Under the pieces are notes generated by a model. The model had not been told where the DNA came from. It made no database searches and was given only the letters and a program-made list of their open reading frames with translations. Made by a program: the position numbers and the translations under genes. 64,000 nt of DNA from Escherichia coli (GTDB taxonomy: Bacteria; Pseudomonadota; Gammaproteobacteria; Enterobacterales; Enterobacteriaceae): NCBI RefSeq assembly GCF_022846255.1, contig NZ_AP025682.1; one strand, given 5' to 3'. Numbering within the stretch: position 1 is the first letter of the stretch; every line of letters starts with the position of its first letter. Shown here in pieces: positions 1-64,000 of this stretch.

Positions 1-1
1 C

Positions 2-1114
<1,113 letters not shown>

Positions 1115-1115
1115 G

Positions 1116-1334
1116 ATGGAAAAAGAGCAGCTGATTGAAATAGCCAATACGATAATGCCGTTTGGCAAGTACAAAGGGCGTCGCTTAATCGACCTGCCGG
1201 AGGAGTATCTGCTGTGGTTTGCCCGCAAAGATGAGTTCCCGGCAGGGAAGCTCGGTGAGCTAATGCAAATCACGCTGCTGATTAAAACCGAGGGGCTGAC
1301 GCAACTGGTCCAGCCCCTGAAGCGTCCGCTTTAA
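1116..1334 (+). CDS. ypeB: small conserved protein YpeB (72 aa)
   Basis: ATG at 1116 two bases after the ligA stop; track ORF 1023..1334 trimmed to this internal Met; position matches K-12. Confidence 0.7.
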   Translation: MEKEQLIEIANTIMPFGKYKGRRLIDLPEEYLLWFARKDEFPAGKLGELMQITLLIKTEGLTQLVQPLKRPL

Positions 1335-2329
1335 GCTTTATCGGCGCTGCTTTCCTGCTGCGCCTGTAACTGTTCGGTCTGGCGTTTGTATCGACGCGCC
1401 AGCACCGCACAGACCATCAATTGGATCTGATGGAAAATCATCAGGGGCAGCACCATCATACCGATCACCGATGTGGGGAACAGAATGTTTGCCATCGGGA
1501 TGCCATTTGCCAGACTCTTTTTCGAACCACAAAAGACGATAGTAATTTCATCTGCCTTATTGAAGCCCAGTCGGCGTGCCATAAAGACGTTAACTACAAT
1601 CACGATAGCCAGAAGAACGCAACTGACCACCACGATAAACAGCAATGATCCCCAGCCAACTTTGTGCCAGATACCGTTAACGACGGCTTCGCTGAATGCC
1701 GTATAAACCACCAACAGAATGGACGTCTGGTCAGTTTTCGCAATCCATTTTTTATTACGCGACACCCAGTCACCAATCCACGGCCGGGAAAGATGCCCCA
1801 ACACAAATGGCAGCAACAGTTGCAGCATAATTTTACCGACCTGCTCAAGGCTGCCCCCTGCACCGTGAACATTCATCACCAGACCAACCAGCAATGGTGA
1901 AAGGAAAATCCCCAGCAGGCTGGATGCTGACGCAGAACAAACCGCCGCCGCGACGTTACCGCCCGCCATTGACGTGAAGGCGATTGCAGACTGCACGGTC
2001 GCGGGGAGAATGCACAAGTAGAGAAAACCGGAGTAGAGCATCGGGTCGACATTTACCGGTTTCCACCAGGCAAACAGCACGCCCAGAATCGGAAACAGCA
2101 CGAAGGTGCTGCACATTACCCACAAATGCAGTCGCCAGTGACCACCGCCAGCAATAATCGCCTCACGCGACAACTTCGCGCCGTGCATAAAGAACAGCAG
2201 AGCAATCGCTGCAGTGGTCAGATTTTCAAAGAAGGGGACGAAATCGCCTCTGGCCGGAAAGAAAGAGGCCAGCAACACCACCGTGATCAGGGTTAAGGTG
2301 AAAGGATCGAGGATACGAAAAAGTTTCAT
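1331..2329 (-). CDS. yfeH: inner membrane transporter, bile acid:sodium symporter-like family
   Basis: 332-aa polytopic membrane ORF; length and position match K-12 yfeH. Confidence 0.8.
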   Translation of the reverse strand: MKLFRILDPFTLTLITVVLLASFFPARGDFVPFFENLTTAAIALLFFMHGAKLSREAIIAGGGHWRLHLWVMCSTFVLFPILGVLFAWWKPVNVDPMLYSGFLYLCILPATVQSAIAFTSMAGGNVAAAVCSASASSLLGIFLSPLLVGLVMNVHGAGGSLEQVGKIMLQLLLPFVLGHLSRPWIGDWVSRNKKWIAKTDQTSILLVVYTAFSEAVVNGIWHKVGWGSLLFIVVVSCVLLAIVIVVNVFMARRLGFNKADEITIVFCGSKKSLANGIPMANILFPTSVIGMMVLPLMIFHQIQLMVCAVLARRYKRQTEQLQAQQESSADKA

Positions 2330-2418
2330 AAAGACTCCAGATGATCGATGGTTCTATTGTGCTTCTTCCAGTTTGAGAAATAAAATTGATTTATTGCATC
2401 CATTCATGAAAAAAACAG

Positions 2419-3345
2419 ATGAATTATTCTTTAAAGCAATTAAAGGTTTTCGTCACAGTAGCGCAGGAGAAAAGTTTTAGTCGTGCAGGAGAGCGTATCG
2501 GCCTGAGCCAGTCGGCAGTGAGTCACAGTGTGAAGGAGCTGGAAAATCATACTGGTGTTCGCCTGCTGGACAGAACCACGCGTGAAGTGGTGCTTACAGA
2601 TGCAGGGCAGCAGTTGGCTTTGCGTCTTGAGCGACTGCTGGATGAACTTAACAGCACGTTGCGCGATACCGGGCGTATGGGGCAACAACTGAGCGGAAAA
2701 GTTCGGGTCGCTGCCAGCCAGACCATTTCCGCGCATCTTATTCCGCAATGCATTGCTGAAAGCCATCGCCGCTATCCAGATATTCAGTTTGTCCTGCACG
2801 ATCGTCCGCAGCAGTGGGTGATGGAAAGTATTCGCCAGGGAGATGTCGATTTTGGCATCGTCATCGATCCAGGCCCAGTGGGCGATCTGCAATGTGAAGC
2901 GATTCTTTCCGAGCCTTTCTTTCTGCTTTGCCATCGCGATAGCGCTTTGGCCGTGGAAGATTATGTCCCCTGGCAGGCATTACAGGGAGCGAAATTGGTG
3001 TTGCAGGATTACGCGTCAGGCAGCCGACCGCTGATTGACGCAGCGCTGGCGCGCAACGGTATTCAGGCGAATATTGTGCAGGAGATTGGTCATCCGGCGA
3101 CGCTGTTCCCGATGGTAGCCGCAGGCATCGGCATCAGTATTCTTCCCGCACTGGCGCTACCATTGCCTGAAGGTAGCCCACTGGTGGTAAAGCGCATTAC
3201 GCCAGTGGTTGAACGCCAGTTGATGCTGGTGCGCAGGAAGAACCGTTCACTTTCCACCGCCGCTGAAGCGTTATGGGACGTAGTACGAGACCAGGGCAAT
3301 GCGCTAATGGCTGGGCGGGAAGGGGATCCGTTGTATCAGATATAG
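2419..3345 (+). CDS. yfeR: LysR-family transcriptional regulator
   Basis: 308-aa ORF with N-terminal HTH ([38 protein letters not shown]); position matches K-12. Confidence 0.85.
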
Positions 3346-3383
3346 AGTGAATTCATACTGCCGGGAGCTCCGGCAGTAATCAA

Positions 3384-4148
3384 TCAGAAATTAAATTTGA
3401 TGGAGTAGATTATCGCATCCTGGTAAAAATCTTCGCCCAGTTTGTCATCCGCATAACGATACTGAATCCCTGTGGTGATGTGTGAAGTTGCATTCCACCA
3501 AAGTGCGACGGCACCGTTCAGACCTTCTTTGCCGCCATTACCTGCCGCGTAGGTGGCATCACGATCAAACTCGTACTCGTTCCAGTTGGTGAGGGTGAAT
3601 TTCTCACTGCCCAGCATAAAGCTGTAACCTGCAACCCAACCGGCGACATAACCGTTATCGCCGGTATAATAGGTTTGGTCTGTATAGCGTTTTGCAAAGA
3701 ACGGTTTGAACCACCAACCGCTGCCGGTGAAATTGTAGCCGATCCCGTAAAGGAACATATCGTCATGGAAATTCACACGATTCGCAGAACCGTAGGTGCC
3801 ATACGCATGCAAGTAGAGATTAAATCCGGTGTCACCCAGGTAAATACGGTTGGTATTTTTAAATGTATAACGCTGCTCGCTACCCGGTTTATCATGACGA
3901 TCATTATAAAAGTTTTCCCAGTCGAAGAACCCGTACATTTCTCCCCAACTAAAGTTAGCGCCGCCTTCCAGTTCCAGATATCCAAAATCATCTTTGTGTG
4001 ATTTGGTCGACGATTTCTCAGTGGTTCTGCTAGTCCAGTCAAGATAATGAATACCTATATCAGCAAAACCGCCTTTAAATTCTGCATGGGATACTGCTGG
4101 TATCGCCAATACAGAAGAGAGTGTCAGAGTAAAAAGATGTTTTTTCAT
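3384..4148 (-). CDS. yfeN: outer membrane protein, Tsx-like nucleoside channel family (254 aa)
   Basis: Start placed at internal Met giving signal peptide MKKHLFTLTLSSVLAIPAVSHA; C-terminal aromatic residue typical of beta-barrels; lies beside the xap genes. Confidence 0.7.
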   Translation of the reverse strand: MKKHLFTLTLSSVLAIPAVSHAEFKGGFADIGIHYLDWTSRTTEKSSTKSHKDDFGYLELEGGANFSWGEMYGFFDWENFYNDRHDKPGSEQRYTFKNTNRIYLGDTGFNLYLHAYGTYGSANRVNFHDDMFLYGIGYNFTGSGWWFKPFFAKRYTDQTYYTGDNGYVAGWVAGYSFMLGSEKFTLTNWNEYEFDRDATYAAGNGGKEGLNGAVALWWNATSHITTGIQYRYADDKLGEDFYQDAIIYSIKFNF

Positions 4149-4395
4149 AGCATAATTCCCTATGCCGATCGTTATTAGTTGATTGCTTAATAAAAGGTTG
4201 ATTAAAAGCGGCATATTGTTAATGCAAGGGAAAGGAGAGTACCAATACAGTTTTTTCAGCCTATTAATAGTGAAAAAATATAAATATATCGATATCGAAT
4301 AACTATCGGATACATGAAAAAAGTGTATTGGTATGAGGTAGGGCAATCTCGTTATAAAAAGGCGTTAGATTCCACCCTACAAAAAAAGGATATAT

Positions 4396-5229
4396 ATGTA
4401 TCAGGCTCAGTTTTCTCATAACCCACTGTATTGCGTAGATATTATCAAGACTTATAAACCTGATTTCACGCCACGAGTGGCCTTTATTTTAGGTTCCGGG
4501 CTGGGCGCGCTGGCCGATCAGATTGAGAACGCGGTCGCAATTTCCTACGAAAAGCTGCCTGGGTTCCCGGTAAGTACCGTACACGGTCATGCGGGTGAGC
4601 TGGTGCTGGGTTATCTCCAGGGGGTGCCAGTGGCGTGTATGAAAGGTCGCGGACATTTCTACGAAGGTCGTGGGATGACCATCATGACGGATGCAATCCG
4701 TACCTTTAAGTTGCTGGGCTGCGAGTTGCTGTTCTGCACCAATGCGGCTGGCTCACTGCGCCCTGAAGTGGGGGCCGGCAGTCTGGTCGCATTGAAAGAT
4801 CACATCAACACCATGCCGGGAACGCCGATGGTGGGTCTTAATGATGAACGTTTTGGTGAGCGCTTCTTCTCGCTGGCGAATGCCTACGATGCGGAATACC
4901 GCGCACTGTTACAAAAAGTGGCGAAAGAAGAGGGGTTCCCTCTGACGGAGGGCGTGTTCGTCTCGTATCCGGGGCCGAATTTCGAGACTGCGGCGGAAAT
5001 TCGCATGATGCAAATTATTGGTGGGGATGTTGTTGGTATGTCTGTGGTGCCTGAGGTTATTTCAGCTCGCCATTGCGAACTTAAAGTCGTTGCGGTCTCT
5101 GCGATTACCAACATGGCGGAAGGTCTGAGTGACGTGAAGCTTTCTCATGCCCAAACGCTGGCAGCAGCGGAACTCTCAAAGCAAAACTTTATTAATCTTA
5201 TTTGCGGCTTTCTGCGCAAAATTGCCTGA
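4396..5229 (+). CDS. xapA: purine nucleoside phosphorylase II (xanthosine phosphorylase)
   Basis: 277-aa ORF with PNP-family motifs; xapA-xapB-xapR order. Confidence 0.9.
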   Translation: MYQAQFSHNPLYCVDIIKTYKPDFTPRVAFILGSGLGALADQIENAVAISYEKLPGFPVSTVHGHAGELVLGYLQGVPVACMKGRGHFYEGRGMTIMTDAIRTFKLLGCELLFCTNAAGSLRPEVGAGSLVALKDHINTMPGTPMVGLNDERFGERFFSLANAYDAEYRALLQKVAKEEGFPLTEGVFVSYPGPNFETAAEIRMMQIIGGDVVGMSVVPEVISARHCELKVVAVSAITNMAEGLSDVKLSHAQTLAAAELSKQNFINLICGFLRKIA

Positions 5230-5289
5230 GTAAAACAACAATAAACGGCCTTACTGAGTGAGGCCATATGATGCGACAAGGAAACGATT

Positions 5290-6546
5290 ATGAGCATCGC
5301 TTTGCGCTTAAAGGTAATGTCCTTTTTGCAATATTTTATCTGGGGGAGCTGGCTGGTTACCCTCGGTTCTTACATGATTAATACCCTTCATTTCACCGGC
5401 GCTAATGTTGGCATGGTTTACAGTTCCAAAGGGATCGCCGCGATTATTATGCCTGGTATAATGGGGATCATCGCAGACAAATGGCTGCGTGCAGAACGTG
5501 CATACATGCTGTGTCACCTGGTGTGTGCGGGCGTACTTTTTTATGCGGCATCCGTAACTGATCCGGATATGATGTTTTGGGTGATGTTAGTCAATGCGAT
5601 GGCGTTTATGCCGACTATTGCGTTATCGAACAGCGTCTCTTATTCCTGTCTTGCCCAGGCAGGGCTTGACCCGGTGACCGCTTTCCCGCCCATTCGCGTT
5701 TTTGGTACGGTGGGGTTCATTGTCGCCATGTGGGCAGTAAGCTTGCTGCATCTGGAATTGAGTAGTCTGCAACTGTATATCGCGTCCGGTGCGTCATTGC
5801 TGCTGTCGGCTTATGCGCTGACTTTGCCGAAGATTCCGGTTGCGGAGAAAAAAGCGACTACATCGCTTGCCAGCAAGCTGGGTCTGGATGCCTTCGTGCT
5901 GTTTAAAAATCCACGCATGGCTATCTTTTTTCTCTTCGCCATGATGCTGGGTGCGGTGCTGCAAATTACCAACGTTTTTGGCAACCCGTTCCTGCATGAT
6001 TTCGCCCGTAATCCTGAGTTTGCTGATAGCTTCGTGGTGAAATATCCGTCCATTTTACTGTCAGTTTCACAGATGGCTGAAGTCGGTTTCATTCTGACGA
6101 TACCGTTCTTTTTGAAGCGTTTCGGTATTAAAACCGTCATGCTGATGAGTATGGTGGCGTGGACGCTGCGCTTTGGCTTCTTTGCCTATGGCGATCCATC
6201 ACCAACCGGGTTTATTTTGCTGTTGCTGTCGATGATTGTTTACGGTTGTGCATTCGATTTCTTCAATATTTCTGGTTCGGTCTTTGTCGAACAGGAAGTT
6301 GATTCCAGCATTCGTGCCAGCGCCCAGGGCCTTTTTATGACGATGGTAAATGGCGTCGGCGCATGGGTTGGCTCGATTCTGAGCGGTATGGCAGTGGATT
6401 ACTTCTCGGTGGATGGCGTAAAAGATTGGCATACCATTTGGCTGATGTTTGCAGGGTATGCTCTTTTCCTCGCAGTGATATTTTTCTTTGGGTTTAAATA
6501 TAACCATGACCCTGAAAAGATAACGCATCGTTCAGTTACACATTAA
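5290..6546 (+). CDS. xapB: xanthosine/nucleoside:H+ symporter (MFS, NHS family)
   Basis: 418-aa polytopic membrane ORF directly downstream of xapA. Confidence 0.88.
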   Translation: MSIALRLKVMSFLQYFIWGSWLVTLGSYMINTLHFTGANVGMVYSSKGIAAIIMPGIMGIIADKWLRAERAYMLCHLVCAGVLFYAASVTDPDMMFWVMLVNAMAFMPTIALSNSVSYSCLAQAGLDPVTAFPPIRVFGTVGFIVAMWAVSLLHLELSSLQLYIASGASLLLSAYALTLPKIPVAEKKATTSLASKLGLDAFVLFKNPRMAIFFLFAMMLGAVLQITNVFGNPFLHDFARNPEFADSFVVKYPSILLSVSQMAEVGFILTIPFFLKRFGIKTVMLMSMVAWTLRFGFFAYGDPSPTGFILLLLSMIVYGCAFDFFNISGSVFVEQEVDSSIRASAQGLFMTMVNGVGAWVGSILSGMAVDYFSVDGVKDWHTIWLMFAGYALFLAVIFFFGFKYNHDPEKITHRSVTH

Positions 6547-6598
6547 AAGGATTCGCAGCTCTGTTCCTTGGGGCTGCTTTTATGATAAAGGTTAATTA

Positions 6599-6757
6599 GT
6601 GAAAGATATTTTATTTTCTTCTGGCGTTGGTTTTGGCATTGGTGCTTTGTTTACAATCGTGCGATTACCTATTCCTGTTCCAAATGTATTGCCGGGTATA
6701 TTATCCATCGTGTTTATGTATGTCGGATATCTGGTGGTGAAATACTTTATGCCATGA
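6599..6757 (+). CDS. hypothetical small hydrophobic protein (52 aa, GTG start)
   Basis: Open frame encoding VKDILFSSGVGFGIGALFTIVRLPIPVPNVLPGILSIVFMYVGYLVVKYFMP; below the 60-aa track cutoff; no homology support. Confidence 0.2.
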   Translation: MKDILFSSGVGFGIGALFTIVRLPIPVPNVLPGILSIVFMYVGYLVVKYFMP

Positions 6758-6797
6758 TAATTTAATACGATATATTTTTTATATGGAGCACTTAATT

Positions 6798-7682
6798 ATG
6801 GAACGCGTATATAGAACAGATCTTAAGTTGCTCCGTTATTTTCTTGCCGTAGCGGAAGAGTTGCATTTTGGTCGCGCAGCAGCGCGTTTAAATATGTCTC
6901 AGCCTCCGCTCAGTATTCATATTAAAGAGCTGGAAAATCAACTCGGCACGCAGCTTTTTATTCGCCATTCGCGCAGCGTCGTACTGACACACGCGGGCAA
7001 AATCTTGATGGAAGAATCGCGTCGATTGCTGGTGAATGCAAATAATGTATTGGCTCGGGTTGAACAAATAGGTCGGGGAGAAGCAGGGCGGATTGAACTC
7101 GGGGTTGTGGGAACGGCAATGTGGGGACGGATGCGCCCGGTTATGCGGCGATTCCTTAGAGAAAATCCTAACGTTGAAGTTCTGTTTCGCGAAAAGATGC
7201 CTGCGATGCAAATGGCCTTGCTGGAACGCCGCGAACTTGATGCCGGGATCTGGCGAATGGCGACAGAACCACCGACTGGTTTTACCAGCTTACGGTTGCA
7301 TGAATCGGCGTTTCTGGTGGCGATGCCTGAAGAGCATCATCTCTCATCATTTTCCACCGTCCCGCTGGAAGCGCTACGTGACGAGTATTTCGTTACAATG
7401 CCGCCCGTGTACACTGACTGGGATTTTTTGCAGCGAGTTTGCCAGCAGGTGGGATTTTCACCGGTTGTTATTCGCGAAGTTAATGAACCGCAAACGGTAC
7501 TCGCCATGGTCAGTATGGGTATTGGTATCACATTGATAGCGGACAGCTACGCGCAGATGAACTGGCCCGGTGTCATATTCCGTCCGCTCAAAGAACGCAT
7601 CCCGGCAGACTTATATATTGTTTATGAAACGCAGCAGGTGACGCCCGCGCTGGTTAAACTGCTAGCGGCGTTGGCGCAGTAG
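6798..7682 (+). CDS. xapR: LysR-family activator of the xapAB operon
   Basis: Track ORF 6783..7682 trimmed to Met-6 to give 294 aa; LysR HTH at N-terminus. Confidence 0.85.
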   Translation: MERVYRTDLKLLRYFLAVAEELHFGRAAARLNMSQPPLSIHIKELENQLGTQLFIRHSRSVVLTHAGKILMEESRRLLVNANNVLARVEQIGRGEAGRIELGVVGTAMWGRMRPVMRRFLRENPNVEVLFREKMPAMQMALLERRELDAGIWRMATEPPTGFTSLRLHESAFLVAMPEEHHLSSFSTVPLEALRDEYFVTMPPVYTDWDFLQRVCQQVGFSPVVIREVNEPQTVLAMVSMGIGITLIADSYAQMNWPGVIFRPLKERIPADLYIVYETQQVTPALVKLLAALAQ

Positions 7683-7766
7683 ATGAGAGGCACGGGAACT
7701 GCCGGACATAGTTGGTCTGATAAGCGAAGCGCATCAGGCAATTTCGCAAATTGCAGATAGCAAAAA

Positions 7767-7789
7767 AGCGCCTTTAGGGCGCTTTTTTA
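7767..7789. terminator. bidirectional rho-independent terminator (GC hairpin agcgcctttagggcgct flanked by A- and T-tracts)
   Basis: Inverted repeat with T-run on + strand and A-run upstream; lies between xapR and the convergent tRNA operon. Confidence 0.6.
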
Positions 7790-7792
7790 CAT

Positions 7793-7868
7793 TGGTGGGT
7801 CGTGCAGGATTCGAACCTGCGACCAATTGATTAAAAGTCAACTGCTCTACCAACTGAGCTAACGACCC
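7793..7868 (-). tRNA. lysV: tRNA-Lys (UUU)
   Basis: Reverse complement reads a 76-nt tRNA with anticodon loop CTTTTAA and 3' CCA. Confidence 0.9.
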
Positions 7869-7872
7869 GAAG

Positions 7873-7948
7873 TGGTGGGTGATGACGGGATCGAACCGCC
7901 GACCCCCTCCTTGTAAGGGAGGTGCTCTCCCAGCTGAGCTAATCACCC
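7873..7948 (-). tRNA. valY: tRNA-Val (UAC)
   Basis: 76-nt tRNA on minus strand; anticodon loop CTTACAA; one of three identical copies. Confidence 0.9.
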
Positions 7949-7994
7949 ACTTCGGTACTTCACATTGTTACAAGAAATCTAGCTGGCGAGAAAG

Positions 7995-8070
7995 TGGTGG
8001 GTGATGACGGGATCGAACCGCCGACCCCCTCCTTGTAAGGGAGGTGCTCTCCCAGCTGAGCTAATCACCC
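7995..8070 (-). tRNA. valX: tRNA-Val (UAC)
   Basis: Identical 76-nt copy. Confidence 0.9.
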
Positions 8071-8114
8071 ACTTCTCAATTTCTTGCTACACGGCGGAGA
8101 CTACATAAAGTAGT

Positions 8115-8190
8115 TGGTGGGTGATGACGGGATCGAACCGCCGACCCCCTCCTTGTAAGGGAGGTGCTCTCCCAGCTGAGCTAATCACCC
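8115..8190 (-). tRNA. valU: tRNA-Val (UAC)
   Basis: Identical 76-nt copy, first gene of the minus-strand tRNA operon. Confidence 0.9.
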
Positions 8191-8207
8191 CCGCTGTGTG
8201 GAGTCGC

Positions 8208-8235
8208 ATTATAGGGAGAGTTCAAAATGAGTCAA
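8208..8235 (-). promoter_or_regulatory. sigma70 promoter of the tRNA-Val/Lys operon (-35 TTGACT, 16-bp spacer, -10 TATAAT)
   Basis: Minus strand reads TTGACT-N16-TATAAT about 18 bp upstream of the first tRNA. Confidence 0.6.
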
Positions 8236-8448
8236 CGCATTTTCTAAAGAAATTGTTCGTTCGTCGTAAATTTAAGCAAGATGATCGCAAAACAGACCGT
8301 GTTGCGCAATTTGTCAACGAAAACAATAATGCGTAAGGTTGCAACCCGAACTACATTGAGGAATCAGGCGGGAGTGATAGAATATCGCCCACTCAATTTT
8401 TCCAGGATTTGCCGGTTGTCGGCATCTTTCTAAACGTAAGGCCATTTC

Positions 8449-9864
8449 ATGAAAATCAAAACTCGCTTCGCGCCAAGCCCAACAGGCTATCTGCACGTTG
8501 GCGGCGCGCGTACTGCTCTTTACTCCTGGCTTTTTGCACGTAACCACGGCGGTGAGTTCGTGCTGCGTATTGAAGACACCGATCTTGAGCGTTCCACGCC
8601 GGAAGCTATCGAAGCCATTATGGATGGCATGAACTGGCTGAGCCTGGAGTGGGATGAAGGTCCGTACTACCAGACCAAACGTTTTGATCGCTACAACGCG
8701 GTGATCGATCAGATGCTGGAAGAGGGCACAGCTTATAAATGCTATTGCTCTAAAGAGCGCCTGGAAGCGCTGCGCGAAGAGCAAATGGCGAAAGGTGAGA
8801 AGCCGCGTTATGACGGTCGCTGCCGCCACAGTCATGAGCATCACGCTGATGATGAGCCGTGTGTCGTACGTTTTGCTAACCCGCAGGAAGGTTCTGTTGT
8901 TTTTGACGATCAGATCCGTGGTCCGATCGAGTTCAGCAACCAGGAGCTGGATGATCTGATTATCCGCCGTACCGATGGTTCCCCAACCTATAACTTCTGT
9001 GTGGTTGTCGATGACTGGGATATGGAAATCACCCACGTTATCCGTGGCGAAGACCATATCAACAACACGCCGCGCCAGATCAACATTCTTAAAGCACTGA
9101 AAGCGCCGGTACCGGTTTACGCGCACGTTTCTATGATCAACGGCGATGACGGCAAAAAACTGTCCAAACGTCACGGGGCGGTCAGCGTAATGCAGTATCG
9201 TGATGACGGTTATTTGCCAGAAGCACTGCTGAACTATCTGGTGCGTCTGGGCTGGTCCCACGGCGATCAGGAAATCTTCACTCGTGAAGAGATGATCAAA
9301 TACTTCACTCTGAATGCCGTCAGCAAATCTGCCAGTGCGTTCAACACCGACAAGCTGCTGTGGCTGAACCATCACTACATTAACGCGCTGCCGCCGGAGT
9401 ATGTTGCTACTCACTTACAATGGCACATTGAGCAGGAAAATATCGATACCCGTAACGGCCCGCAGCTGGCTGATCTGGTGAAACTGCTGGGCGAACGCTG
9501 CAAGACGCTGAAAGAGATGGCACAGAGCTGCCGTTATTTCTACGAAGATTTTGCTGAGTTCGATGCCGACGCCGCGAAAAAACATCTGCGTCCGGTAGCG
9601 CGTCAGCCGCTGGAAGTGGTTCGTGACAAACTGACTGCGATTACTGACTGGACCGCTGAAAACGTTCATCACGCTATTCAGGCGACGGCGGATGAGCTGG
9701 AAGTGGGTATGGGTAAAGTTGGTATGCCGCTGCGTGTCGCCGTAACCGGTGCGGGGCAGTCTCCGGCGCTGGATGTTACCGTTCACGCAATCGGTAAGAC
9801 CCGCAGTATCGAGCGTATCAACAAAGCGCTGGCTTTTATTGCTGAACGCGAAAATCAGCAATAA
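8449..9864 (+). CDS. gltX: glutamyl-tRNA synthetase
   Basis: 471-aa ORF with class I aaRS motifs (HVGG, KLSKR). Confidence 0.93.
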
Positions 9865-9882
9865 TTAGCGCATAAAAGATAA

Positions 9883-9912
9883 ACGGCAGGAGAGATACCC
9901 CTGCCGTTTTTT
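9883..9912. terminator. rho-independent terminator between gltX and yfeD
   Basis: Hairpin acggcagg...cctgccgt followed by T-run. Confidence 0.6.
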
Positions 9913-9914
9913 AT

Positions 9915-10307
9915 TTATTCTGATTCATCTATGTCGAGACAAGCAAGGAAATTACGAATTCCTTCGCGTGACAAAAATTGCGCAACTTTTTCCTGCTCAC
10001 TGTGAGTCATGTTGTCTATTGCGCTGATGATTTGCCGATAAGCAGGAGTGCGAATCCCCGGTGCGTATTCGGCAAGGGGTTCTTCGGCTTCCAGAAGCAT
10101 CGGCGTGTTATGGAAGGCTGGCGTGTTCTGAATAAATTCGCAAACTTGCGTATCGACCAGAATAAGTCTGGCACGACCGCCTTTCACGCCGGGAAATTTT
10201 TCCGTTTTCCAGCCTTTTTCTCTGATCCAACGGTTAACAGTTTGTTTAGCCACACCGAGGCATTCAGCCAGTTCTTCGGTGGTCATTTTATTGCGTAATC
10301 TTTTCAT
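9915..10307 (-). CDS. yfeD: putative DNA-binding protein YfeD (130 aa)
   Basis: 130-aa ORF with HTH (LAECLGVAKQTVNRWIREKGW); paralogous to the adjacent ORF. Confidence 0.75.
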   Translation of the reverse strand: MKRLRNKMTTEELAECLGVAKQTVNRWIREKGWKTEKFPGVKGGRARLILVDTQVCEFIQNTPAFHNTPMLLEAEEPLAEYAPGIRTPAYRQIISAIDNMTHSEQEKVAQFLSREGIRNFLACLDIDESE

Positions 10308-10308
10308 A

Positions 10309-10653
10309 TTATTTGCTATCGCGAATCCCTAAGCGTTGTAACAATCCGATAATCCCTTCCCGCAGAAGCAAGGATGTAAACTGTTTTTGTTCAACTGGCG
10401 TCATCTCTTTCGCCAGTGTCACCAGCAATACTTCAAGCGGCGCATCACCAGAAAGGGCTGGCGTTTCTCCCTGACTTTCCGGACGTTCAGCATTGCGAAT
10501 ATATTCACGAACCTGTTCATTGACGTGAACCAGTCGGGCTTTGCCACCCTGGACGCCAGGTTTTGGTGACGTTGTCCAGCCTTCCTTGCGTACCCATTTA
10601 TTAATGGTCTGGCGGCTATAGCCGGTCAGTCTGGCAAGTTCATCTGGTGTCAT
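10309..10653 (-). CDS. yfeC: putative DNA-binding protein YfeC (114 aa)
   Basis: Track ORF 10309..10668 trimmed to Met-6; HTH (LARLTGYSRQTINKWVRKEGW). Confidence 0.7.
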   Translation of the reverse strand: MTPDELARLTGYSRQTINKWVRKEGWTTSPKPGVQGGKARLVHVNEQVREYIRNAERPESQGETPALSGDAPLEVLLVTLAKEMTPVEQKQFTSLLLREGIIGLLQRLGIRDSK

Positions 10654-10827
10654 CCTCTCCTTGAACATAACAATTCCCTGAATGTATGTGGGTCTATTAG
10701 TAGTTCATTTTATAACACCACTTTACATGAAACCGTGACATGAATAACTACTGAATGCGAGCGGTTTTCCAAAATTGTTCATTTGCCTGATTTTTCAGCG
10801 ATTGAAACTACACGTTGCAATTTGCCG

Positions 10828-10856
10828 TTGACACATTCGGGCGGAATTCATATGAT
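10828..10856 (+). promoter_or_regulatory. sigma70 promoter of the tRNA-Ala pair (-35 TTGACA, 17-bp spacer, -10 TATGAT, GC-rich discriminator)
   Basis: Consensus-like hexamers with stringent-type GC-rich discriminator about 30 bp upstream of the first tRNA-Ala. Confidence 0.6.
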
Positions 10857-10888
10857 GCCGCCCGTCAACTCGACAAGCTTTACGTGAC

Positions 10889-10964
<76 letters not shown>

Positions 10965-11003
10965 AATTTTGCACCCAGCAAATTTGGTACGTAAACGCAT
11001 CGT

Positions 11004-11079
<76 letters not shown>

Positions 11080-11090
11080 AATTTCAAACC

Positions 11091-11117
11091 CTCGCTGTAA
11101 AGCGGGGGTTTTTTGTC
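11091..11117 (+). terminator. rho-independent terminator after the tRNA-Ala pair
   Basis: Hairpin ccctcgctgtaaagcggggg followed by TTTTTT. Confidence 0.55.
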
Positions 11118-11286
11118 TCTGCTTTTTGCCGCTTTTGTAATACAGTCTACGTCCGGGTTAGCGCCGCCTGGTGAAAGCATCATTGGATGAAAAATCGGCA
11201 ACAGGCTGGCCCCTGTTTGCTTCGCGATGCGAATAAACTTATTATTTGTGTGCCTGAAAACCCCGATCAGTGAGAGTAGTGTACTC

Positions 11287-13476
11287 ATGTTTGTGGAGCA
11301 TAACCTGATAAAAAATATCAAGATATTCACACTAGCGTTTACGCTCACCGTGGTACTTATTCAGCTATCCCGTTTTATTTCGCCACTTGCCATTATCCAT
11401 TCCAGTTATATCTTTCTGGCGTGGATGCCACTGTGCGTAATGCTGTCAATCTTGTTTATCTTTGGCTGGCGCGGTGTCGTCCCCGTTTTATGCGGGATGT
11501 TTTGCACCAATCTGTGGAACTTTCATCTCTCTTTTTTACAGACCGCGGTCATGCTCGGCAGCCAGACGTTTGTGGTGTTGTGTGCCTGCGCAATATTACG
11601 CTGGCAGCTGGGGACGCGTTGGCGTTATGGATTGACCAGCCGATATGTCTGGCAACGTCTTTTCTGGCTTGGTTTGGTGACGCCGATCGGCATCAAATGC
11701 AGCATGTATCTTGTGGGGAGCTTTTTTGATTTCCCGCTAAAGATATCCACCTTTTTCGGCGATGCGGATGCCATTTTCACAGTCGTTGATTTACTAAGCC
11801 TTTTCACCGCTGTGCTGATTTACAACATGCTTTTCTACTATCTCACTCGCATGATTGTAAGTCCCCACTTTGCGCAGATATTGTGGCGCAGGGATATTGC
11901 TCCGTCGTTGAGCAAAGAGAAACGCGCATTTACCTTAAGCTGGCTGGCAGCTCTTAGCGTGCTGCTACTTCTGATGTGCACACCGTATGAGAATGACTTT
12001 ATTGCCGGTTACCTGGTACCTGTTTTCTTTATCATCTTTACCCTCGGTGTCGGTAAGCTTCGCTATCCGTTTTTAAATCTCACCTGGGCTGTTTCAACGC
12101 TTTGCCTGCTGAATTACAACCAGAACTTTTTGCAAGGGGTACTAACCGAATATTCGCTGGCATTTATTCTCGCGGTGCTGATTTCCTTTAGTGTTTGCCT
12201 GCTCTATATGGTGCGTATTTATCATCGTAGTGAATGGCTTAACCGCCGCTGGCATTTGCAGGCGCTGACCGATCCGTTAACGCTTCTACCCAACTTTCGT
12301 GCGTTGGAGCAAGCGCCGGAGCAAGAGGCGGGCAAGAGTTTTTGCTGCCTGCGCATTGATAATCTTGAGTTTATGAGTCGTCATTACGGCTTAATGATGC
12401 GCGTTCACTGTATCCGATCAATTTACCGTACGCTGCTGCCGTTGATGCAGGAAAACGAAAAGTTGTATCAATTGCCGGGTAGTGAACTGCTGTTAGTGCT
12501 GAGTGGACCGGAAACGGAAGGGCGACTCCAGCATATGGTTAACATCCTGAATAGTCGGCAAATTCACTGGAACAATACCGGGCTGGATATGGGCTATGGT
12601 GCTGCCTGGGGGCGTTTTGATGGAAATCAGGAAACCTTGCAACCCTTGTTGGGGCAGTTAAGCTGGCTGGCGGAGCAATCCTGCGCACATCACCATGTGC
12701 TGGCGCTGGATAGCAGAGAGGAGATGGTTTCCGGGCAGACCACTAAACAGGTGCTATTGCTGAATACCATTCGTACGGCGTTAGATCAGGGTGATTTGCT
12801 GCTCTACGCCCAGCCAATTCGCAACAAAGAGGGTGAAGGTTATGATGAGATCCTCGCGCGACTGAAATATGACGGCGGCATTATGACCCCGGATAAGTTT
12901 CTGCCCCTTATTGCTCAGTTTAACCTTAGCGCGCGTTTTGATTTGCAAGTGCTGGAATCCCTGTTGAAGTGGCTGGCAACACATCCTTGCGACAAAAAAG
13001 GCCCGCGCTTTTCAGTCAATTTAATGCCGCTCACGCTGCTGCAAAAGAATATTGCCGGGCGGATTATTCGTCTGTTTAAGCGTTATCACATCTCCCCGCA
13101 GGCGGTCATTCTTGAGATCACCGAGGAGCAGGCGTTTTCTAACGCAGAAAGCAGCATGTACAACATCGAGCAACTGCATAAGTTTGGTTTCCGGATTGCG
13201 ATTGATGACTTTGGCACCGGCTATGCCAACTACGAACGGTTAAAACGTTTGCAGGCTGATATCATCAAAATTGATGGCGTCTTTGTGAAAGATATCGTCA
13301 CGAATACGCTGGATGCGATGATTGTGAGATCAATTACCGATCTGGCGAAAGCGAAGTCATTGAGTGTGGTCGCGGAGTTTGTCGAGACGCAACAGCAGCA
13401 GGCGCTATTGCATAAGCTCGGGGTGCAATATCTGCAAGGGTATTTGATTGGTCGCCCGCAGCCATTAGCTGATTAA
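11287..13476 (+). CDS. pdeA: c-di-GMP phosphodiesterase (membrane sensor domain, degenerate GGDEF, EAL)
   Basis: Track ORF 11227..13476 trimmed to Met-21 (729 aa); multi-TM N-terminus and C-terminal EAL-type segment (EITE...DDFGTGYANYERL). Confidence 0.8.
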   Translation: MFVEHNLIKNIKIFTLAFTLTVVLIQLSRFISPLAIIHSSYIFLAWMPLCVMLSILFIFGWRGVVPVLCGMFCTNLWNFHLSFLQTAVMLGSQTFVVLCACAILRWQLGTRWRYGLTSRYVWQRLFWLGLVTPIGIKCSMYLVGSFFDFPLKISTFFGDADAIFTVVDLLSLFTAVLIYNMLFYYLTRMIVSPHFAQILWRRDIAPSLSKEKRAFTLSWLAALSVLLLLMCTPYENDFIAGYLVPVFFIIFTLGVGKLRYPFLNLTWAVSTLCLLNYNQNFLQGVLTEYSLAFILAVLISFSVCLLYMVRIYHRSEWLNRRWHLQALTDPLTLLPNFRALEQAPEQEAGKSFCCLRIDNLEFMSRHYGLMMRVHCIRSIYRTLLPLMQENEKLYQLPGSELLLVLSGPETEGRLQHMVNILNSRQIHWNNTGLDMGYGAAWGRFDGNQETLQPLLGQLSWLAEQSCAHHHVLALDSREEMVSGQTTKQVLLLNTIRTALDQGDLLLYAQPIRNKEGEGYDEILARLKYDGGIMTPDKFLPLIAQFNLSARFDLQVLESLLKWLATHPCDKKGPRFSVNLMPLTLLQKNIAGRIIRLFKRYHISPQAVILEITEEQAFSNAESSMYNIEQLHKFGFRIAIDDFGTGYANYERLKRLQADIIKIDGVFVKDIVTNTLDAMIVRSITDLAKAKSLSVVAEFVETQQQQALLHKLGVQYLQGYLIGRPQPLAD

Positions 13477-13486
13477 CAGGCGTAAA

Positions 13487-13514
13487 AAACCGGGGAATTA
13501 TCCCCGGCTTTTTT
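13487..13514. terminator. bidirectional rho-independent terminator between pdeA and nupC
   Basis: Palindrome ccggggaattatccccgg flanked by A-run and T-run. Confidence 0.65.
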
Positions 13515-13524
13515 ATGTATGGTC

Positions 13525-14727
13525 TTACAGCACCAGTGCTGCGATTGACGCAGACAGCACACTCACCAGGGTAGAGCCGTAAACCAGCTTCAGACCGAAG
13601 CGAGAAACCACGTTACCTTGCTCTTCATTCAGGCCTTTAACTGCACCTGCGATAATCCCGATTGAAGAGAAGTTAGCGAAGGAAACCAGGAACACAGAGA
13701 TGATGCCTTCAGCACGCGGAGAGAGCGTGGAAGCAATTTTCTGCAGATCCATCATCGCAACGAACTCGTTGGAAACCAGTTTGGTCGCCATAATACTGCC
13801 CACTTGCAGTGCTTCACTGGAAGGAACACCCATCACCCAAGCAACCGGATAGAAGATGTAGCCCAGGATGCCCTGGAAGGAGATGCTGTAGCCAAACCAG
13901 CCAGTCACGGTGGCGAACAGTGCGTTCAGCGCGGCGATCAGGGCGATAAAGCCGATCAGCATCGCGGCAACGATAATGGCAACTTTGAAACCTGCCAGAA
14001 TGTATTCACCCAACATTTCGAAGAAGCTCTGACCTTCGTGCAGGTTGGACATCTGAATATTTTCTTCACTGGCATCAACACGGTAAGGGTTGATCAGCGA
14101 CAGCACGATAAAGGTGCTGAACATGTTCAGTACCAGCGCCGCAACGACATATTTCGGCTCCAGCATGGTCATGTATGCACCAACGATGGACATCGACACG
14201 GTGGACATCGCCGTAGCTGCCATGGTGTACATACGATTGCGGGAGATTTTGCCGAGGATATCTTTATAGGCAATAAAGTTTTCAGACTGACCCAGAATCA
14301 GAGAGCTGACGGCGTTGAAGGATTCCAGTTTGCCCATACCGTTGACTTTGGAGAGCAGGAAACCAATTGCGCGGATAATCACCGGCAACACGCGAATGTG
14401 CTGGAGAATACCGATCAGCGCAGAGATAAAGACGATTGGGCACAGCACTTTCAGGAAGAAGAATGCCAGGCCTTGATCATTCATGCTACCAAAGACGAAG
14501 TTAGTCCCTTCGTTGGCAAATCCGAGCAGTTTCTCAAACATTTCGGAGAAGCCTTTCACGAAGCCCAAACCAACGTCGGAGTTCAGGAAGAACCACGCCA
14601 GTAACACTTCGATAACAAGCAGTTGAATAACATAACGGATACGAATTTTTTTGCGGTCGCTGCTTACCAGCAGTGCGAGAATCGCAACAACGGCAAGTGC
14701 CAGTACAAAATGAAGGACGCGGTCCAT
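13525..14727 (-). CDS. nupC: nucleoside:H+ symporter (CNT family)
   Basis: Track ORF 13525..14766 trimmed to Met-14 (400 aa); polytopic membrane protein. Confidence 0.88.
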
Positions 14728-14993
14728 ATTTGCTCCAAATATGAGGCAGGTTAAATTTCCGTGCACATTCTATGTAACATGGTTAAGGAAAACGAGATCT
14801 GACACACACTATAATGACGTCCTGTGACAAGCTTCAAAAATAGTGAGCTGTCATACATTTCTGCTATGTTGTGTATGGAAGCTGAAAGTTATGTAAATGT
14901 GCTAACATTAAACATAATCACAACATTCAAGTCATCAATCTTTTCGTCGTCATAATTCTGGTCTATCAAAGAAATCATCACAATCCACTTAAA

Positions 14994-15013
14994 TGAATTT
15001 GATAATCATTCTC
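14994..15013 (+). promoter_or_regulatory. Fur-box-like site in the mntH promoter region
   Basis: tttgataatcattctc resembles the GATAATGATAATCATTATC Fur consensus; mntH is Fur-regulated in E. coli. Confidence 0.4.
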
Positions 15014-15028
15014 GTTTGACATAGCATG

Positions 15029-15050
15029 AAACATAGCAAAGGCTATGTTT
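15029..15050 (+). promoter_or_regulatory. MntR operator (palindrome AAACATAGC-N3-GCTATGTTT)
   Basis: Perfect inverted repeat 13 bp upstream of the mntH start codon. Confidence 0.6.
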
Positions 15051-15053
15051 TAG

Positions 15054-16301
<1,248 letters not shown>

Positions 16302-16328
16302 TTGAATGAGCGTCGCATCTGGCACTAT

Positions 16329-16417
<89 letters not shown>

Positions 16418-16441
16418 ATTGTGCTCCATTGGCGAATGTGT

Positions 16442-16768
16442 TTAATGGCGGTGTCCATGTCCGCGGCCTTTTCCGCGATGATCGTCACGATCGCGCCAGC
16501 CTTCACGATAGCCACGCTCATACGCTTTACGCTTATCCCAGCCACGGTGGTAGCCATTATCATGACGCCACCAGCGGTTTTTACGCCATTCATAATTGCG
16601 ATGCCAGTAGTCACGGTCGCGCCAGTGACCACCGTCCCAGTAATTACCGTAATGATCGCGATCGCCAATTTGTAATTTGATTGATGGCAGTAGGGTGATT
16701 TCACCTGCGTTTGCCGCAAGCGGGGTAAATGCCATCAGGGCGGCCGCCAGAAACAGTGACCTGAACAT
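16442..16768 (-). CDS. ypeC: secreted low-complexity protein YpeC (DUF2502-like)
   Basis: 108-aa ORF with signal peptide and R/D/H/W-rich repeats; position matches K-12. Confidence 0.7.
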
Positions 16769-16882
16769 TGTTATTCTCCTTCACGATCGAAGCCGTCAGC
16801 GGCCTGTTAACGCAATATTACGGGGAGGTAAAGCCCCGTATCATCGCCATAACTCTTAAATCATAAAGGAGAGCATTTTTTG

Positions 16883-18139
16883 CTAAATGTTATCGTGGGG
16901 TGGCTGTTGCTTCGGACGATTGACCATCATCATCGGCTTACCTGCTAATAACAGCCATGCCGGAAGCATGACGATACAGAGCAGCGGTAGCAATGTGGTA
17001 TTGGGTACAACGACTGCCGCCATAAAAAGACTTAACCAGCCATCGCGTGTTACCACCAGCACGATGCCGAGAATAGCGCAGGAAACGGTTATTGCCGCTG
17101 GAACGGCGGGAACGTGCTCATGCAGCATCAACCCTAATGCCACCCCGACAAACACTGCCGGGAAGATTCGCCCACCGCGAAAGCCACTGGCGGCAGCAAC
17201 CACGAGAGCGGCAAGTTTAATCACCGCCAGCAAAAAGTAATCGCTGGTGCTGAAAGCCTGATTTGCCACCATCTGCTGCATCTCATCCAGCCCTTTAAAC
17301 AGCGAAACTGGTCCACCCATTACCCCCAGAATACCGAGAATAAATCCGCCAATACCCAGCACGAGCACCGGATTTTTCATTTGATGCATCATCGCGTGCA
17401 ACCGTGGTAAGCACCATACGGCGACCATCCCTGCTGCGATGGCAATCGCCGCCACAATTGCACCACTGAGAATATCGGTCATTTGCATCTGTCCGTAATG
17501 CGCAATGGGCAGTGAAAAATGAGGATGGAAAAATAATCCGGTAGTTAGTGCACCAGCTGCTGCCGCCATTAACGGCGCAAAGAGACGATCCCATAGCGGA
17601 ACTTCACTACTGCCATTTAAGGTTTGCGAAAATATCAATGCCGCCGCAACAGGTGTGCCAAACAGCGCGCCGATAGTTCCAGCAGAGGCTAAAATAGTCC
17701 ACTCCATCCGGTTGACGCGCGGTAACAGACGAGCACCTATCGCAACCGCAAGGGCGATATTGACGGTCATGATCGGATGTTCCGGCCCCAGGCTGACGCC
17801 GCCAGCAAGACCGAGAATTAATGCTACGATAAGTCCTGGTAGCGCAGAGGGCGGAACCGGTGCGCCGATCAGCGGTTCACAGGCGGGGTCTGGTCCAGCA
17901 TGCCCCTGGCTGAAACGGATAACCAACCCCACCGCAATACCTGTTAGCGTTAATATGGCGATGATCCAGAAAGGTGAATCCTGGGCTATCCCCAGAGTTC
18001 CCGGCAGTCGTAGCCAGAGCAAATTCTGTAATACCGAGGCGATTTTCATCACCACAATCAGAATAAGACTGGACGCAATCCCAATTGCCACGGCGGGGAG
18101 CGATAATAACAACATGGTTCTGGCTCGCGGATGGAGCAT
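16883..18139 (-). CDS. yfeO: ClC-family anion channel/transporter homologue
   Basis: 418-aa polytopic ORF with ClC-like GxxxP segments; position matches K-12. Confidence 0.8.
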
Positions 18140-18342
18140 GTTCTATTCCTTATGCGGGGTCAGATACTTAGTTTGCCCAGCTTGCAAAAAGGCATCGCTG
18201 CAATTGGTGCTGAAACGATAAAGTAATTGTGTGACCCAGATCGATATTTACAGGGAGCCTGCCTTTCCGGCGTTGTTGTTATGCCCCCAGGTATTTACAG
18301 TGTGAGAAAGAATTATTTTGACTTTAGCGGAGCAGTTGAAGA

Positions 18343-19308
18343 ATGACAAAGTATGCATTAGTCGGTGATGTGGGCGGCACCAACGCGCGTCTTGCTCTGT
18401 GTGATATTGCCAGTGGTGAAATCTCGCAGGCTAAGACCTATTCAGGGCTTGATTATCCCAGCCTCGAAGCGGTCATTCGCGTTTATCTTGAAGAACATAA
18501 GGTCGAGGTGAAAGACGGCTGTATTGCCATCGCTTGCCCGATTACCGGTGATTGGGTGGCAATGACCAACCATACCTGGGCGTTCTCAATTGCCGAAATG
18601 AAAAAGAATCTCGGTTTTAGCCATCTGGAAATTATCAACGATTTTACTGCTGTATCGATGGCGATCCCGATGCTGAAAAAAGAGCATCTGATTCAGTTTG
18701 GTGGCGCAGAACCGGTAGAAGGTAAGCCTATTGCGGTTTACGGTGCCGGAACGGGGCTAGGGGTTGCGCATCTGGTCCATGTAGATAAGCGTTGGGTAAG
18801 CTTGCCAGGCGAAGGCGGTCACGTTGATTTTGCGCCGAATAGTGAAGAAGAGGGCATTATCCTCGAAATACTGCGTGCAGAAATTGGTCATGTTTCGGCA
18901 GAGCGCGTGCTTTCTGGCCCTGGGCTGGTGAATTTGTATCGCGCAATTGTTAAAGCCGACAACCGCCTGCCAGAAAATCTCAAGCCAAAAGATATTACCG
19001 AACGCGCGCTGGCTGACAGCTGCACCGATTGCCGCCGCGCGTTGTCGCTGTTTTGCGTCATTATGGGCCGTTTTGGCGGCAATCTGGCGCTCAATCTCGG
19101 GACATTTGGCGGCGTGTTTATTGCGGGTGGTATCGTGCCGCGCTTCCTTGAGTTCTTCAAAGCCTCTGGTTTCCGTGCCGCATTTGAAGATAAAGGGCGC
19201 TTTAAAGAATATGTCCATGATATTCCGGTGTATCTCATCGTCCATGACAATCCGGGCCTTCTTGGTTCCGGTGCACATTTACGCCAGACCTTAGGTCACA
19301 TTCTCTAA
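18343..19308 (+). CDS. glk: glucokinase
   Basis: 321-aa ORF; N-terminal ROK/glucokinase ATP motif [13 protein letters not shown]. Confidence 0.92.
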
Positions 19309-19526
19309 ATCCTTCCTGTTATATCGGGAGGTAACTCTCCCGATAATCTTTTAAATCATACAGTTAATTCAATTTTCCTTTGTGTCCCCTCACAAGGCCG
19401 ACCTGCGTCACACTTCCGTACAGCGGGATTAATTCTCCAGTAAATGCATTATTTGTCTGGTAACGGCGATTTGTTTTGCACGTTCATAATTTCACTCGTC
19501 AACTATCACTGAACGAGGAATTAACG

Positions 19527-19853
19527 ATGAGTAAGAAACTGATTGCTTTATGTGCCTGCCCGATGGGTCTGGCTCACACCTTTATGGCAGCCCAGGCGCT
19601 GGAAGAAGCGGCGGTGGAAGCAGGCTATGAAGTGAAAATTGAAATTCAGGGCGCGGACGGCATCCAGAATCGCCTGACCGCGCAGGATATCGCCGAAGCG
19701 ACCATCATCATCCACTCCGTGGCGGTTACCCCGGAAGATAACGAACGTTTCGAATCACGCGACGTTTATGAAATCACTTTGCAGGACGCAATTAAAAACG
19801 CTGCGGGCATCATCAAAGAAATCGAAGAGATGATTGCCTCTGAACAACAGTAA
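19527..19853 (+). CDS. fryB: PTS fructose-like EIIB component
   Basis: Track ORF 19476..19853 trimmed to Met-18 (108 aa); active-site Cys context LIALCACPMGLAHT. Confidence 0.8.
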   Translation: MSKKLIALCACPMGLAHTFMAAQALEEAAVEAGYEVKIEIQGADGIQNRLTAQDIAEATIIIHSVAVTPEDNERFESRDVYEITLQDAIKNAAGIIKEIEEMIASEQQ

Positions 19854-19874
19854 TATTCGACAGGGATAATTGTT

Positions 19875-21122
19875 ATGGCCATTAAAAAACGCAGTGCAAC
19901 CGTTGTGCCTGGCGCATCCGGTGCGGCAGCGGCAGTTAAGAATCCGCAGGCCTCTAAAACCAGCTTCTGGGGTGAACTCCCGCAGCATGTGATGTCAGGG
20001 ATTTCACGCATGGTGCCGACCTTAATTATGGGCGGTGTGATCCTCGCTTTCAGCCAGCTGATTGCTTATAGCTGGCTTAAAATTCCTGCTGATATCGGCA
20101 TCATGGATGCTCTTAATAGCGGGAAATTCTCCGGTTTCGACCTCTCCTTACTGAAATTTGCCTGGTTGTCGCAGTCCTTCGGCGGCGTGTTGTTTGGTTT
20201 TGCCATTCCGATGTTTGCTGCATTTGTGGCGAACTCTATCGGTGGCAAACTGGCGTTCCCGGCTGGTTTTATCGGTGGGTTGATGTCTACCCAGCCGACG
20301 CAACTGCTGAACTTCGATCCCAGCACGATGCAATGGGCGACCTCTTCGCCGGTGCCGTCCACCTTCATTGGTGCCCTGATTATTTCTATCGTTGCTGGTT
20401 ACCTTGTGAAGTGGATGAACCAGAAAATCCAGTTACCGGATTTCCTGTTAGCGTTCAAAACCACATTTTTGCTACCGATTCTTTCCGCCATTTTTGTCAT
20501 GCTGGCGATGTACTACGTCATCACCCCCTTTGGTGGCTGGATCAACGGCGGTATCCGTACCGTGCTGACTGCCGCAGGTGAGAAGGGTGCGCTAATGTAC
20601 GCGATGGGGATCGCCGCGGCGACAGCAATCGACCTTGGTGGCCCGATCAACAAAGCAGCTGGTTTCGTTGCCTTCAGCTTTACCACTGACCACGTATTAC
20701 CGGTTACCGCGCGTTCCATCGCTATTGTTATTCCGCCGATTGGTCTGGGTCTGGCGACCATTATCGACCGCCGTTTAACCGGCAAACGTCTGTTCAGTGC
20801 TCAGCTTTATCCGCAGGGTAAAACCGCCATGTTCCTGGCGTTTATGGGGATCAGTGAGGGTGCGATTCCGTTTGCGCTGGAAAGCCCCATCACCGCCATT
20901 CCGTCCTATATGGTCGGCGCGATTGTCGGCTCAACCGCCGCTGTCTGGCTGGGCGCAGTGCAATGGTTCCCGGAGTCCGCTATCTGGGCATGGCCGCTGG
21001 TCACTAACCTCGGCGTCTACATGGCGGGGATCGCGCTGGGGGCAGTCATAACTGCGCTGATGGTGGTGTTCCTGCGTCTGATGATGTTCCGTAAAGGCAA
21101 ATTGTTAATCGATAGCCTGTAA
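19875..21122 (+). CDS. fryC: PTS fructose-like EIIC component
   Basis: 415-aa polytopic ORF downstream of fryB. Confidence 0.85.
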
Positions 21123-21136
21123 GAAGGACAATCCTG

Positions 21137-22222
21137 ATGACATTACTCGCTTCGCTGCGCGACTGGCTTAAGGCGCAACAACTGGATGCGGTGCTTCTCT
21201 CCTCACGGCAGAACAAACAGCCGCATCTGGGGATCTCCACCGGATCAGGCTATGTGGTGATTTGCCGTGAAAGTGCGCACATTCTGGTGGATTCGCGCTA
21301 TTACGCGGATGTAGAAGCCCGCACGCAAGGTTACCAGCTGCATTTGCTCGACGCGATGCACACGCTTGCCACCATCGTCAGACAAATCATTGCCGATGAG
21401 CAGTTGCAAACGCTCGGTTTTGAAGGCCAGCAGGTGAGTTGGGAAACCGCGCACCGCTGGCAGTTCGAACTCAATGCGAAACTGGTGAGCGCCACGCCGG
21501 ATGTGCTGCGGCAAATCAAAACGCCAGAAGAGGTGGAGAAAATCCGCCTTGCCTGCGGGATTGCCGATCGTGGCGCAGAGCATATTCGCCGCTTTATTCA
21601 GGCGGGTATGAGCGAATGCGAGATAGCCGCTGAACTGGAGTGGTTTATGCGCCAGCAGGGCGCAGAAAAAGCCTCTTTTGACACCATTGTCGCCAGTGGC
21701 TGGCGTGGGGCGCTGCCGCACGGTAAAGCCAGCGACAAGATTGTTGCAGCGGGCGAGTTTGTCACTCTCGATTTCGGTGCGCTGTATCAGGGCTACTGCT
21801 CTGATATGACGCGCACCTTGCTGGTGAATGGCGAAGGGGTGAGCGCCGAATCTCACCCGCTGTTTAACGTCTATCAGATTGTCCTGCAGGCACAGCTCGC
21901 GGCAATCTCTGTAATTCGCCCCGGCGTGCGCTGCCAGCAGGTTGACGATGCCGCGCGCCGCGTGATTACCGAGGCCGGTTATGGCAAGTTTTTCGGCCAT
22001 AACACCGGTCATGCTATCGGTATTGAAGTCCATGAAGAGCCGCGTTTTTCACCGCGGGACACCACGACGCTACAGCCAGGTATGTTACTGACCGTGGAGC
22101 CAGGGATTTATTTGCCAGGGCAAGGGGGCGTGCGCATCGAAGATGTCGTGCTGGTCACCCCGCAAGGCGCAGAAGTGCTCTACGCCATGCCGAAAACAGT
22201 GTTGCTCACGGGAGAGGCATAA
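21137..22222 (+). CDS. ypdF: Xaa-Pro aminopeptidase (M24 family)
   Basis: 361-aa ORF with M24 metal-binding motif ([13 protein letters not shown]). Confidence 0.85.
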
Positions 22223-23259
22223 TGGATTTATCGCTCTTAAAAGCGTTGAGCGAGGCAGATGCGATCGCCTCCTCGGAACAGGAAGTACGGCAGATCCTGC
22301 TGGATGAAGCGGATCGCCAGCAAAAAGAGGTCCGTTTTGACGGCCTGGGATCGGTGCTGATTCGACTCAATGAGTCGACAGGTCCGAAGGTGATGATCTG
22401 TGCGCATATGGACGAAGTGGGATTTATGGTGCGCAGCATCTCCCGCGAAGGGGCGATTGATGTGTTGCCGGTTGGCAATGTACGCATGGCTGCCCGCCAG
22501 CTTCAGTCGGTGCGTATCACTACCCGTGAAGAGTGCAAAATTCCAGGCCTGCTTGACGGCGACCGGCAGGGGAATGACGTCAGCGCCATGCGCGTGGACA
22601 TTGGCGCGCGCTCCTGTGACGAAGTGATGCAGGCAGGAATTCGTCCAGGCGATCGCGTCACCTTCGATACCACTTTTCAGGTTCTCCCTCACCAGCGAGT
22701 GATGGGGAAAGCCTTTGATGACCGCCTCGGTTGCTATCTGCTGGTGACGTTACTGCGTGAGCTGCACGACGCCGAACTGCCTGCGGAAGTGTGGCTGGTG
22801 GCAAGTTCCAGCGAAGAGGTGGGATTACGCGGCGGGCAAACTGCCACCCGCGCGGTGTCGCCGGATGTCGCCATTGTGCTTGATACTGCCTGCTGGGCGA
22901 AAAACTTTGATTATGGCGCAGCTAACCATCGCCAGATTGGTAACGGGCCGATGCTGGTGTTAAGCGACAAGTCACTGATTGCGCCGCCAAAACTTACCGC
23001 CTGGATCGAAACCGTGGCGGCAGAAATTGGCGTACCGTTGCAGTCAGATATGTTCAGCAATGGCGGCACGGACGGTGGGGCGGTGCACTTAACCGGCACT
23101 GGCGTACCCACAGTGGTGATGGGGCCTGCAACCCGCCACGGACATTGCGCCGCATCGATTGCCGACTGCCGTGACATTTTGCAGATGGAGCAACTTTTAT
23201 CTGCCCTTATTCAACGTCTTACGCGTGAGACGGTTGTTCAACTGACGGATTTCAGATGA
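22222..23259 (+). CDS. ypdE: aminopeptidase (M42 family)
   Basis: 345-aa ORF, start overlaps the ypdF stop; M42-like motifs. Confidence 0.8.
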
Positions 23260-23283
23260 TCTCCTGATTAACCCGGAGCGGTT

Positions 23284-25779
23284 ATGTTAACGATTCAATT
23301 TCTCTGTCCTTTGCCTAACGGTCTACATGCTCGTCCGGCGTGGGAACTTAAAGAACAGTGCAGCCAGTGGCAAAGCGAAATCACTTTTATTAACCATCGC
23401 CAGAACGCAAAGGCCGATGCGAAAAGCTCGCTGGCGCTGATTGGCACTGGCACTTTATTTAATGACAGTTGCAGCCTGAACATTAGCGGTAGCGATGAAG
23501 AGCAGGCGCGGCGAGTGCTGGAAGAGTATATCCAGGTGCGCTTTATCGACAGCGATAGCGTCCAGCCGACGCTGGCAGAACTGACGGCGCATCCGCTGCC
23601 GCGTTCATTAAGCCGCCTGAACCCGGATTTACTGTACGGCAACGTGCTGGCAAGCGGCGTTGGCGTGGGTACACTGACCCTGTTACAGAGCGACAGCCTC
23701 GACAGTTATCGGGCAATCCCCGCCAGTGCGCAAGATTCCACCCGGCTGGAGCACAGCCTGGCTACGCTTGCCGAGCAACTGAACCAGCAGCTGCGTGAGC
23801 GTGACGGCGAAAGCAAAACTATCCTCAGCGCCCATTTGTCGCTGATTCAGGATGATGAATTTGCAGGCAATATCCGTCGCCTTATGGCAGAACAGCATCA
23901 GGGACTGGGGGCGGCGATCATCAGCAATATGGAGCAGGTTTGCGCCAAACTATCTGCTTCTGCCAGCGATTATCTGCGCGAGCGGGTCAGCGACATTCGC
24001 GATATCAGCGAACAGTTGCTGCATATCACCTGGCCGGAACTGAAGCCGCGCAACAATCTGGTGCTGGAAAAACCGACTATTCTGGTGGCCGAGGATTTAA
24101 CCCCAAGCCAGTTTTTGAGCCTCGATTTAAAAAGTCTTGCGGGCATGATTCTGGAGAAAACCGGGCGCACCTCGCATACACTGATTCTGGCCCGTGCCTC
24201 GGCGATCCCGGTTCTTAGCGGCTTGCCGCTGGATGCGATCGCGCGCTATGCCGGGCAACCGGCAGTGCTTGACGCCCAGTGCGGCGTGCTGGCGATTAAC
24301 CCGAATGACGCGGTGAGCGGTTATTATCAGGTCGCGCAGACGCTGGCGGATAAACGCCAAAAACAACAGGCGCAGGCCGCCGCGCAGCTGGCCTATTCCC
24401 GTGATAACAAGCGTATTGATATTGCGGCGAATATCGGCACCGCTCTGGAAGCGCCAGGCGCGTTTGCCAACGGCGCGGAAGGTGTCGGGCTGTTCCGTAC
24501 CGAAATGCTCTATATGGATCGCGACAGCGCGCCGGACGAGCAGGAGCAATTTGAAGCCTACCAGCAGGTGCTACTGGCGGCGGGCGACAAGCCGATTATC
24601 TTCCGCACGATGGACATCGGCGGCGATAAAAGCATTCCTTATCTGAATATTCCCCAGGAAGAGAACCCGTTCCTCGGCTATCGCGCGGTACGTATTTACC
24701 CGGAATTTGCTGGCCTGTTTCGCACTCAACTGCGGGCGATTTTGCGCGCCGCCAGTTTCGGCAACGCCCAGTTGATGATCCCAATGGTCCACAGTCTCGA
24801 TCAGATCTTATGGGTGAAGGGTGAGATCCAAAAAGCGATCGTTGAGCTTAAGCGCGATGGCCTGCGTCATGCAGAGACGATTACGCTGGGTATCATGGTG
24901 GAAGTGCCGTCGGTGTGCTACATCATCGACCACTTCTGCGATGAGGTCGATTTCTTCAGTATCGGCTCCAACGATATGACCCAGTATCTGTATGCGGTCG
25001 ATCGTAATAACCCGCGCGTATCGCCGCTGTATAACCCGATTACGCCATCGTTCCTGCGCATGTTGCAGCAGATTGTTACCACAGCTCATCAGCGGGGTAA
25101 ATGGGTAGGTATTTGCGGTGAACTGGGCGGTGAAAGCCGTTATCTTCCGCTACTGCTTGGGCTGGGCCTGGACGAGCTGAGTATGAGTAGCCCGCGCATT
25201 CCGGCGGTGAAAAGCCAGCTTCGTCAACTGGATAGCGAGGCGTGTCGGGAACTGGCGCGTCAGGCATGTGAATGCCGCAGTGCGCAGGAAATTGAAGCGT
25301 TACTCACCGCCTTTACGCCGGAAGAAGACGTTCGCCCACTGCTGGCGCTGGAGAATATCTTTGTTGATCAGGCTTTTAGCAATAAAGAGCAGGCGATCCA
25401 GTTCCTGTGCGGCAACCTTGGCGTTAACGGGCGTACTGAACATCCGTTTGAGCTGGAAGAGGATGTCTGGCAGCGGGAAGAGATTGTTACTACTGGCGTT
25501 GGTTTTGGCGTGGCGATCCCGCACACCAAATCTCAGTGGATCCGTCATTCCAGTATCAGCATTGCCCGGCTGGTGAAACTGGTTGACTGGCAGTCAGAAA
25601 TGGGCGAAGTCGCACTGGTGATCATGCTGACACTGGGCGCTAACGAAGGGATGAATCATGTGAAAGTCTTCTCGCAGCTGGCGCGCAAACTGGTGAATAA
25701 AAACTTCCGCCAGTCGCTGTTTGCCGCGCAAGATGCACAAAGTATTCTGACGCTGCTGGAAACGGAATTAACCTTCTGA
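23284..25779 (+). CDS. fryA: PTS multiphosphoryl transfer protein (HPr-EI-EIIA fusion)
   Basis: 831-aa ORF with HPr-like N-terminus, enzyme I core and fructose-type EIIA C-terminus. Confidence 0.88.
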   Translation: MLTIQFLCPLPNGLHARPAWELKEQCSQWQSEITFINHRQNAKADAKSSLALIGTGTLFNDSCSLNISGSDEEQARRVLEEYIQVRFIDSDSVQPTLAELTAHPLPRSLSRLNPDLLYGNVLASGVGVGTLTLLQSDSLDSYRAIPASAQDSTRLEHSLATLAEQLNQQLRERDGESKTILSAHLSLIQDDEFAGNIRRLMAEQHQGLGAAIISNMEQVCAKLSASASDYLRERVSDIRDISEQLLHITWPELKPRNNLVLEKPTILVAEDLTPSQFLSLDLKSLAGMILEKTGRTSHTLILARASAIPVLSGLPLDAIARYAGQPAVLDAQCGVLAINPNDAVSGYYQVAQTLADKRQKQQAQAAAQLAYSRDNKRIDIAANIGTALEAPGAFANGAEGVGLFRTEMLYMDRDSAPDEQEQFEAYQQVLLAAGDKPIIFRTMDIGGDKSIPYLNIPQEENPFLGYRAVRIYPEFAGLFRTQLRAILRAASFGNAQLMIPMVHSLDQILWVKGEIQKAIVELKRDGLRHAETITLGIMVEVPSVCYIIDHFCDEVDFFSIGSNDMTQYLYAVDRNNPRVSPLYNPITPSFLRMLQQIVTTAHQRGKWVGICGELGGESRYLPLLLGLGLDELSMSSPRIPAVKSQLRQLDSEACRELARQACECRSAQEIEALLTAFTPEEDVRPLLALENIFVDQAFSNKEQAIQFLCGNLGVNGRTEHPFELEEDVWQREEIVTTGVGFGVAIPHTKSQWIRHSSISIARLVKLVDWQSEMGEVALVIMLTLGANEGMNHVKVFSQLARKLVNKNFRQSLFAAQDAQSILTLLETELTF

Positions 25780-25781
25780 CG

Positions 25782-26639
25782 TTAGCCCTGAAAACGTGCG
25801 CTATACTCTCCCGGCGTCAGACCAAACTGACGCCGGAAAACGCGACAAAAATAGTCGCTATCCGGAAACCCGCAACGCTGCGCCACTTCATGAATCGACA
25901 GATGATATTTTTGCAAAATCATCCTCGCTTTTGCCATTCGTACCCAGCGAACATACTCGATAAAACGCATTGTTCCATGCTGAGCAAACAGTTTTGACAG
26001 ATGATTTGGCGTGATATTAAAAAACTGCGCCACGCTCTCGCGAGTAAGCGGTTGCGCATAATTATCCTGAACCCAGTTACAAATGCTGTGATAGAGAAAA
26101 TCGCCGCGCGGCTGCGAATTGCCCGGCGGCATATTCACCACGTTGCGGCAAAGATGCAGCAAACTTAACACCAGTGGCTGAATGATATTTTGCTTCAGCG
26201 GCGAACGGCTAAGATGGGTGAGGGCAGTAAGCATTGCTTCACCTTCGCCGCGTTGCAGGCTGGGAAGTTGGATCTGGCGAGCAGGATGCAACAACGACGT
26301 GGTGCGGCTATCGTAAAACGATAACCCAAGCCAGGTCGGCGCGAATACCAGGCTTAACAGCATTACCGGTTTGTTGTTGACCGGTAAATTAGCCGCGCGC
26401 GCTGGAATAAACAGCATTTCTCCTTCCACCATACGCTGCTGCTTTGCTTCCAGCAGGTTGCCGTATTCGCCGCGTAGCACGATATCCAGACGGGGAAAAT
26501 CAATACATAAACTGCCCACCGGCAATGAGGCAGGCAGGCTGGCAAACCAGACGCACCCAAGGAGTTGCGGGTTAAGCACCAGGCCGCTGAACAGATCGGC
26601 GAAAAATTGTTGATCGGCGGGCAAGCCTGGTGCTTTCAT
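25782..26639 (-). CDS. ypdC: AraC-family transcriptional regulator
   Basis: 285-aa ORF with C-terminal AraC HTH. Confidence 0.8.
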   Translation of the reverse strand: MKAPGLPADQQFFADLFSGLVLNPQLLGCVWFASLPASLPVGSLCIDFPRLDIVLRGEYGNLLEAKQQRMVEGEMLFIPARAANLPVNNKPVMLLSLVFAPTWLGLSFYDSRTTSLLHPARQIQLPSLQRGEGEAMLTALTHLSRSPLKQNIIQPLVLSLLHLCRNVVNMPPGNSQPRGDFLYHSICNWVQDNYAQPLTRESVAQFFNITPNHLSKLFAQHGTMRFIEYVRWVRMAKARMILQKYHLSIHEVAQRCGFPDSDYFCRVFRRQFGLTPGEYSARFQG

Positions 26640-26651
26640 GAAAGTTCCCGA

Positions 26652-27389
26652 TTACAGATGCATTAACTGGCGGAATTCTTTAACTTTGCTACGGCTGACC
26701 GGCACTTCAAAATCCAGATCTTTCAGCCGCAGAATGTAGGTGTTATTAAACCACGGTTCGATTTCGCGTATTTTGTTCAGATTGACACAAAATGAGCGAT
26801 GGCAGCGGAAAAAATGCGACGGCGGCAGCTTGCTGCAAAACTCGGTAATGTTCATCGGCATTACGTAGGATTCACGCCGCGTATAGACAAAGGTCATTTT
26901 CTCGTGCGCTTCGGCGTAATAGATATCGTTAATTGGCGTGACGATGATTCGCTCATCTTTCACCAGATTAATGGTGTCATTCTCACGCGTTACCGTCGCG
27001 GCAGGCGTCGTACTGCTGGTCTGCTGTTGTTGCCAGGCTGCTTCCAGTTTTTGCAGCATCCCGGTAATGCGTGATTCCTGATACGGTTTGAGAATGTAGT
27101 CAAACGCTTCCAGTTCAAATGCTTCCACCGCATGTTCTTTCCACGCGGTGATGAACACAATAAACGGTTTATGGGCGAACTGGCTGATGTTTTGCGCCAG
27201 CAACACACCGTCCAGCGACGGAATATTGATATCCAGAAAAATGGCGTCGACGCGGTTATGCTGCAAAAACTTCAACACGTCCAGACCGTCGTCAAAGGTG
27301 CCGACAATCTCCATCTGGCTGTGCTCTTTAATTAGCCAGCTCAGTTCCTGTTGTGCCAGGAATTCGTCTTCAACAATGATGACTTTCAC
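26652..27389 (-). CDS. ypdB: LytTR-family response regulator
   Basis: Receiver domain plus LytTR DNA-binding domain; start set at the GTG giving (M)KVIIVEDE; track ORF runs to 27407. Confidence 0.75.
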   Translation of the reverse strand: MKVIIVEDEFLAQQELSWLIKEHSQMEIVGTFDDGLDVLKFLQHNRVDAIFLDINIPSLDGVLLAQNISQFAHKPFIVFITAWKEHAVEAFELEAFDYILKPYQESRITGMLQKLEAAWQQQQTSSTTPAATVTRENDTINLVKDERIIVTPINDIYYAEAHEKMTFVYTRRESYVMPMNITEFCSKLPPSHFFRCHRSFCVNLNKIREIEPWFNNTYILRLKDLDFEVPVSRSKVKEFRQLMHL

Positions 27390-27403
27390 AATATCACTCC
27401 GGC

Positions 27404-29101
27404 TCAAAGCAATAAGGTAGCCTGTGAGGCGACTGGGGTGCGTTGGTTAGGAATGTAAAACGCAATTTCCGTTCCTGGTTCCAGGCGGCGGATATGCAGC
27501 CCCTCGCCATACAATAACTTCACGCGATGATGGACATTCAGCAGGCCAATTTTATTGCCCGGCATTTCGTTCGCTTCGACCCGCTCAATCACCTTTGGAT
27601 CGATGCCGTGCCCGGTATCTCGCACCGCAATGCGTACCCGATTACCGCACTCAGCAACGCTGATGGTGACAACGCCTTTACCTTTGCAAGGCTGGATACC
27701 GTGGACAATGGCGTTTTCCACCAACGGCTGGATCAGCAGGCTGGGAATGCAGCAATTCACCTCTTCATCAATATCATAGATAACCGTCAGCTTGTCGCCA
27801 AAGCGGGCCTGCTCAATGGCAATATAGTCTTTAATTTGATACAGCTCTTTTTTGATATCGATTTGCTCATCGTCTTTTAATTCAATGTTATAGCGCAGAT
27901 AGCGCGACAAATTAAAGATCAGCTGGCGAGCAGTATCCGGATTCAGACGGATTGACGATGAAATAGCGTTCAAAGCGTTAAACAGGAAATGGGGATTAAT
28001 TTTGCTTTGCAGGGCGCGAAGCTCTGCCTTATTTGCCATTTCACGCAGCTGCTCAGCGCGCGAAACCTCCAGTTGCGTGGAGATGATTTGTGACAGACCG
28101 ACCGCCATTTCCTGTAATGACGAGGTTATCTGATGCGCGTGGCAGTAGTAAATTTTCAGCGTTCCGGTCACAACGCCTTTCTCCCACAATGGGATCACCA
28201 GCATGGAATGAATCTCTGGTGTGCGGTGGGCTTCATCATTGTTTTTAATGATGATTTTTCCATAATTCATCGCCTGACGGGTAGTCGGGCTAATGAAGTC
28301 ATCGCCATTCTGATAGTTATGTTCACCCACGCCAACGTAGGCCAGCACATGATCGGTATTAGTCATCGCCACCGCATCGGCGTGAATATCATCGCGGATA
28401 ATTTCGCAGACCTTGCGTAATGACTCGCTATTGACATGGCGAAACAGCGGCAGTGTTTTGTTGGCGATATCCAGCGCCAGCTTGGCCTGCCGCGCGGCGC
28501 TGGCCTCTTTTTCTCCCTCAACACTTTGTACCAGCAACACAATAAAGCCGATACAGACGCTGCCGAGGATCATTGGAATCCCGATTTTAGAGACGATATC
28601 GATCCCCAATGCGGTAGTTGGTGCCCAGACAATCACCAGAATCATGGTCAACGTTTCACACAACATGCCGCCGAGAATACCGACGCGCCAGCGCTGTGCT
28701 TTGGGGATTTTCAGGTTGATCCAGCCCGATATACAACCCGCCAGAATGCTGGTGATAAAGCAGGGGATCGCCGTCACGCCGCCGATGTCAATTAAATAAC
28801 GGTGAATACCCGCAATCACGCCGGTAATGATGCCCACCCACGGGCCAAACAGAATCCCGCCTGACATCACCGCGATAATACGTACGTTCACCAGCGAGCC
28901 TTCTACGGGAACGCCGGACCAGGTGCTGAACAGGGCGAACAGCGAGAAAATGGCGGTAACGGCGAGCAGCTCTTTCGGTGAGTGTGCCGACTTGTGCAAC
29001 AGTTCGCGAAACAGGCGGATACGGATGAGAAAAAACAGGCAGATAAGCATTAACGCAGCCCGATCGAAGACCGCCAGCAGCATGTTGAATATTTCGTGCA
29101 C
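27404..29101 (-). CDS. ypdA: LytS-type sensor histidine kinase
   Basis: 565-aa ORF with multi-TM N-terminus, GAF-like middle and histidine-kinase ATPase C-terminus. Confidence 0.85.
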
Positions 29102-29477
29102 GGGTGACTCTGAATAAGGATTAAACCTCTATGATAGGTAACCTGAAGGCTGATGACCAGCAGGCCTTTTTTGAGGAAAAACCATAATTTTAAAAGGGGA
29201 TTGAAAGATAAATGGTGTATTAGCAATGCATCTCTTGATAATGCACATCCGTTTGGTAAATTTATTGAAATTATAATGTTAATAAAATGAGTGGTAATTT
29301 TCTTGTTAGCGTAGATAAATTTCCTGTTTTTGAAGTGGAGTTCCTCATTTAAAGCCATTGATAAAAATGTTCTAAAACGCTGGACAGACAGAAATTAATC
29401 AGGCTATTTTCAAAACAGCCACCATCGTGGCAGCGTCGCTCGGACGGTCCGGGCGCTAACGTTAATCTGAGGAAATT

Positions 29478-30716
29478 ATGGCTGACACTCGCCCTGAACG
29501 TCGCTTTACGCGTATTGATCGTCTCCCGCCCTACGTTTTTAACATTACCGCTGAACTGAAAATGGCTGCGCGTCGGCGCGGCGAAGATATTATCGATTTC
29601 AGTATGGGTAACCCGGACGGTGCGACTTCGCCGCATATCGTCGAAAAATTATGTACGGTGGCCCAGCGCCCGGACACGCATGGTTACTCCACTTCACGCG
29701 GCATTCCGCGGTTACGTCGCGCCATTTCCCGCTGGTATCAGGATCGCTACGACGTTGAAATCGACCCGGAATCAGAAGCCATCGTCACTATTGGTTCGAA
29801 AGAGGGCCTGGCGCATCTGATGCTGGCGACGCTGGATCATGGTGACACAGTGCTGGTGCCGAATCCAAGCTACCCCATTCATATTTATGGCGCGGTGATT
29901 GCCGGGGCGCAGGTACGCTCAGTGCCGCTGGTGGAAGGTGTCGATTTCTTCAACGAACTGGAACGTGCCATTCGCGAAAGTTATCCGAAACCGAAGATGA
30001 TGATCCTCGGCTTCCCGTCGAATCCAACCGCGCAATGCGTGGAGCTGGAGTTCTTCGAAAAGGTTGTGGCGCTGGCGAAACGCTACGATGTGCTGGTGGT
30101 CCACGACCTGGCCTATGCCGATATCGTCTACGATGGCTGGAAAGCGCCGTCAATCATGCAGGTGCCAGGTGCACGCGACGTGGCGGTCGAGTTCTTTACG
30201 CTGTCGAAAAGCTACAACATGGCGGGCTGGCGTATCGGCTTTATGGTCGGTAACAAAACGCTGGTCAGCGCGTTGGCACGTATTAAAAGCTATCACGATT
30301 ACGGCACCTTTACGCCGTTGCAGGTGGCGGCTATTGCGGCGCTGGAGGGCGATCAACAGTGCGTGCGTGATATTGCCGAACAGTACAAACGCCGCCGTGA
30401 TGTGCTGGTGAAAGGGCTGCATGAAGCGGGCTGGATGGTCGAAATGCCGAAGGCTTCGATGTATGTCTGGGCGAAAATCCCGGAACCATATGCTGCTATG
30501 GGCTCGCTGGAATTTGCCAAGAAGCTGCTGAACGAAGCGAAGGTCTGTGTCTCTCCGGGGATTGGCTTTGGCGACTACGGCGACACGCATGTTCGCTTTG
30601 CACTGATTGAAAACCGCGACCGTATTCGTCAGGCGATTCGTGGGATTAAAGCGATGTTCCGTGCCGATGGTTTACTACCCGCCAGCAGCAAACATATTCA
30701 CGAAAACGCGGAATAA
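29478..30716 (+). CDS. alaC: glutamate-pyruvate aminotransferase (class I aminotransferase)
   Basis: 412-aa ORF with PLP-lysine context [12 protein letters not shown]. Confidence 0.88.
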
Positions 30717-30779
30717 CGCCTTCGCCAGAAATGCAAACAGGAGCCTGATGGCTCCTGTTTTTCATTGCACAGTTTGCTT

Positions 30780-30851
30780 TTAGATCATCAGGGCAAAAGT
30801 ACCGGCCCAAACGATGACCATAAAAGAAATGCCCATAAAGAAATATTTCAC
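30780..30851 (-). CDS. ypdK: small membrane protein YpdK (23 aa, GTG start)
   Basis: Minus-strand micro-ORF encoding (M)KYFFMGISFMVIVWAGTFALMI just after alaC; matches my recollection of K-12 ypdK. Confidence 0.45.
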   Translation of the reverse strand: MKYFFMGISFMVIVWAGTFALMI

Positions 30852-31206
30852 TTTACATCTCTCCGCGTAATTACTGTTACGCCTGAATGACTTCATTACA
30901 CCTGATACAGTGAGTTGACACCGGGTAAAACGACCTTAAAAGTCCTGTATTTTACCGTGGGCATCACCCCAGAATTCTGAGCTAAACTGCTCGAGACGGC
31001 GCTAATGTACGCCTAAAACTGAAACGAGACAAGAGGCATTTTCTTATTTACTTTTAGTAACTTACAGGTGTCTCATATCGGCGACAGTTTAATTTCTGAC
31101 GGTAATAATTAGAGATTCAGCGAAGGAAAAAACCTTAAGAAAAAAGCCATAAAAACCATGAGGTTATTATGGCTGATTTGAGGAGGGAAAGAGTAAGAGC
31201 CGTTTG

Positions 31207-32127
31207 TTAAATGTATAGCGACGATTCTCCCACCGGGCGCGTTTTAAAGCGACGGTGGATCCAGAGGTACTGCTCCGGTGCGCGCATGATCTCTTTTTCG
31301 ATAATCTTGTTCATATAGGCAGCGGCTTGATTTTCATCTGCCGGGTAGCCTTCCATCTCTGGGGTGATGTACAAACGATATCCGCTGTAATCTGCTTTTC
31401 TTACCATCGTTACGGTTAACATGGCTGCGCCAGAGAGACGTGAAAGGACATACGTGCCATTGGTTGTGGCGACATTTTCCACCGCAAAGAACGGCGCGAA
31501 GGAGCTGCCTTTACGACCATAATCCTGATCGGGAGCAAACCATACCGCTTCACCTTTCTTCAGTGCACTGACAATGCCGCGCAGATTATTTCTGCCGATC
31601 ATCGCTTTGTTAGAGCGCATGCGACCACGGGTCTGCACCCATTCCATCAGCTGATTATTATGCGGGCGATAGGTGGCCATCATTGGTTGGCAAAGTCCCA
31701 TCACCCGACCGCCCAGTTCCAGCGACATAAAATGGACGCCGACAACCATTACGCCGCGATTTTGCATTTGTGCGCGTTTAAGGTTATCCAGCCCTTCCAC
31801 ATCAAACCATTTACGTACGCGACTGTCGGGCCAGAACCACGCCATGCCGGTTTCTACCAGCGCCATGCCGAGTGAACGAAAGTTTTCGGCAATCATCTTC
31901 TCGCGCTCTTTCGCAGAATGCTGCGGGAAACAAAGTTCCAGGTTTTTACGGGCGATAGATTCACGACGTTTCAGGAATGGTCGCGCCATTGTGCCGATAC
32001 GCGTGCCGAGAAAGCAGAGAACAGGATAAGGAAGCTGTACCCAAAGCCAGAGTACACCAAGCCCAAACCACGTGAGCCAGTAGCGAGGATGCAGAAACTC
32101 GCGGGAAAATTTGCATTTTGGAAACAT
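31207..32127 (-). CDS. lpxP: lipid A palmitoleoyltransferase (LpxL/LpxM family)
   Basis: Track ORF 31207..32193 trimmed to Met-23 (306 aa); lauroyl/myristoyl acyltransferase family features. Confidence 0.85.
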   Translation of the reverse strand: MFPKCKFSREFLHPRYWLTWFGLGVLWLWVQLPYPVLCFLGTRIGTMARPFLKRRESIARKNLELCFPQHSAKEREKMIAENFRSLGMALVETGMAWFWPDSRVRKWFDVEGLDNLKRAQMQNRGVMVVGVHFMSLELGGRVMGLCQPMMATYRPHNNQLMEWVQTRGRMRSNKAMIGRNNLRGIVSALKKGEAVWFAPDQDYGRKGSSFAPFFAVENVATTNGTYVLSRLSGAAMLTVTMVRKADYSGYRLYITPEMEGYPADENQAAAYMNKIIEKEIMRAPEQYLWIHRRFKTRPVGESSLYI

Positions 32128-32479
32128 AGTTACCTTCTGTAGATACGAATTGTTGTATCGCAGAAGATTCCATGTCGACAGCGGTACACTCAATTGATTA
32201 GGCCATCATGTACGACAATGGTTCCTGTAAAGAGTGTAAAGACTAGTCAGGACATAACCACGAGGAGCATGAATGCGGTATCTGTACTTTATCACTCGCT
32301 GACTGCTTTCAGCTACTGATTATTAATCGTGCAAAGTAAATATTTTTCCGTACGTAACAGTCTTGCATTTAACATGCTGTTTTGATTGATGCTTAGCAAA
32401 AATTGCCAGAGGTTAAGGATTGTCTTACTATTAAAGTGACTGAAGTTACAGGTTTTTTAGCGCGGCAGGAGGTTGAGCT

Positions 32480-32722
32480 ATGATTTATTTATGGATGTTT
32501 CTCGCCCTGTGTATTGTCTGCGTAAGCGGATACATCGGTCAGGTACTGAACATGGTATCGGCGATCTCTTCTTTCTTCGGCATGGTGATCCTCGCTGCAC
32601 TCATTTATTACTTCACCATGTGGTTAACTGGCGGTAATGAACTGGTGACGGGGATATTTATGTTTCTTGCCCCGGCTTGTGGCTTGATGATTCGCTTTAT
32701 GGTGGGGTATGGCAGGCGATAG
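32480..32722 (+). CDS. yfdY: small inner-membrane protein YfdY (80 aa)
   Basis: Two-TM hydrophobic ORF; position matches K-12. Confidence 0.65.
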   Translation: MIYLWMFLALCIVCVSGYIGQVLNMVSAISSFFGMVILAALIYYFTMWLTGGNELVTGIFMFLAPACGLMIRFMVGYGRR

Positions 32723-32798
32723 TGGGTCAGGATGGCTCATTTGGGCAGGTGTTCACATCAGCATCAGACATGATTGTTCACCTGCCAGGTGACAGACG

Positions 32799-33074
32799 CT
32801 ATCGCAAAGGATGAATGAGATAATTCGCCTTTGTCGGATAAGTAGACGTGATGTCTTCTGTGAGGTTTAATGGTGGTGCATCTTCTCTCATCTTAAACAA
32901 AATCGCCTGTGATGGCTGAAGTTTTGTAGAATGCGTTGTCGTCATCACTGACGTTTTTTCTGTCTCTTTATAGCTCGCCTCACTACCACCACCAGAAATA
33001 GAAAATGCAAAAACATTGCATGCCATAATAGAGACAAATAAAAATAAGCTAAAAAGCATTAAGTTTACTTTCAT
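32799..33074 (-). CDS. ypdI: small secreted protein/lipoprotein YpdI (91 aa)
   Basis: Signal peptide MKVNLMLFSLFLFVSIMAC; position matches K-12. Confidence 0.6.
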   Translation of the reverse strand: MKVNLMLFSLFLFVSIMACNVFAFSISGGGSEASYKETEKTSVMTTTHSTKLQPSQAILFKMREDAPPLNLTEDITSTYPTKANYLIHPLR

Positions 33075-33368
33075 AGAAAATATCCTGAAAATGGTTCACT
33101 GAAAACCTACGATGTTATGGCTGTATTTATATTTAATTAATCAGTATTTACATCGATATAATAAATGACATATCTTTGTGGTATATAAGAATAGTTCTCT
33201 GCGACAGGAAGCAGATTCCTACAACTGTAAGACTAAAAGCGGCTTTGCGATAATAACTACAGTTGTAAGATAACCCTTTCAAAATGTCCGTTGCTCTCTG
33301 ATTTCTCATTTCATGCTCACCCAATATGATGGCGGCGTTTTCTAAAACTGTTAAAGAATGAGGTAAGT

Positions 33369-34001
33369 ATGAAACGTTTAATTATGGCTACTATGGTCAC
33401 AGCAATTCTGGCATCTTCAACTGTATGGGCTGCTGATAATGCACCGGTAGCGGCACAACAGCAAACTCAGCAAGTTAAGCAAACCCAGAAAACGGCAGCA
33501 GCAGAGCGTATCTCTGAACAAGGTTTATATGCGATGCGTGACGTGCAGGTAGCGCGCCTGGCTCTGTTTCATGGCGATCCGGAAAAGGCAAAAGAACTGA
33601 CCAATGAAGCTTCCGCTTTGCTGTCAGATGATAGTACCGAATGGGCAAAGTTCGCTAAGCCAGGTAAAAAGACCAACGTCAATGATGACCAATATATTGT
33701 CATTAATGCATCTGTCGGAATTTCTGAGAGTTATGTAGCGACACCCGAAAAAGAAGCCGCGATAAAAATTGCCAACGAAAAAATGGCGAAAGGGGATAAA
33801 AAGGGTGCAATGGAAGAGCTTCGCCTGGCCGGTGTTGGTGTAATGGAAAACCAATATTTGATGCCGCTTAAACAGACTCGTAATGCACTTGCTGATGCGC
33901 AGAAACTGCTTGATAAAAAGCAATACTACGAGGCAAACCTGGCGCTTAAAGGTGCGGAAGATGGAATCATCGTTGATAGCGAAGCACTGTTTGTGAACTA
34001 A
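33369..34001 (+). CDS. yfdX: periplasmic protein YfdX
   Basis: 210-aa ORF with signal peptide; first gene of the yfdX-frc-oxc-yfdV-yfdE cluster. Confidence 0.8.
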
Positions 34002-34512
34002 ACCTGACAGGCAATATATTGAGGTAAAGGATTTAACTCCCTCCAGTCGACAATTTTTTATGACCACAATACGACAGGTTGTGGTCATAAAATTATTTGG
34101 CGCTCGCGGTGCTATAAACTCGCATTTTATCTTCCTCAAAGTAAACCGCAATAATCCCATATTATCACAAATCATTTATTATGTTATATTTTATGGTACG
34201 CTTTAAATAGTGTAATCATAACCTTACTTGTAAATCACTGACACTTCTTACAGTTGTAAGAATAACATCACAAATGTCGCGGCTCTCTCTGATTACCGCG
34301 AACCAATATTTATTATATTCTTCTTTTCGTCCTCACTACTTACCATGCAGAAAGGAATTGGAAGTAGCGATGAAATGATTTTCAGCACTTGATACAGGAA
34401 TTTAAAAATATCGAGTGCAGCTACGACGATATTTTGCAGATTATTTATAGAGGCGTTATGCCTTAAATAAACGCTAAATTAACACATATTTAATTAACTA
34501 ATAGGTATTGCT

Positions 34513-35763
34513 ATGTCAACTCCACTTCAAGGAATTAAAGTTCTCGATTTCACCGGTGTGCAATCTGGCCCATCTTGTACTCAAATGCTGGCCTGGTTTG
34601 GCGCTGACGTCATTAAAATTGAACGTCCCGGCGTTGGTGACGTAACGCGCCACCAGCTGCGAGATATTCCTGATATCGATGCGCTTTACTTCACCATGCT
34701 TAACAGTAACAAACGTTCTATTGAATTAAATACCAAAACAGCGGAAGGCAAAGAGGTAATGGAAAAGCTGATCCGCGAAGCTGATATCTTAGTCGAGAAC
34801 TTTCATCCAGGGGCCATTGATCATATGGGCTTCACCTGGGAGCATATTCAAGAAATCAATCCACGTCTGATTTTTGGTTCGATCAAAGGGTTTGATGAGT
34901 GTTCGCCTTATGTGAATGTAAAAGCCTATGAAAACGTTGCTCAGGCAGCGGGTGGCGCGGCATCTACTACAGGTTTTTGGGACGGTCCGCCGCTGGTAAG
35001 CGCTGCAGCGTTGGGTGACAGCAACACCGGAATGCATTTGCTGATCGGTTTACTTGCTGCTTTGCTGCATCGCGAAAAAACGGGGCGTGGGCAACGAGTC
35101 ACCATGTCAATGCAGGATGCCGTGTTGAACCTTTGCCGCGTGAAATTACGCGACCAGCAGCGTCTCGATAAGTTGGGGTATCTGGAAGAATACCCGCAGT
35201 ATCCGAATGGCACATTTGGTGATGCAGTTCCCCGCGGTGGTAATGCGGGTGGTGGCGGTCAGCCTGGCTGGATCCTGAAATGTAAAGGCTGGGAAACCGA
35301 TCCTAACGCCTATATTTATTTCACTATTCAGGAGCAAAACTGGGAAAACACCTGTAAAGCCATCGGCAAACCAGAATGGATTACCGATCCGGCATACAGT
35401 ACAGCCCATGCCCGACAGCCACATATTTTCGATATTTTTGCTGAAATCGAAAAATACACTGTCACTATTGATAAACATGAAGCTGTGGCCTATTTGACTC
35501 AGTTTGATATTCCTTGTGCACCGGTTTTAAGTATGAAAGAAATTTCACTTGATCCCTCTTTGCGCCAAAGTGGCAGTGTTGTCGAAGTGGAACAACCGTT
35601 GCGTGGAAAATATCTGACAGTTGGTTGTCCAATGAAATTCTCTGCCTTTACGCCGGATATTAAAGCTGCTCCGCTATTAGGTGAACATACCGCTGCTGTA
35701 TTGCAGGAGCTGGGTTATAGCGACGATGAAATTGCTGCAATGAAGCAAAACCACGCCATCTGA
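34513..35763 (+). CDS. frc: formyl-CoA:oxalate CoA-transferase
   Basis: 416-aa family III CoA-transferase directly upstream of oxc. Confidence 0.88.
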
Positions 35764-35816
35764 TATTAACGGGGGCTTCTGGCTCCCAATTTATAAAAAT
35801 TTCGAGGTTATTAATC

Positions 35817-37511
35817 ATGTCAGATCAACTTCAAATGACAGATGGTATGCATATCATCGTTGAAGCATTAAAACAGAATAATATTGACACTATTTATGGT
35901 GTTGTAGGTATTCCTGTGACGGATATGGCGCGCCATGCCCAGGCGGAAGGCATTCGTTATATTGGTTTTCGTCATGAGCAGTCGGCAGGCTATGCCGCTG
36001 CAGCAAGCGGTTTTCTTACCCAAAAACCAGGGATCTGCCTGACAGTGTCTGCGCCAGGATTCCTCAATGGTTTGACCGCATTGGCCAATGCAACGGTAAA
36101 TGGTTTTCCGATGATCATGATTAGCGGCTCCAGCGACCGCGCGATCGTCGATCTCCAGCAAGGTGATTATGAAGAGCTGGACCAAATGAATGCGGCAAAA
36201 CCGTATGCCAAAGCAGCATTTCGCGTTAATCAGCCGCAGGATCTTGGCATTGCATTGGCACGCGCTATCCGGGTCTCAGTATCGGGTCGTCCTGGCGGTG
36301 TTTATCTTGATTTGCCAGCAAATGTCCTGGCCGCGACGATGGAAAAAGACGAAGCGTTAACCACGATTGTTAAAGTTGAAAATCCGTCGCCAGCATTATT
36401 GCCATGCCCGAAGTCAGTCACTAGCGCAATTTCGCTTTTAGCAAAAGCTGAACGACCATTAATTATCCTTGGCAAAGGCGCGGCGTATTCACAATCTGAT
36501 GAACAGCTTCGTGAATTTATTGAAAGTGCCCAGATTCCATTCCTGCCAATGTCTATGGCGAAAGGGATCCTCGAAGATACGCATCCACTTTCTGCGGCAG
36601 CTGCGCGTTCGTTTGCCCTGGCAAATGCTGACGTTGTCATGCTTGTTGGTGCACGACTGAATTGGTTACTGGCACACGGTAAAAAAGGATGGGCGGCAGA
36701 TACACAGTTTATTCAACTGGATATTGAACCGCAGGAAATTGACAGCAACCGCCCCATTGCTGTGCCAGTCGTTGGCGATATTGCATCCAGTATGCAAGGT
36801 ATGCTGGCAGAATTGAAACAAAACACATTTACGACTCCACTGGTGTGGCGCGATATTTTAAATATCCACAAGCAGCAAAATGCACAAAAAATGCATGAAA
36901 AGTTAAGTACAGATACCCAACCATTAAATTACTTTAATGCATTGAGTGCTGTGCGCGATGTTTTGCGCGAGAACCAGGATATTTATTTAGTTAATGAAGG
37001 GGCAAATACCCTGGATAATGCACGAAATATTATTGATATGTATAAACCACGTCGTCGTCTGGATTGTGGCACCTGGGGTGTCATGGGCATCGGTATGGGC
37101 TATGCCATCGGTGCTAGCGTGACCTCTGGTTCTCCGGTTGTCGCTATTGAAGGTGATAGTGCTTTTGGTTTCAGTGGGATGGAGATTGAAACGATTTGTC
37201 GATATAACCTGCCGGTGACGATCGTTATTTTTAATAATGGCGGCATCTACAGAGGAGACGGTGTTGACCTCAGCGGCGCTGGTGCACCATCGCCAACGGA
37301 TCTGTTGCACCATGCAAGGTATGACAAATTAATGGATGCGTTTCGTGGCGTTGGCTATAACGTCACCACGACAGATGAACTTCGTCATGCTTTAACCACC
37401 GGAATTCAGTCGCGCAAACCGACCATTATTAATGTGGTCATCGACCCAGCAGCAGGAACTGAAAGTGGCCATATTACCAAACTTAACCCAAAACAAGTCG
37501 CTGGTAATTAA
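35817..37511 (+). CDS. oxc: oxalyl-CoA decarboxylase (ThDP-dependent)
   Basis: 564-aa ORF with ThDP-binding motif GDSAFGFSGMEIETICRYNLPVTIVIFNNGG. Confidence 0.9.
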   Translation: MSDQLQMTDGMHIIVEALKQNNIDTIYGVVGIPVTDMARHAQAEGIRYIGFRHEQSAGYAAAASGFLTQKPGICLTVSAPGFLNGLTALANATVNGFPMIMISGSSDRAIVDLQQGDYEELDQMNAAKPYAKAAFRVNQPQDLGIALARAIRVSVSGRPGGVYLDLPANVLAATMEKDEALTTIVKVENPSPALLPCPKSVTSAISLLAKAERPLIILGKGAAYSQSDEQLREFIESAQIPFLPMSMAKGILEDTHPLSAAAARSFALANADVVMLVGARLNWLLAHGKKGWAADTQFIQLDIEPQEIDSNRPIAVPVVGDIASSMQGMLAELKQNTFTTPLVWRDILNIHKQQNAQKMHEKLSTDTQPLNYFNALSAVRDVLRENQDIYLVNEGANTLDNARNIIDMYKPRRRLDCGTWGVMGIGMGYAIGASVTSGSPVVAIEGDSAFGFSGMEIETICRYNLPVTIVIFNNGGIYRGDGVDLSGAGAPSPTDLLHHARYDKLMDAFRGVGYNVTTTDELRHALTTGIQSRKPTIINVVIDPAAGTESGHITKLNPKQVAGN

Positions 37512-37580
37512 ATACTGACATCGTCTCCTCTTGCCAACTTATTATGCGATGGTGAGGGGACCCTTATCGGAAATACTATT

Positions 37581-38525
37581 ATGCTAACATTTTTTATTGG
37601 CGATTTATTGCCTATTATCGTAATCATGCTGTTGGGTTATTTTAGCGGCAGACGAGAAACTTTTTCAGAAGATCAAGCCCGGGCATTTAATAAACTGGTA
37701 TTAAACTACGCTCTTCCTGCGGCTCTATTTGTTTCTATTACCAGGGCAAACAGGGAAATGATTTTTGCGGACACTCGCCTGACCCTTGTATCACTTGTGG
37801 TTATTGTCGGATGTTTCTTTTTCTCCTGGTTCGGTTGCTACAAATTTTTTAAACGTACCCATGCAGAAGCAGCAGTATGTGCATTAATTGCAGGTTCACC
37901 TACCATTGGATTCCTGGGGTTTGCAGTTCTCGATCCTATTTATGGTGATTCCGTATCAACAGGTTTAGTGGTAGCAATTATTTCTATTATTGTTAACGCA
38001 ATTACTATTCCTATTGGTCTGTATTTGCTGAATCCTTCCTCAGGAGCGGATGGTAAGAAGAATAGTAATCTGAGCGCATTAATTTCTGCGGCAAAGGAGC
38101 CAGTAGTATGGGCACCTGTTCTGGCAACGATCCTGGTGCTGGTTGGGGTAAAAATTCCGGCAGCATGGGACCCAACCTTTAATCTGATTGCGAAGGCTAA
38201 CTCAGGGGTAGCGGTATTCGCTGCGGGGTTGACTCTGGCTGCACATAAATTCGAGTTCAGTGCCGAAATTGCTTATAACACTTTCCTGAAGCTGATTCTG
38301 ATGCCACTGGCGCTGCTTCTCGTCGGTATGGCATGTCATTTGAATAGCGAACATTTGCAGATGATGGTACTGGCAGGCGCATTACCGCCGGCATTCTCCG
38401 GAATCATTATTGCCAGCCGGTTTAATGTCTACACCCGCACTGGTACAGCGTCATTGGCTGTGAGCGTACTGGGTTTTGTCGTCACGGCTCCTTTGTGGAT
38501 TTATGTCAGTCGACTGGTTTCATAA
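37581..38525 (+). CDS. yfdV: AEC-family membrane transporter
   Basis: 314-aa polytopic ORF. Confidence 0.8.
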
Positions 38526-38597
38526 TTAATCATGTTATTGATTTTACATAAATGCCGAAGTGTCTTTTCACCTTCGGCTTTTTCAAGGCATAAGCAA

Positions 38598-39743
38598 ATG
38601 ACAAATAATGAATGCAAAGGGCCGTTTGAAGGCTTATTAGTTATCGATATGACGCATGTCCTTAATGGGCCTTTCGGAACTCAACTTCTTTGTAATATGG
38701 GTGCAAGGGTAATTAAAGTTGAGCCGCCGGGTCATGGTGATGATACCCGCACATTTGGTCCCTATGTGGATGGACAGTCACTCTATTACAGTTTTATTAA
38801 TCATGGCAAAGAGAGTGTGGTTCTTGATTTAAAGAATGATCACGATAAAAGTATATTTATAAATATGCTTAAACAAGCTGATGTATTAGCTGAGAATTTT
38901 CGCCCAGGTACAATGGAAAAACTCGGGTTTTCATGGGAAAGGTTACAAGAAATCAACCCGCGCCTTATATATGCTTCATCGTCAGGTTTCGGACATACCG
39001 GTCCGCTAAAAGATGCTCCTGCCTACGATACCATCATTCAGGCAATGAGCGGGATAATGATGGAAACAGGATACCCTGATGCTCCGCCAGTGCGCGTTGG
39101 TACCTCTCTTGCGGATCTCTGTGGCGGTGTTTATTTATTCGGTGGAATAGTGAGTGCACTTTATGGCCGCGAAAAGAGCCAGAGAGGTGCGCATGTCGAT
39201 ATAGCGATGTTTGATGCCACTCTGAGTTTTCTGGAGCATGGACTGATGGCATATATCGCGACTGGGAAGTCACCACAACGCCTGGGAAATCGCCATCCCT
39301 ACATGGCACCTTTTGATGTTTTCGATACTCAGGATAAGCCGATTACGATTTGTTGTGGTAATGACAAGCTTTTTTCTGCGTTATGCCAGGCACTGGAGCT
39401 TACGGAACTGGTTAATGATCCCCGATTTAGCAGCAATATTTTACGCGTACATAACCAGGCTATTCTTAAAGAATATATTGAGCGGACGTTAAAAACGCAG
39501 GTAGCTGAAGTTTGGTTAGCCAGAATACATGAAGTTGGTGTGCCCGTCGCGCCGTTATTAAGTGTGGCTGAGGCCATTAATTTACCACAAACTCAGGCGA
39601 GAAATATGTTGATTGAAGCCGGGGGAATAATGATGCCGGGTAATCCGATAAAAATCAGCGGCTGCGCGGACCCGCATGTTATGCCGGGAGCGGCAACGCT
39701 CGACCAGCATGGGGAACAAATTCGCCAGGAGTTCTCATCATAA
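38598..39743 (+). CDS. yfdE: acetyl-CoA:oxalate CoA-transferase (family III CoA-transferase)
   Basis: Track ORF 38532..39743 trimmed to Met-23 (381 aa); paralogous to frc. Confidence 0.8.
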   Translation: MTNNECKGPFEGLLVIDMTHVLNGPFGTQLLCNMGARVIKVEPPGHGDDTRTFGPYVDGQSLYYSFINHGKESVVLDLKNDHDKSIFINMLKQADVLAENFRPGTMEKLGFSWERLQEINPRLIYASSSGFGHTGPLKDAPAYDTIIQAMSGIMMETGYPDAPPVRVGTSLADLCGGVYLFGGIVSALYGREKSQRGAHVDIAMFDATLSFLEHGLMAYIATGKSPQRLGNRHPYMAPFDVFDTQDKPITICCGNDKLFSALCQALELTELVNDPRFSSNILRVHNQAILKEYIERTLKTQVAEVWLARIHEVGVPVAPLLSVAEAINLPQTQARNMLIEAGGIMMPGNPIKISGCADPHVMPGAATLDQHGEQIRQEFSS

Positions 39744-39798
39744 ATGTAAGATGTGCTGGTAAATAGCTCCCACATTTGAACATTGTGGGAGCCGCTAT

Positions 39799-42700
39799 TT
39801 AGTCATTTTGCTGACAGAAAACAGTAATCTCCTGGTCCAGCTCTGCAATGTGTTCTTTTACAGAGTTCAGCAACTGAAGAATTTCAGGCTTACTGTCATC
39901 TGAAACAGGTGTTATTTCTAACTGGTGGCTAATATTAATCAACTTTTGCAAATTCAGGATGTTAGCCGCACCGTGGATGCGATGAATACACTGATGGAAA
40001 GTTCTGTTATCGCCAGCTTCTAGTGCATGAAACGCAGCGGGTAGATCTTTATGCGTTTCATGCTGGAAAGTCATGAGAATCTCCTGCATCAGTTGTAGAT
40101 CATTCGCCGTATTATTCTTCAGGGCCTCGATATCAAGGTGGCGATACTGAGGTGCAATATGCGCAACCTGGTGTAACTGACTTAAATGTGTTTTCAGTAC
40201 ATCCAGAGTCAACGGTTTGAACAAACATAAGTTCATGCCGCAATTTAACCCTTTTTCACGTTCGTTAGCCTGTGCGTTGGCTGTAAGCCCCCAGATGGGT
40301 AAGGAAGAATTTTGCTCACGGAGTTTGCGAGTCAACTCAAAACCATCCATATTCGGCATATTAACGTCAGTAATAAGCAGATCATAATGTTGCATACTGA
40401 CTTTGTGTAGCGCTTGCACACCATCAGTGGCTTCATCAACATCATATCCTAATAGATTTAGCTGGCGTTTGAGTAATAGCCTGTTGGTCGGATGATCATC
40501 CGCGATTAATATGCTCAACTTTTCAGGGAGTGTTATAGGTTGTTCTGCTTTTGCCTCGACAGCCGCCACTTGTTGGGTAATTTCTACCGGGATTGTGATC
40601 GTAAATATCGTTCCTATGCCTGGATGACTTTCTAATGACAAATCGCCCTGCATGTTTTTAATTAATTCTTTGCAGATCATTAAGCCTAAACCAGAACCTG
40701 TTTGCTGACGACCTGCACTTGTTTGGCTATAGCGTTTAAACAGTTGTTGTTGTTCTTCCTGAGATAATCCACTTCCAGAATCCATAATCGTCATTTTGAT
40801 AACAGCGTGGTTGTCATCAATGTGACCCAGGGAGGTCGTAATTTTTACTGCCCCCTCGGTAGTAAATTTGAGAGCATTACTCAGTAAATTAGATAAGACC
40901 TGCTTAAACGCCTGAGGGTCGATCTTAACCAGGTAGCGTTCAGGAAGCGTACTGCTGCAACTTAATGCGATCGATTTGCTTGCAGCAATCGCAGCGAAAG
41001 AGTGACAAGTGTTCTGGACTAAAGTAGGGATATCGACCCATTGTGGTTGAAGTTGATAGTTACCCGATTCAATTTTGTCGACATCAAGGATTTCACCAAT
41101 TAAGCCGAGGAGTGATTGTCCGGTGGCGTAGGCAAGTGAAATCGCCTCCACCCGTTGTTCCTTGCTAAGACCAGAACCCGACAGTAGTTCCAGGAAGCCC
41201 ATAATGGAGCTTATTGGTGTTCTTATTTCGTGACTCATTGTTGCCAGAAACTGGCTTTTTGCGACAGTTGCATTGATCGCTTTATTTCTCTCTACTTCGA
41301 GTGCATGAATTAAATCACGCGTCTCGGTAATATCTTGCCAACCACAAATATAAACAGCATGTTCGCTTGCTGGCAGATTACATAAGGTATGCCAGTGATT
41401 AATGCATCTTTTCTCGATGCCATTATCAATTTCAAATACCTGTGTGTATATTGTTCGGTTTTCTTTCGTTTCTGCTGTGACTTCATGCGTATTAGAAAAA
41501 ACATCTTTAAAGGGGGATTCACTGTTTTCTAATGGTAACATTGCATTTTTATAGTAATCAGCAGTGAAATAATGTTCAAATGCACTATTGTGACTAATGA
41601 CATTACCTTGCCAGTTTACAACATAAGTTGGATTCGGTAAGGAATCCGAGAGCGCTTTCCGGAATGATATTTGGTTTTCTAAATCACCCTGAATAACTTT
41701 ACGACGACGAACTGAGCGTAACAGGTAGAATCCCCATAAAAGGCTACTGCCAACTAATAAAACGGATAATGTCGTAACAATATAAAATTGCTCGCTATAG
41801 AGGTCCCATGTGTCAATGGTCACATTGGGCATTTTAATCCATTTTTCGGTCAGGCGCAGAACTTCGCTTGGGGGAATTGCATTCAGTGCTTTATTAATAA
41901 TATCCTTAAGTTCCGGTTCTCCGCGAGGAAAAGCGAACGAAAGTGATGCATTCTGAACGCCGGGAATAAGAAAATGATAAAGTTCATTAGGATAGTAATG
42001 GTCGATCATGTAACGCGAATTTAACTGTGTCGCGACCAGAGCATCAAGTTCACCTTCCTTGACCTTGTGAAATGCAGCGCTGGCGTTATCGACTTTTATC
42101 CACTCTACCTCCGGATACATCTCTTTTAATTGCGAATGAAGCTCATAATAATATGGAATGGCAACTTTCATTCCTTTTTTTAATGTTTGTTCACTGTCAG
42201 GCGCTTTTTGCATGACAAAAACGTAAGGCGTTGTTATGAAGACTTCAGCAAATGAAACATTATTTTCTCGATCTTCACTATAAATAGCGGCGGGCAATAT
42301 ATCCCATCCACCGGGGTTAAGCTGTGTCCCAGCATGAATATTATGTGAAACGGTGATCGGAGAAAAATTTAAACCTGTTTGCAAGGTAATAATATTAAGA
42401 ATATCACCCATCACGCCCCGAACTGAGCCAGTTTCATCTGTCATAGAATAGGGTGGCGAGTAAGGATTTTCCAGCACCTTTAAATCGGGATGCTGCTTAA
42501 TCCACTGTTTTTCATGTTCAGTGAGTTCTAATGGTTTGTTCAGAAAGGCCAGGTTTCCTGTATCAAGCCAATTTTGTGATACTTCATAGCGAACTTCATT
42601 TGTTAAAGCATCAACAAATCGATTGAGTACTTCATTAAGAACGATTGAATCTTTTCTGGTTAATAAAAAGTTAAATTGACGCGGTGAGTTATAATACTTC

Positions 42701-43392
42701 ACTACATTTAAGGAGTGAGTAAAATAACGGGAAATCATACTGCTGGTAATGATGTTACTACCAATAAAGTAATCATTCTGTCCGGCTGAGACGGATGCTA
42801 ATGCCTGATATAAATTTGTAAAAGAGATAATTGTTGCTTTTGGAAATGATTGATGAATTACCTCGTCTGGGGGATAATTTGCTACTCGAGCAATATTTAC
42901 TGGTTTTGATGAGGTAAGCGGTCGCATTGAATCGTGAAGGGTAGTGACCAGCGCCGGAAAGGTAATTATCAGAGGATTAGTTGCAGCAATGTCATCATTA
43001 AGAGGCGGCGAAGCAACTAAATGTGATAACACTATATCAACTTCACCGTCTTCCAGCGCGTCCATTGCTTTTTGATGATCTGCGTATTCCCGGAGTGTTA
43101 ATTTGATATTTAACGCTCTTTTTAAAAGATTTAAATAATCAGCATTAATACCACGAATCCGTTGCTGCGAATCGGTATGCAACAACGTAGCTGTTTGGGA
43201 CTTGTGTACTGCAATCACAAGATTTTTTTTGCTCGCGAGCCAACGTAATTCCTTGTTGCTCAGACGTAGTGGATCAAGTGTGACACGGTTGTTACTACTG
43301 ATGCCACGATATTCGATGTAATCTCCGTCTGCGAAACTTATGGTCGACCAAAGACCACAACAGAGAAGAAAAATATAGGGTAAAAACTTCAT
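39799..43392 (-). CDS. evgS: hybrid sensor histidine kinase EvgS
   Basis: 1197-aa ORF: tandem periplasmic solute-binding-like domains, TM, PAS, kinase, receiver and HPt domains. Confidence 0.93.
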   Translation of the reverse strand: MKFLPYIFLLCCGLWSTISFADGDYIEYRGISSNNRVTLDPLRLSNKELRWLASKKNLVIAVHKSQTATLLHTDSQQRIRGINADYLNLLKRALNIKLTLREYADHQKAMDALEDGEVDIVLSHLVASPPLNDDIAATNPLIITFPALVTTLHDSMRPLTSSKPVNIARVANYPPDEVIHQSFPKATIISFTNLYQALASVSAGQNDYFIGSNIITSSMISRYFTHSLNVVKYYNSPRQFNFLLTRKDSIVLNEVLNRFVDALTNEVRYEVSQNWLDTGNLAFLNKPLELTEHEKQWIKQHPDLKVLENPYSPPYSMTDETGSVRGVMGDILNIITLQTGLNFSPITVSHNIHAGTQLNPGGWDILPAAIYSEDRENNVSFAEVFITTPYVFVMQKAPDSEQTLKKGMKVAIPYYYELHSQLKEMYPEVEWIKVDNASAAFHKVKEGELDALVATQLNSRYMIDHYYPNELYHFLIPGVQNASLSFAFPRGEPELKDIINKALNAIPPSEVLRLTEKWIKMPNVTIDTWDLYSEQFYIVTTLSVLLVGSSLLWGFYLLRSVRRRKVIQGDLENQISFRKALSDSLPNPTYVVNWQGNVISHNSAFEHYFTADYYKNAMLPLENSESPFKDVFSNTHEVTAETKENRTIYTQVFEIDNGIEKRCINHWHTLCNLPASEHAVYICGWQDITETRDLIHALEVERNKAINATVAKSQFLATMSHEIRTPISSIMGFLELLSGSGLSKEQRVEAISLAYATGQSLLGLIGEILDVDKIESGNYQLQPQWVDIPTLVQNTCHSFAAIAASKSIALSCSSTLPERYLVKIDPQAFKQVLSNLLSNALKFTTEGAVKITTSLGHIDDNHAVIKMTIMDSGSGLSQEEQQQLFKRYSQTSAGRQQTGSGLGLMICKELIKNMQGDLSLESHPGIGTIFTITIPVEITQQVAAVEAKAEQPITLPEKLSILIADDHPTNRLLLKRQLNLLGYDVDEATDGVQALHKVSMQHYDLLITDVNMPNMDGFELTRKLREQNSSLPIWGLTANAQANEREKGLNCGMNLCLFKPLTLDVLKTHLSQLHQVAHIAPQYRHLDIEALKNNTANDLQLMQEILMTFQHETHKDLPAAFHALEAGDNRTFHQCIHRIHGAANILNLQKLINISHQLEITPVSDDSKPEILQLLNSVKEHIAELDQEITVFCQQND

Positions 43393-43396
43393 GTGG

Positions 43397-44011
43397 TTAG
43401 CCGATTTTGTTACGTTGTGCGAATGTGTAAAGATCCATCAGTGATTTGCATTCTAATTTTTCCATCAAGCGACTTTTATAAGTGCTGACAGTTTTGTTGC
43501 TGATGAACATTTTTTCAGCAATGTCATTATTATCCTTGCCATCAAGAATATACCGCATGACACTAATTTCTTGTTTCGATAAGGAGTCGAGTTTTTGCTG
43601 GTCGGACGTTAAACTTCCAACAAACCGGTTGAGAGAGAAGGGGAAATAGCAGTAGCCATTTTTTGCAGCTTCAATAGCTGCAATGATATTGTTCATGCCT
43701 TCTTTTTTACTCACGAAACCATTAGCGCCAGCATCAGCACAATGTTTCCCGTAAAAATGGTCATTTTTAGCGGAGACAATAATAATAATTCCGCTATATT
43801 GGCGCTTTCTCAGCGTTTCTAACACCTGGATACCGTTAACTCCGGGGATATCGACATCAATGATGACGATATCAGGCTTAAGTGTTTCCACCCGCTGAAC
43901 GGCGCTTCCGCCTTCAGTCAACTCTGCTAAGATTTCAATATCGTTTTTGATCAATAAATTACGAATTGCTGCGATAGCAAGAGGATGGTCATCAATAATT
44001 ATTGCGTTCAT
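43397..44011 (-). CDS. evgA: response regulator EvgA (NarL/LuxR family)
   Basis: 204-aa ORF with receiver domain and LuxR-type HTH. Confidence 0.93.
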   Translation of the reverse strand: MNAIIIDDHPLAIAAIRNLLIKNDIEILAELTEGGSAVQRVETLKPDIVIIDVDIPGVNGIQVLETLRKRQYSGIIIIVSAKNDHFYGKHCADAGANGFVSKKEGMNNIIAAIEAAKNGYCYFPFSLNRFVGSLTSDQQKLDSLSKQEISVMRYILDGKDNNDIAEKMFISNKTVSTYKSRLMEKLECKSLMDLYTFAQRNKIG

Positions 44012-44236
44012 AGATTATTCCCTTTGCAATGAAGCATTTCCCTTCTCCCTGTAGTAATACAGACATAAGGTATCATCTCATTTTCTCAATAAAAATAAGA
44101 AAATTTGAGCTTCCTTTAAGATAATTCGACAAGTATACCATATAAATAGTCGGCATAAATAAAATGTCAACAATAAAATCAGGGATGATACCGATGATTT
44201 ATAGTTTCAAATGAGCACTATAAGTTTTCTCACTAA

Positions 44237-44253
44237 TCCTACAGGCGTAAGAA
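44237..44253. promoter_or_regulatory. candidate EvgA box (imperfect inverted repeat TCCTACA-GG-CGTAAGAA) in the evgA-emrK divergent region
   Basis: Resembles the EvgA consensus as I recall it (TTCYTACA...TGTARGAA). Confidence 0.4.
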
Positions 44254-44426
44254 TTGTATTGCAAAAGCCGCGGTTTAGTCCTCTGTTGTTATTTTTGCAC
44301 TTCATTTAAATTAGCCCTCCAACGTTCCCGGGATAATGTGCAAAACATGCACTGTGTTTGATATGAGGAATGAATACTCTTTTCATTCAATTCATAAATT
44401 TCATCTATGCGAAATGAGAGATAATA

Positions 44427-45590
44427 GTGGAACAGATTAATTCAAATAAAAAACATTCTGACAGAAGAAAATATTTTGCTTTGTTAGCGGTAGTTTTATT
44501 TATTGCGTTTTCAGGTGCCTATGCCTATTGGTCAATGGAATTAAAAGACATGATTAGTACAGATGACGCCTATGTCACGGGAAATGCAGATCCAATTTCT
44601 GCACAAGTCTCAGGCAGCGTCACTGTCGTTAATCATAAAGATACGAACTACGTTCGACAAGGTGACATTTTAGTTTCACTGGATAAAACTGATGCCACTA
44701 TCGCACTCAATAAAGCTAAAAATAATCTGGCAAATATTGTTCGGCAAACGAATAAACTATACTTACAGGATAAACAATACAGTGCCGAAGTCGCTTCAGC
44801 ACGTATTCAGTATCAACAATCTTTAGAAGATTATAACCGTCGTGTGCCTTTAGCGAAGCAAGGGGTTATTTCAAAAGAAGCGCTGGAGCATACCAAAGAT
44901 ACGTTAATAAGTAGCAAAGCGGCATTGAATGCTGCTATCCAGGCTTATAAAGCGAATAAAGCTTTAGTAATGAACACACCATTAAACCGTCAGCCACAAG
45001 TCATTGAAGCTGCAGATGCAACCAAAGAAGCCTGGTTGGCGCTTAAACGTACGGATATTAAGAGTCCGGTTACCGGTTATATTGCCCAGAGAAGTGTTCA
45101 GGTCGGCGAAACAGTGAGTCCCGGACAATCATTAATGGCTGTCGTACCGGCGCGTCAAATGTGGGTTAATGCCAACTTTAAAGAAACACAACTCACGGAT
45201 GTACGGATTGGTCAATCGGTCAATATTATCAGCGATCTTTATGGTGAAAATGTTGTGTTTCATGGTCGGGTGACAGGGATCAATATGGGAACCGGCAATG
45301 CGTTCTCCTTATTACCTGCACAAAATGCGACAGGGAACTGGATCAAAATCGTTCAGCGTGTACCGGTTGAAGTTTCTCTGGATCCAAAAGAACTCATGGA
45401 ACACCCTTTGCGCATTGGTTTATCGATGACTGCAACTATTGATACGAAGAATGAAGACATTGCCGAGATGCCCGATCTGGCTTCAACCGTGACGTCCATG
45501 CCTGCTTATACCAGTAAGGCTTTAGTTATCGATACTAGTCCGATAGAAAAAGAAATTAGCAACATTATTTCGCATAATGGACAACTTTAA
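44427..45590 (+). CDS. emrK: multidrug efflux membrane fusion protein (HlyD family)
   Basis: 387-aa ORF with N-terminal TM, coiled-coil and beta-barrel segments; EmrA paralogue. Confidence 0.88.
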   Translation: MEQINSNKKHSDRRKYFALLAVVLFIAFSGAYAYWSMELKDMISTDDAYVTGNADPISAQVSGSVTVVNHKDTNYVRQGDILVSLDKTDATIALNKAKNNLANIVRQTNKLYLQDKQYSAEVASARIQYQQSLEDYNRRVPLAKQGVISKEALEHTKDTLISSKAALNAAIQAYKANKALVMNTPLNRQPQVIEAADATKEAWLALKRTDIKSPVTGYIAQRSVQVGETVSPGQSLMAVVPARQMWVNANFKETQLTDVRIGQSVNIISDLYGENVVFHGRVTGINMGTGNAFSLLPAQNATGNWIKIVQRVPVEVSLDPKELMEHPLRIGLSMTATIDTKNEDIAEMPDLASTVTSMPAYTSKALVIDTSPIEKEISNIISHNGQL

Positions 45591-47128
45591 TGGCAATCAC
45601 TAAATCAACTCCTGCACCATTAACCGGTGGGACGTTATGGTGCGTCACTATTGCATTGTCATTAGCGACGTTTATGCAAATGTTGGATTCCACTATTTCT
45701 AACGTCGCAATACCGACAATATCTGGCTTTCTGGGAGCATCAACAGACGAAGGCACCTGGGTTATCACCTCGTTTGGCGTAGCAAATGCCATTGCGATCC
45801 CTGTTACCGGCAGGCTGGCACAAAGAATAGGCGAATTAAGGTTATTTTTACTTTCAGTAACCTTTTTTTCGCTGTCTTCATTAATGTGTAGTTTATCGAC
45901 CAATCTTGATGTGCTGATATTTTTTAGAGTCGTTCAGGGGTTAATGGCGGGGCCGTTAATTCCACTGTCACAGAGTTTATTATTAAGGAATTATCCACCA
46001 GAAAAAAGAACATTTGCTCTGGCATTATGGTCAATGACCGTGATTATCGCTCCGATATGTGGGCCGATATTGGGCGGCTATATTTGCGATAACTTTAGCT
46101 GGGGTTGGATATTTTTAATCAATGTCCCTATGGGGATTATCGTCCTGACATTATGCTTAACCTTACTTAAAGGACGAGAAACTGAGACTTCACCGGTCAA
46201 AATGAATCTACCAGGACTGACCCTGTTAGTGCTCGGTGTTGGTGGCTTGCAAATTATGCTTGATAAAGGGCGCGATCTGGATTGGTTCAACTCGAGTACA
46301 ATAATACTACTAACAGTAGTATCAGTTATTTCTCTGATCTCTTTAGTCATTTGGGAGTCGACCTCAGAGAATCCGATTCTTGACCTCAGTTTGTTTAAGT
46401 CCCGTAATTTCACCATTGGTATTGTGAGTATCACATGCGCGTATTTATTTTACTCTGGAGCGATAGTTCTTATGCCGCAGTTACTCCAGGAAACGATGGG
46501 GTATAATGCGATATGGGCCGGACTTGCCTATGCGCCCATCGGTATCATGCCGCTATTAATATCACCTTTGATAGGACGTTATGGCAACAAAATTGATATG
46601 CGGTTGTTGGTGACATTTAGTTTTTTGATGTATGCGGTTTGCTATTACTGGCGTTCTGTGACATTTATGCCAACGATTGATTTTACAGGCATCATTTTGC
46701 CACAGTTTTTTCAGGGATTCGCCGTTGCCTGTTTCTTTTTACCCTTAACAACGATTTCGTTTTCAGGCTTGCCAGATAATAAATTTGCCAATGCCTCGAG
46801 TATGAGTAATTTTTTTCGCACCTTGTCAGGATCAGTTGGTACGTCGTTGACAATGACACTGTGGGGACGCCGCGAATCGTTACACCATAGTCAGTTGACA
46901 GCAACCATCGATCAATTTAACCCCGTGTTTAATTCATCGTCACAAATTATGGATAAATACTATGGTTCGCTTTCAGGAGTTCTTAATGAAATTAATAATG
47001 AAATAACTCAGCAGTCACTTTCTATTTCTGCAAATGAGATTTTCCGTATGGCGGCTATTGCTTTTATCTTACTTACGGTTTTGGTTTGGTTTGCGAAACC
47101 GCCGTTTACAGCGAAAGGCGTTGGGTGA
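45590..47128 (+). CDS. emrY: multidrug efflux MFS transporter (DHA2, 14 TM)
   Basis: 512-aa polytopic ORF; start overlaps the emrK stop (ATGA-type coupling). Confidence 0.88.
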   Translation: MAITKSTPAPLTGGTLWCVTIALSLATFMQMLDSTISNVAIPTISGFLGASTDEGTWVITSFGVANAIAIPVTGRLAQRIGELRLFLLSVTFFSLSSLMCSLSTNLDVLIFFRVVQGLMAGPLIPLSQSLLLRNYPPEKRTFALALWSMTVIIAPICGPILGGYICDNFSWGWIFLINVPMGIIVLTLCLTLLKGRETETSPVKMNLPGLTLLVLGVGGLQIMLDKGRDLDWFNSSTIILLTVVSVISLISLVIWESTSENPILDLSLFKSRNFTIGIVSITCAYLFYSGAIVLMPQLLQETMGYNAIWAGLAYAPIGIMPLLISPLIGRYGNKIDMRLLVTFSFLMYAVCYYWRSVTFMPTIDFTGIILPQFFQGFAVACFFLPLTTISFSGLPDNKFANASSMSNFFRTLSGSVGTSLTMTLWGRRESLHHSQLTATIDQFNPVFNSSSQIMDKYYGSLSGVLNEINNEITQQSLSISANEIFRMAAIAFILLTVLVWFAKPPFTAKGVG

Positions 47129-47235
47129 TGGAAAAAGAGGAGGCTATAGCAGGTAAAACGGCAGAATCTTAAGTCTGCGTCATCGGCAGCATCGCTCACC
47201 CAGGGAAAGGATGGCGATGCTGCGTTGAAACGTTA

Positions 47236-48564
47236 TTAACGGCCTTTTGCCAGATATTGATTCATCTCTTCTTCCGGCACCATTCCACCTCCCGTCGCCC
47301 ACACCAGATGAGTGGCATTACGCAGTTGTTCTGCGCTGAAACCGTGCATCTGTTGGTAACTTACTGATGCGCACACGCGCTGAGACCCGGCCATACCCGC
47401 CAGTGCCGATGGTTCAAGACGAATACCTTCTTCCTGCGCCAGCCAGCCAAGCATGTCATACATGGTTTGATCGCTAAGGGTATAGAAGCCATCCAGCAGA
47501 CGCTCCATCGCCCGCCCGACAAAGCCCGATGCGCGACCAACCGCAAGGCCATCGGCAGCGGTAAGGTTGTCGATGCCAATATCCTGAACAGAAATCTGAT
47601 CGTGTAATCCGGTATGGACGCCTAATAACATACACGGGGAGTGTGTTGGTTCGGCAAAAAAGCAGTGAACATGATCGCCAAACGCCAGTTTAAGTCCGAA
47701 TGCGACGCCACCAGGACCACCGCCAACACCACACGGCAGATAGACAAATAGAGGGTTATCAGCATCGACGATACGGCCTTGCTGGGCAAATTGCGCTTTA
47801 AGACGCTGGCCAGCGACGGAATACCCAAGGAACAACGTGCGGGAATTCTCGTCATCAATAAAGAAACAGTTCGGGTCAGACTGCGCGGCTTTACGTCCTT
47901 CCTCGACGGCAACACCATAATCTTGCTCGTATTCCACGACAGTAACGCCATGACTGCGCAGTTTCGCTTTTTTCCAGGCGCGGGCATCAGCAGACATATG
48001 CACCGTTACTTTAAAGCCGATGCGGGCGCTCATAATACCAATTGATAACCCCAGATTTCCGGTTGATCCCACAGCAATACTGTATTGGCTAAAGAACTGT
48101 TTAAACTCCGGGGAAAGCAGTTTGCTGTAGTCATCTTCAAGCGTCAGCAACCCCGCTTCCAGAGCCAGTTTTTCTGCATGTGCCAGGACTTCATAAATCC
48201 CGCCGCGTGCTTTTATGGAGCCGGAAATAGGCAAATGGCTGTCTTTTTTTAGTAGCAATTGCCCGGCGATCGGTTGTTGATATTCCTTTTCCAGCCGTTT
48301 TTGCATAGCAGGAATAGCAACCAGTTCTGATTCAATAATCCCCCCCGCGGCAGCCGTTTCAGGAAATGCTTTTGCCAGATACGGCGCAAAACGAGACAGG
48401 CGCGCATGGGCGTCCTGAACATCCTGTTCGGTCAGGCCAACATAAGGTAAACCTTCTGCCAATGAGGTCGTGCCAGGATTAAACCAGGTGGTTTCTTTAA
48501 GAGCAACCAGATCCTCTACCAACGGATACTGGGCGATGAGCGAATTCATTTTAGCGTTTTCCAT
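47236..48564 (-). CDS. dsdA: D-serine ammonia-lyase (D-serine dehydratase)
   Basis: 442-aa PLP-enzyme ORF with lysine motif SGSIKARGG. Confidence 0.92.
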
Positions 48565-48581
48565 AGTACGTCTCTTTGCGC

Positions 48582-49919
48582 TTAGATGATAAATGACAGC
48601 AGGAATGTGCCCGCCAGAGCGATGACTGAAGCGATAAATGTCGCTGTCGTATAGTATTTAAATGTTTCATTGAGCGTAGCGCTGCAATATTGCTTCACCA
48701 GCCAGAAAAGCGAGTCTGTCACGATTGTGCAGCCAATTGCGCCCGAACCGATGGCAATTGCAATAATTTCCGGGCTGATGTCGGGATACAGCGGCAGCAT
48801 GGGTGCAACAATTGCCGTTGCCCCCATCATTGCCACCGTAGCGGAGCCCACTGCAGCATGCAGAATAAGTGCCACCAACCAGGCCAGAAGAATCGGGTGC
48901 ATATGCATATTGGAGAGAATAACTGCCAGCGTATCAGCGAGACTGCTGCTTTTTAAAATGGCGTTGAATGCGCCTCCGGCCCCGATAATCAGCAAAATAT
49001 TAGCAATAGAACCGAAACCATTTTCCGTATGTGTGAGCATCGTCCCCATGCTCATATGCTGACGTATACCCAACACATAATAGGCGACAAACACGGCGAT
49101 AAACATGGCAGTGATAGGGTTGCCAATAAACTCAAGCAAGGTATACAAACCACTCTCACGCGCCATATTCAATTCGGCAATCGTTTTCACCAACATCAGC
49201 GCAATGGGCAGCAGTACGGTGAATAACGTTGCGCCTAATGACGGTAGTGTTTTTTCATCGCGAACTTTGAGATCGGCAAACTCTGTGGGTACAGGCTTAA
49301 AGGGCAGTCGTTGACCCAGAAATTTAAGGAAAAGCGGGCCACCGATCAGTGATGCCATCAGCCCAACCAGCAAACCGTAGACGATCACCGAACCGATATC
49401 TGCGCCCAGCTTATTGGCAACATATAAAGCAGCCGGATGTGGAGGAACCACGCAGTGCACTGCCATCAATGCGGTACACAGCGGAATGGCCAGCTTTAAC
49501 AATGAGGTATTGGTTTTTTTGGCAATTGAAAAAGCCAGAGGAATCAATAGTACGACGCCCACTTCAACAAACAGCGTGATGCCGCAAATCAGGCCAACCA
49601 GCACCATAATGACATCAGCCGAAAGCCAGCGGCAGCGCTGAAGTGTCAGACCAATTCTTTCTGCGGCACCGGATACTTCCATCATTTTTCCCAGTATCGT
49701 GCCAAGGCCGATAACCGCAGCGAGGAAACCCAGCGTTCCGCCAATTCCACTTTCAATAGCATTTACCATATCCAGTGGTCCCATACCCATCATCGTTCCC
49801 ACGAAGAAGCTGGCCAGCAACAGCGCCAGAAACGGGTGGAATTTGAACTTCACGATGGTCAGTACAATTAACACGATGCTGATAAGCAGCGTGCTCACAA
49901 CCCAGATTTGAGAGTGCAT
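48582..49919 (-). CDS. dsdX: D-serine transporter (GntP family)
   Basis: 445-aa polytopic ORF upstream of dsdA. Confidence 0.9.
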
Positions 49920-50136
49920 ATCTCACCTTCCCCTGTGATTAACCTGATGATATTGGACAAAAAAACAACGCAGGCTGACAAACGATAAAATTTGCCTTTC
50001 ACATGAGCTAAATTGCATCAAGGGAGTGATTTACATCTAAAAATGAAGGTGAATTGAGATATGGTTCACTTTAGCTCACCTTACAGCTGAAATTTTGCCG
50101 CTATTTTTTTACACTTAAGAGAAAAATGAGGTGATT

Positions 50137-51072
50137 ATGGAACCCCTTCGTGAAATAAGAAATCGACTGCTTAACGGCTGGCAACTATCAAAACTGCATA
50201 CTTTTGAAGTGGCTGCCAGGCATCAGTCCTTCGCTCTCGCGGCAGAGGAATTGTCGCTGAGCCCCAGTGCGGTAAGTCACCGTATCAATCAGCTGGAAGA
50301 AGAATTAGGTATTCAGTTGTTTGTTCGTTCCCATCGCAAAGTGGAATTAACGCACGAGGGGAAACGTGTTTATTGGGCGCTAAAATCGTCGCTGGATACC
50401 CTGAATCAGGAAATTCTGGATATCAAAAATCAGGAGTTATCGGGAACGTTAACGCTGTATTCCCGGCCCTCTATCGCCCAATGCTGGTTGGTGCCCGCAT
50501 TAGGTGACTTTACACGCCGATATCCGTCTATTTCGCTCACCGTGCTCACTGGTAATGACAATGTCAATTTGCAACGTGCCGGAATCGATTTGGCAATCTA
50601 CTTTGATGACGCGCCGTCAGCGCAATTGACTCATCACTTTCTGATGGATGAAGAAATCTTGCCAGTTTGCAGCCCGGAGTACGCTCAAAGACATGATTTA
50701 ACCAACCAGGTAATTAACCTGCGCCACTGTACGTTGCTCCATGACAGACAGGCATGGAGCAACGACTCCGGTACGGATGAATGGCATAGTTGGGCGCAAC
50801 ATTATGCGGTTAATTTGCCGACATCTTCTGGAATTGGCTTTGATCGCTCTGATTTAGCCGTTATCGCCGCGATGAATCATATTGGGGTGGCGATGGGAAG
50901 GAAGCGTCTGGTACAAAAAAGGCTTGCCAGTGGTGAGCTCGTCGCGCCGTTTGGCGATATGACGGTGAAATGCCATCAGCATTATTACATCACCACATTA
51001 CCGGGCAGGCAGTGGCCAAAAATTGAGGCATTTATTACCTGGTTAAGAGAACAGGTAAAAACCACTTCATAA
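50137..51072 (+). CDS. dsdC: LysR-family activator of dsdXA
   Basis: Track ORF 50131..51072 trimmed to Met-3 (311 aa); divergent from dsdX. Confidence 0.88.
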   Translation: MEPLREIRNRLLNGWQLSKLHTFEVAARHQSFALAAEELSLSPSAVSHRINQLEEELGIQLFVRSHRKVELTHEGKRVYWALKSSLDTLNQEILDIKNQELSGTLTLYSRPSIAQCWLVPALGDFTRRYPSISLTVLTGNDNVNLQRAGIDLAIYFDDAPSAQLTHHFLMDEEILPVCSPEYAQRHDLTNQVINLRHCTLLHDRQAWSNDSGTDEWHSWAQHYAVNLPTSSGIGFDRSDLAVIAAMNHIGVAMGRKRLVQKRLASGELVAPFGDMTVKCHQHYYITTLPGRQWPKIEAFITWLREQVKTTS

Positions 51073-51171
51073 TGAATAAGACCACGAGTTCCTGGTGTGC
51101 CTTATTCGGCACTGCTAGTGCGAATTTAATAATTTACGGTTTTTACGTGGTTTTAGGGATAAACACAAGAA

Positions 51172-51186
51172 TGGTGTCCCCTGCAG
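51172..51186 (-). other. attR-type core: 15-nt copy of a tRNA-Arg (argW-type) 3' end (CTGCAGGGGACACCA on the minus strand)
   Basis: Exact match to acceptor-stem 3' strand plus CCA of argW as I recall that sequence; lies at the chromosome/prophage junction. Confidence 0.6.
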
Positions 51187-51259
51187 ACATCTACTTGAGG
51201 CGGCAGGGGATTGATTGGAATGGTGTTTTTTAGATGTGAGAAATATTTTACCCGCTATT

Positions 51260-51460
51260 TTACCCATTGGCGCGGCTTAAGAGCTTATTTTTGAATTCAC
51301 AATGGTCACGATATAACCATCTTGCTCTCCCGTGGATAACTTTGGCTTTTGGCAGGTCGCCGGACTTAATCCGGTCATAGATGAAGGTTTTACCGAAGCC
51401 AGTATCGGCCATGATGAATTTCAAATCAACCAGTGAATCAGGTTGTAGTTCGTGTTGCAT
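51260..51460 (-). CDS. torI: TorI-type excisionase / recombination directionality factor (66 aa)
   Basis: 66-aa ORF MQHELQPDSLVDLKFIMADTGFGKTFIYDRIKSGDLPKAKVIHGRARWLYRDHCEFKNKLLSRANG; matches my recollection of TorI, and is an AlpA/Xis-like winged-helix protein. Confidence 0.8.
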   Translation of the reverse strand: MQHELQPDSLVDLKFIMADTGFGKTFIYDRIKSGDLPKAKVIHGRARWLYRDHCEFKNKLLSRANG

Positions 51461-51478
51461 GAGTGCTATCTCCGAATA

Positions 51479-51494
51479 GGGAATCGAACCTGCA
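51479..51494 (-). other. second tRNA-derived fragment: 16-nt exact match to the argW T-arm (TTGCAGGTTCGATTCC on the minus strand)
   Basis: Exact 16-mer, about 300 bp inside the prophage, immediately upstream of torI. Confidence 0.55.
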
Positions 51495-51504
51495 AATCAG
51501 GCAA

Positions 51505-51525
51505 TAAAAAACCGCATTGATGCGG
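51505..51525 (-). terminator. rho-independent terminator (minus strand) downstream of the 114-aa gene
   Basis: Hairpin ccgcatcaatgcgg followed by a T-run on the minus strand. Confidence 0.5.
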
Positions 51526-51584
51526 CAATGGTAGGTCTGGATATCTTGAGAAATGAACGGGCCTCATCGAGTGTGAGGCTGTGG

Positions 51585-51929
51585 TTAGTCCTTGCGTAAC
51601 TCGCTAATTCTTCTGTAAGTCTCTGGTGCTTTGTTTCCGTGTATCTTCATTTCAGACTTCAACAGAGCAACGAGAGAATCCCATTCGTTGAGGATGCCTT
51701 TGAATGCCGGAACGCGCTTTGCAACCTTGTCGAATGAATCCCTGATTTCTGGAATCTGCTCGACAAGCGCAACGCATCGTCGGAAATCGGCTGCGTCATG
51801 TGGAGCACCGAAGCTATGACCATAGATATTCTTTTTCAGTCCACATGCGATTGAGGCAAGAGTTGCGCTACTGATGCCAACATCGCCAGTCGATTGCCAT
51901 TTCAAAACCTTCATAGCCAAATCTGACAT
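51585..51929 (-). CDS. hypothetical prophage protein (114 aa), no recognisable domain
   Basis: Track ORF; not hydrophobic; I recognise no family. Confidence 0.55.
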   Translation of the reverse strand: MSDLAMKVLKWQSTGDVGISSATLASIACGLKKNIYGHSFGAPHDAADFRRCVALVEQIPEIRDSFDKVAKRVPAFKGILNEWDSLVALLKSEMKIHGNKAPETYRRISELRKD

Positions 51930-51956
51930 TTCTTGTCTCCAATAAAAAAACCGCCA

Positions 51957-52124
51957 TCAGGCGGCTTGGTGTTCTTTCAGTTCTTCAATTCGAATATTGG
52001 TTATGTCTGCATGTGCTATCTGCGCCCATATTATCCAGTGGTCATAGCAGTCGTTGATGTTTTCTGCTTCGATAACCCTGTTGAATGGCTCTCCATTCCA
52101 TTCTCCTGTGACTCGGAAGTGCAT
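51957..52124 (-). CDS. hypothetical small prophage protein (55 aa)
   Basis: Micro-ORF MHFRVTGEWNGEPFNRVIEAENINDCYDHWIIWAQIAHADITNIRIEELKEHQAA whose stop codon sits in a strong terminator hairpin (gccgcctgatggcggc followed by a T-run); absent from the track because it is under 60 aa. Confidence 0.4.
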   Translation of the reverse strand: MHFRVTGEWNGEPFNRVIEAENINDCYDHWIIWAQIAHADITNIRIEELKEHQAA

Positions 52125-52266
52125 TTATCATCTCCATAAAACAAAACTCGCCGTAGCGAGTTCAGATAAAAGAAATCCCCGCGAGGGCGGGGATGTTAAG
52201 TCGGTGGGGGTACAGTATGGATATCGAAAATTATTGCGCGATTCTCATTACTCCCCTGGGAAAACA

Positions 52267-52725
52267 TTATCTGGCAAGCATACGTTGTTGATGCTGTTTC
52301 ACAACACGTAAACGTAAGCTGTCATAGGCCCAATTGTAGAACATGGTATATGGTAGAAAGAAAAGGAAGAATCCTATCTCTAGTGTAAAAGCCTGTAACA
52401 GACTGACGCTCAGAATCCAGGACACCATAATGACGCCGATCGCGATAAATCCACTTTCAAAGCCCAAAGCATGGAATGCACGAACTTTTGCAGTTCGTTT
52501 TACCTGATGAGCAGGCCAGTAGCGATCAAATAGCATGTTATAGATGATATTCCAGATCATTGCAGTTGAAGCCAACAAGATAGTCATCCCGCCCATTTCG
52601 AGTATAGTTCGCTGCATTAACCATGCTGTGGTGGGGGCCAGAATCGCAGTGGCAATTCCTTCAAAGCAAATAGCGTGAAAAATACGCTCAAGTAACGATC
52701 TGTGTTGAATCGCATTATGTTGCAT
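52267..52725 (-). CDS. PACE-family efflux protein (AceI-like; two tandem bacterial-transmembrane-pair repeats)
   Basis: 152 aa, four predicted TM helices, with the signature repeated once per half: ERIFHAICFEG and VRAFHALGFESG (compare AceI RLIHAISYEG / VRILHAIGFEG). Confidence 0.8.
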   Translation of the reverse strand: MQHNAIQHRSLLERIFHAICFEGIATAILAPTTAWLMQRTILEMGGMTILLASTAMIWNIIYNMLFDRYWPAHQVKRTAKVRAFHALGFESGFIAIGVIMVSWILSVSLLQAFTLEIGFFLFFLPYTMFYNWAYDSLRLRVVKQHQQRMLAR

Positions 52726-52828
52726 AACTTACCTTTCTTACAGTTTCGACCGCGTTATGGAGTTGTGAGATTTTTATCGATTTATGTGATATATAAAAGA
52801 TAGATACCATCGAAAAAATTGATAGATT

Positions 52829-53713
52829 ATGCGTTACTCACTTGAAGCGTTAAGTACATTTGTTGAAGTGGTTTCCTGTGGCTCCTTTTCTGCTGCGGCA
52901 CGAAGATTACGTAAAAGTCAGTCCGCAGTCAGTACGTCAATTGCCAATCTTGAGGTCGATCTTGGTATATCATTATTCGATCGCTCTTCGCGAGAACCTG
53001 TGCTGACAGAGGAAGGAAAGAAAGTATTGAGTTACGTTCATGCGATTTTATCAGCCAGTGAACGTCTTGAGGAGGTGGCGGTTTCGCTTGCCGGAGAGAC
53101 TGAAGCTCGTCTGACGTTTGTGCTTTCCGATACCCTACACCCTGACTTATTAGAAGACATCATGGTGCAGTTTGATAGTCAGTTTCCACATACTGAGTTA
53201 GAGGTTTTAATTGGTGAGGATGTCGATGTCATCGATCTTTTGCAAAAAGAACGAGCGCAGATCGGCTTAATTGAGTCTCGGGAACACTACCCCACCGATA
53301 TTGGCTCAACCCGTTTACCGATGCAAGCGTGGATGGGCATTTATGTTTCGGCGTCACATCCACTGTCTGCAGAAAAAACAATCCAGCGGGAACAACTTCA
53401 TTCATGGCGAGAACTTCGTCTTAATACTTATATCGATAACCGGGAGATGATTGCCCGTGGACCGGTTTGGTCTGCACCTAACTATTTGTTGTTACTCAGT
53501 ATGGCCGTACAGGGATTTGGCTGGTGCTCTCTGCCCTGTGCTCTGGTTGAGGAGTTTGCAACAGAAAAACCGCTGGTTCAGCTCGACGTACCTGGCTGGC
53601 CAAAGGCAATTTCTATCGATCTGCTTTGGAATAAAAAATCGCCACCAGGCGCGGCTGGAAATTGGCTTAAGCATCATTTACAGCATATCAATGCCCCAAA
53701 TAGTCGAACTTAG
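52829..53713 (+). CDS. LysR-family transcriptional regulator (AceR-like), divergent from the PACE gene
   Basis: 294-aa ORF with N-terminal LysR HTH (LEALSTFVEVVSCGSFSAAARRLRKSQSAVSTSIANLE); 103-bp divergent intergenic region. Confidence 0.8.
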   Translation: MRYSLEALSTFVEVVSCGSFSAAARRLRKSQSAVSTSIANLEVDLGISLFDRSSREPVLTEEGKKVLSYVHAILSASERLEEVAVSLAGETEARLTFVLSDTLHPDLLEDIMVQFDSQFPHTELEVLIGEDVDVIDLLQKERAQIGLIESREHYPTDIGSTRLPMQAWMGIYVSASHPLSAEKTIQREQLHSWRELRLNTYIDNREMIARGPVWSAPNYLLLLSMAVQGFGWCSLPCALVEEFATEKPLVQLDVPGWPKAISIDLLWNKKSPPGAAGNWLKHHLQHINAPNSRT

Positions 53714-53834
53714 ATTAGTTAAAATATGGAATCCTGAAATAATCTCTGTTGATATGTGGAGCCATCTTCCAGGCTCCCACCTAAATCATGTTAGCAGTTC
53801 CATTTTTTTGATGATTTCCGCATGAGCATCATCG

Positions 53835-53918
53835 TTATCCCCAGCGACAAATTGAATACAAAACCAGTGCTACCGCCATTGCAATTCCTACCGTTGCGAA
53901 TGCTTCAGGCCAGCTCAT
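53835..53918 (-). CDS. hypothetical 27-aa hydrophobic peptide, start overlaps the stop of the upstream gene
   Basis: ATGA overlap with the 214-aa gene; encodes MSWPEAFATVGIAMAVALVLYSICRWG (single predicted TM helix). Confidence 0.25.
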   Translation of the reverse strand: MSWPEAFATVGIAMAVALVLYSICRWG

Positions 53919-54559
53919 TGATTCACCTCCTGCGGCGGTTCTGGTAGTGGTATCCAGAACAAGGCGTTCCCTAACCACGATAAAGTGCCGTCGCTCAACT
54001 CCACGTATTCCCCTTGCACCTGTCCTGCCATATACTCACCGTGCTTTGAATAAATTAAAATCCAATCATCTTGAGCGGGCATTCGCTCACTACAGCTTAT
54101 CCAACCACCCGGAGTTACCGGAGAGTTGCCGCGTTCTTTAATGTGCAAGCGAGGCTCACCATCTTTTGGTTCAGGCCACTGGCGCTCCATGTTGATCTTC
54201 AATTTATCTTCCATAGCAGCGGTAATTTCAGCATCGCTGATGCCAGCACGGCGCTGTGCATCCCACAACAGGAACTGCATATCAGCCCACTCGCTGAGAT
54301 CGTCTGGTTCGGCTGCGGCTTCCAGAGCCTCTTTTGAGAGGTGTTTCAGTGGACCAATGGGGCCAACGCAGCCAAATGTGGAGTCAGACCATTTGGCATG
54401 CTCGTGGCGAATCTGTTCGCGTTCCAGTGAGGCGAGAGCGATTTTAAATGCTGTAAGCATGTGTGCTTGATCGTTGTCGAGTCCGAATGGCATTTCATCT
54501 CGTGCTGACTCAATACTGGTAATCGTATTTTGTAGCCATTCTTTGGTAAAAGTGCTCAT
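53915..54559 (-). CDS. prophage protein with MazG-like nucleotide pyrophosphohydrolase N-terminal domain (DUF550-like) and DUF551-like C-terminal domain
   Basis: 214-aa ORF; N-terminal acidic helices (EALEAAAEPDDLSEWADMQFLLWDAQRR) and C-terminal DUF551-like segment; common in enterobacterial prophages. Confidence 0.55.
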   Translation of the reverse strand: MSTFTKEWLQNTITSIESARDEMPFGLDNDQAHMLTAFKIALASLEREQIRHEHAKWSDSTFGCVGPIGPLKHLSKEALEAAAEPDDLSEWADMQFLLWDAQRRAGISDAEITAAMEDKLKINMERQWPEPKDGEPRLHIKERGNSPVTPGGWISCSERMPAQDDWILIYSKHGEYMAGQVQGEYVELSDGTLSWLGNALFWIPLPEPPQEVNQ

Positions 54560-54927
54560 CGTAAAATATCCTCTATACTGGTAAGTCCTTCATTATTTAG
54601 CCAGATCATGGCGTCATCCGGCAACTTGCTGTCTGGTTTGGCGTTTTTGAGAGAGGAACTCAGTCGCTTAATCCACATTGTCACCTCAGTAATGCGCCTG
54701 TCTTTGCCTTCCAGCTCAACACGCAGCTTCCCTACTGTTAGCGCAATATCCTCGTTCTCCTGGTCGCGGCGTTTGATGTATTGCTGGTTTCTTTCCCGTT
54801 CATCCAGCAGTTCCAGCACAATCGATGGTGTTATCAATTTATGGAAAAGGTCTGCGTCAAATCCCCAGTCGTCATGCATTGCCTGCTCTGCCGCTTCACG
54901 CAGTGCCTGAGAGTTAATTTCGCTCAC
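54556..54927 (-). CDS. Ead/Ea22-like prophage early protein (123 aa)
   Basis: Acidic coiled-coil protein; start overlaps the stop of the upstream zinc-finger gene. Confidence 0.5.
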   Translation of the reverse strand: MSEINSQALREAAEQAMHDDWGFDADLFHKLITPSIVLELLDERERNQQYIKRRDQENEDIALTVGKLRVELEGKDRRITEVTMWIKRLSSSLKNAKPDSKLPDDAMIWLNNEGLTSIEDILR

Positions 54928-55145
54928 TTCGAACCTCTCTGTTTACTGATAAGCTCCAGATCTTCCTGGCAACTTGCACAAGTCCGACAACCCTGAACGG
55001 CCAGGCGTCTTCGCTCATCTATGGGATCGCCACACTCACAACAATGAGTGGCAGATACAGCCTGGTGGTTCAGACGACGCATTTTTATTGCTGTATTGCG
55101 CTGTAATTCTTCGATTTCTGATGCTGAATCAATGATGTCTGCCAT
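54924..55145 (-). CDS. TraR/DksA-family C4 zinc-finger protein (lambda Orf73-like)
   Basis: 73-aa ORF with CxxC-N17-CxxC (CCECG...CRTCASC). Confidence 0.65.
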   Translation of the reverse strand: MADIIDSASEIEELQRNTAIKMRRLNHQAVSATHCCECGDPIDERRRLAVQGCRTCASCQEDLELISKQRGSK

Positions 55146-55243
55146 CTTCCATTAATCCCTGAATTGTTGGTTAATACGCTTGAGGGTGAATGCGAACAAT
55201 AAAAAAGGAGCCTGTAGCTCCCTGATGATTTTGCTTTTCATGT

Positions 55244-55525
55244 TCACCGTTCCTTAAAGACGCCATTTAACATGCCGATCGCCAGGCTTAAATGAGTCGG
55301 TGTGAATCCCATCAGCGTTACCGTTTCGCGGTGCTTCTTCAGTACGCTACGGCAAATGTCATCGACGTTTTTATCCGGAAACTGCTGTCTGGCATTTTTG
55401 ATTTCAGAATTAGCCTGACGGGCAATGCTGCGAAGGGCGTTTTCTTGCTGAGGTGTCATTGAACAAGTCCCATGTCGGCAAGCATAAGCACACAGAATTT
55501 GAAGCCCGCTGCCAGAAAAATGCAT
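55244..55525 (-). CDS. hypothetical lambda-type early-left protein (start may be the internal Met at 55459, giving 71 aa)
   Basis: Track ORF in the block between the TraR-like gene and exo. Confidence 0.4.
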   Translation of the reverse strand: MHFSGSGLQILCAYACRHGTCSMTPQQENALRSIARQANSEIKNARQQFPDKNVDDICRSVLKKHRETVTLMGFTPTHLSLAIGMLNGVFKER

Positions 55526-55535
55526 TCAGTGGTTG

Positions 55536-55727
55536 TCATACCTGGTCTCTCTCATCTGCTTCTGCTTTCGCCACCATCATTTCCAGCTTTTGTGAAAGGG
55601 ATGTGGCTAACGTATGAAATTCTTCGTCTGTTTCTACTGGTATTGGCACAAACCTGACTCCAATTTGAGCAAGGCTATGTGCCATCTCAATACTCGTTCT
55701 TAACTTAACAGGAGATGCTTTGTGCAT
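55536..55727 (-). CDS. hypothetical lambda-type early-left protein (63 aa)
   Basis: Track ORF; position equivalent to lambda orf63. Confidence 0.4.
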   Translation of the reverse strand: MHKASPVKLRTSIEMAHSLAQIGVRFVPIPVETDEEFHTLATSLSQKLEMMVAKAEADERDQV

Positions 55728-55888
55728 ATCGCCTCCCGTTTATTATTTATCTCCTCAGCCAGCCGCTGGGCTTTCAGTGGATTTTGGATAACAGAAAGGC
55801 CGGGAAATACCCAGCCTCGCTTTGTAACGGAGTAGACGAAAGTGATCGCACCTACCCGGATATTATCGTGAGGATGCGTCATCGCCAT
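55700..55888 (-). CDS. hypothetical lambda-type early-left protein (62 aa)
   Basis: Track ORF directly after exo; position equivalent to lambda orf60a. Confidence 0.35.
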
Positions 55889-56559
55889 TGCTCCCCAAAT
55901 ACAAAACCAATTTCAGCCAGTGCCTCGTCCATTTTTTCGATGAACTCCGGCACCATCTCGTCAAAACTCGCCATGTACTTTTCATCCTGCTCAATCACGA
56001 CATAATGCAGGCCTTCACGCTTCATCCGCGGGTCATAGTTAGCAAAGTACCAGGCATCTTTTCGTGTCACCCACATGCTGTACTGCACCTGGGCCATGTA
56101 AGCCGACTTTATGGCCTCGAAACCACCGAGCCGGAATTTCATGAAATCCCGGGAGGTAAACGGGCATTTCAGTTCAAGGCCGTTGCCGTCACTGCATAAA
56201 CCATCGGGAGAGCAGGCGGTGCGCATACTTTCGTCGCGATAGATGATCGGGGATTCATTAACATTCACGCCGGAAGTGAACTCAAAGAGGGCTCTGGCGT
56301 CGTTCTCGTACTGTTTTCCCCAGGCCAGCGCCTTAGCGTTAACTTCCGGAGCCACACCGGTGCAAACCTCGGCAAGCAGGGTGTGGAAGTAGGACATTTT
56401 CATGTCAGGCCATTTCTTTCCGGAGCGGGGTTTTGCTATCACATTGTGAACTTCTGAAGCGGTGATGATGCCGAGCCGTAATTTGTGCCATGCATCATCC
56501 CCCTGTTCGACAGCTCTCACGTCGATCCCGGTACGCTGCAGGATAATGTCCGGTGTCAT
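55879..56559 (-). CDS. exo: lambda-type 5'-3' exonuclease (Red-alpha)
   Basis: 226-aa ORF near-identical to lambda Exo as I recall it ([30 protein letters not shown]...). Confidence 0.93.
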
Positions 56560-57341
56560 GCTGCCACCTTCTGCTCAGTGGCTTTCTGTTTCAGGAATCC
56601 AAGAGCTTTCACTGCTTCGGCCTGTGTCAGTTCTGACGATGCGCGAATGTCGCGGCGAAATATCTGGGAACAGAGCGGCAATAAGTCGTCATCCCATGTT
56701 TTATCCAGGGCAATCAGCAGAGTGTTAATCTCCTGCATGGTTTCATCGTTAACCGGAGTGATGTCGCGTTCCGGCTGACGTTCTGCAGTGTATGCGGTAT
56801 TTTCGACAATGCGCTCGGCTTCATCCTTGTCATAGATACCAGCAAATCCGAAGGCCAGACGGGCACACTGAATCATGGCTTTATGCCGTAACATCCGTTT
56901 GGGATGCGACTGCCACGGTCCGGTGATTTCTCTGCCTTCGCGGGTTTTGAATGGTTCGCGGCGGCATTCATCCATCCACTCGGTAACGCAGATAGGATGA
57001 TTGCGGTCTTTGCGGTAAATCCGGCATGTGCAGGATTCGTTGTCCTGTTCAAAGTCCATGCCGTCAAACTGCTGGTTTTCGTTGATGATGCGGGACCAGC
57101 CATCAACGCCCACCACCGGAACGATGCCGTTCTGCTTATCAGGGAAGGCGTAAATTTCTTTCGTCCACGGATTAAGGCCGTATTGGTTGGCGACGATCAG
57201 CAATGCGATGAACTGCGCATCGCTGGCATCGCCTTTAAATGCTGTCTGGCGAAGAGTGGTGATCAGTTCCTGTGGGTCGACAGAATCCATGCCGACACGT
57301 TCAGCCAGCTTCCCAGCCAGCGTTGCGAGTGCTGTACTCAT
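56556..57341 (-). CDS. bet: lambda-type single-strand annealing protein (Red-beta)
   Basis: 261-aa ORF near-identical to lambda Bet; start overlaps exo. Confidence 0.93.
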
Positions 57342-57346
57342 CCGTT

Positions 57347-57643
57347 TTATACCTCTAAATCAATATCAACCTGGTGGTGAGCAATGGTTTCAACCATGTA
57401 CCGGATGTGTTCTGCCATGCGCTCCTGAAACTCAACATCGTCATCAAACGCACGGGTAATGGCTTTTTTGCTGGCCCCGTGACGTTGCAAATGATCGATG
57501 CAGAGCGATTCAAACAAATGCTGGGGCAGACCCTTTTCCAGGTCGTCTGCCAGTTCTGCCTCTTTCTCTTCACAGGCGATCTGCTGGTAGTGACGCGCCC
57601 AGCTCTGAGCCTCAAGACGATCCTGAATGTAATAAGCGTTCAT
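57347..57643 (-). CDS. gam: RecBCD inhibitor Gam
   Basis: 98-aa ORF near-identical to lambda GamS ([21 protein letters not shown]...). Confidence 0.9.
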
Positions 57644-57718
57644 GGCTGAACTCCTGAAAATGGCTGTGAAAATATCGCCCGCGAAATGCCAGGCTGATTA
57701 GGAAAACAGGAAAGGGGA

Positions 57719-58009
57719 TTAGTGATTCAGGCCGTTACCGCGTCCGTCGAGAAAAACTTCCACGAGCAAATCACGGGTATAAGTGCGCTCGATGCCGCGA
57801 TGCAGATATAGCCGTCCGCGTAAATTAGCTGATGCAGTCCAGGTACCATCTTTGTGTTTGACCAGCATTCCTGGCATGACCGCACCGCGATTAACGGTCT
57901 GCGTTCCGTAATGTTGATGAACCATAAAAACTCCTGCCCGTAAGCTGGGCTGCTGAACATATAGAGACTTCTGCGCGTATTCAGGCGGTGGATGGCCGCC
58001 GGTTGTCAT
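57719..58009 (-). CDS. hypothetical protein (96 aa), first ORF of the leftward early operon
   Basis: Track ORF preceded by a GAGG ribosome-binding site; matches nothing I recognise from lambda (not N, Kil or CIII). Confidence 0.45.
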
Positions 58010-58059
58010 AACTAAGCCGCCTCGTTGAAGCGACTAAGGTATGAAATGTTGAGTTGATT

Positions 58060-58210
58060 TCAGCTGGTCACACCGACGTTCACGCGTCCGTTTCACCCCT
58101 CGCACTCCCCGAAGCCTGCTGAAATTCAAACTGCGGATCTAAGCGGTCATCGCAACGGTGAATCAGGTGGTTGCCGTATCGTTGTGTTGTTGCGATGAAC
58201 TTATTTAAAA
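58060..58210 (-). ncRNA. structured 5' leader of the leftward early transcript (two long inverted repeats); candidate cis-acting regulatory RNA
   Basis: 9-bp perfect inverted repeat CATCGCAAC/GTTGCGATG (58159-58167 / 58200-58208) and 8-bp inverted repeat ATTTCAGC/GCTGAAAT (58068-58075 / 58129-58136), between the predicted pL and the 96-aa ORF. Confidence 0.3.
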
Positions 58211-58213
58211 CTA

Positions 58214-58256
58214 TAGTTGTTTTATCGTCAACAACAAAAGTTGTTTTATTGGTTGT
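58214..58256 (-). promoter_or_regulatory. candidate pL with overlapping operators (-35 TTGACG, 17-bp spacer, -10 TTAAAT; palindromes AACAAC-N4-GTTGTT and TAAAAC-N7-GTTTTA)
   Basis: Minus-strand hexamers at 58237-58242 and 58214-58219; this cassette is almost a copy of the pR cassette at 59252-59287. Confidence 0.5.
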
Positions 58257-58383
58257 TTTAGATATAACTGGTTGTATTTAGGATGGATTTATTTTGTGAC
58301 TTGAATCGCATAGCGATAACTGAAGCGAGGTTATGGTGGTTTTTTTAACGGTGTGTGTGATGAGGGGAGGGCAAAAGAAAACC

Positions 58384-58410
58384 CGGCACGGTGACCGGGA
58401 TTCTTACGCC
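58384..58410 (-). terminator. rho-independent terminator downstream of the repressor gene
   Basis: Minus-strand hairpin cccggtcaccgtgccggg followed by TTTTCTTTT. Confidence 0.6.
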
Positions 58411-58520
58411 GTTAGGTAAAGATATTATTGCGGTGGCTTAATATTACTACCTAGAGCAAAGATAGGAATTAGTTCTTTACTGAATGAGCACAATGCCCAG
58501 TTGATAATTTTTAATTGGTA

Positions 58521-59210
58521 CTACCCATGCTTCCTATATGTCTGCGGCATGCTCCCAATAACCTTACCGAAGATGAACACCCGGTTCATCTCGTCTTTCT
58601 CGATCGGGTCCCACGGTGAGTAGCTTTTGTTATCAGAGATGACCAGCAGCTTATCCTTCATCATTTGCAGGCGCTTTACATGGGCTGTGTCGTCGTACAG
58701 AAACGCATAGATACCATCACCGTCGAAAGATTTAACTGTGATATCAACGAACAGCAGATCACCTGGTTCGATCGTTCCTGACATGCTGTCACCACGCACG
58801 TTAATGATGCGGATATTTTCCGCCTTCCTACCATCGAACATGTGACGAGCATCGTCAAACGAGTACTCAACCGAGCGTAGAACTTCTACAAACTCACGGT
58901 TGATGACTCCCGGCCCAGCACTGACTTCTATATCAAGAACGTCAATCTTAAAGTATTTGGAATGGCTGACAGTTGATAGTATTGGTTGCACTGTACTGTC
59001 TGACATATTTCCAACGCCAGAAGATAACCATTCTGCGCGCACACCCAAAGCGTTCGCGATCTCCACGATTTTAGTTGTTTGATTAGCTTTCCCTGTTTCG
59101 ATTTTCTGAATAGCAGCCTGGCTAACCCCGACCAAATCCCCAAGCGCCTTTTGTGTAAGGCCTCGCGCTAATCTGGCTTCTTTAAGTCTTTCTGAGAGTG
59201 TTGTTTTCAT
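58521..59210 (-). CDS. cI: CI-like prophage repressor (XRE-type HTH plus S24 LexA-like peptidase domain)
   Basis: 229 aa from the Met at 59210 (track ORF extends to 59273); HTH LTQKALGDLVGVSQAAIQKIE; C-terminal GDSM...K autocleavage-type domain; start lacks a Shine-Dalgarno, consistent with a leaderless pRM-type mRNA. Confidence 0.85.
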   Translation of the reverse strand: MKTTLSERLKEARLARGLTQKALGDLVGVSQAAIQKIETGKANQTTKIVEIANALGVRAEWLSSGVGNMSDSTVQPILSTVSHSKYFKIDVLDIEVSAGPGVINREFVEVLRSVEYSFDDARHMFDGRKAENIRIINVRGDSMSGTIEPGDLLFVDITVKSFDGDGIYAFLYDDTAHVKRLQMMKDKLLVISDNKSYSPWDPIEKDEMNRVFIFGKVIGSMPQTYRKHG

Positions 59211-59216
59211 AGTCCA

Positions 59217-59287
59217 AATGTACAACCAAGGTTTTATTCCATCAAACGAAAATGGTTGTTGACTAAAAAACAACCATAGTTTTAATC
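59217..59287. promoter_or_regulatory. cI-cro divergent control region: candidate pRM (minus; -35 TTGATG, -10 TACATT), pR (plus; -35 TTGACT, -10 TTAATC) and operator palindrome ATGGTTGTT-N8-AACAACCAT
   Basis: 26-bp palindrome 59252..59277 overlapping the pR -35; pRM -10 ends 7 bp before the cI ATG. Confidence 0.5.
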
Positions 59288-59315
59288 TTGATTCAAATTA
59301 ACCACGGAGGTTGTT

Positions 59316-59546
59316 ATGAACCCAGCTATCAAAACAGCGATCAATATCGTTGGTTCACAAAAGAAACTGGGCGCTGCTTGCGAAGTTTCACAGCAGGCCG
59401 TCTATAAGTGGCTTCACAACAAAGCAAAGGTATCCCCTGAACATGTCGGCAGCATTGTTACGGCTACTGGTGGAGTAGTGAAGGCATACCAGATTCGCCC
59501 GGATCTTCCGAAGTTGTTTCCACACACCGAAAAGAACGCAGCTTAA
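59316..59546 (+). CDS. cro: Cro-like repressor (76 aa)
   Basis: Small HTH protein divergent from cI with a GGAGG ribosome-binding site. Confidence 0.7.
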   Translation: MNPAIKTAINIVGSQKKLGAACEVSQQAVYKWLHNKAKVSPEHVGSIVTATGGVVKAYQIRPDLPKLFPHTEKNAA

Positions 59547-59615
59547 ATTTCCATTTCACGCTCTTTAACAATAAGCAATCAACTTAACAGTCAATTCAAA
59601 CTAAAGGAGTCAATT

Positions 59616-60155
59616 ATGCAACCACTTACATACCAACAGACTAGCGGATTTAGCCCGACTGCGGTGATAAATCGTTCTCAAACAAAACAGGCGCCAGGCC
59701 ACGAAAAAATCCGTGATGCCGTTCGCGCCTGGTCGGCTGCAGATAATCAGGATGTTGTTGCCGCACTCATTGTGAATGAGTATCGGGAGCAGGGCGGCGG
59801 CACCATCGATTTCCCTGATGATGTCAGCCGTGCACGCCAGAAGCTGTTCCGCTTCCTCGATAACAAATTCGATTCTGAAAAATACCGAAATAACGTGCGT
59901 GAACTGACCCCGGCAATTCTGGCGGTACTACCGCTGGAATATCGCGGCCACCTGGTTGAGCAGGATAGCTTCATGGCTCGGTTGGCTGAAATGGATAAGG
60001 AACTCAGTGAGGCAAAGCAGGCGGTCATTCTCAACGCACCACGCCACCAGAAACTGAAGGAAATGAGTGAAGGTATTGTGTCGATGTTTCGTGTGGACCC
60101 GGATCTGGCTGGTCCATTAATGGCGATGGTTACCACCATGCTGGGGGCAATATGA
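59616..60155 (+). CDS. CII-like phage regulatory protein (CP76-type, 179 aa)
   Basis: Position between cro and O; family assignment is from memory and uncertain. Confidence 0.45.
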   Translation: MQPLTYQQTSGFSPTAVINRSQTKQAPGHEKIRDAVRAWSAADNQDVVAALIVNEYREQGGGTIDFPDDVSRARQKLFRFLDNKFDSEKYRNNVRELTPAILAVLPLEYRGHLVEQDSFMARLAEMDKELSEAKQAVILNAPRHQKLKEMSEGIVSMFRVDPDLAGPLMAMVTTMLGAI

Positions 60156-61171
60156 CAGGTTCAGAAATGGCGAAAGCCGGTCTGCGGGAACAGAGCCGAC
60201 TTTCAGGTGCAAATCGTAACGCACTCATTGCGGAAGGAATTATGGCAAACACTGCTGAGATATTCAATTTTCCAGTGCCGGATGAGGCACAAAAGGAGCC
60301 GCGCGTGGCAGATCTCGATGATGGTTATACGCGCATTGCAAATGAGTTGCTGGAAGCTGTGATGCTGGCCGGATTAACACAGCACCAGCTTCTGGTCTTC
60401 CTGGCTGTCATGCGCAAAACATATGGCTTTAATAAAAAACTGGATTGGGTGAGCAACGAGCAACTGTCCGAATTGACCGGGATATTGCCGCACAAGTGTT
60501 CTGCTGCAAAAAGTGTTCTGGTAAAGCGTGGGATTTTGATTCAGAGCGGGCGGAATATCGGTATTAATAATGTGGTCAGTGAATGGGCAACATTACCCGA
60601 ATCAGGTAAGAAAAATAAAGTTTACCTGAAAGAGGTAAATTTACCTGAATCAGGTAAGAAAAGTTTACCCAAATCAGGTAAAGGCGTTTACCCGAATCAG
60701 GTAAACACAAAAGACAAACTAACAAAAGACAATATAAAACCTTTTTCGTCAGAGAATTCTGGCGAATCCTCTGACCAACCAGAAAACGATCTTCCTGTGG
60801 TGAAACCAGATGCTGCAATTCAGAGCGGCAGCAAGTGGGGGACAGCAGAAGACCTGACCGCCGCAGAGTGGATGTTTGACATGGTGAAGACCATCGCGCC
60901 ATCAGCCAGAAAACCGAATTTTGCAGGGTGGGCTAACGATATCCGCCTGATGCGTGAACGTGACGGACGTAACCACCGCGACATGTGCGTGCTGTTCCGC
61001 TGGGCATGCCAGGACAACTTCTGGTCCGGTAACGTGCTGAGTCCGGCCAAACTCCGCGACAAGTGGACCCAGCTCGAAATCAACCGAAACAAGCAACAGG
61101 CTGGCGTGACAGCCGGCAAACCAAAACTCGACCTGACGAACACTGACTGGATTTACGGGGTGGATTTATGA
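60152..61171 (+). CDS. O: replication initiator O (divergent N-terminal iteron-binding domain, lambda-like C-terminus)
   Basis: 339-aa ORF; C-terminal 120 aa near-identical to lambda O; internal iterons at 60594-60706. Confidence 0.88.
   Translation: MTGSEMAKAGLREQSRLSGANRNALIAEGIMANTAEIFNFPVPDEAQKEPRVADLDDGYTRIANELLEAVMLAGLTQHQLLVFLAVMRKTYGFNKKLDWVSNEQLSELTGILPHKCSAAKSVLVKRGILIQSGRNIGINNVVSEWATLPESGKKNKVYLKEVNLPESGKKSLPKSGKGVYPNQVNTKDKLTKDNIKPFSSENSGESSDQPENDLPVVKPDAAIQSGSKWGTAEDLTAAEWMFDMVKTIAPSARKPNFAGWANDIRLMRERDGRNHRDMCVLFRWACQDNFWSGNVLSPAKLRDKWTQLEINRNKQQAGVTAGKPKLDLTNTDWIYGVDL
60594..60706 (+). repeat. ori iterons inside the O gene (four or five copies of TTACC[CT][GA]AATCAGGTAA[AG] with 23-24 bp periodicity) followed by an A-rich tract
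   Basis: Direct repeats read at 60594, 60621 (degenerate), 60641, 60664 and 60688. Confidence 0.8.
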
Positions 61172-61869
61172 AAAACATCGCCGCACAGATGGTTAACTTT
61201 GACCGTGAGCAGATGCGCCGGATCGCCAACAATATGCCGGAACAGTACGACGAAAAGCCGCACGTACAGCAGGTAGCGCAGATCATCAATGGTGTGTTCA
61301 GCCAGTTACTGGCAACTTTCCCTGCGAGCCTGGCTAACCGGGATCAGAACGAACTGAACGAAATCCGCCGCCAGTGGGTTCTGGCTTTCCGGGAAAACGG
61401 GATCACCACAATGGAACAGGTTAACGCAGGAATGCGCGTAGCCCGTCGGCAGAATCGACCATTCCTGCCATCACCCGGGCAGTTTGTTGCCTGGTGCCGG
61501 GAAGAAACATCCGTTACCGCCGGGCTGCCAAACGCCAGCGAGCTGGTTGATATGGTTTACGAGTATTGCCGGAAGCGTGGCCTGTATCCGGACGCAGAGT
61601 CTTATCCATGGAAATCAAACGCGCACTACTGGCTGGTTACCAACCTGTACCAGAACATGCGGGCCAATGCGCTGACTGACGCGGAATTACGGCGTAAAGC
61701 TGCCGATGAGCTGACCTGTATGACCGCGCGAATTAACCGTGGTGAGGCGATACCTGAACCAGTAAAACAACTTCCTGTCATGGGCGGTAGACCTCTAAAT
61801 CGTGCACAGGCTCTGGCGAAGATCGCAGAAATCAAAGCTAAGTTTGGGCTGAAAGGAGCAAGGGTATGA
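61168..61869 (+). CDS. P: replication protein P (DnaB helicase loader)
   Basis: 233-aa ORF near-identical to lambda P; start overlaps O. Confidence 0.92.
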   Translation: MKNIAAQMVNFDREQMRRIANNMPEQYDEKPHVQQVAQIINGVFSQLLATFPASLANRDQNELNEIRRQWVLAFRENGITTMEQVNAGMRVARRQNRPFLPSPGQFVAWCREETSVTAGLPNASELVDMVYEYCRKRGLYPDAESYPWKSNAHYWLVTNLYQNMRANALTDAELRRKAADELTCMTARINRGEAIPEPVKQLPVMGGRPLNRAQALAKIAEIKAKFGLKGARV

Positions 61870-62168
61870 CGGGCAAAGAGGCAATTATTCATTACCTGGG
61901 GACTCATAAGAACTTCTGTGCGCAGGACGTTGCCGTGGTAACAGGCGCAACCGTAACCAGCATAAATCAGGCTGCGGCTAAAATGGCACGGGCAGGTCTT
62001 CTGGTTATCGAAGGTAAGGTCTGGCGAACGGTGTATTACCGGTTTGCTACCAGGGAAGAACGGGAAGGAAAGATGAGCACGAACCTGATTTTTAAGGAGT
62101 GTCGCCAGAGTGCCGCGATGAAACGGGTATTGAGGGTATATAAAAGAACATCAATGGGTACACAATGA
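61866..62168 (+). CDS. ren: Ren protein (100 aa)
   Basis: Near-identical to lambda Ren (MTGKEAIIHYLGTH...); start overlaps P. Confidence 0.85.
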   Translation: MTGKEAIIHYLGTHKNFCAQDVAVVTGATVTSINQAAAKMARAGLLVIEGKVWRTVYYRFATREEREGKMSTNLIFKECRQSAAMKRVLRVYKRTSMGTQ

Positions 62169-62235
62169 TGAAACAGATGAGTTGAGTTCAAACTGTAGTA
62201 CAATTCTCTCCAGTTTGAACAGGAAAGAATATGCT

Positions 62236-62568
62236 ATGAATCCTTATATTTATCTTGGTGGTGCAATACTTGCAGAGGTCATTGGTACAACCTTAATGAA
62301 GTTTTCAGAAGGTTTTACACGGTTATGGCCATCTGTTGGTACAATTATTTGTTATTGTGCATCATTCTGGTTATTAGCTCAGACGCTGGCTTATATTCCT
62401 ACAGGGATTGCTTATGCTATCTGGTCAGGAGTCGGTATTGTCCTGATTAGCTTACTATCATGGGGATTTTTCGGCCAACGGCTGGACCTGCCAGCTATTA
62501 TAGGCATGATGTTGATTTGTGCCGGTGTGTTGGTTATTAATTTATTTTCACGAAGCACACCACATTAA
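62236..62568 (+). CDS. emrE: SMR-family multidrug efflux protein EmrE (110 aa)
   Basis: MNPYIYLGGAILAEVIGTTLMKFSEGF... with the conserved Glu14; track ORF 62182..62568 trimmed to this Met. Confidence 0.9.
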   Translation: MNPYIYLGGAILAEVIGTTLMKFSEGFTRLWPSVGTIICYCASFWLLAQTLAYIPTGIAYAIWSGVGIVLISLLSWGFFGQRLDLPAIIGMMLICAGVLVINLFSRSTPH

Positions 62569-62601
62569 AAATAATTTCTTTTGAATCGAGTGAAATAGGT
62601 T

Positions 62602-62629
62602 AGCCCGCATAAGTGCGGGCTGCTTTTTA
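62602..62629. terminator. bidirectional rho-independent terminator between emrE and the convergent esterase gene
   Basis: Hairpin agcccgcataagtgcgggct followed by a T-run. Confidence 0.6.
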
Positions 62630-63670
62630 CAGGTCAGCGTTTGTTTTTTGTTGTTGGGTAGCGGTTTTTATGGGGGTTCCCAGGTTTTTAGTAAACCACT
62701 CAACAACTCTGTTTATAATAATTGGCTGATACCATGTATTATCTCCATGCTCAGCCCCTTCTACCAGAACGTACTCAGCGTTATCGCCGTTCTTCTTCAA
62801 CATCCTGAATAGTTTGGCGCTTTGCTCAGGTGAAACCAGAGTGTCTTTGCTACCATGCATAATAAGAAATGGGGGGTTTACTCCTTTCATATGTCCGATT
62901 GGACTGGCGTTTAGCGCTTTTTCTTTTGACGCTGTTATGGGGGCTCCCGCAAAACTTCTGAATGCAGGGCCATTGATCATTAAGGCTTCGGTTACGGCAG
63001 GAGATCGATGAACCTCCTGCACAGATTCAGGGAACCCCTCGCCAATATTCAACAAGTCAGAAATCCCATAAAGTGTGGCAACTGCCTGAACATCTGCTGA
63101 TTGCTGAAGAAAGTCACCTTTATCAAAGGTTTTGTCACCATTTGTAGTTCCCATCATCTGGGCAAGCCATCCACCGGCAGAGTCACCCAGAACTCCGATT
63201 CTTTGAGGATCAATCCCATAATCGCTGGCATGTTCTCTCAAGTAACGTATTGCAGCTTTCCCATCCTCAACTGGTGCTGGAAATGTATCAGGAATTGTTC
63301 TGTATTCTACAGCGGCCACAACAAAACCAGCTTCAGCCAGAGCCATTCTCATTTCAATAAATTTGTCATGTTCAGAAGACATGAATCCGCCGCCGGGATA
63401 ATAAATAATGGCTGGTTTTAAATCATTTGTTCGTGGGACAAGAACTGACATGTGAAGCTGTCTGACAGAACGAGTTCCTTTTATCTGGGAATAAACAACA
63501 TCACCAATGAGATCGACCTGGTTTCTGGTCGGTGAAACACTAATGATATCTGCACCCGGGGTGTAACCAGGAAGATTAGTCTGGACAGGTGTTGCACAAC
63601 TCCCGACCGACATGGCCATTGACATACCATACAATAGTGTTGCAGATGATAATATCTTGTTAATTTTCAT
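62627..63670 (-). CDS. secreted or lipoprotein alpha/beta-hydrolase (esterase/lipase, hormone-sensitive-lipase-like)
   Basis: 347-aa ORF with N-terminal signal peptide ending ...SVGSC, oxyanion-hole motif YYPGGGF and nucleophile elbow GDSAGG; low GC by eye. Confidence 0.75.
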   Translation of the reverse strand: MKINKILSSATLLYGMSMAMSVGSCATPVQTNLPGYTPGADIISVSPTRNQVDLIGDVVYSQIKGTRSVRQLHMSVLVPRTNDLKPAIIYYPGGGFMSSEHDKFIEMRMALAEAGFVVAAVEYRTIPDTFPAPVEDGKAAIRYLREHASDYGIDPQRIGVLGDSAGGWLAQMMGTTNGDKTFDKGDFLQQSADVQAVATLYGISDLLNIGEGFPESVQEVHRSPAVTEALMINGPAFRSFAGAPITASKEKALNASPIGHMKGVNPPFLIMHGSKDTLVSPEQSAKLFRMLKKNGDNAEYVLVEGAEHGDNTWYQPIIINRVVEWFTKNLGTPIKTATQQQKTNADL

Positions 63671-64000
63671 GTTTTACATGCCTTGACTTATCGGATGAAA
63701 TTCTCTTACTGAATTTAACGGCAGTTTAATAGCCGTACAACTCGTGGTAGCTAGGGAAATATCCCAGTCGTGGTTAAGGTTGTACTTGACGGCTATTATT
63801 TCAACAATGCTTAAAGTGAGAGCTTAAGGTTATGCGTATGTTTTACAGTCCGAGTAGATTCTGACCAATAGCTTCTTTGTATGATTCTGTCAGAAATAAA
63901 TCTTGGCTTGCATGAAGTTTGAGACCTTATCTTGTTTGATTATGAATAATCAATTCGCCATAATTGTATCACCGGAGCCTGAACAACTTCGGTGACTTCT

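Follow-up and report, generated by a model that had tools for sequence, protein, structure and literature searches.

A predicted exported serine esterase as prophage cargo in the DLP12-type slot of Escherichia coli

Results

Organization of the locus

The region analyzed here is located at the right end of the window, that is, the whole 64,000-nt stretch of Escherichia coli DNA that was studied (Table 1). As an earlier note made from the letters alone had described, the ren-like gene is followed by emrE and then by a convergent gene for an alpha/beta-hydrolase of 347 residues. The annotated counterpart of the ren-like gene in phage Perceval is a RenD homologue. The emrE product scored 239 bits with the NCBIfam EmrE model (cutoff 226) and was identical to K-12 EmrE at 108 of 110 positions (98%), with Glu14 retained; emrE is a textbook feature of DLP12. 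The AT-rich appearance of both genes was borne out by their GC content, which was 40.2% for emrE and 44.3% for the esterase gene against 48.1% for the window, and by their GC3 values (0.32 and 0.37, respectively, vs. 0.51-0.59 for genes O and P).

Table 1. Features of the emrE-esterase region of the window.
Feature	Positions	Strand	Basis
ren-like gene, last early-right backbone gene before the cargo	61866-62168	+	phrog_142 "Ren-like exclusion protein", 141 bits
emrE, SMR multidrug efflux, classic DLP12 cargo	62236-62568	+	NCBIfam SMR_efflux_EmrE
Imperfect direct repeat of 38 bp, one hybrid copy	62560-62597		Deletion junction
Intrinsic terminator, rightward transcription	62601-62628	+	Hairpin 62601-62622 + CTTTTT
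Serine esterase, predicted exported, 347 aa, BD-FAE/CE10-like	62627-63670	-	ORF + Pfam BD-FAE
Predicted signal peptide with lipobox V22-G-S-C25 (63596-63607)	63596-63670	-	PROSITE-type pattern
Cassette-specific esterase upstream region, 38.3% GC	63671-63934	-	Putative promoter + RBS
DLP12-type backbone resumes, upstream of ylcH-ybcN	63935-64000	+	84.8% to K-12 DLP12 (L016 9284-9349)

The esterase gene is prophage cargo and lies inside the prophage, because homology to the backbone of the related locus L002 and of K-12 returns within the window, at position 63935, and the backbone returns in all related loci as well. The possibility that the gene belongs to the neighboring non-phage chromosome was thus ruled out: near-identical loci run on into phage genes in the order ylcH-ybcN-ninE-ybcO-rusA-ylcG-Q, followed by lysis and terminase genes, and the isolated phages Perceval, 4A7, and 4C10 have the same continuation (ylcH-ybcN-ninE-rusA-Q). 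In related prophages and isolated phages, the esterase gene is located between emrE or ybcK and ylcH-ybcN. The comparison with the same slot of other lambdoid prophages, which had been proposed as a check, demonstrated that in K-12 DLP12 the slot between ybcK and ylcH-ybcN holds ybcL-ybcM, which the esterase gene replaces. The cassette is an insert between conserved backbone genes, is variably present, and deviates in composition (GC 43.5% vs. 48.1%), which are among the marks of a lambdoid moron, and the lysogenic-conversion role suggested for it earlier is a reasonable one.

Junction between emrE and the esterase gene

In the window, the two convergent genes are 58 bp apart. The earlier note had treated them as a pair, but this arrangement is not conserved, since the direct junction was found in only one of 5426 complete E. 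coli genomes (NZ_OY754409.1). Two segments of L002, 7164-7961 and 9998-11438, align to the window, and because these alignments overlap at a single hybrid repeat copy, the adjacency of emrE and the esterase gene is a rare product of a 2.07-kb deletion between 38-bp repeats and not a functional arrangement. The deletion removed ylcJ and ybcK, and its crossover core, CATTAAAAATAATTT, is located at 62563-62577 within the hybrid copy. The repeat behind ybcK might have been the 3' end of another emrE gene; this was rejected, as no similarity was detected past the 38 bp.

The terminator scan revealed a plus-strand hairpin of 9 pairs (6 GC) with a loop of 4 and a T-run, the fold of which has an energy of -22.1 kcal/mol (z = -2.8). 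The terminator overlaps the esterase stop codon (62627-62629). It had been described as bidirectional; however, it is a canonical terminator on the plus strand only, since AACCTATTTCAC, which lacks a U-run, follows the hairpin that can form on the minus strand at 62601-62622, and the scan gave no match there.

Distribution and gene neighbors

The esterase gene was found in 680 of the 5426 complete E. coli genomes (about one in eight, ~12%), with a full-length ORF in 670 of these carriers, and in at least eight deposited phage genomes. Its product matches PHROG family 3341, "esterase," with 430 bits. With such a distribution, the gene is not the unusual phage cargo that it had been taken for. 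The gene is already annotated in RefSeq, in PHROGs, and in hundreds of genomes; in the literature searched, no work on the enzymatic activity, export, or expression of the phage esterase was found.

The left neighbor of the esterase gene is an inverse autotransporter gene in ~439 genomes, where it replaces ren-emrE-ybcK, and ybcK in ~172. In the commonest context, the inverse autotransporter adhesin adjoins the esterase gene and iss is present in the same prophage; many esterase-bearing strains are human clinical isolates with both of these genes alongside. K-12 and many other genomes carry emrE without the esterase gene. Homology across contexts starts exactly at the esterase stop codon and T-run, at position 62623. 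Between the window and the inverse autotransporter context, 326 of the 330 positions of 63671-64000 are identical (98.8%), and across contexts the esterase upstream region is conserved more strongly than the coding sequence.

Fold, family, and catalytic site

The best family for the esterase was Pfam BD-FAE (PF20434), with 152.6 bits against a threshold of 26.8 (1.5e-44) and profile positions 7-214 of 215 covered; this score is about twice that of Abhydrolase_3 (HSL; 80.9 bits vs. 25). The COesterase and PETase profiles were matched as well. Both motifs from which an HSL assignment had been read are present, namely YYPGGGF (residues 90-96; 63383-63403) and GDSAGG (residues 162-167; 63170-63187), and the GDSAG nucleophile motif and the Abhydrolase_3 match agree with that assignment. 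However, the protein is not a classical HSL. In its oxyanion site, Y-P-G-G-G-F, Pro92 stands where the HGGG motif of HSL has His, and this proline is nearly invariant among the homologues aligned. The NCBIfam HSL subfamilies (GTSAG, GESAG, GCSAG, and LipP1) gave 32-79 bits against cutoffs of 350-430, and the C-terminal half of the protein fits the Peptidase_S9/DLH-type HGxxD better than HSL.

Disrupted catalytic residues would have argued against an active enzyme; instead, the triad Ser164 (63179-63181), Asp276 (62843-62845), and His308 (62747-62749) is intact and, together with the oxyanion residues G93-G95 (GGGF), invariant in 33 homologues. The corresponding segments align to GFSSGG, HGDAD, and GGGHG of BD-FAE, for which feruloyl and acetyl-xylan esterase activity and a Ser-Asp-His triad have been shown (PMC8165983, also for the residues). 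A Cys186-Cys242 disulfide and a Glu197 ferulate contact have been described for BD-FAE. The AF2 model of the esterase had a pTM of 0.80, and its best PDB matches were 6nkf, 6xyc/6tkx (BD-FAE), and 6mly. The closest solved structure is 6nkf (31% identity, 8.8e-37; Foldseek 1.1e-23), i.e., Lip_vut4, which comes from a goat rumen metagenome and was deposited as a "lipase"; the nearest structures overall are rumen or gut carbohydrate esterases. The dN/dS values, taken from comparisons with enough changes (overall range 0.05-0.19), were 0.09-0.19 for well-separated phage alleles and 0.05-0.10 against the sister-clade genes described below.

Signal peptide and lipobox

The N-terminus of the esterase consists of MKINK, a hydrophobic stretch, and VGSC. 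A PROSITE-type lipobox pattern matches GMSMAMSVGSC (residues 15-25), and the n-region contains K2 and K5; the h-region is only moderately hydrophobic (Kyte-Doolittle ~1.0-1.45), and other residues are more common than Gly at position -2 of a lipobox. Since Tyr25 was seen in a 90% cluster representative, the lipobox was suspected to be a private mutation; this was rejected, as the exact 41-mer with Cys25 occurred in 679 genomes and the Tyr variant in none. An E. marmotae allele has VGNC. The pattern match and the fixed Cys25 codon indicate that the signal, for which a lipoprotein type had been one of two options given, is of that type. Leaders of the sister clade carry STGC or SAGC, except for P0004 with STGY, and those of more distant relatives are of the AxA type. 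According to the established +2 rule, Ala at +2 leads to Lol-dependent sorting to the outer membrane, and the Ala at this position predicts such sorting for the esterase lipoprotein.

Expression of the esterase gene

The esterase gene is oriented opposite to the phage early-right operon. A putative RBS, AAGG, is located 10 nt before the ATG. A scan of the upstream region on the minus strand with the standard threshold detected no sigma-70 promoter, and the sole promoter-like site in a relaxed scan was a weak extended -10, TGaAATAAT, ending at 63795. No canonical terminator for the esterase gene was found on the minus strand, and its upstream region had no homology to K-12 or to the padC operons described below. 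Since the gene reads against the early-right operon, and the terminator of the left-hand gene, whichever gene this is, would abut its stop codon, expression is expected to start in the conserved upstream region of the gene itself rather than at pR.

Relatives of the esterase

A neighbor-joining (NJ) tree joined the phage clade with a sister clade of lipoproteins, which are 74-80% identical to the phage proteins and represent their closest non-phage relatives. In four independent contexts of this sister clade, a phenolic acid decarboxylase gene (padC) ends ~10-35 nt before the start of the esterase gene, with a divergent LysR regulator gene in three of the four; a fifth context (P0003) retains a C-terminal remnant of padC, and the five contexts agree in this linkage. 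In the window, L001, and L017, tblastn detected no padC remnant ahead of the phage esterase gene. As the phage cassette has no padC, the partner enzyme on which the substrate inference draws is missing from E. coli lysogens.

The protein SLM61953.1 of Dickeya aquatica, named "Ferulate esterase," is 66% identical to the phage esterase over 327 residues; SLM61950.1, a paralogue with the same name, is 46% identical. The name in D. aquatica was itself assigned by homology. The feruloyl esterases of the genus are FaeD and FaeT (Hassan and Hugouvieux-Cotte-Pattat 2011, cited in PMC6237967, PMC9007343, and PMC10319131), and the latter two of these citing papers list them as CE10. Among the matches listed, the non-phage members belong mostly to plant-associated Enterobacterales and rhizobia. 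The relatives suggest that the esterase may cleave plant phenolic-acid or acetyl esters. An action on the host envelope, raised in the earlier note, had no support; the gene context and the homologues both favor phenolic or acetyl esters of plant origin.

Discussion

Proposed role of the esterase and alternative explanations

With moderate confidence, the esterase gene is best explained as a self-contained lysogenic-conversion gene, the product of which would be an outer-membrane lipoprotein hydrolysing hydroxycinnamate or acetyl esters. It occupies the nin-region slot of DLP12/Bievrevirus-type lambdoid prophages and would be an independent cargo gene (moron) there. The product would be exported through its lipoprotein signal peptide, with predicted cleavage and lipidation at Cys25, and from there sorted to the outer membrane. 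As a BD-FAE/CE10-like serine esterase with the triad Ser164-Asp276-His308, it would act on plant hydroxycinnamate esters (feruloyl, caffeoyl, and p-coumaroyl), such as feruloylated oligosaccharides and chlorogenic acid, and acetyl-sugar esters may be further substrates. Judging from homology and gene neighborhood, gut lysogens would gain an esterase outside the cytoplasm, which E. coli does not otherwise possess. More tentatively, the gene may be a temperate-phage auxiliary metabolic gene for dietary polyphenols, in which a feruloyl or hydroxycinnamoyl esterase captured from an enterobacterial LysR-padC-esterase operon became a stand-alone moron with an outer-membrane anchor.

Two alternatives leave the enzyme active and change its target. 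The protein could be a generic short-chain carboxylesterase or lipase of the periplasm or cell surface with no tie to plant phenolics, acting on lipids or various other esters, for instance dietary or host triglycerides or lysolipids. The deposition of its best solved relative, Lip_vut4, as a lipase, the additional matches to Abhydrolase_3, COesterase, and PETase, and the frequent promiscuity of enzymes of this family on pNP esters are in line with such a role. We nevertheless consider it rather unlikely, given the twofold higher BD-FAE score, the ferulate esterase name of the closest named orthologue (a name given by homology), the co-operonic phenolic acid decarboxylase in the sister clade, and the mostly plant-associated hosts of the non-phage members among the matches listed. 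Less probable still is surface remodeling on behalf of the phage or the lysogen, in which an outer-membrane lipoprotein esterase would deacetylate O-antigen, capsule, ECA, or peptidoglycan and thereby prevent superinfection or alter recognition by the immune system. Deacetylation of surface glycans by phage esterases has precedents, the slot is known for lysogenic-conversion genes, and the lipoprotein signal, the adjoining inverse autotransporter adhesin of the commonest context, and iss in the same prophage would fit. However, the esterase has no homology to glycan deacetylases of the SGNH or tailspike type, and its non-phage relatives are chromosomal or plasmid metabolic genes, several of them tied to padC and LysR regulators.

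The gene might instead be a silent, decaying passenger with no current function. The lack of a convincing promoter in the standard and relaxed scans and the absence of the ancestral LysR activator and padC partner from the cassette agree with this, but the low dN/dS in both sets of comparisons, the full-length ORF in nearly all carriers, the invariant triad, the fixed lipobox Cys, and an upstream region conserved above the coding sequence make decay quite improbable. The least credible option is a functional pair of emrE and the esterase gene, e.g., for hydrolysis of ester-type cationic compounds or choline esters transported by EmrE. The genes are convergent, closely spaced, and both low in GC, and K-12 EmrE carries the annotation "multidrug/betaine/choline efflux transporter"; yet their adjacency, shared by a single genome, was made by the deletion, ~439 esterase-bearing genomes have an inverse autotransporter at this position where others have ren-emrE-ybcK, and emrE occurs without the esterase in K-12 and many other genomes. 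The functional pair is thus largely refuted by distribution.

Should the polyphenol reading hold, ~12% of E. coli strains could free ferulic or caffeic acid from plant fiber or chlorogenic acid at their surface in the gut, with possible effects of the freed acids on competition for niches or on signaling in the host. Degradation of plant esters is generally attributed to Bacteroidota, lactobacilli, and bifidobacteria. If the esterase is an active surface enzyme for hydroxycinnamate or acetyl esters, common inducible gut coliphages (Bievrevirus/DLP12-like) would spread this capacity among E. coli, and the gene would offer a case of metabolic conversion by a phage that can be tested cheaply in a model organism.

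Comparison with known systems

The esterase resembles BD-FAE (6TKX/6XYC) from gut Bacteroidota in its fold and in the positions of the triad (GxSxG, HGxxD, and the C-terminal HG His), whereas the identity is only ~26%, and BD-FAE is encoded in a polysaccharide utilization locus (PUL), unlike the lone prophage gene with its lipoprotein leader. With HSL enzymes (bacterial family IV, e.g., E. coli Aes), it shares the GDSAG nucleophile, the GGG oxyanion loop, and an Abhydrolase_3 score above threshold; it differs in the Pro that takes the place of the His of HGGG and in NCBIfam HSL subfamily scores far below the cutoffs. Moreover, Aes is cytoplasmic, whereas the phage esterase is predicted to be exported.

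Both Dickeya paralogues carry N-terminal signal peptides, as is predicted for the phage protein, and LysR genes are located nearby; however, their leaders are of the SPase-I type in contrast to the lipobox of the phage protein, and their genes are chromosomal and not phage-borne. The closest non-phage relatives, which have a lipoprotein-type leader, are found in LysR-padC-esterase operons such as that of E. coli pSCU-105-1 (WP_169063299.1). In these operons, located on enterobacterial plasmids and contigs, the esterase gene is second, behind that for the phenolic acid decarboxylase, whereas in the phage cassette the gene is preceded by an unrelated upstream region of 264 bp, and padC and LysR are both absent. 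Finally, like K-12 ybcL-ybcM and the morons bor, lom, and iss, the cassette is an insert of foreign GC content in a phage backbone that encodes a putative envelope protein. Unlike ybcL-ybcM, it encodes a different protein family, and it lies antisense to the early operon, with which ybcL-ybcM are co-directional.

Organization of the emrE–esterase region

As the earlier note had described, two convergent genes, emrE and a 347-aa ORF, lie 3' of the ren-like gene. The EmrE protein shares 108 of 110 residues with that of K-12, and Glu14 is kept. The AT-rich appearance of both genes was confirmed: the GC content was 40.2% for emrE and 44.3% for the esterase gene versus 48.1% for the window, with GC3 values of 0.32 and 0.37, respectively, against 0.51–0.59 in the replication genes O and P. 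The terminator between them had been regarded as bidirectional; however, the scan called it on the plus strand only. The minus-strand hairpin folds without a subsequent U-run, so bidirectionality was not supported. The esterase stop codon (62627–62629) shares bases with the T-run of the terminator.

Features of the esterase cassette and its surroundings in the window
Feature	Position	Strand	Remark
cI-like repressor gene	58521–59273	-	
Ren-like gene	61866–62168		phrog_142 match
emrE	62236–62568	+	NCBIfam EmrE, 239 bits vs cutoff 226
Hybrid copy of 38-bp repeat	62560–62597		single copy
Terminator hairpin	62601–62622	+	9-bp, GC-rich, then CTTTTT
Esterase ORF	62627–63670	-	347 aa
Cassette-specific upstream part	63671–63934		
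Weak extended -10 site	ending 63795		TGaAATAAT
DLP12 backbone	63935–64000		immediately upstream of K-12 ylcH on re-alignment

Prophage membership

The esterase occupies the slot of ybcL-ybcM in the K-12 prophage DLP12, whose backbone resumes upstream of it. In a 99.7% identical locus of E. coli F467 (NZ_OY754409.1), the genes beyond the esterase are ylcH-ybcN-ninE-ybcO-rusA-ylcG-quuD and then those for the porin, lysis, terminase, and portal. The same gene order was found in further E. coli prophages and in the isolated phages Perceval, 4A7, Lambda_4C10, D2, 1W, 3W, and PhiR47_2, which encode a 98.8% identical protein; 4C10 and 4A7, which come from human gut isolates, are Bievrevirus prophages that can be induced and form plaques (bioRxiv 10.64898/2026.05.26.727859). 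The backbone resumption and the shared order in prophages and isolated phages show that the esterase is genuine phage cargo. The neighbouring non-phage chromosome, considered earlier as its possible home, was ruled out, since the backbone resumes at 63935 and phage genes continue in the related loci.

The left end of the prophage (50131–54927) is devoid of an integrase and a tRNA. Chromosomal genes, which encode two LysR regulators (the first likely dsdC) and a BTP chlorhexidine-efflux protein, extend as far as 53713, and phage-type genes (dATP/dGTP pyrophosphohydrolase-DUF551, Ead/Ea22) begin at 53915. The prophage is flanked here by the dsdCXA/emrKY region; in K-12 DLP12 and in F467, otherwise the most similar genome, the site is argU. 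For the chromosomal flank and prophage start (44000–56000), the best E. coli matches were ~96% identical with coverage of at most 77%, and no complete genome covered at least 80% of this part; the host may represent a divergent Escherichia lineage, or the region may be mosaic. At 58000–58600, immediately past the 3' end of the gene for the cI-like repressor, the GC content is low (0.39–0.45) and similarity to the otherwise closest prophage is lost, the latter carrying HipA-kinase and DUF3037 genes there; the immunity regions of the two are only 91% identical.

Distribution of the esterase and its adjacency to emrE

The esterase gene was detected in 680 of 5426 complete E. coli genomes, over at least 80% of its length in 670 of the 680. 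The proposed pairing with emrE did not hold: emrE directly abuts the esterase, as in the window, in only one of the 5426 genomes. The left neighbour is ylcJ-ybcK (large serine recombinase) in about 172 genomes and, in about 439, a 1421-aa inverse autotransporter gene located right after P, with ren, emrE, and ybcK absent from this position. The latter type, represented by E. coli ZH193 (L017, 4699–8964), is the commonest esterase prophage; its intimin/invasin-like autotransporter replaces ren-emrE-ybcK, and iss is located in the same prophage, 3' of the lysis genes. Three PLSDB "plasmids" of E. coli (CP088398.1, CP054248.1, and NZ_AP026904.1; 238–542 kb) also bear the esterase. CP088398.1, the one inspected, contains the entire esterase-bearing prophage region; all three may be pieces of chromosome that were labelled wrongly, or else megaplasmids with a prophage.

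The ybcK-bearing relatives contain two copies of a 38-bp imperfect direct repeat, the first at the emrE stop and the second 2.07 kb away, past ybcK; in one such locus (L002), the copies at 7924–7961 and 9998–10035 flank the 2.07-kb ylcJ-ybcK segment. The window has one hybrid copy, with the crossover within the shared core CATTAAAAATAATTT. One hybrid copy against two in the relatives points to a rare deletion, which would make the emrE–esterase adjacency accidental. Alternatively to simple repeat-mediated loss, 62560–62597 may be an "empty site" and the ybcK segment a mobile insertion. Besides the putative deletion, the contexts define the cassette boundaries. Similarity to the window begins precisely at 62623, where the T-run and the stop codon of the esterase lie, and the hairpin 5' of the T-run differs by context, every left-hand module bringing its own. 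Between the start codon of the esterase and the end of the window (63671–64000), 326 of 330 positions were identical between contexts, which exceeds the conservation of the coding sequence. The esterase and its upstream region behave as one independent module.

Protein family, export, and expression

The motifs quoted earlier, YYPGGGF and GDSAGG, were found at residues 90–96 and 162–167. The proposed HSL membership stood only in part: GDSAG is present, but Pro replaces the His of HGGG, with Asp in an HGxxD context. The best Pfam match was BD-FAE (PF20434; 1.5e-44, 152.6 bits), with 80.9 bits for Abhydrolase_3 and a Peptidase_S9-like match in the C-terminal half. No NCBIfam model exceeded its cutoff, the curated HSL subfamilies scoring 32–79 bits versus cutoffs of 350–430; in PHROGs, the protein falls in phrog_3341 "esterase" (430 bits). 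The AlphaFold model (pTM 0.80; core pLDDT >90) best matched rumen Lip_vut4 (6nkf), BD-FAE (6tkx, 6xyc), Bacteroides GH43-CE (6mly), and the acetyl ester-xyloside bifunctional hydrolase 6a6o. BD-FAE is a biochemically shown feruloyl and acetyl-xylan esterase with the triad Ser128/Asp237/His269 (PMC8165983). The similarities suggest reassignment from HSL to a BD-FAE/CE10-like class. Disruption of catalytic residues was ruled out, since the Ser-Asp-His triad is intact: S164, D276, and H308, as well as G93-G95-F96, were invariant in a 33-sequence alignment.

The suspected signal or lipoprotein peptide was supported by a pattern match: MKINK and a hydrophobic stretch precede V-G-S-C25, which matches a PROSITE-type lipobox pattern. 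The match has three caveats: the h-region is only moderately hydrophobic, lipoboxes most commonly have a residue other than Gly at -2, and VGNC stands in an E. marmotae allele. Lipoboxes in the phage clade and its sister clade read VGSC, STGC, and SAGC; leaders of more distant relatives are mostly of the ordinary AxA type, and a few relatives are leaderless. The 90% cluster representative has Tyr25; a private Cys25 mutation was nevertheless ruled out, because 679 complete genomes contain the exact 41-mer across the TGT codon, whereas none contains its TAT version. The +2 rule for lipoprotein sorting is established, and Ala at +2 would predict sorting to the outer membrane.

The dN/dS values were 0.09–0.19 against the Perceval and ZH193 alleles and 0.05–0.10 against padC-linked genes, a comparison with saturated dS; noisier values of up to 0.45 came from pairs separated by very few substitutions. 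Taken together, the values point to purifying selection. The case is weakest for expression: because the gene runs antisense to the early-right operon, it cannot be transcribed from pR. At the standard threshold, no sigma-70 site was found upstream, and a relaxed scan gave only the weak extended -10 site.

Relatives and possible substrate

Homologues with 62–72% identity are carried on chromosomes or plasmids, for the most part in plant-associated Enterobacterales and rhizobia, including Dickeya, Pectobacterium, Pantoea, Kosakonia, Klebsiella, Kluyvera, and Rhizobium. Identity reaches 74–80% in the nearest relatives outside phages. In P0002, a gene for phenolic acid decarboxylase (padC, PF05870) precedes the esterase gene by about 10–35 nt; P0004 and P0005 share this arrangement and have a divergent LysR regulator. 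The arrangement is also that of the E. coli IncF plasmid pSCU-105-1, in which the LysR gene is broken by an IS3 element. P0003 retains only a C-terminal padC remnant. The phage clade is sister to the padC-linked clade in an NJ tree built without bootstrap. Given the co-transcription with the decarboxylase, the padC-operon esterase is most simply read as an enzyme that would free phenolic acids from their esters. Neither padC nor its remnant was found in the phage cassette, so a lysogen would carry out no more than the release step.

The lambdoid phage record PHB10 (MK524177, 1–5915) includes a leaderless 73% homologue within a ~5-kb metabolic block (LysR regulator, amidohydrolase, gluconolactonase, and aromatic alcohol reductase) immediately upstream of rusA and Q; either the gene was captured independently in the equivalent slot or the record is chimeric.

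Comparison with known systems

Exactly two Dickeya feruloyl esterases are listed in reviews of the genus, FaeD and FaeT, both CE10, with FaeD secreted by the Out system (PMC10319131; PMC9007343; bioRxiv 10.1101/568105). D. aquatica has two paralogues 3 kb apart, each named "Ferulate esterase" by the genome authors; the window esterase is 66% identical to SLM61953.1 and 46% to the other. In D. aquatica 174/2 (L009, 5001–10075), these genes (343 and 328 aa) flank MFS transporter and LysR regulator genes. Both products have predicted signal peptides, which is unexpected if one is the reportedly cytoplasmic FaeT.

The place of emrE in DLP12 is textbook knowledge, and the esterase is already annotated in RefSeq, deposited phage genomes, and PHROGs; no functional study of it was found in the literature searched. 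What is new here is its placement as phage cargo with module boundaries, the reading of the emrE adjacency as a deletion artefact, and the change from HSL to BD-FAE/CE10-like; the probable padC-operon ancestry and the fixed lipobox add a concrete, testable substrate hypothesis. Surface feruloyl esterase activity in gut lysogens, if shown, would raise the interest of the gene, a new and uncharacterised member of an already known enzyme type that sits in an equally familiar type of phage slot.
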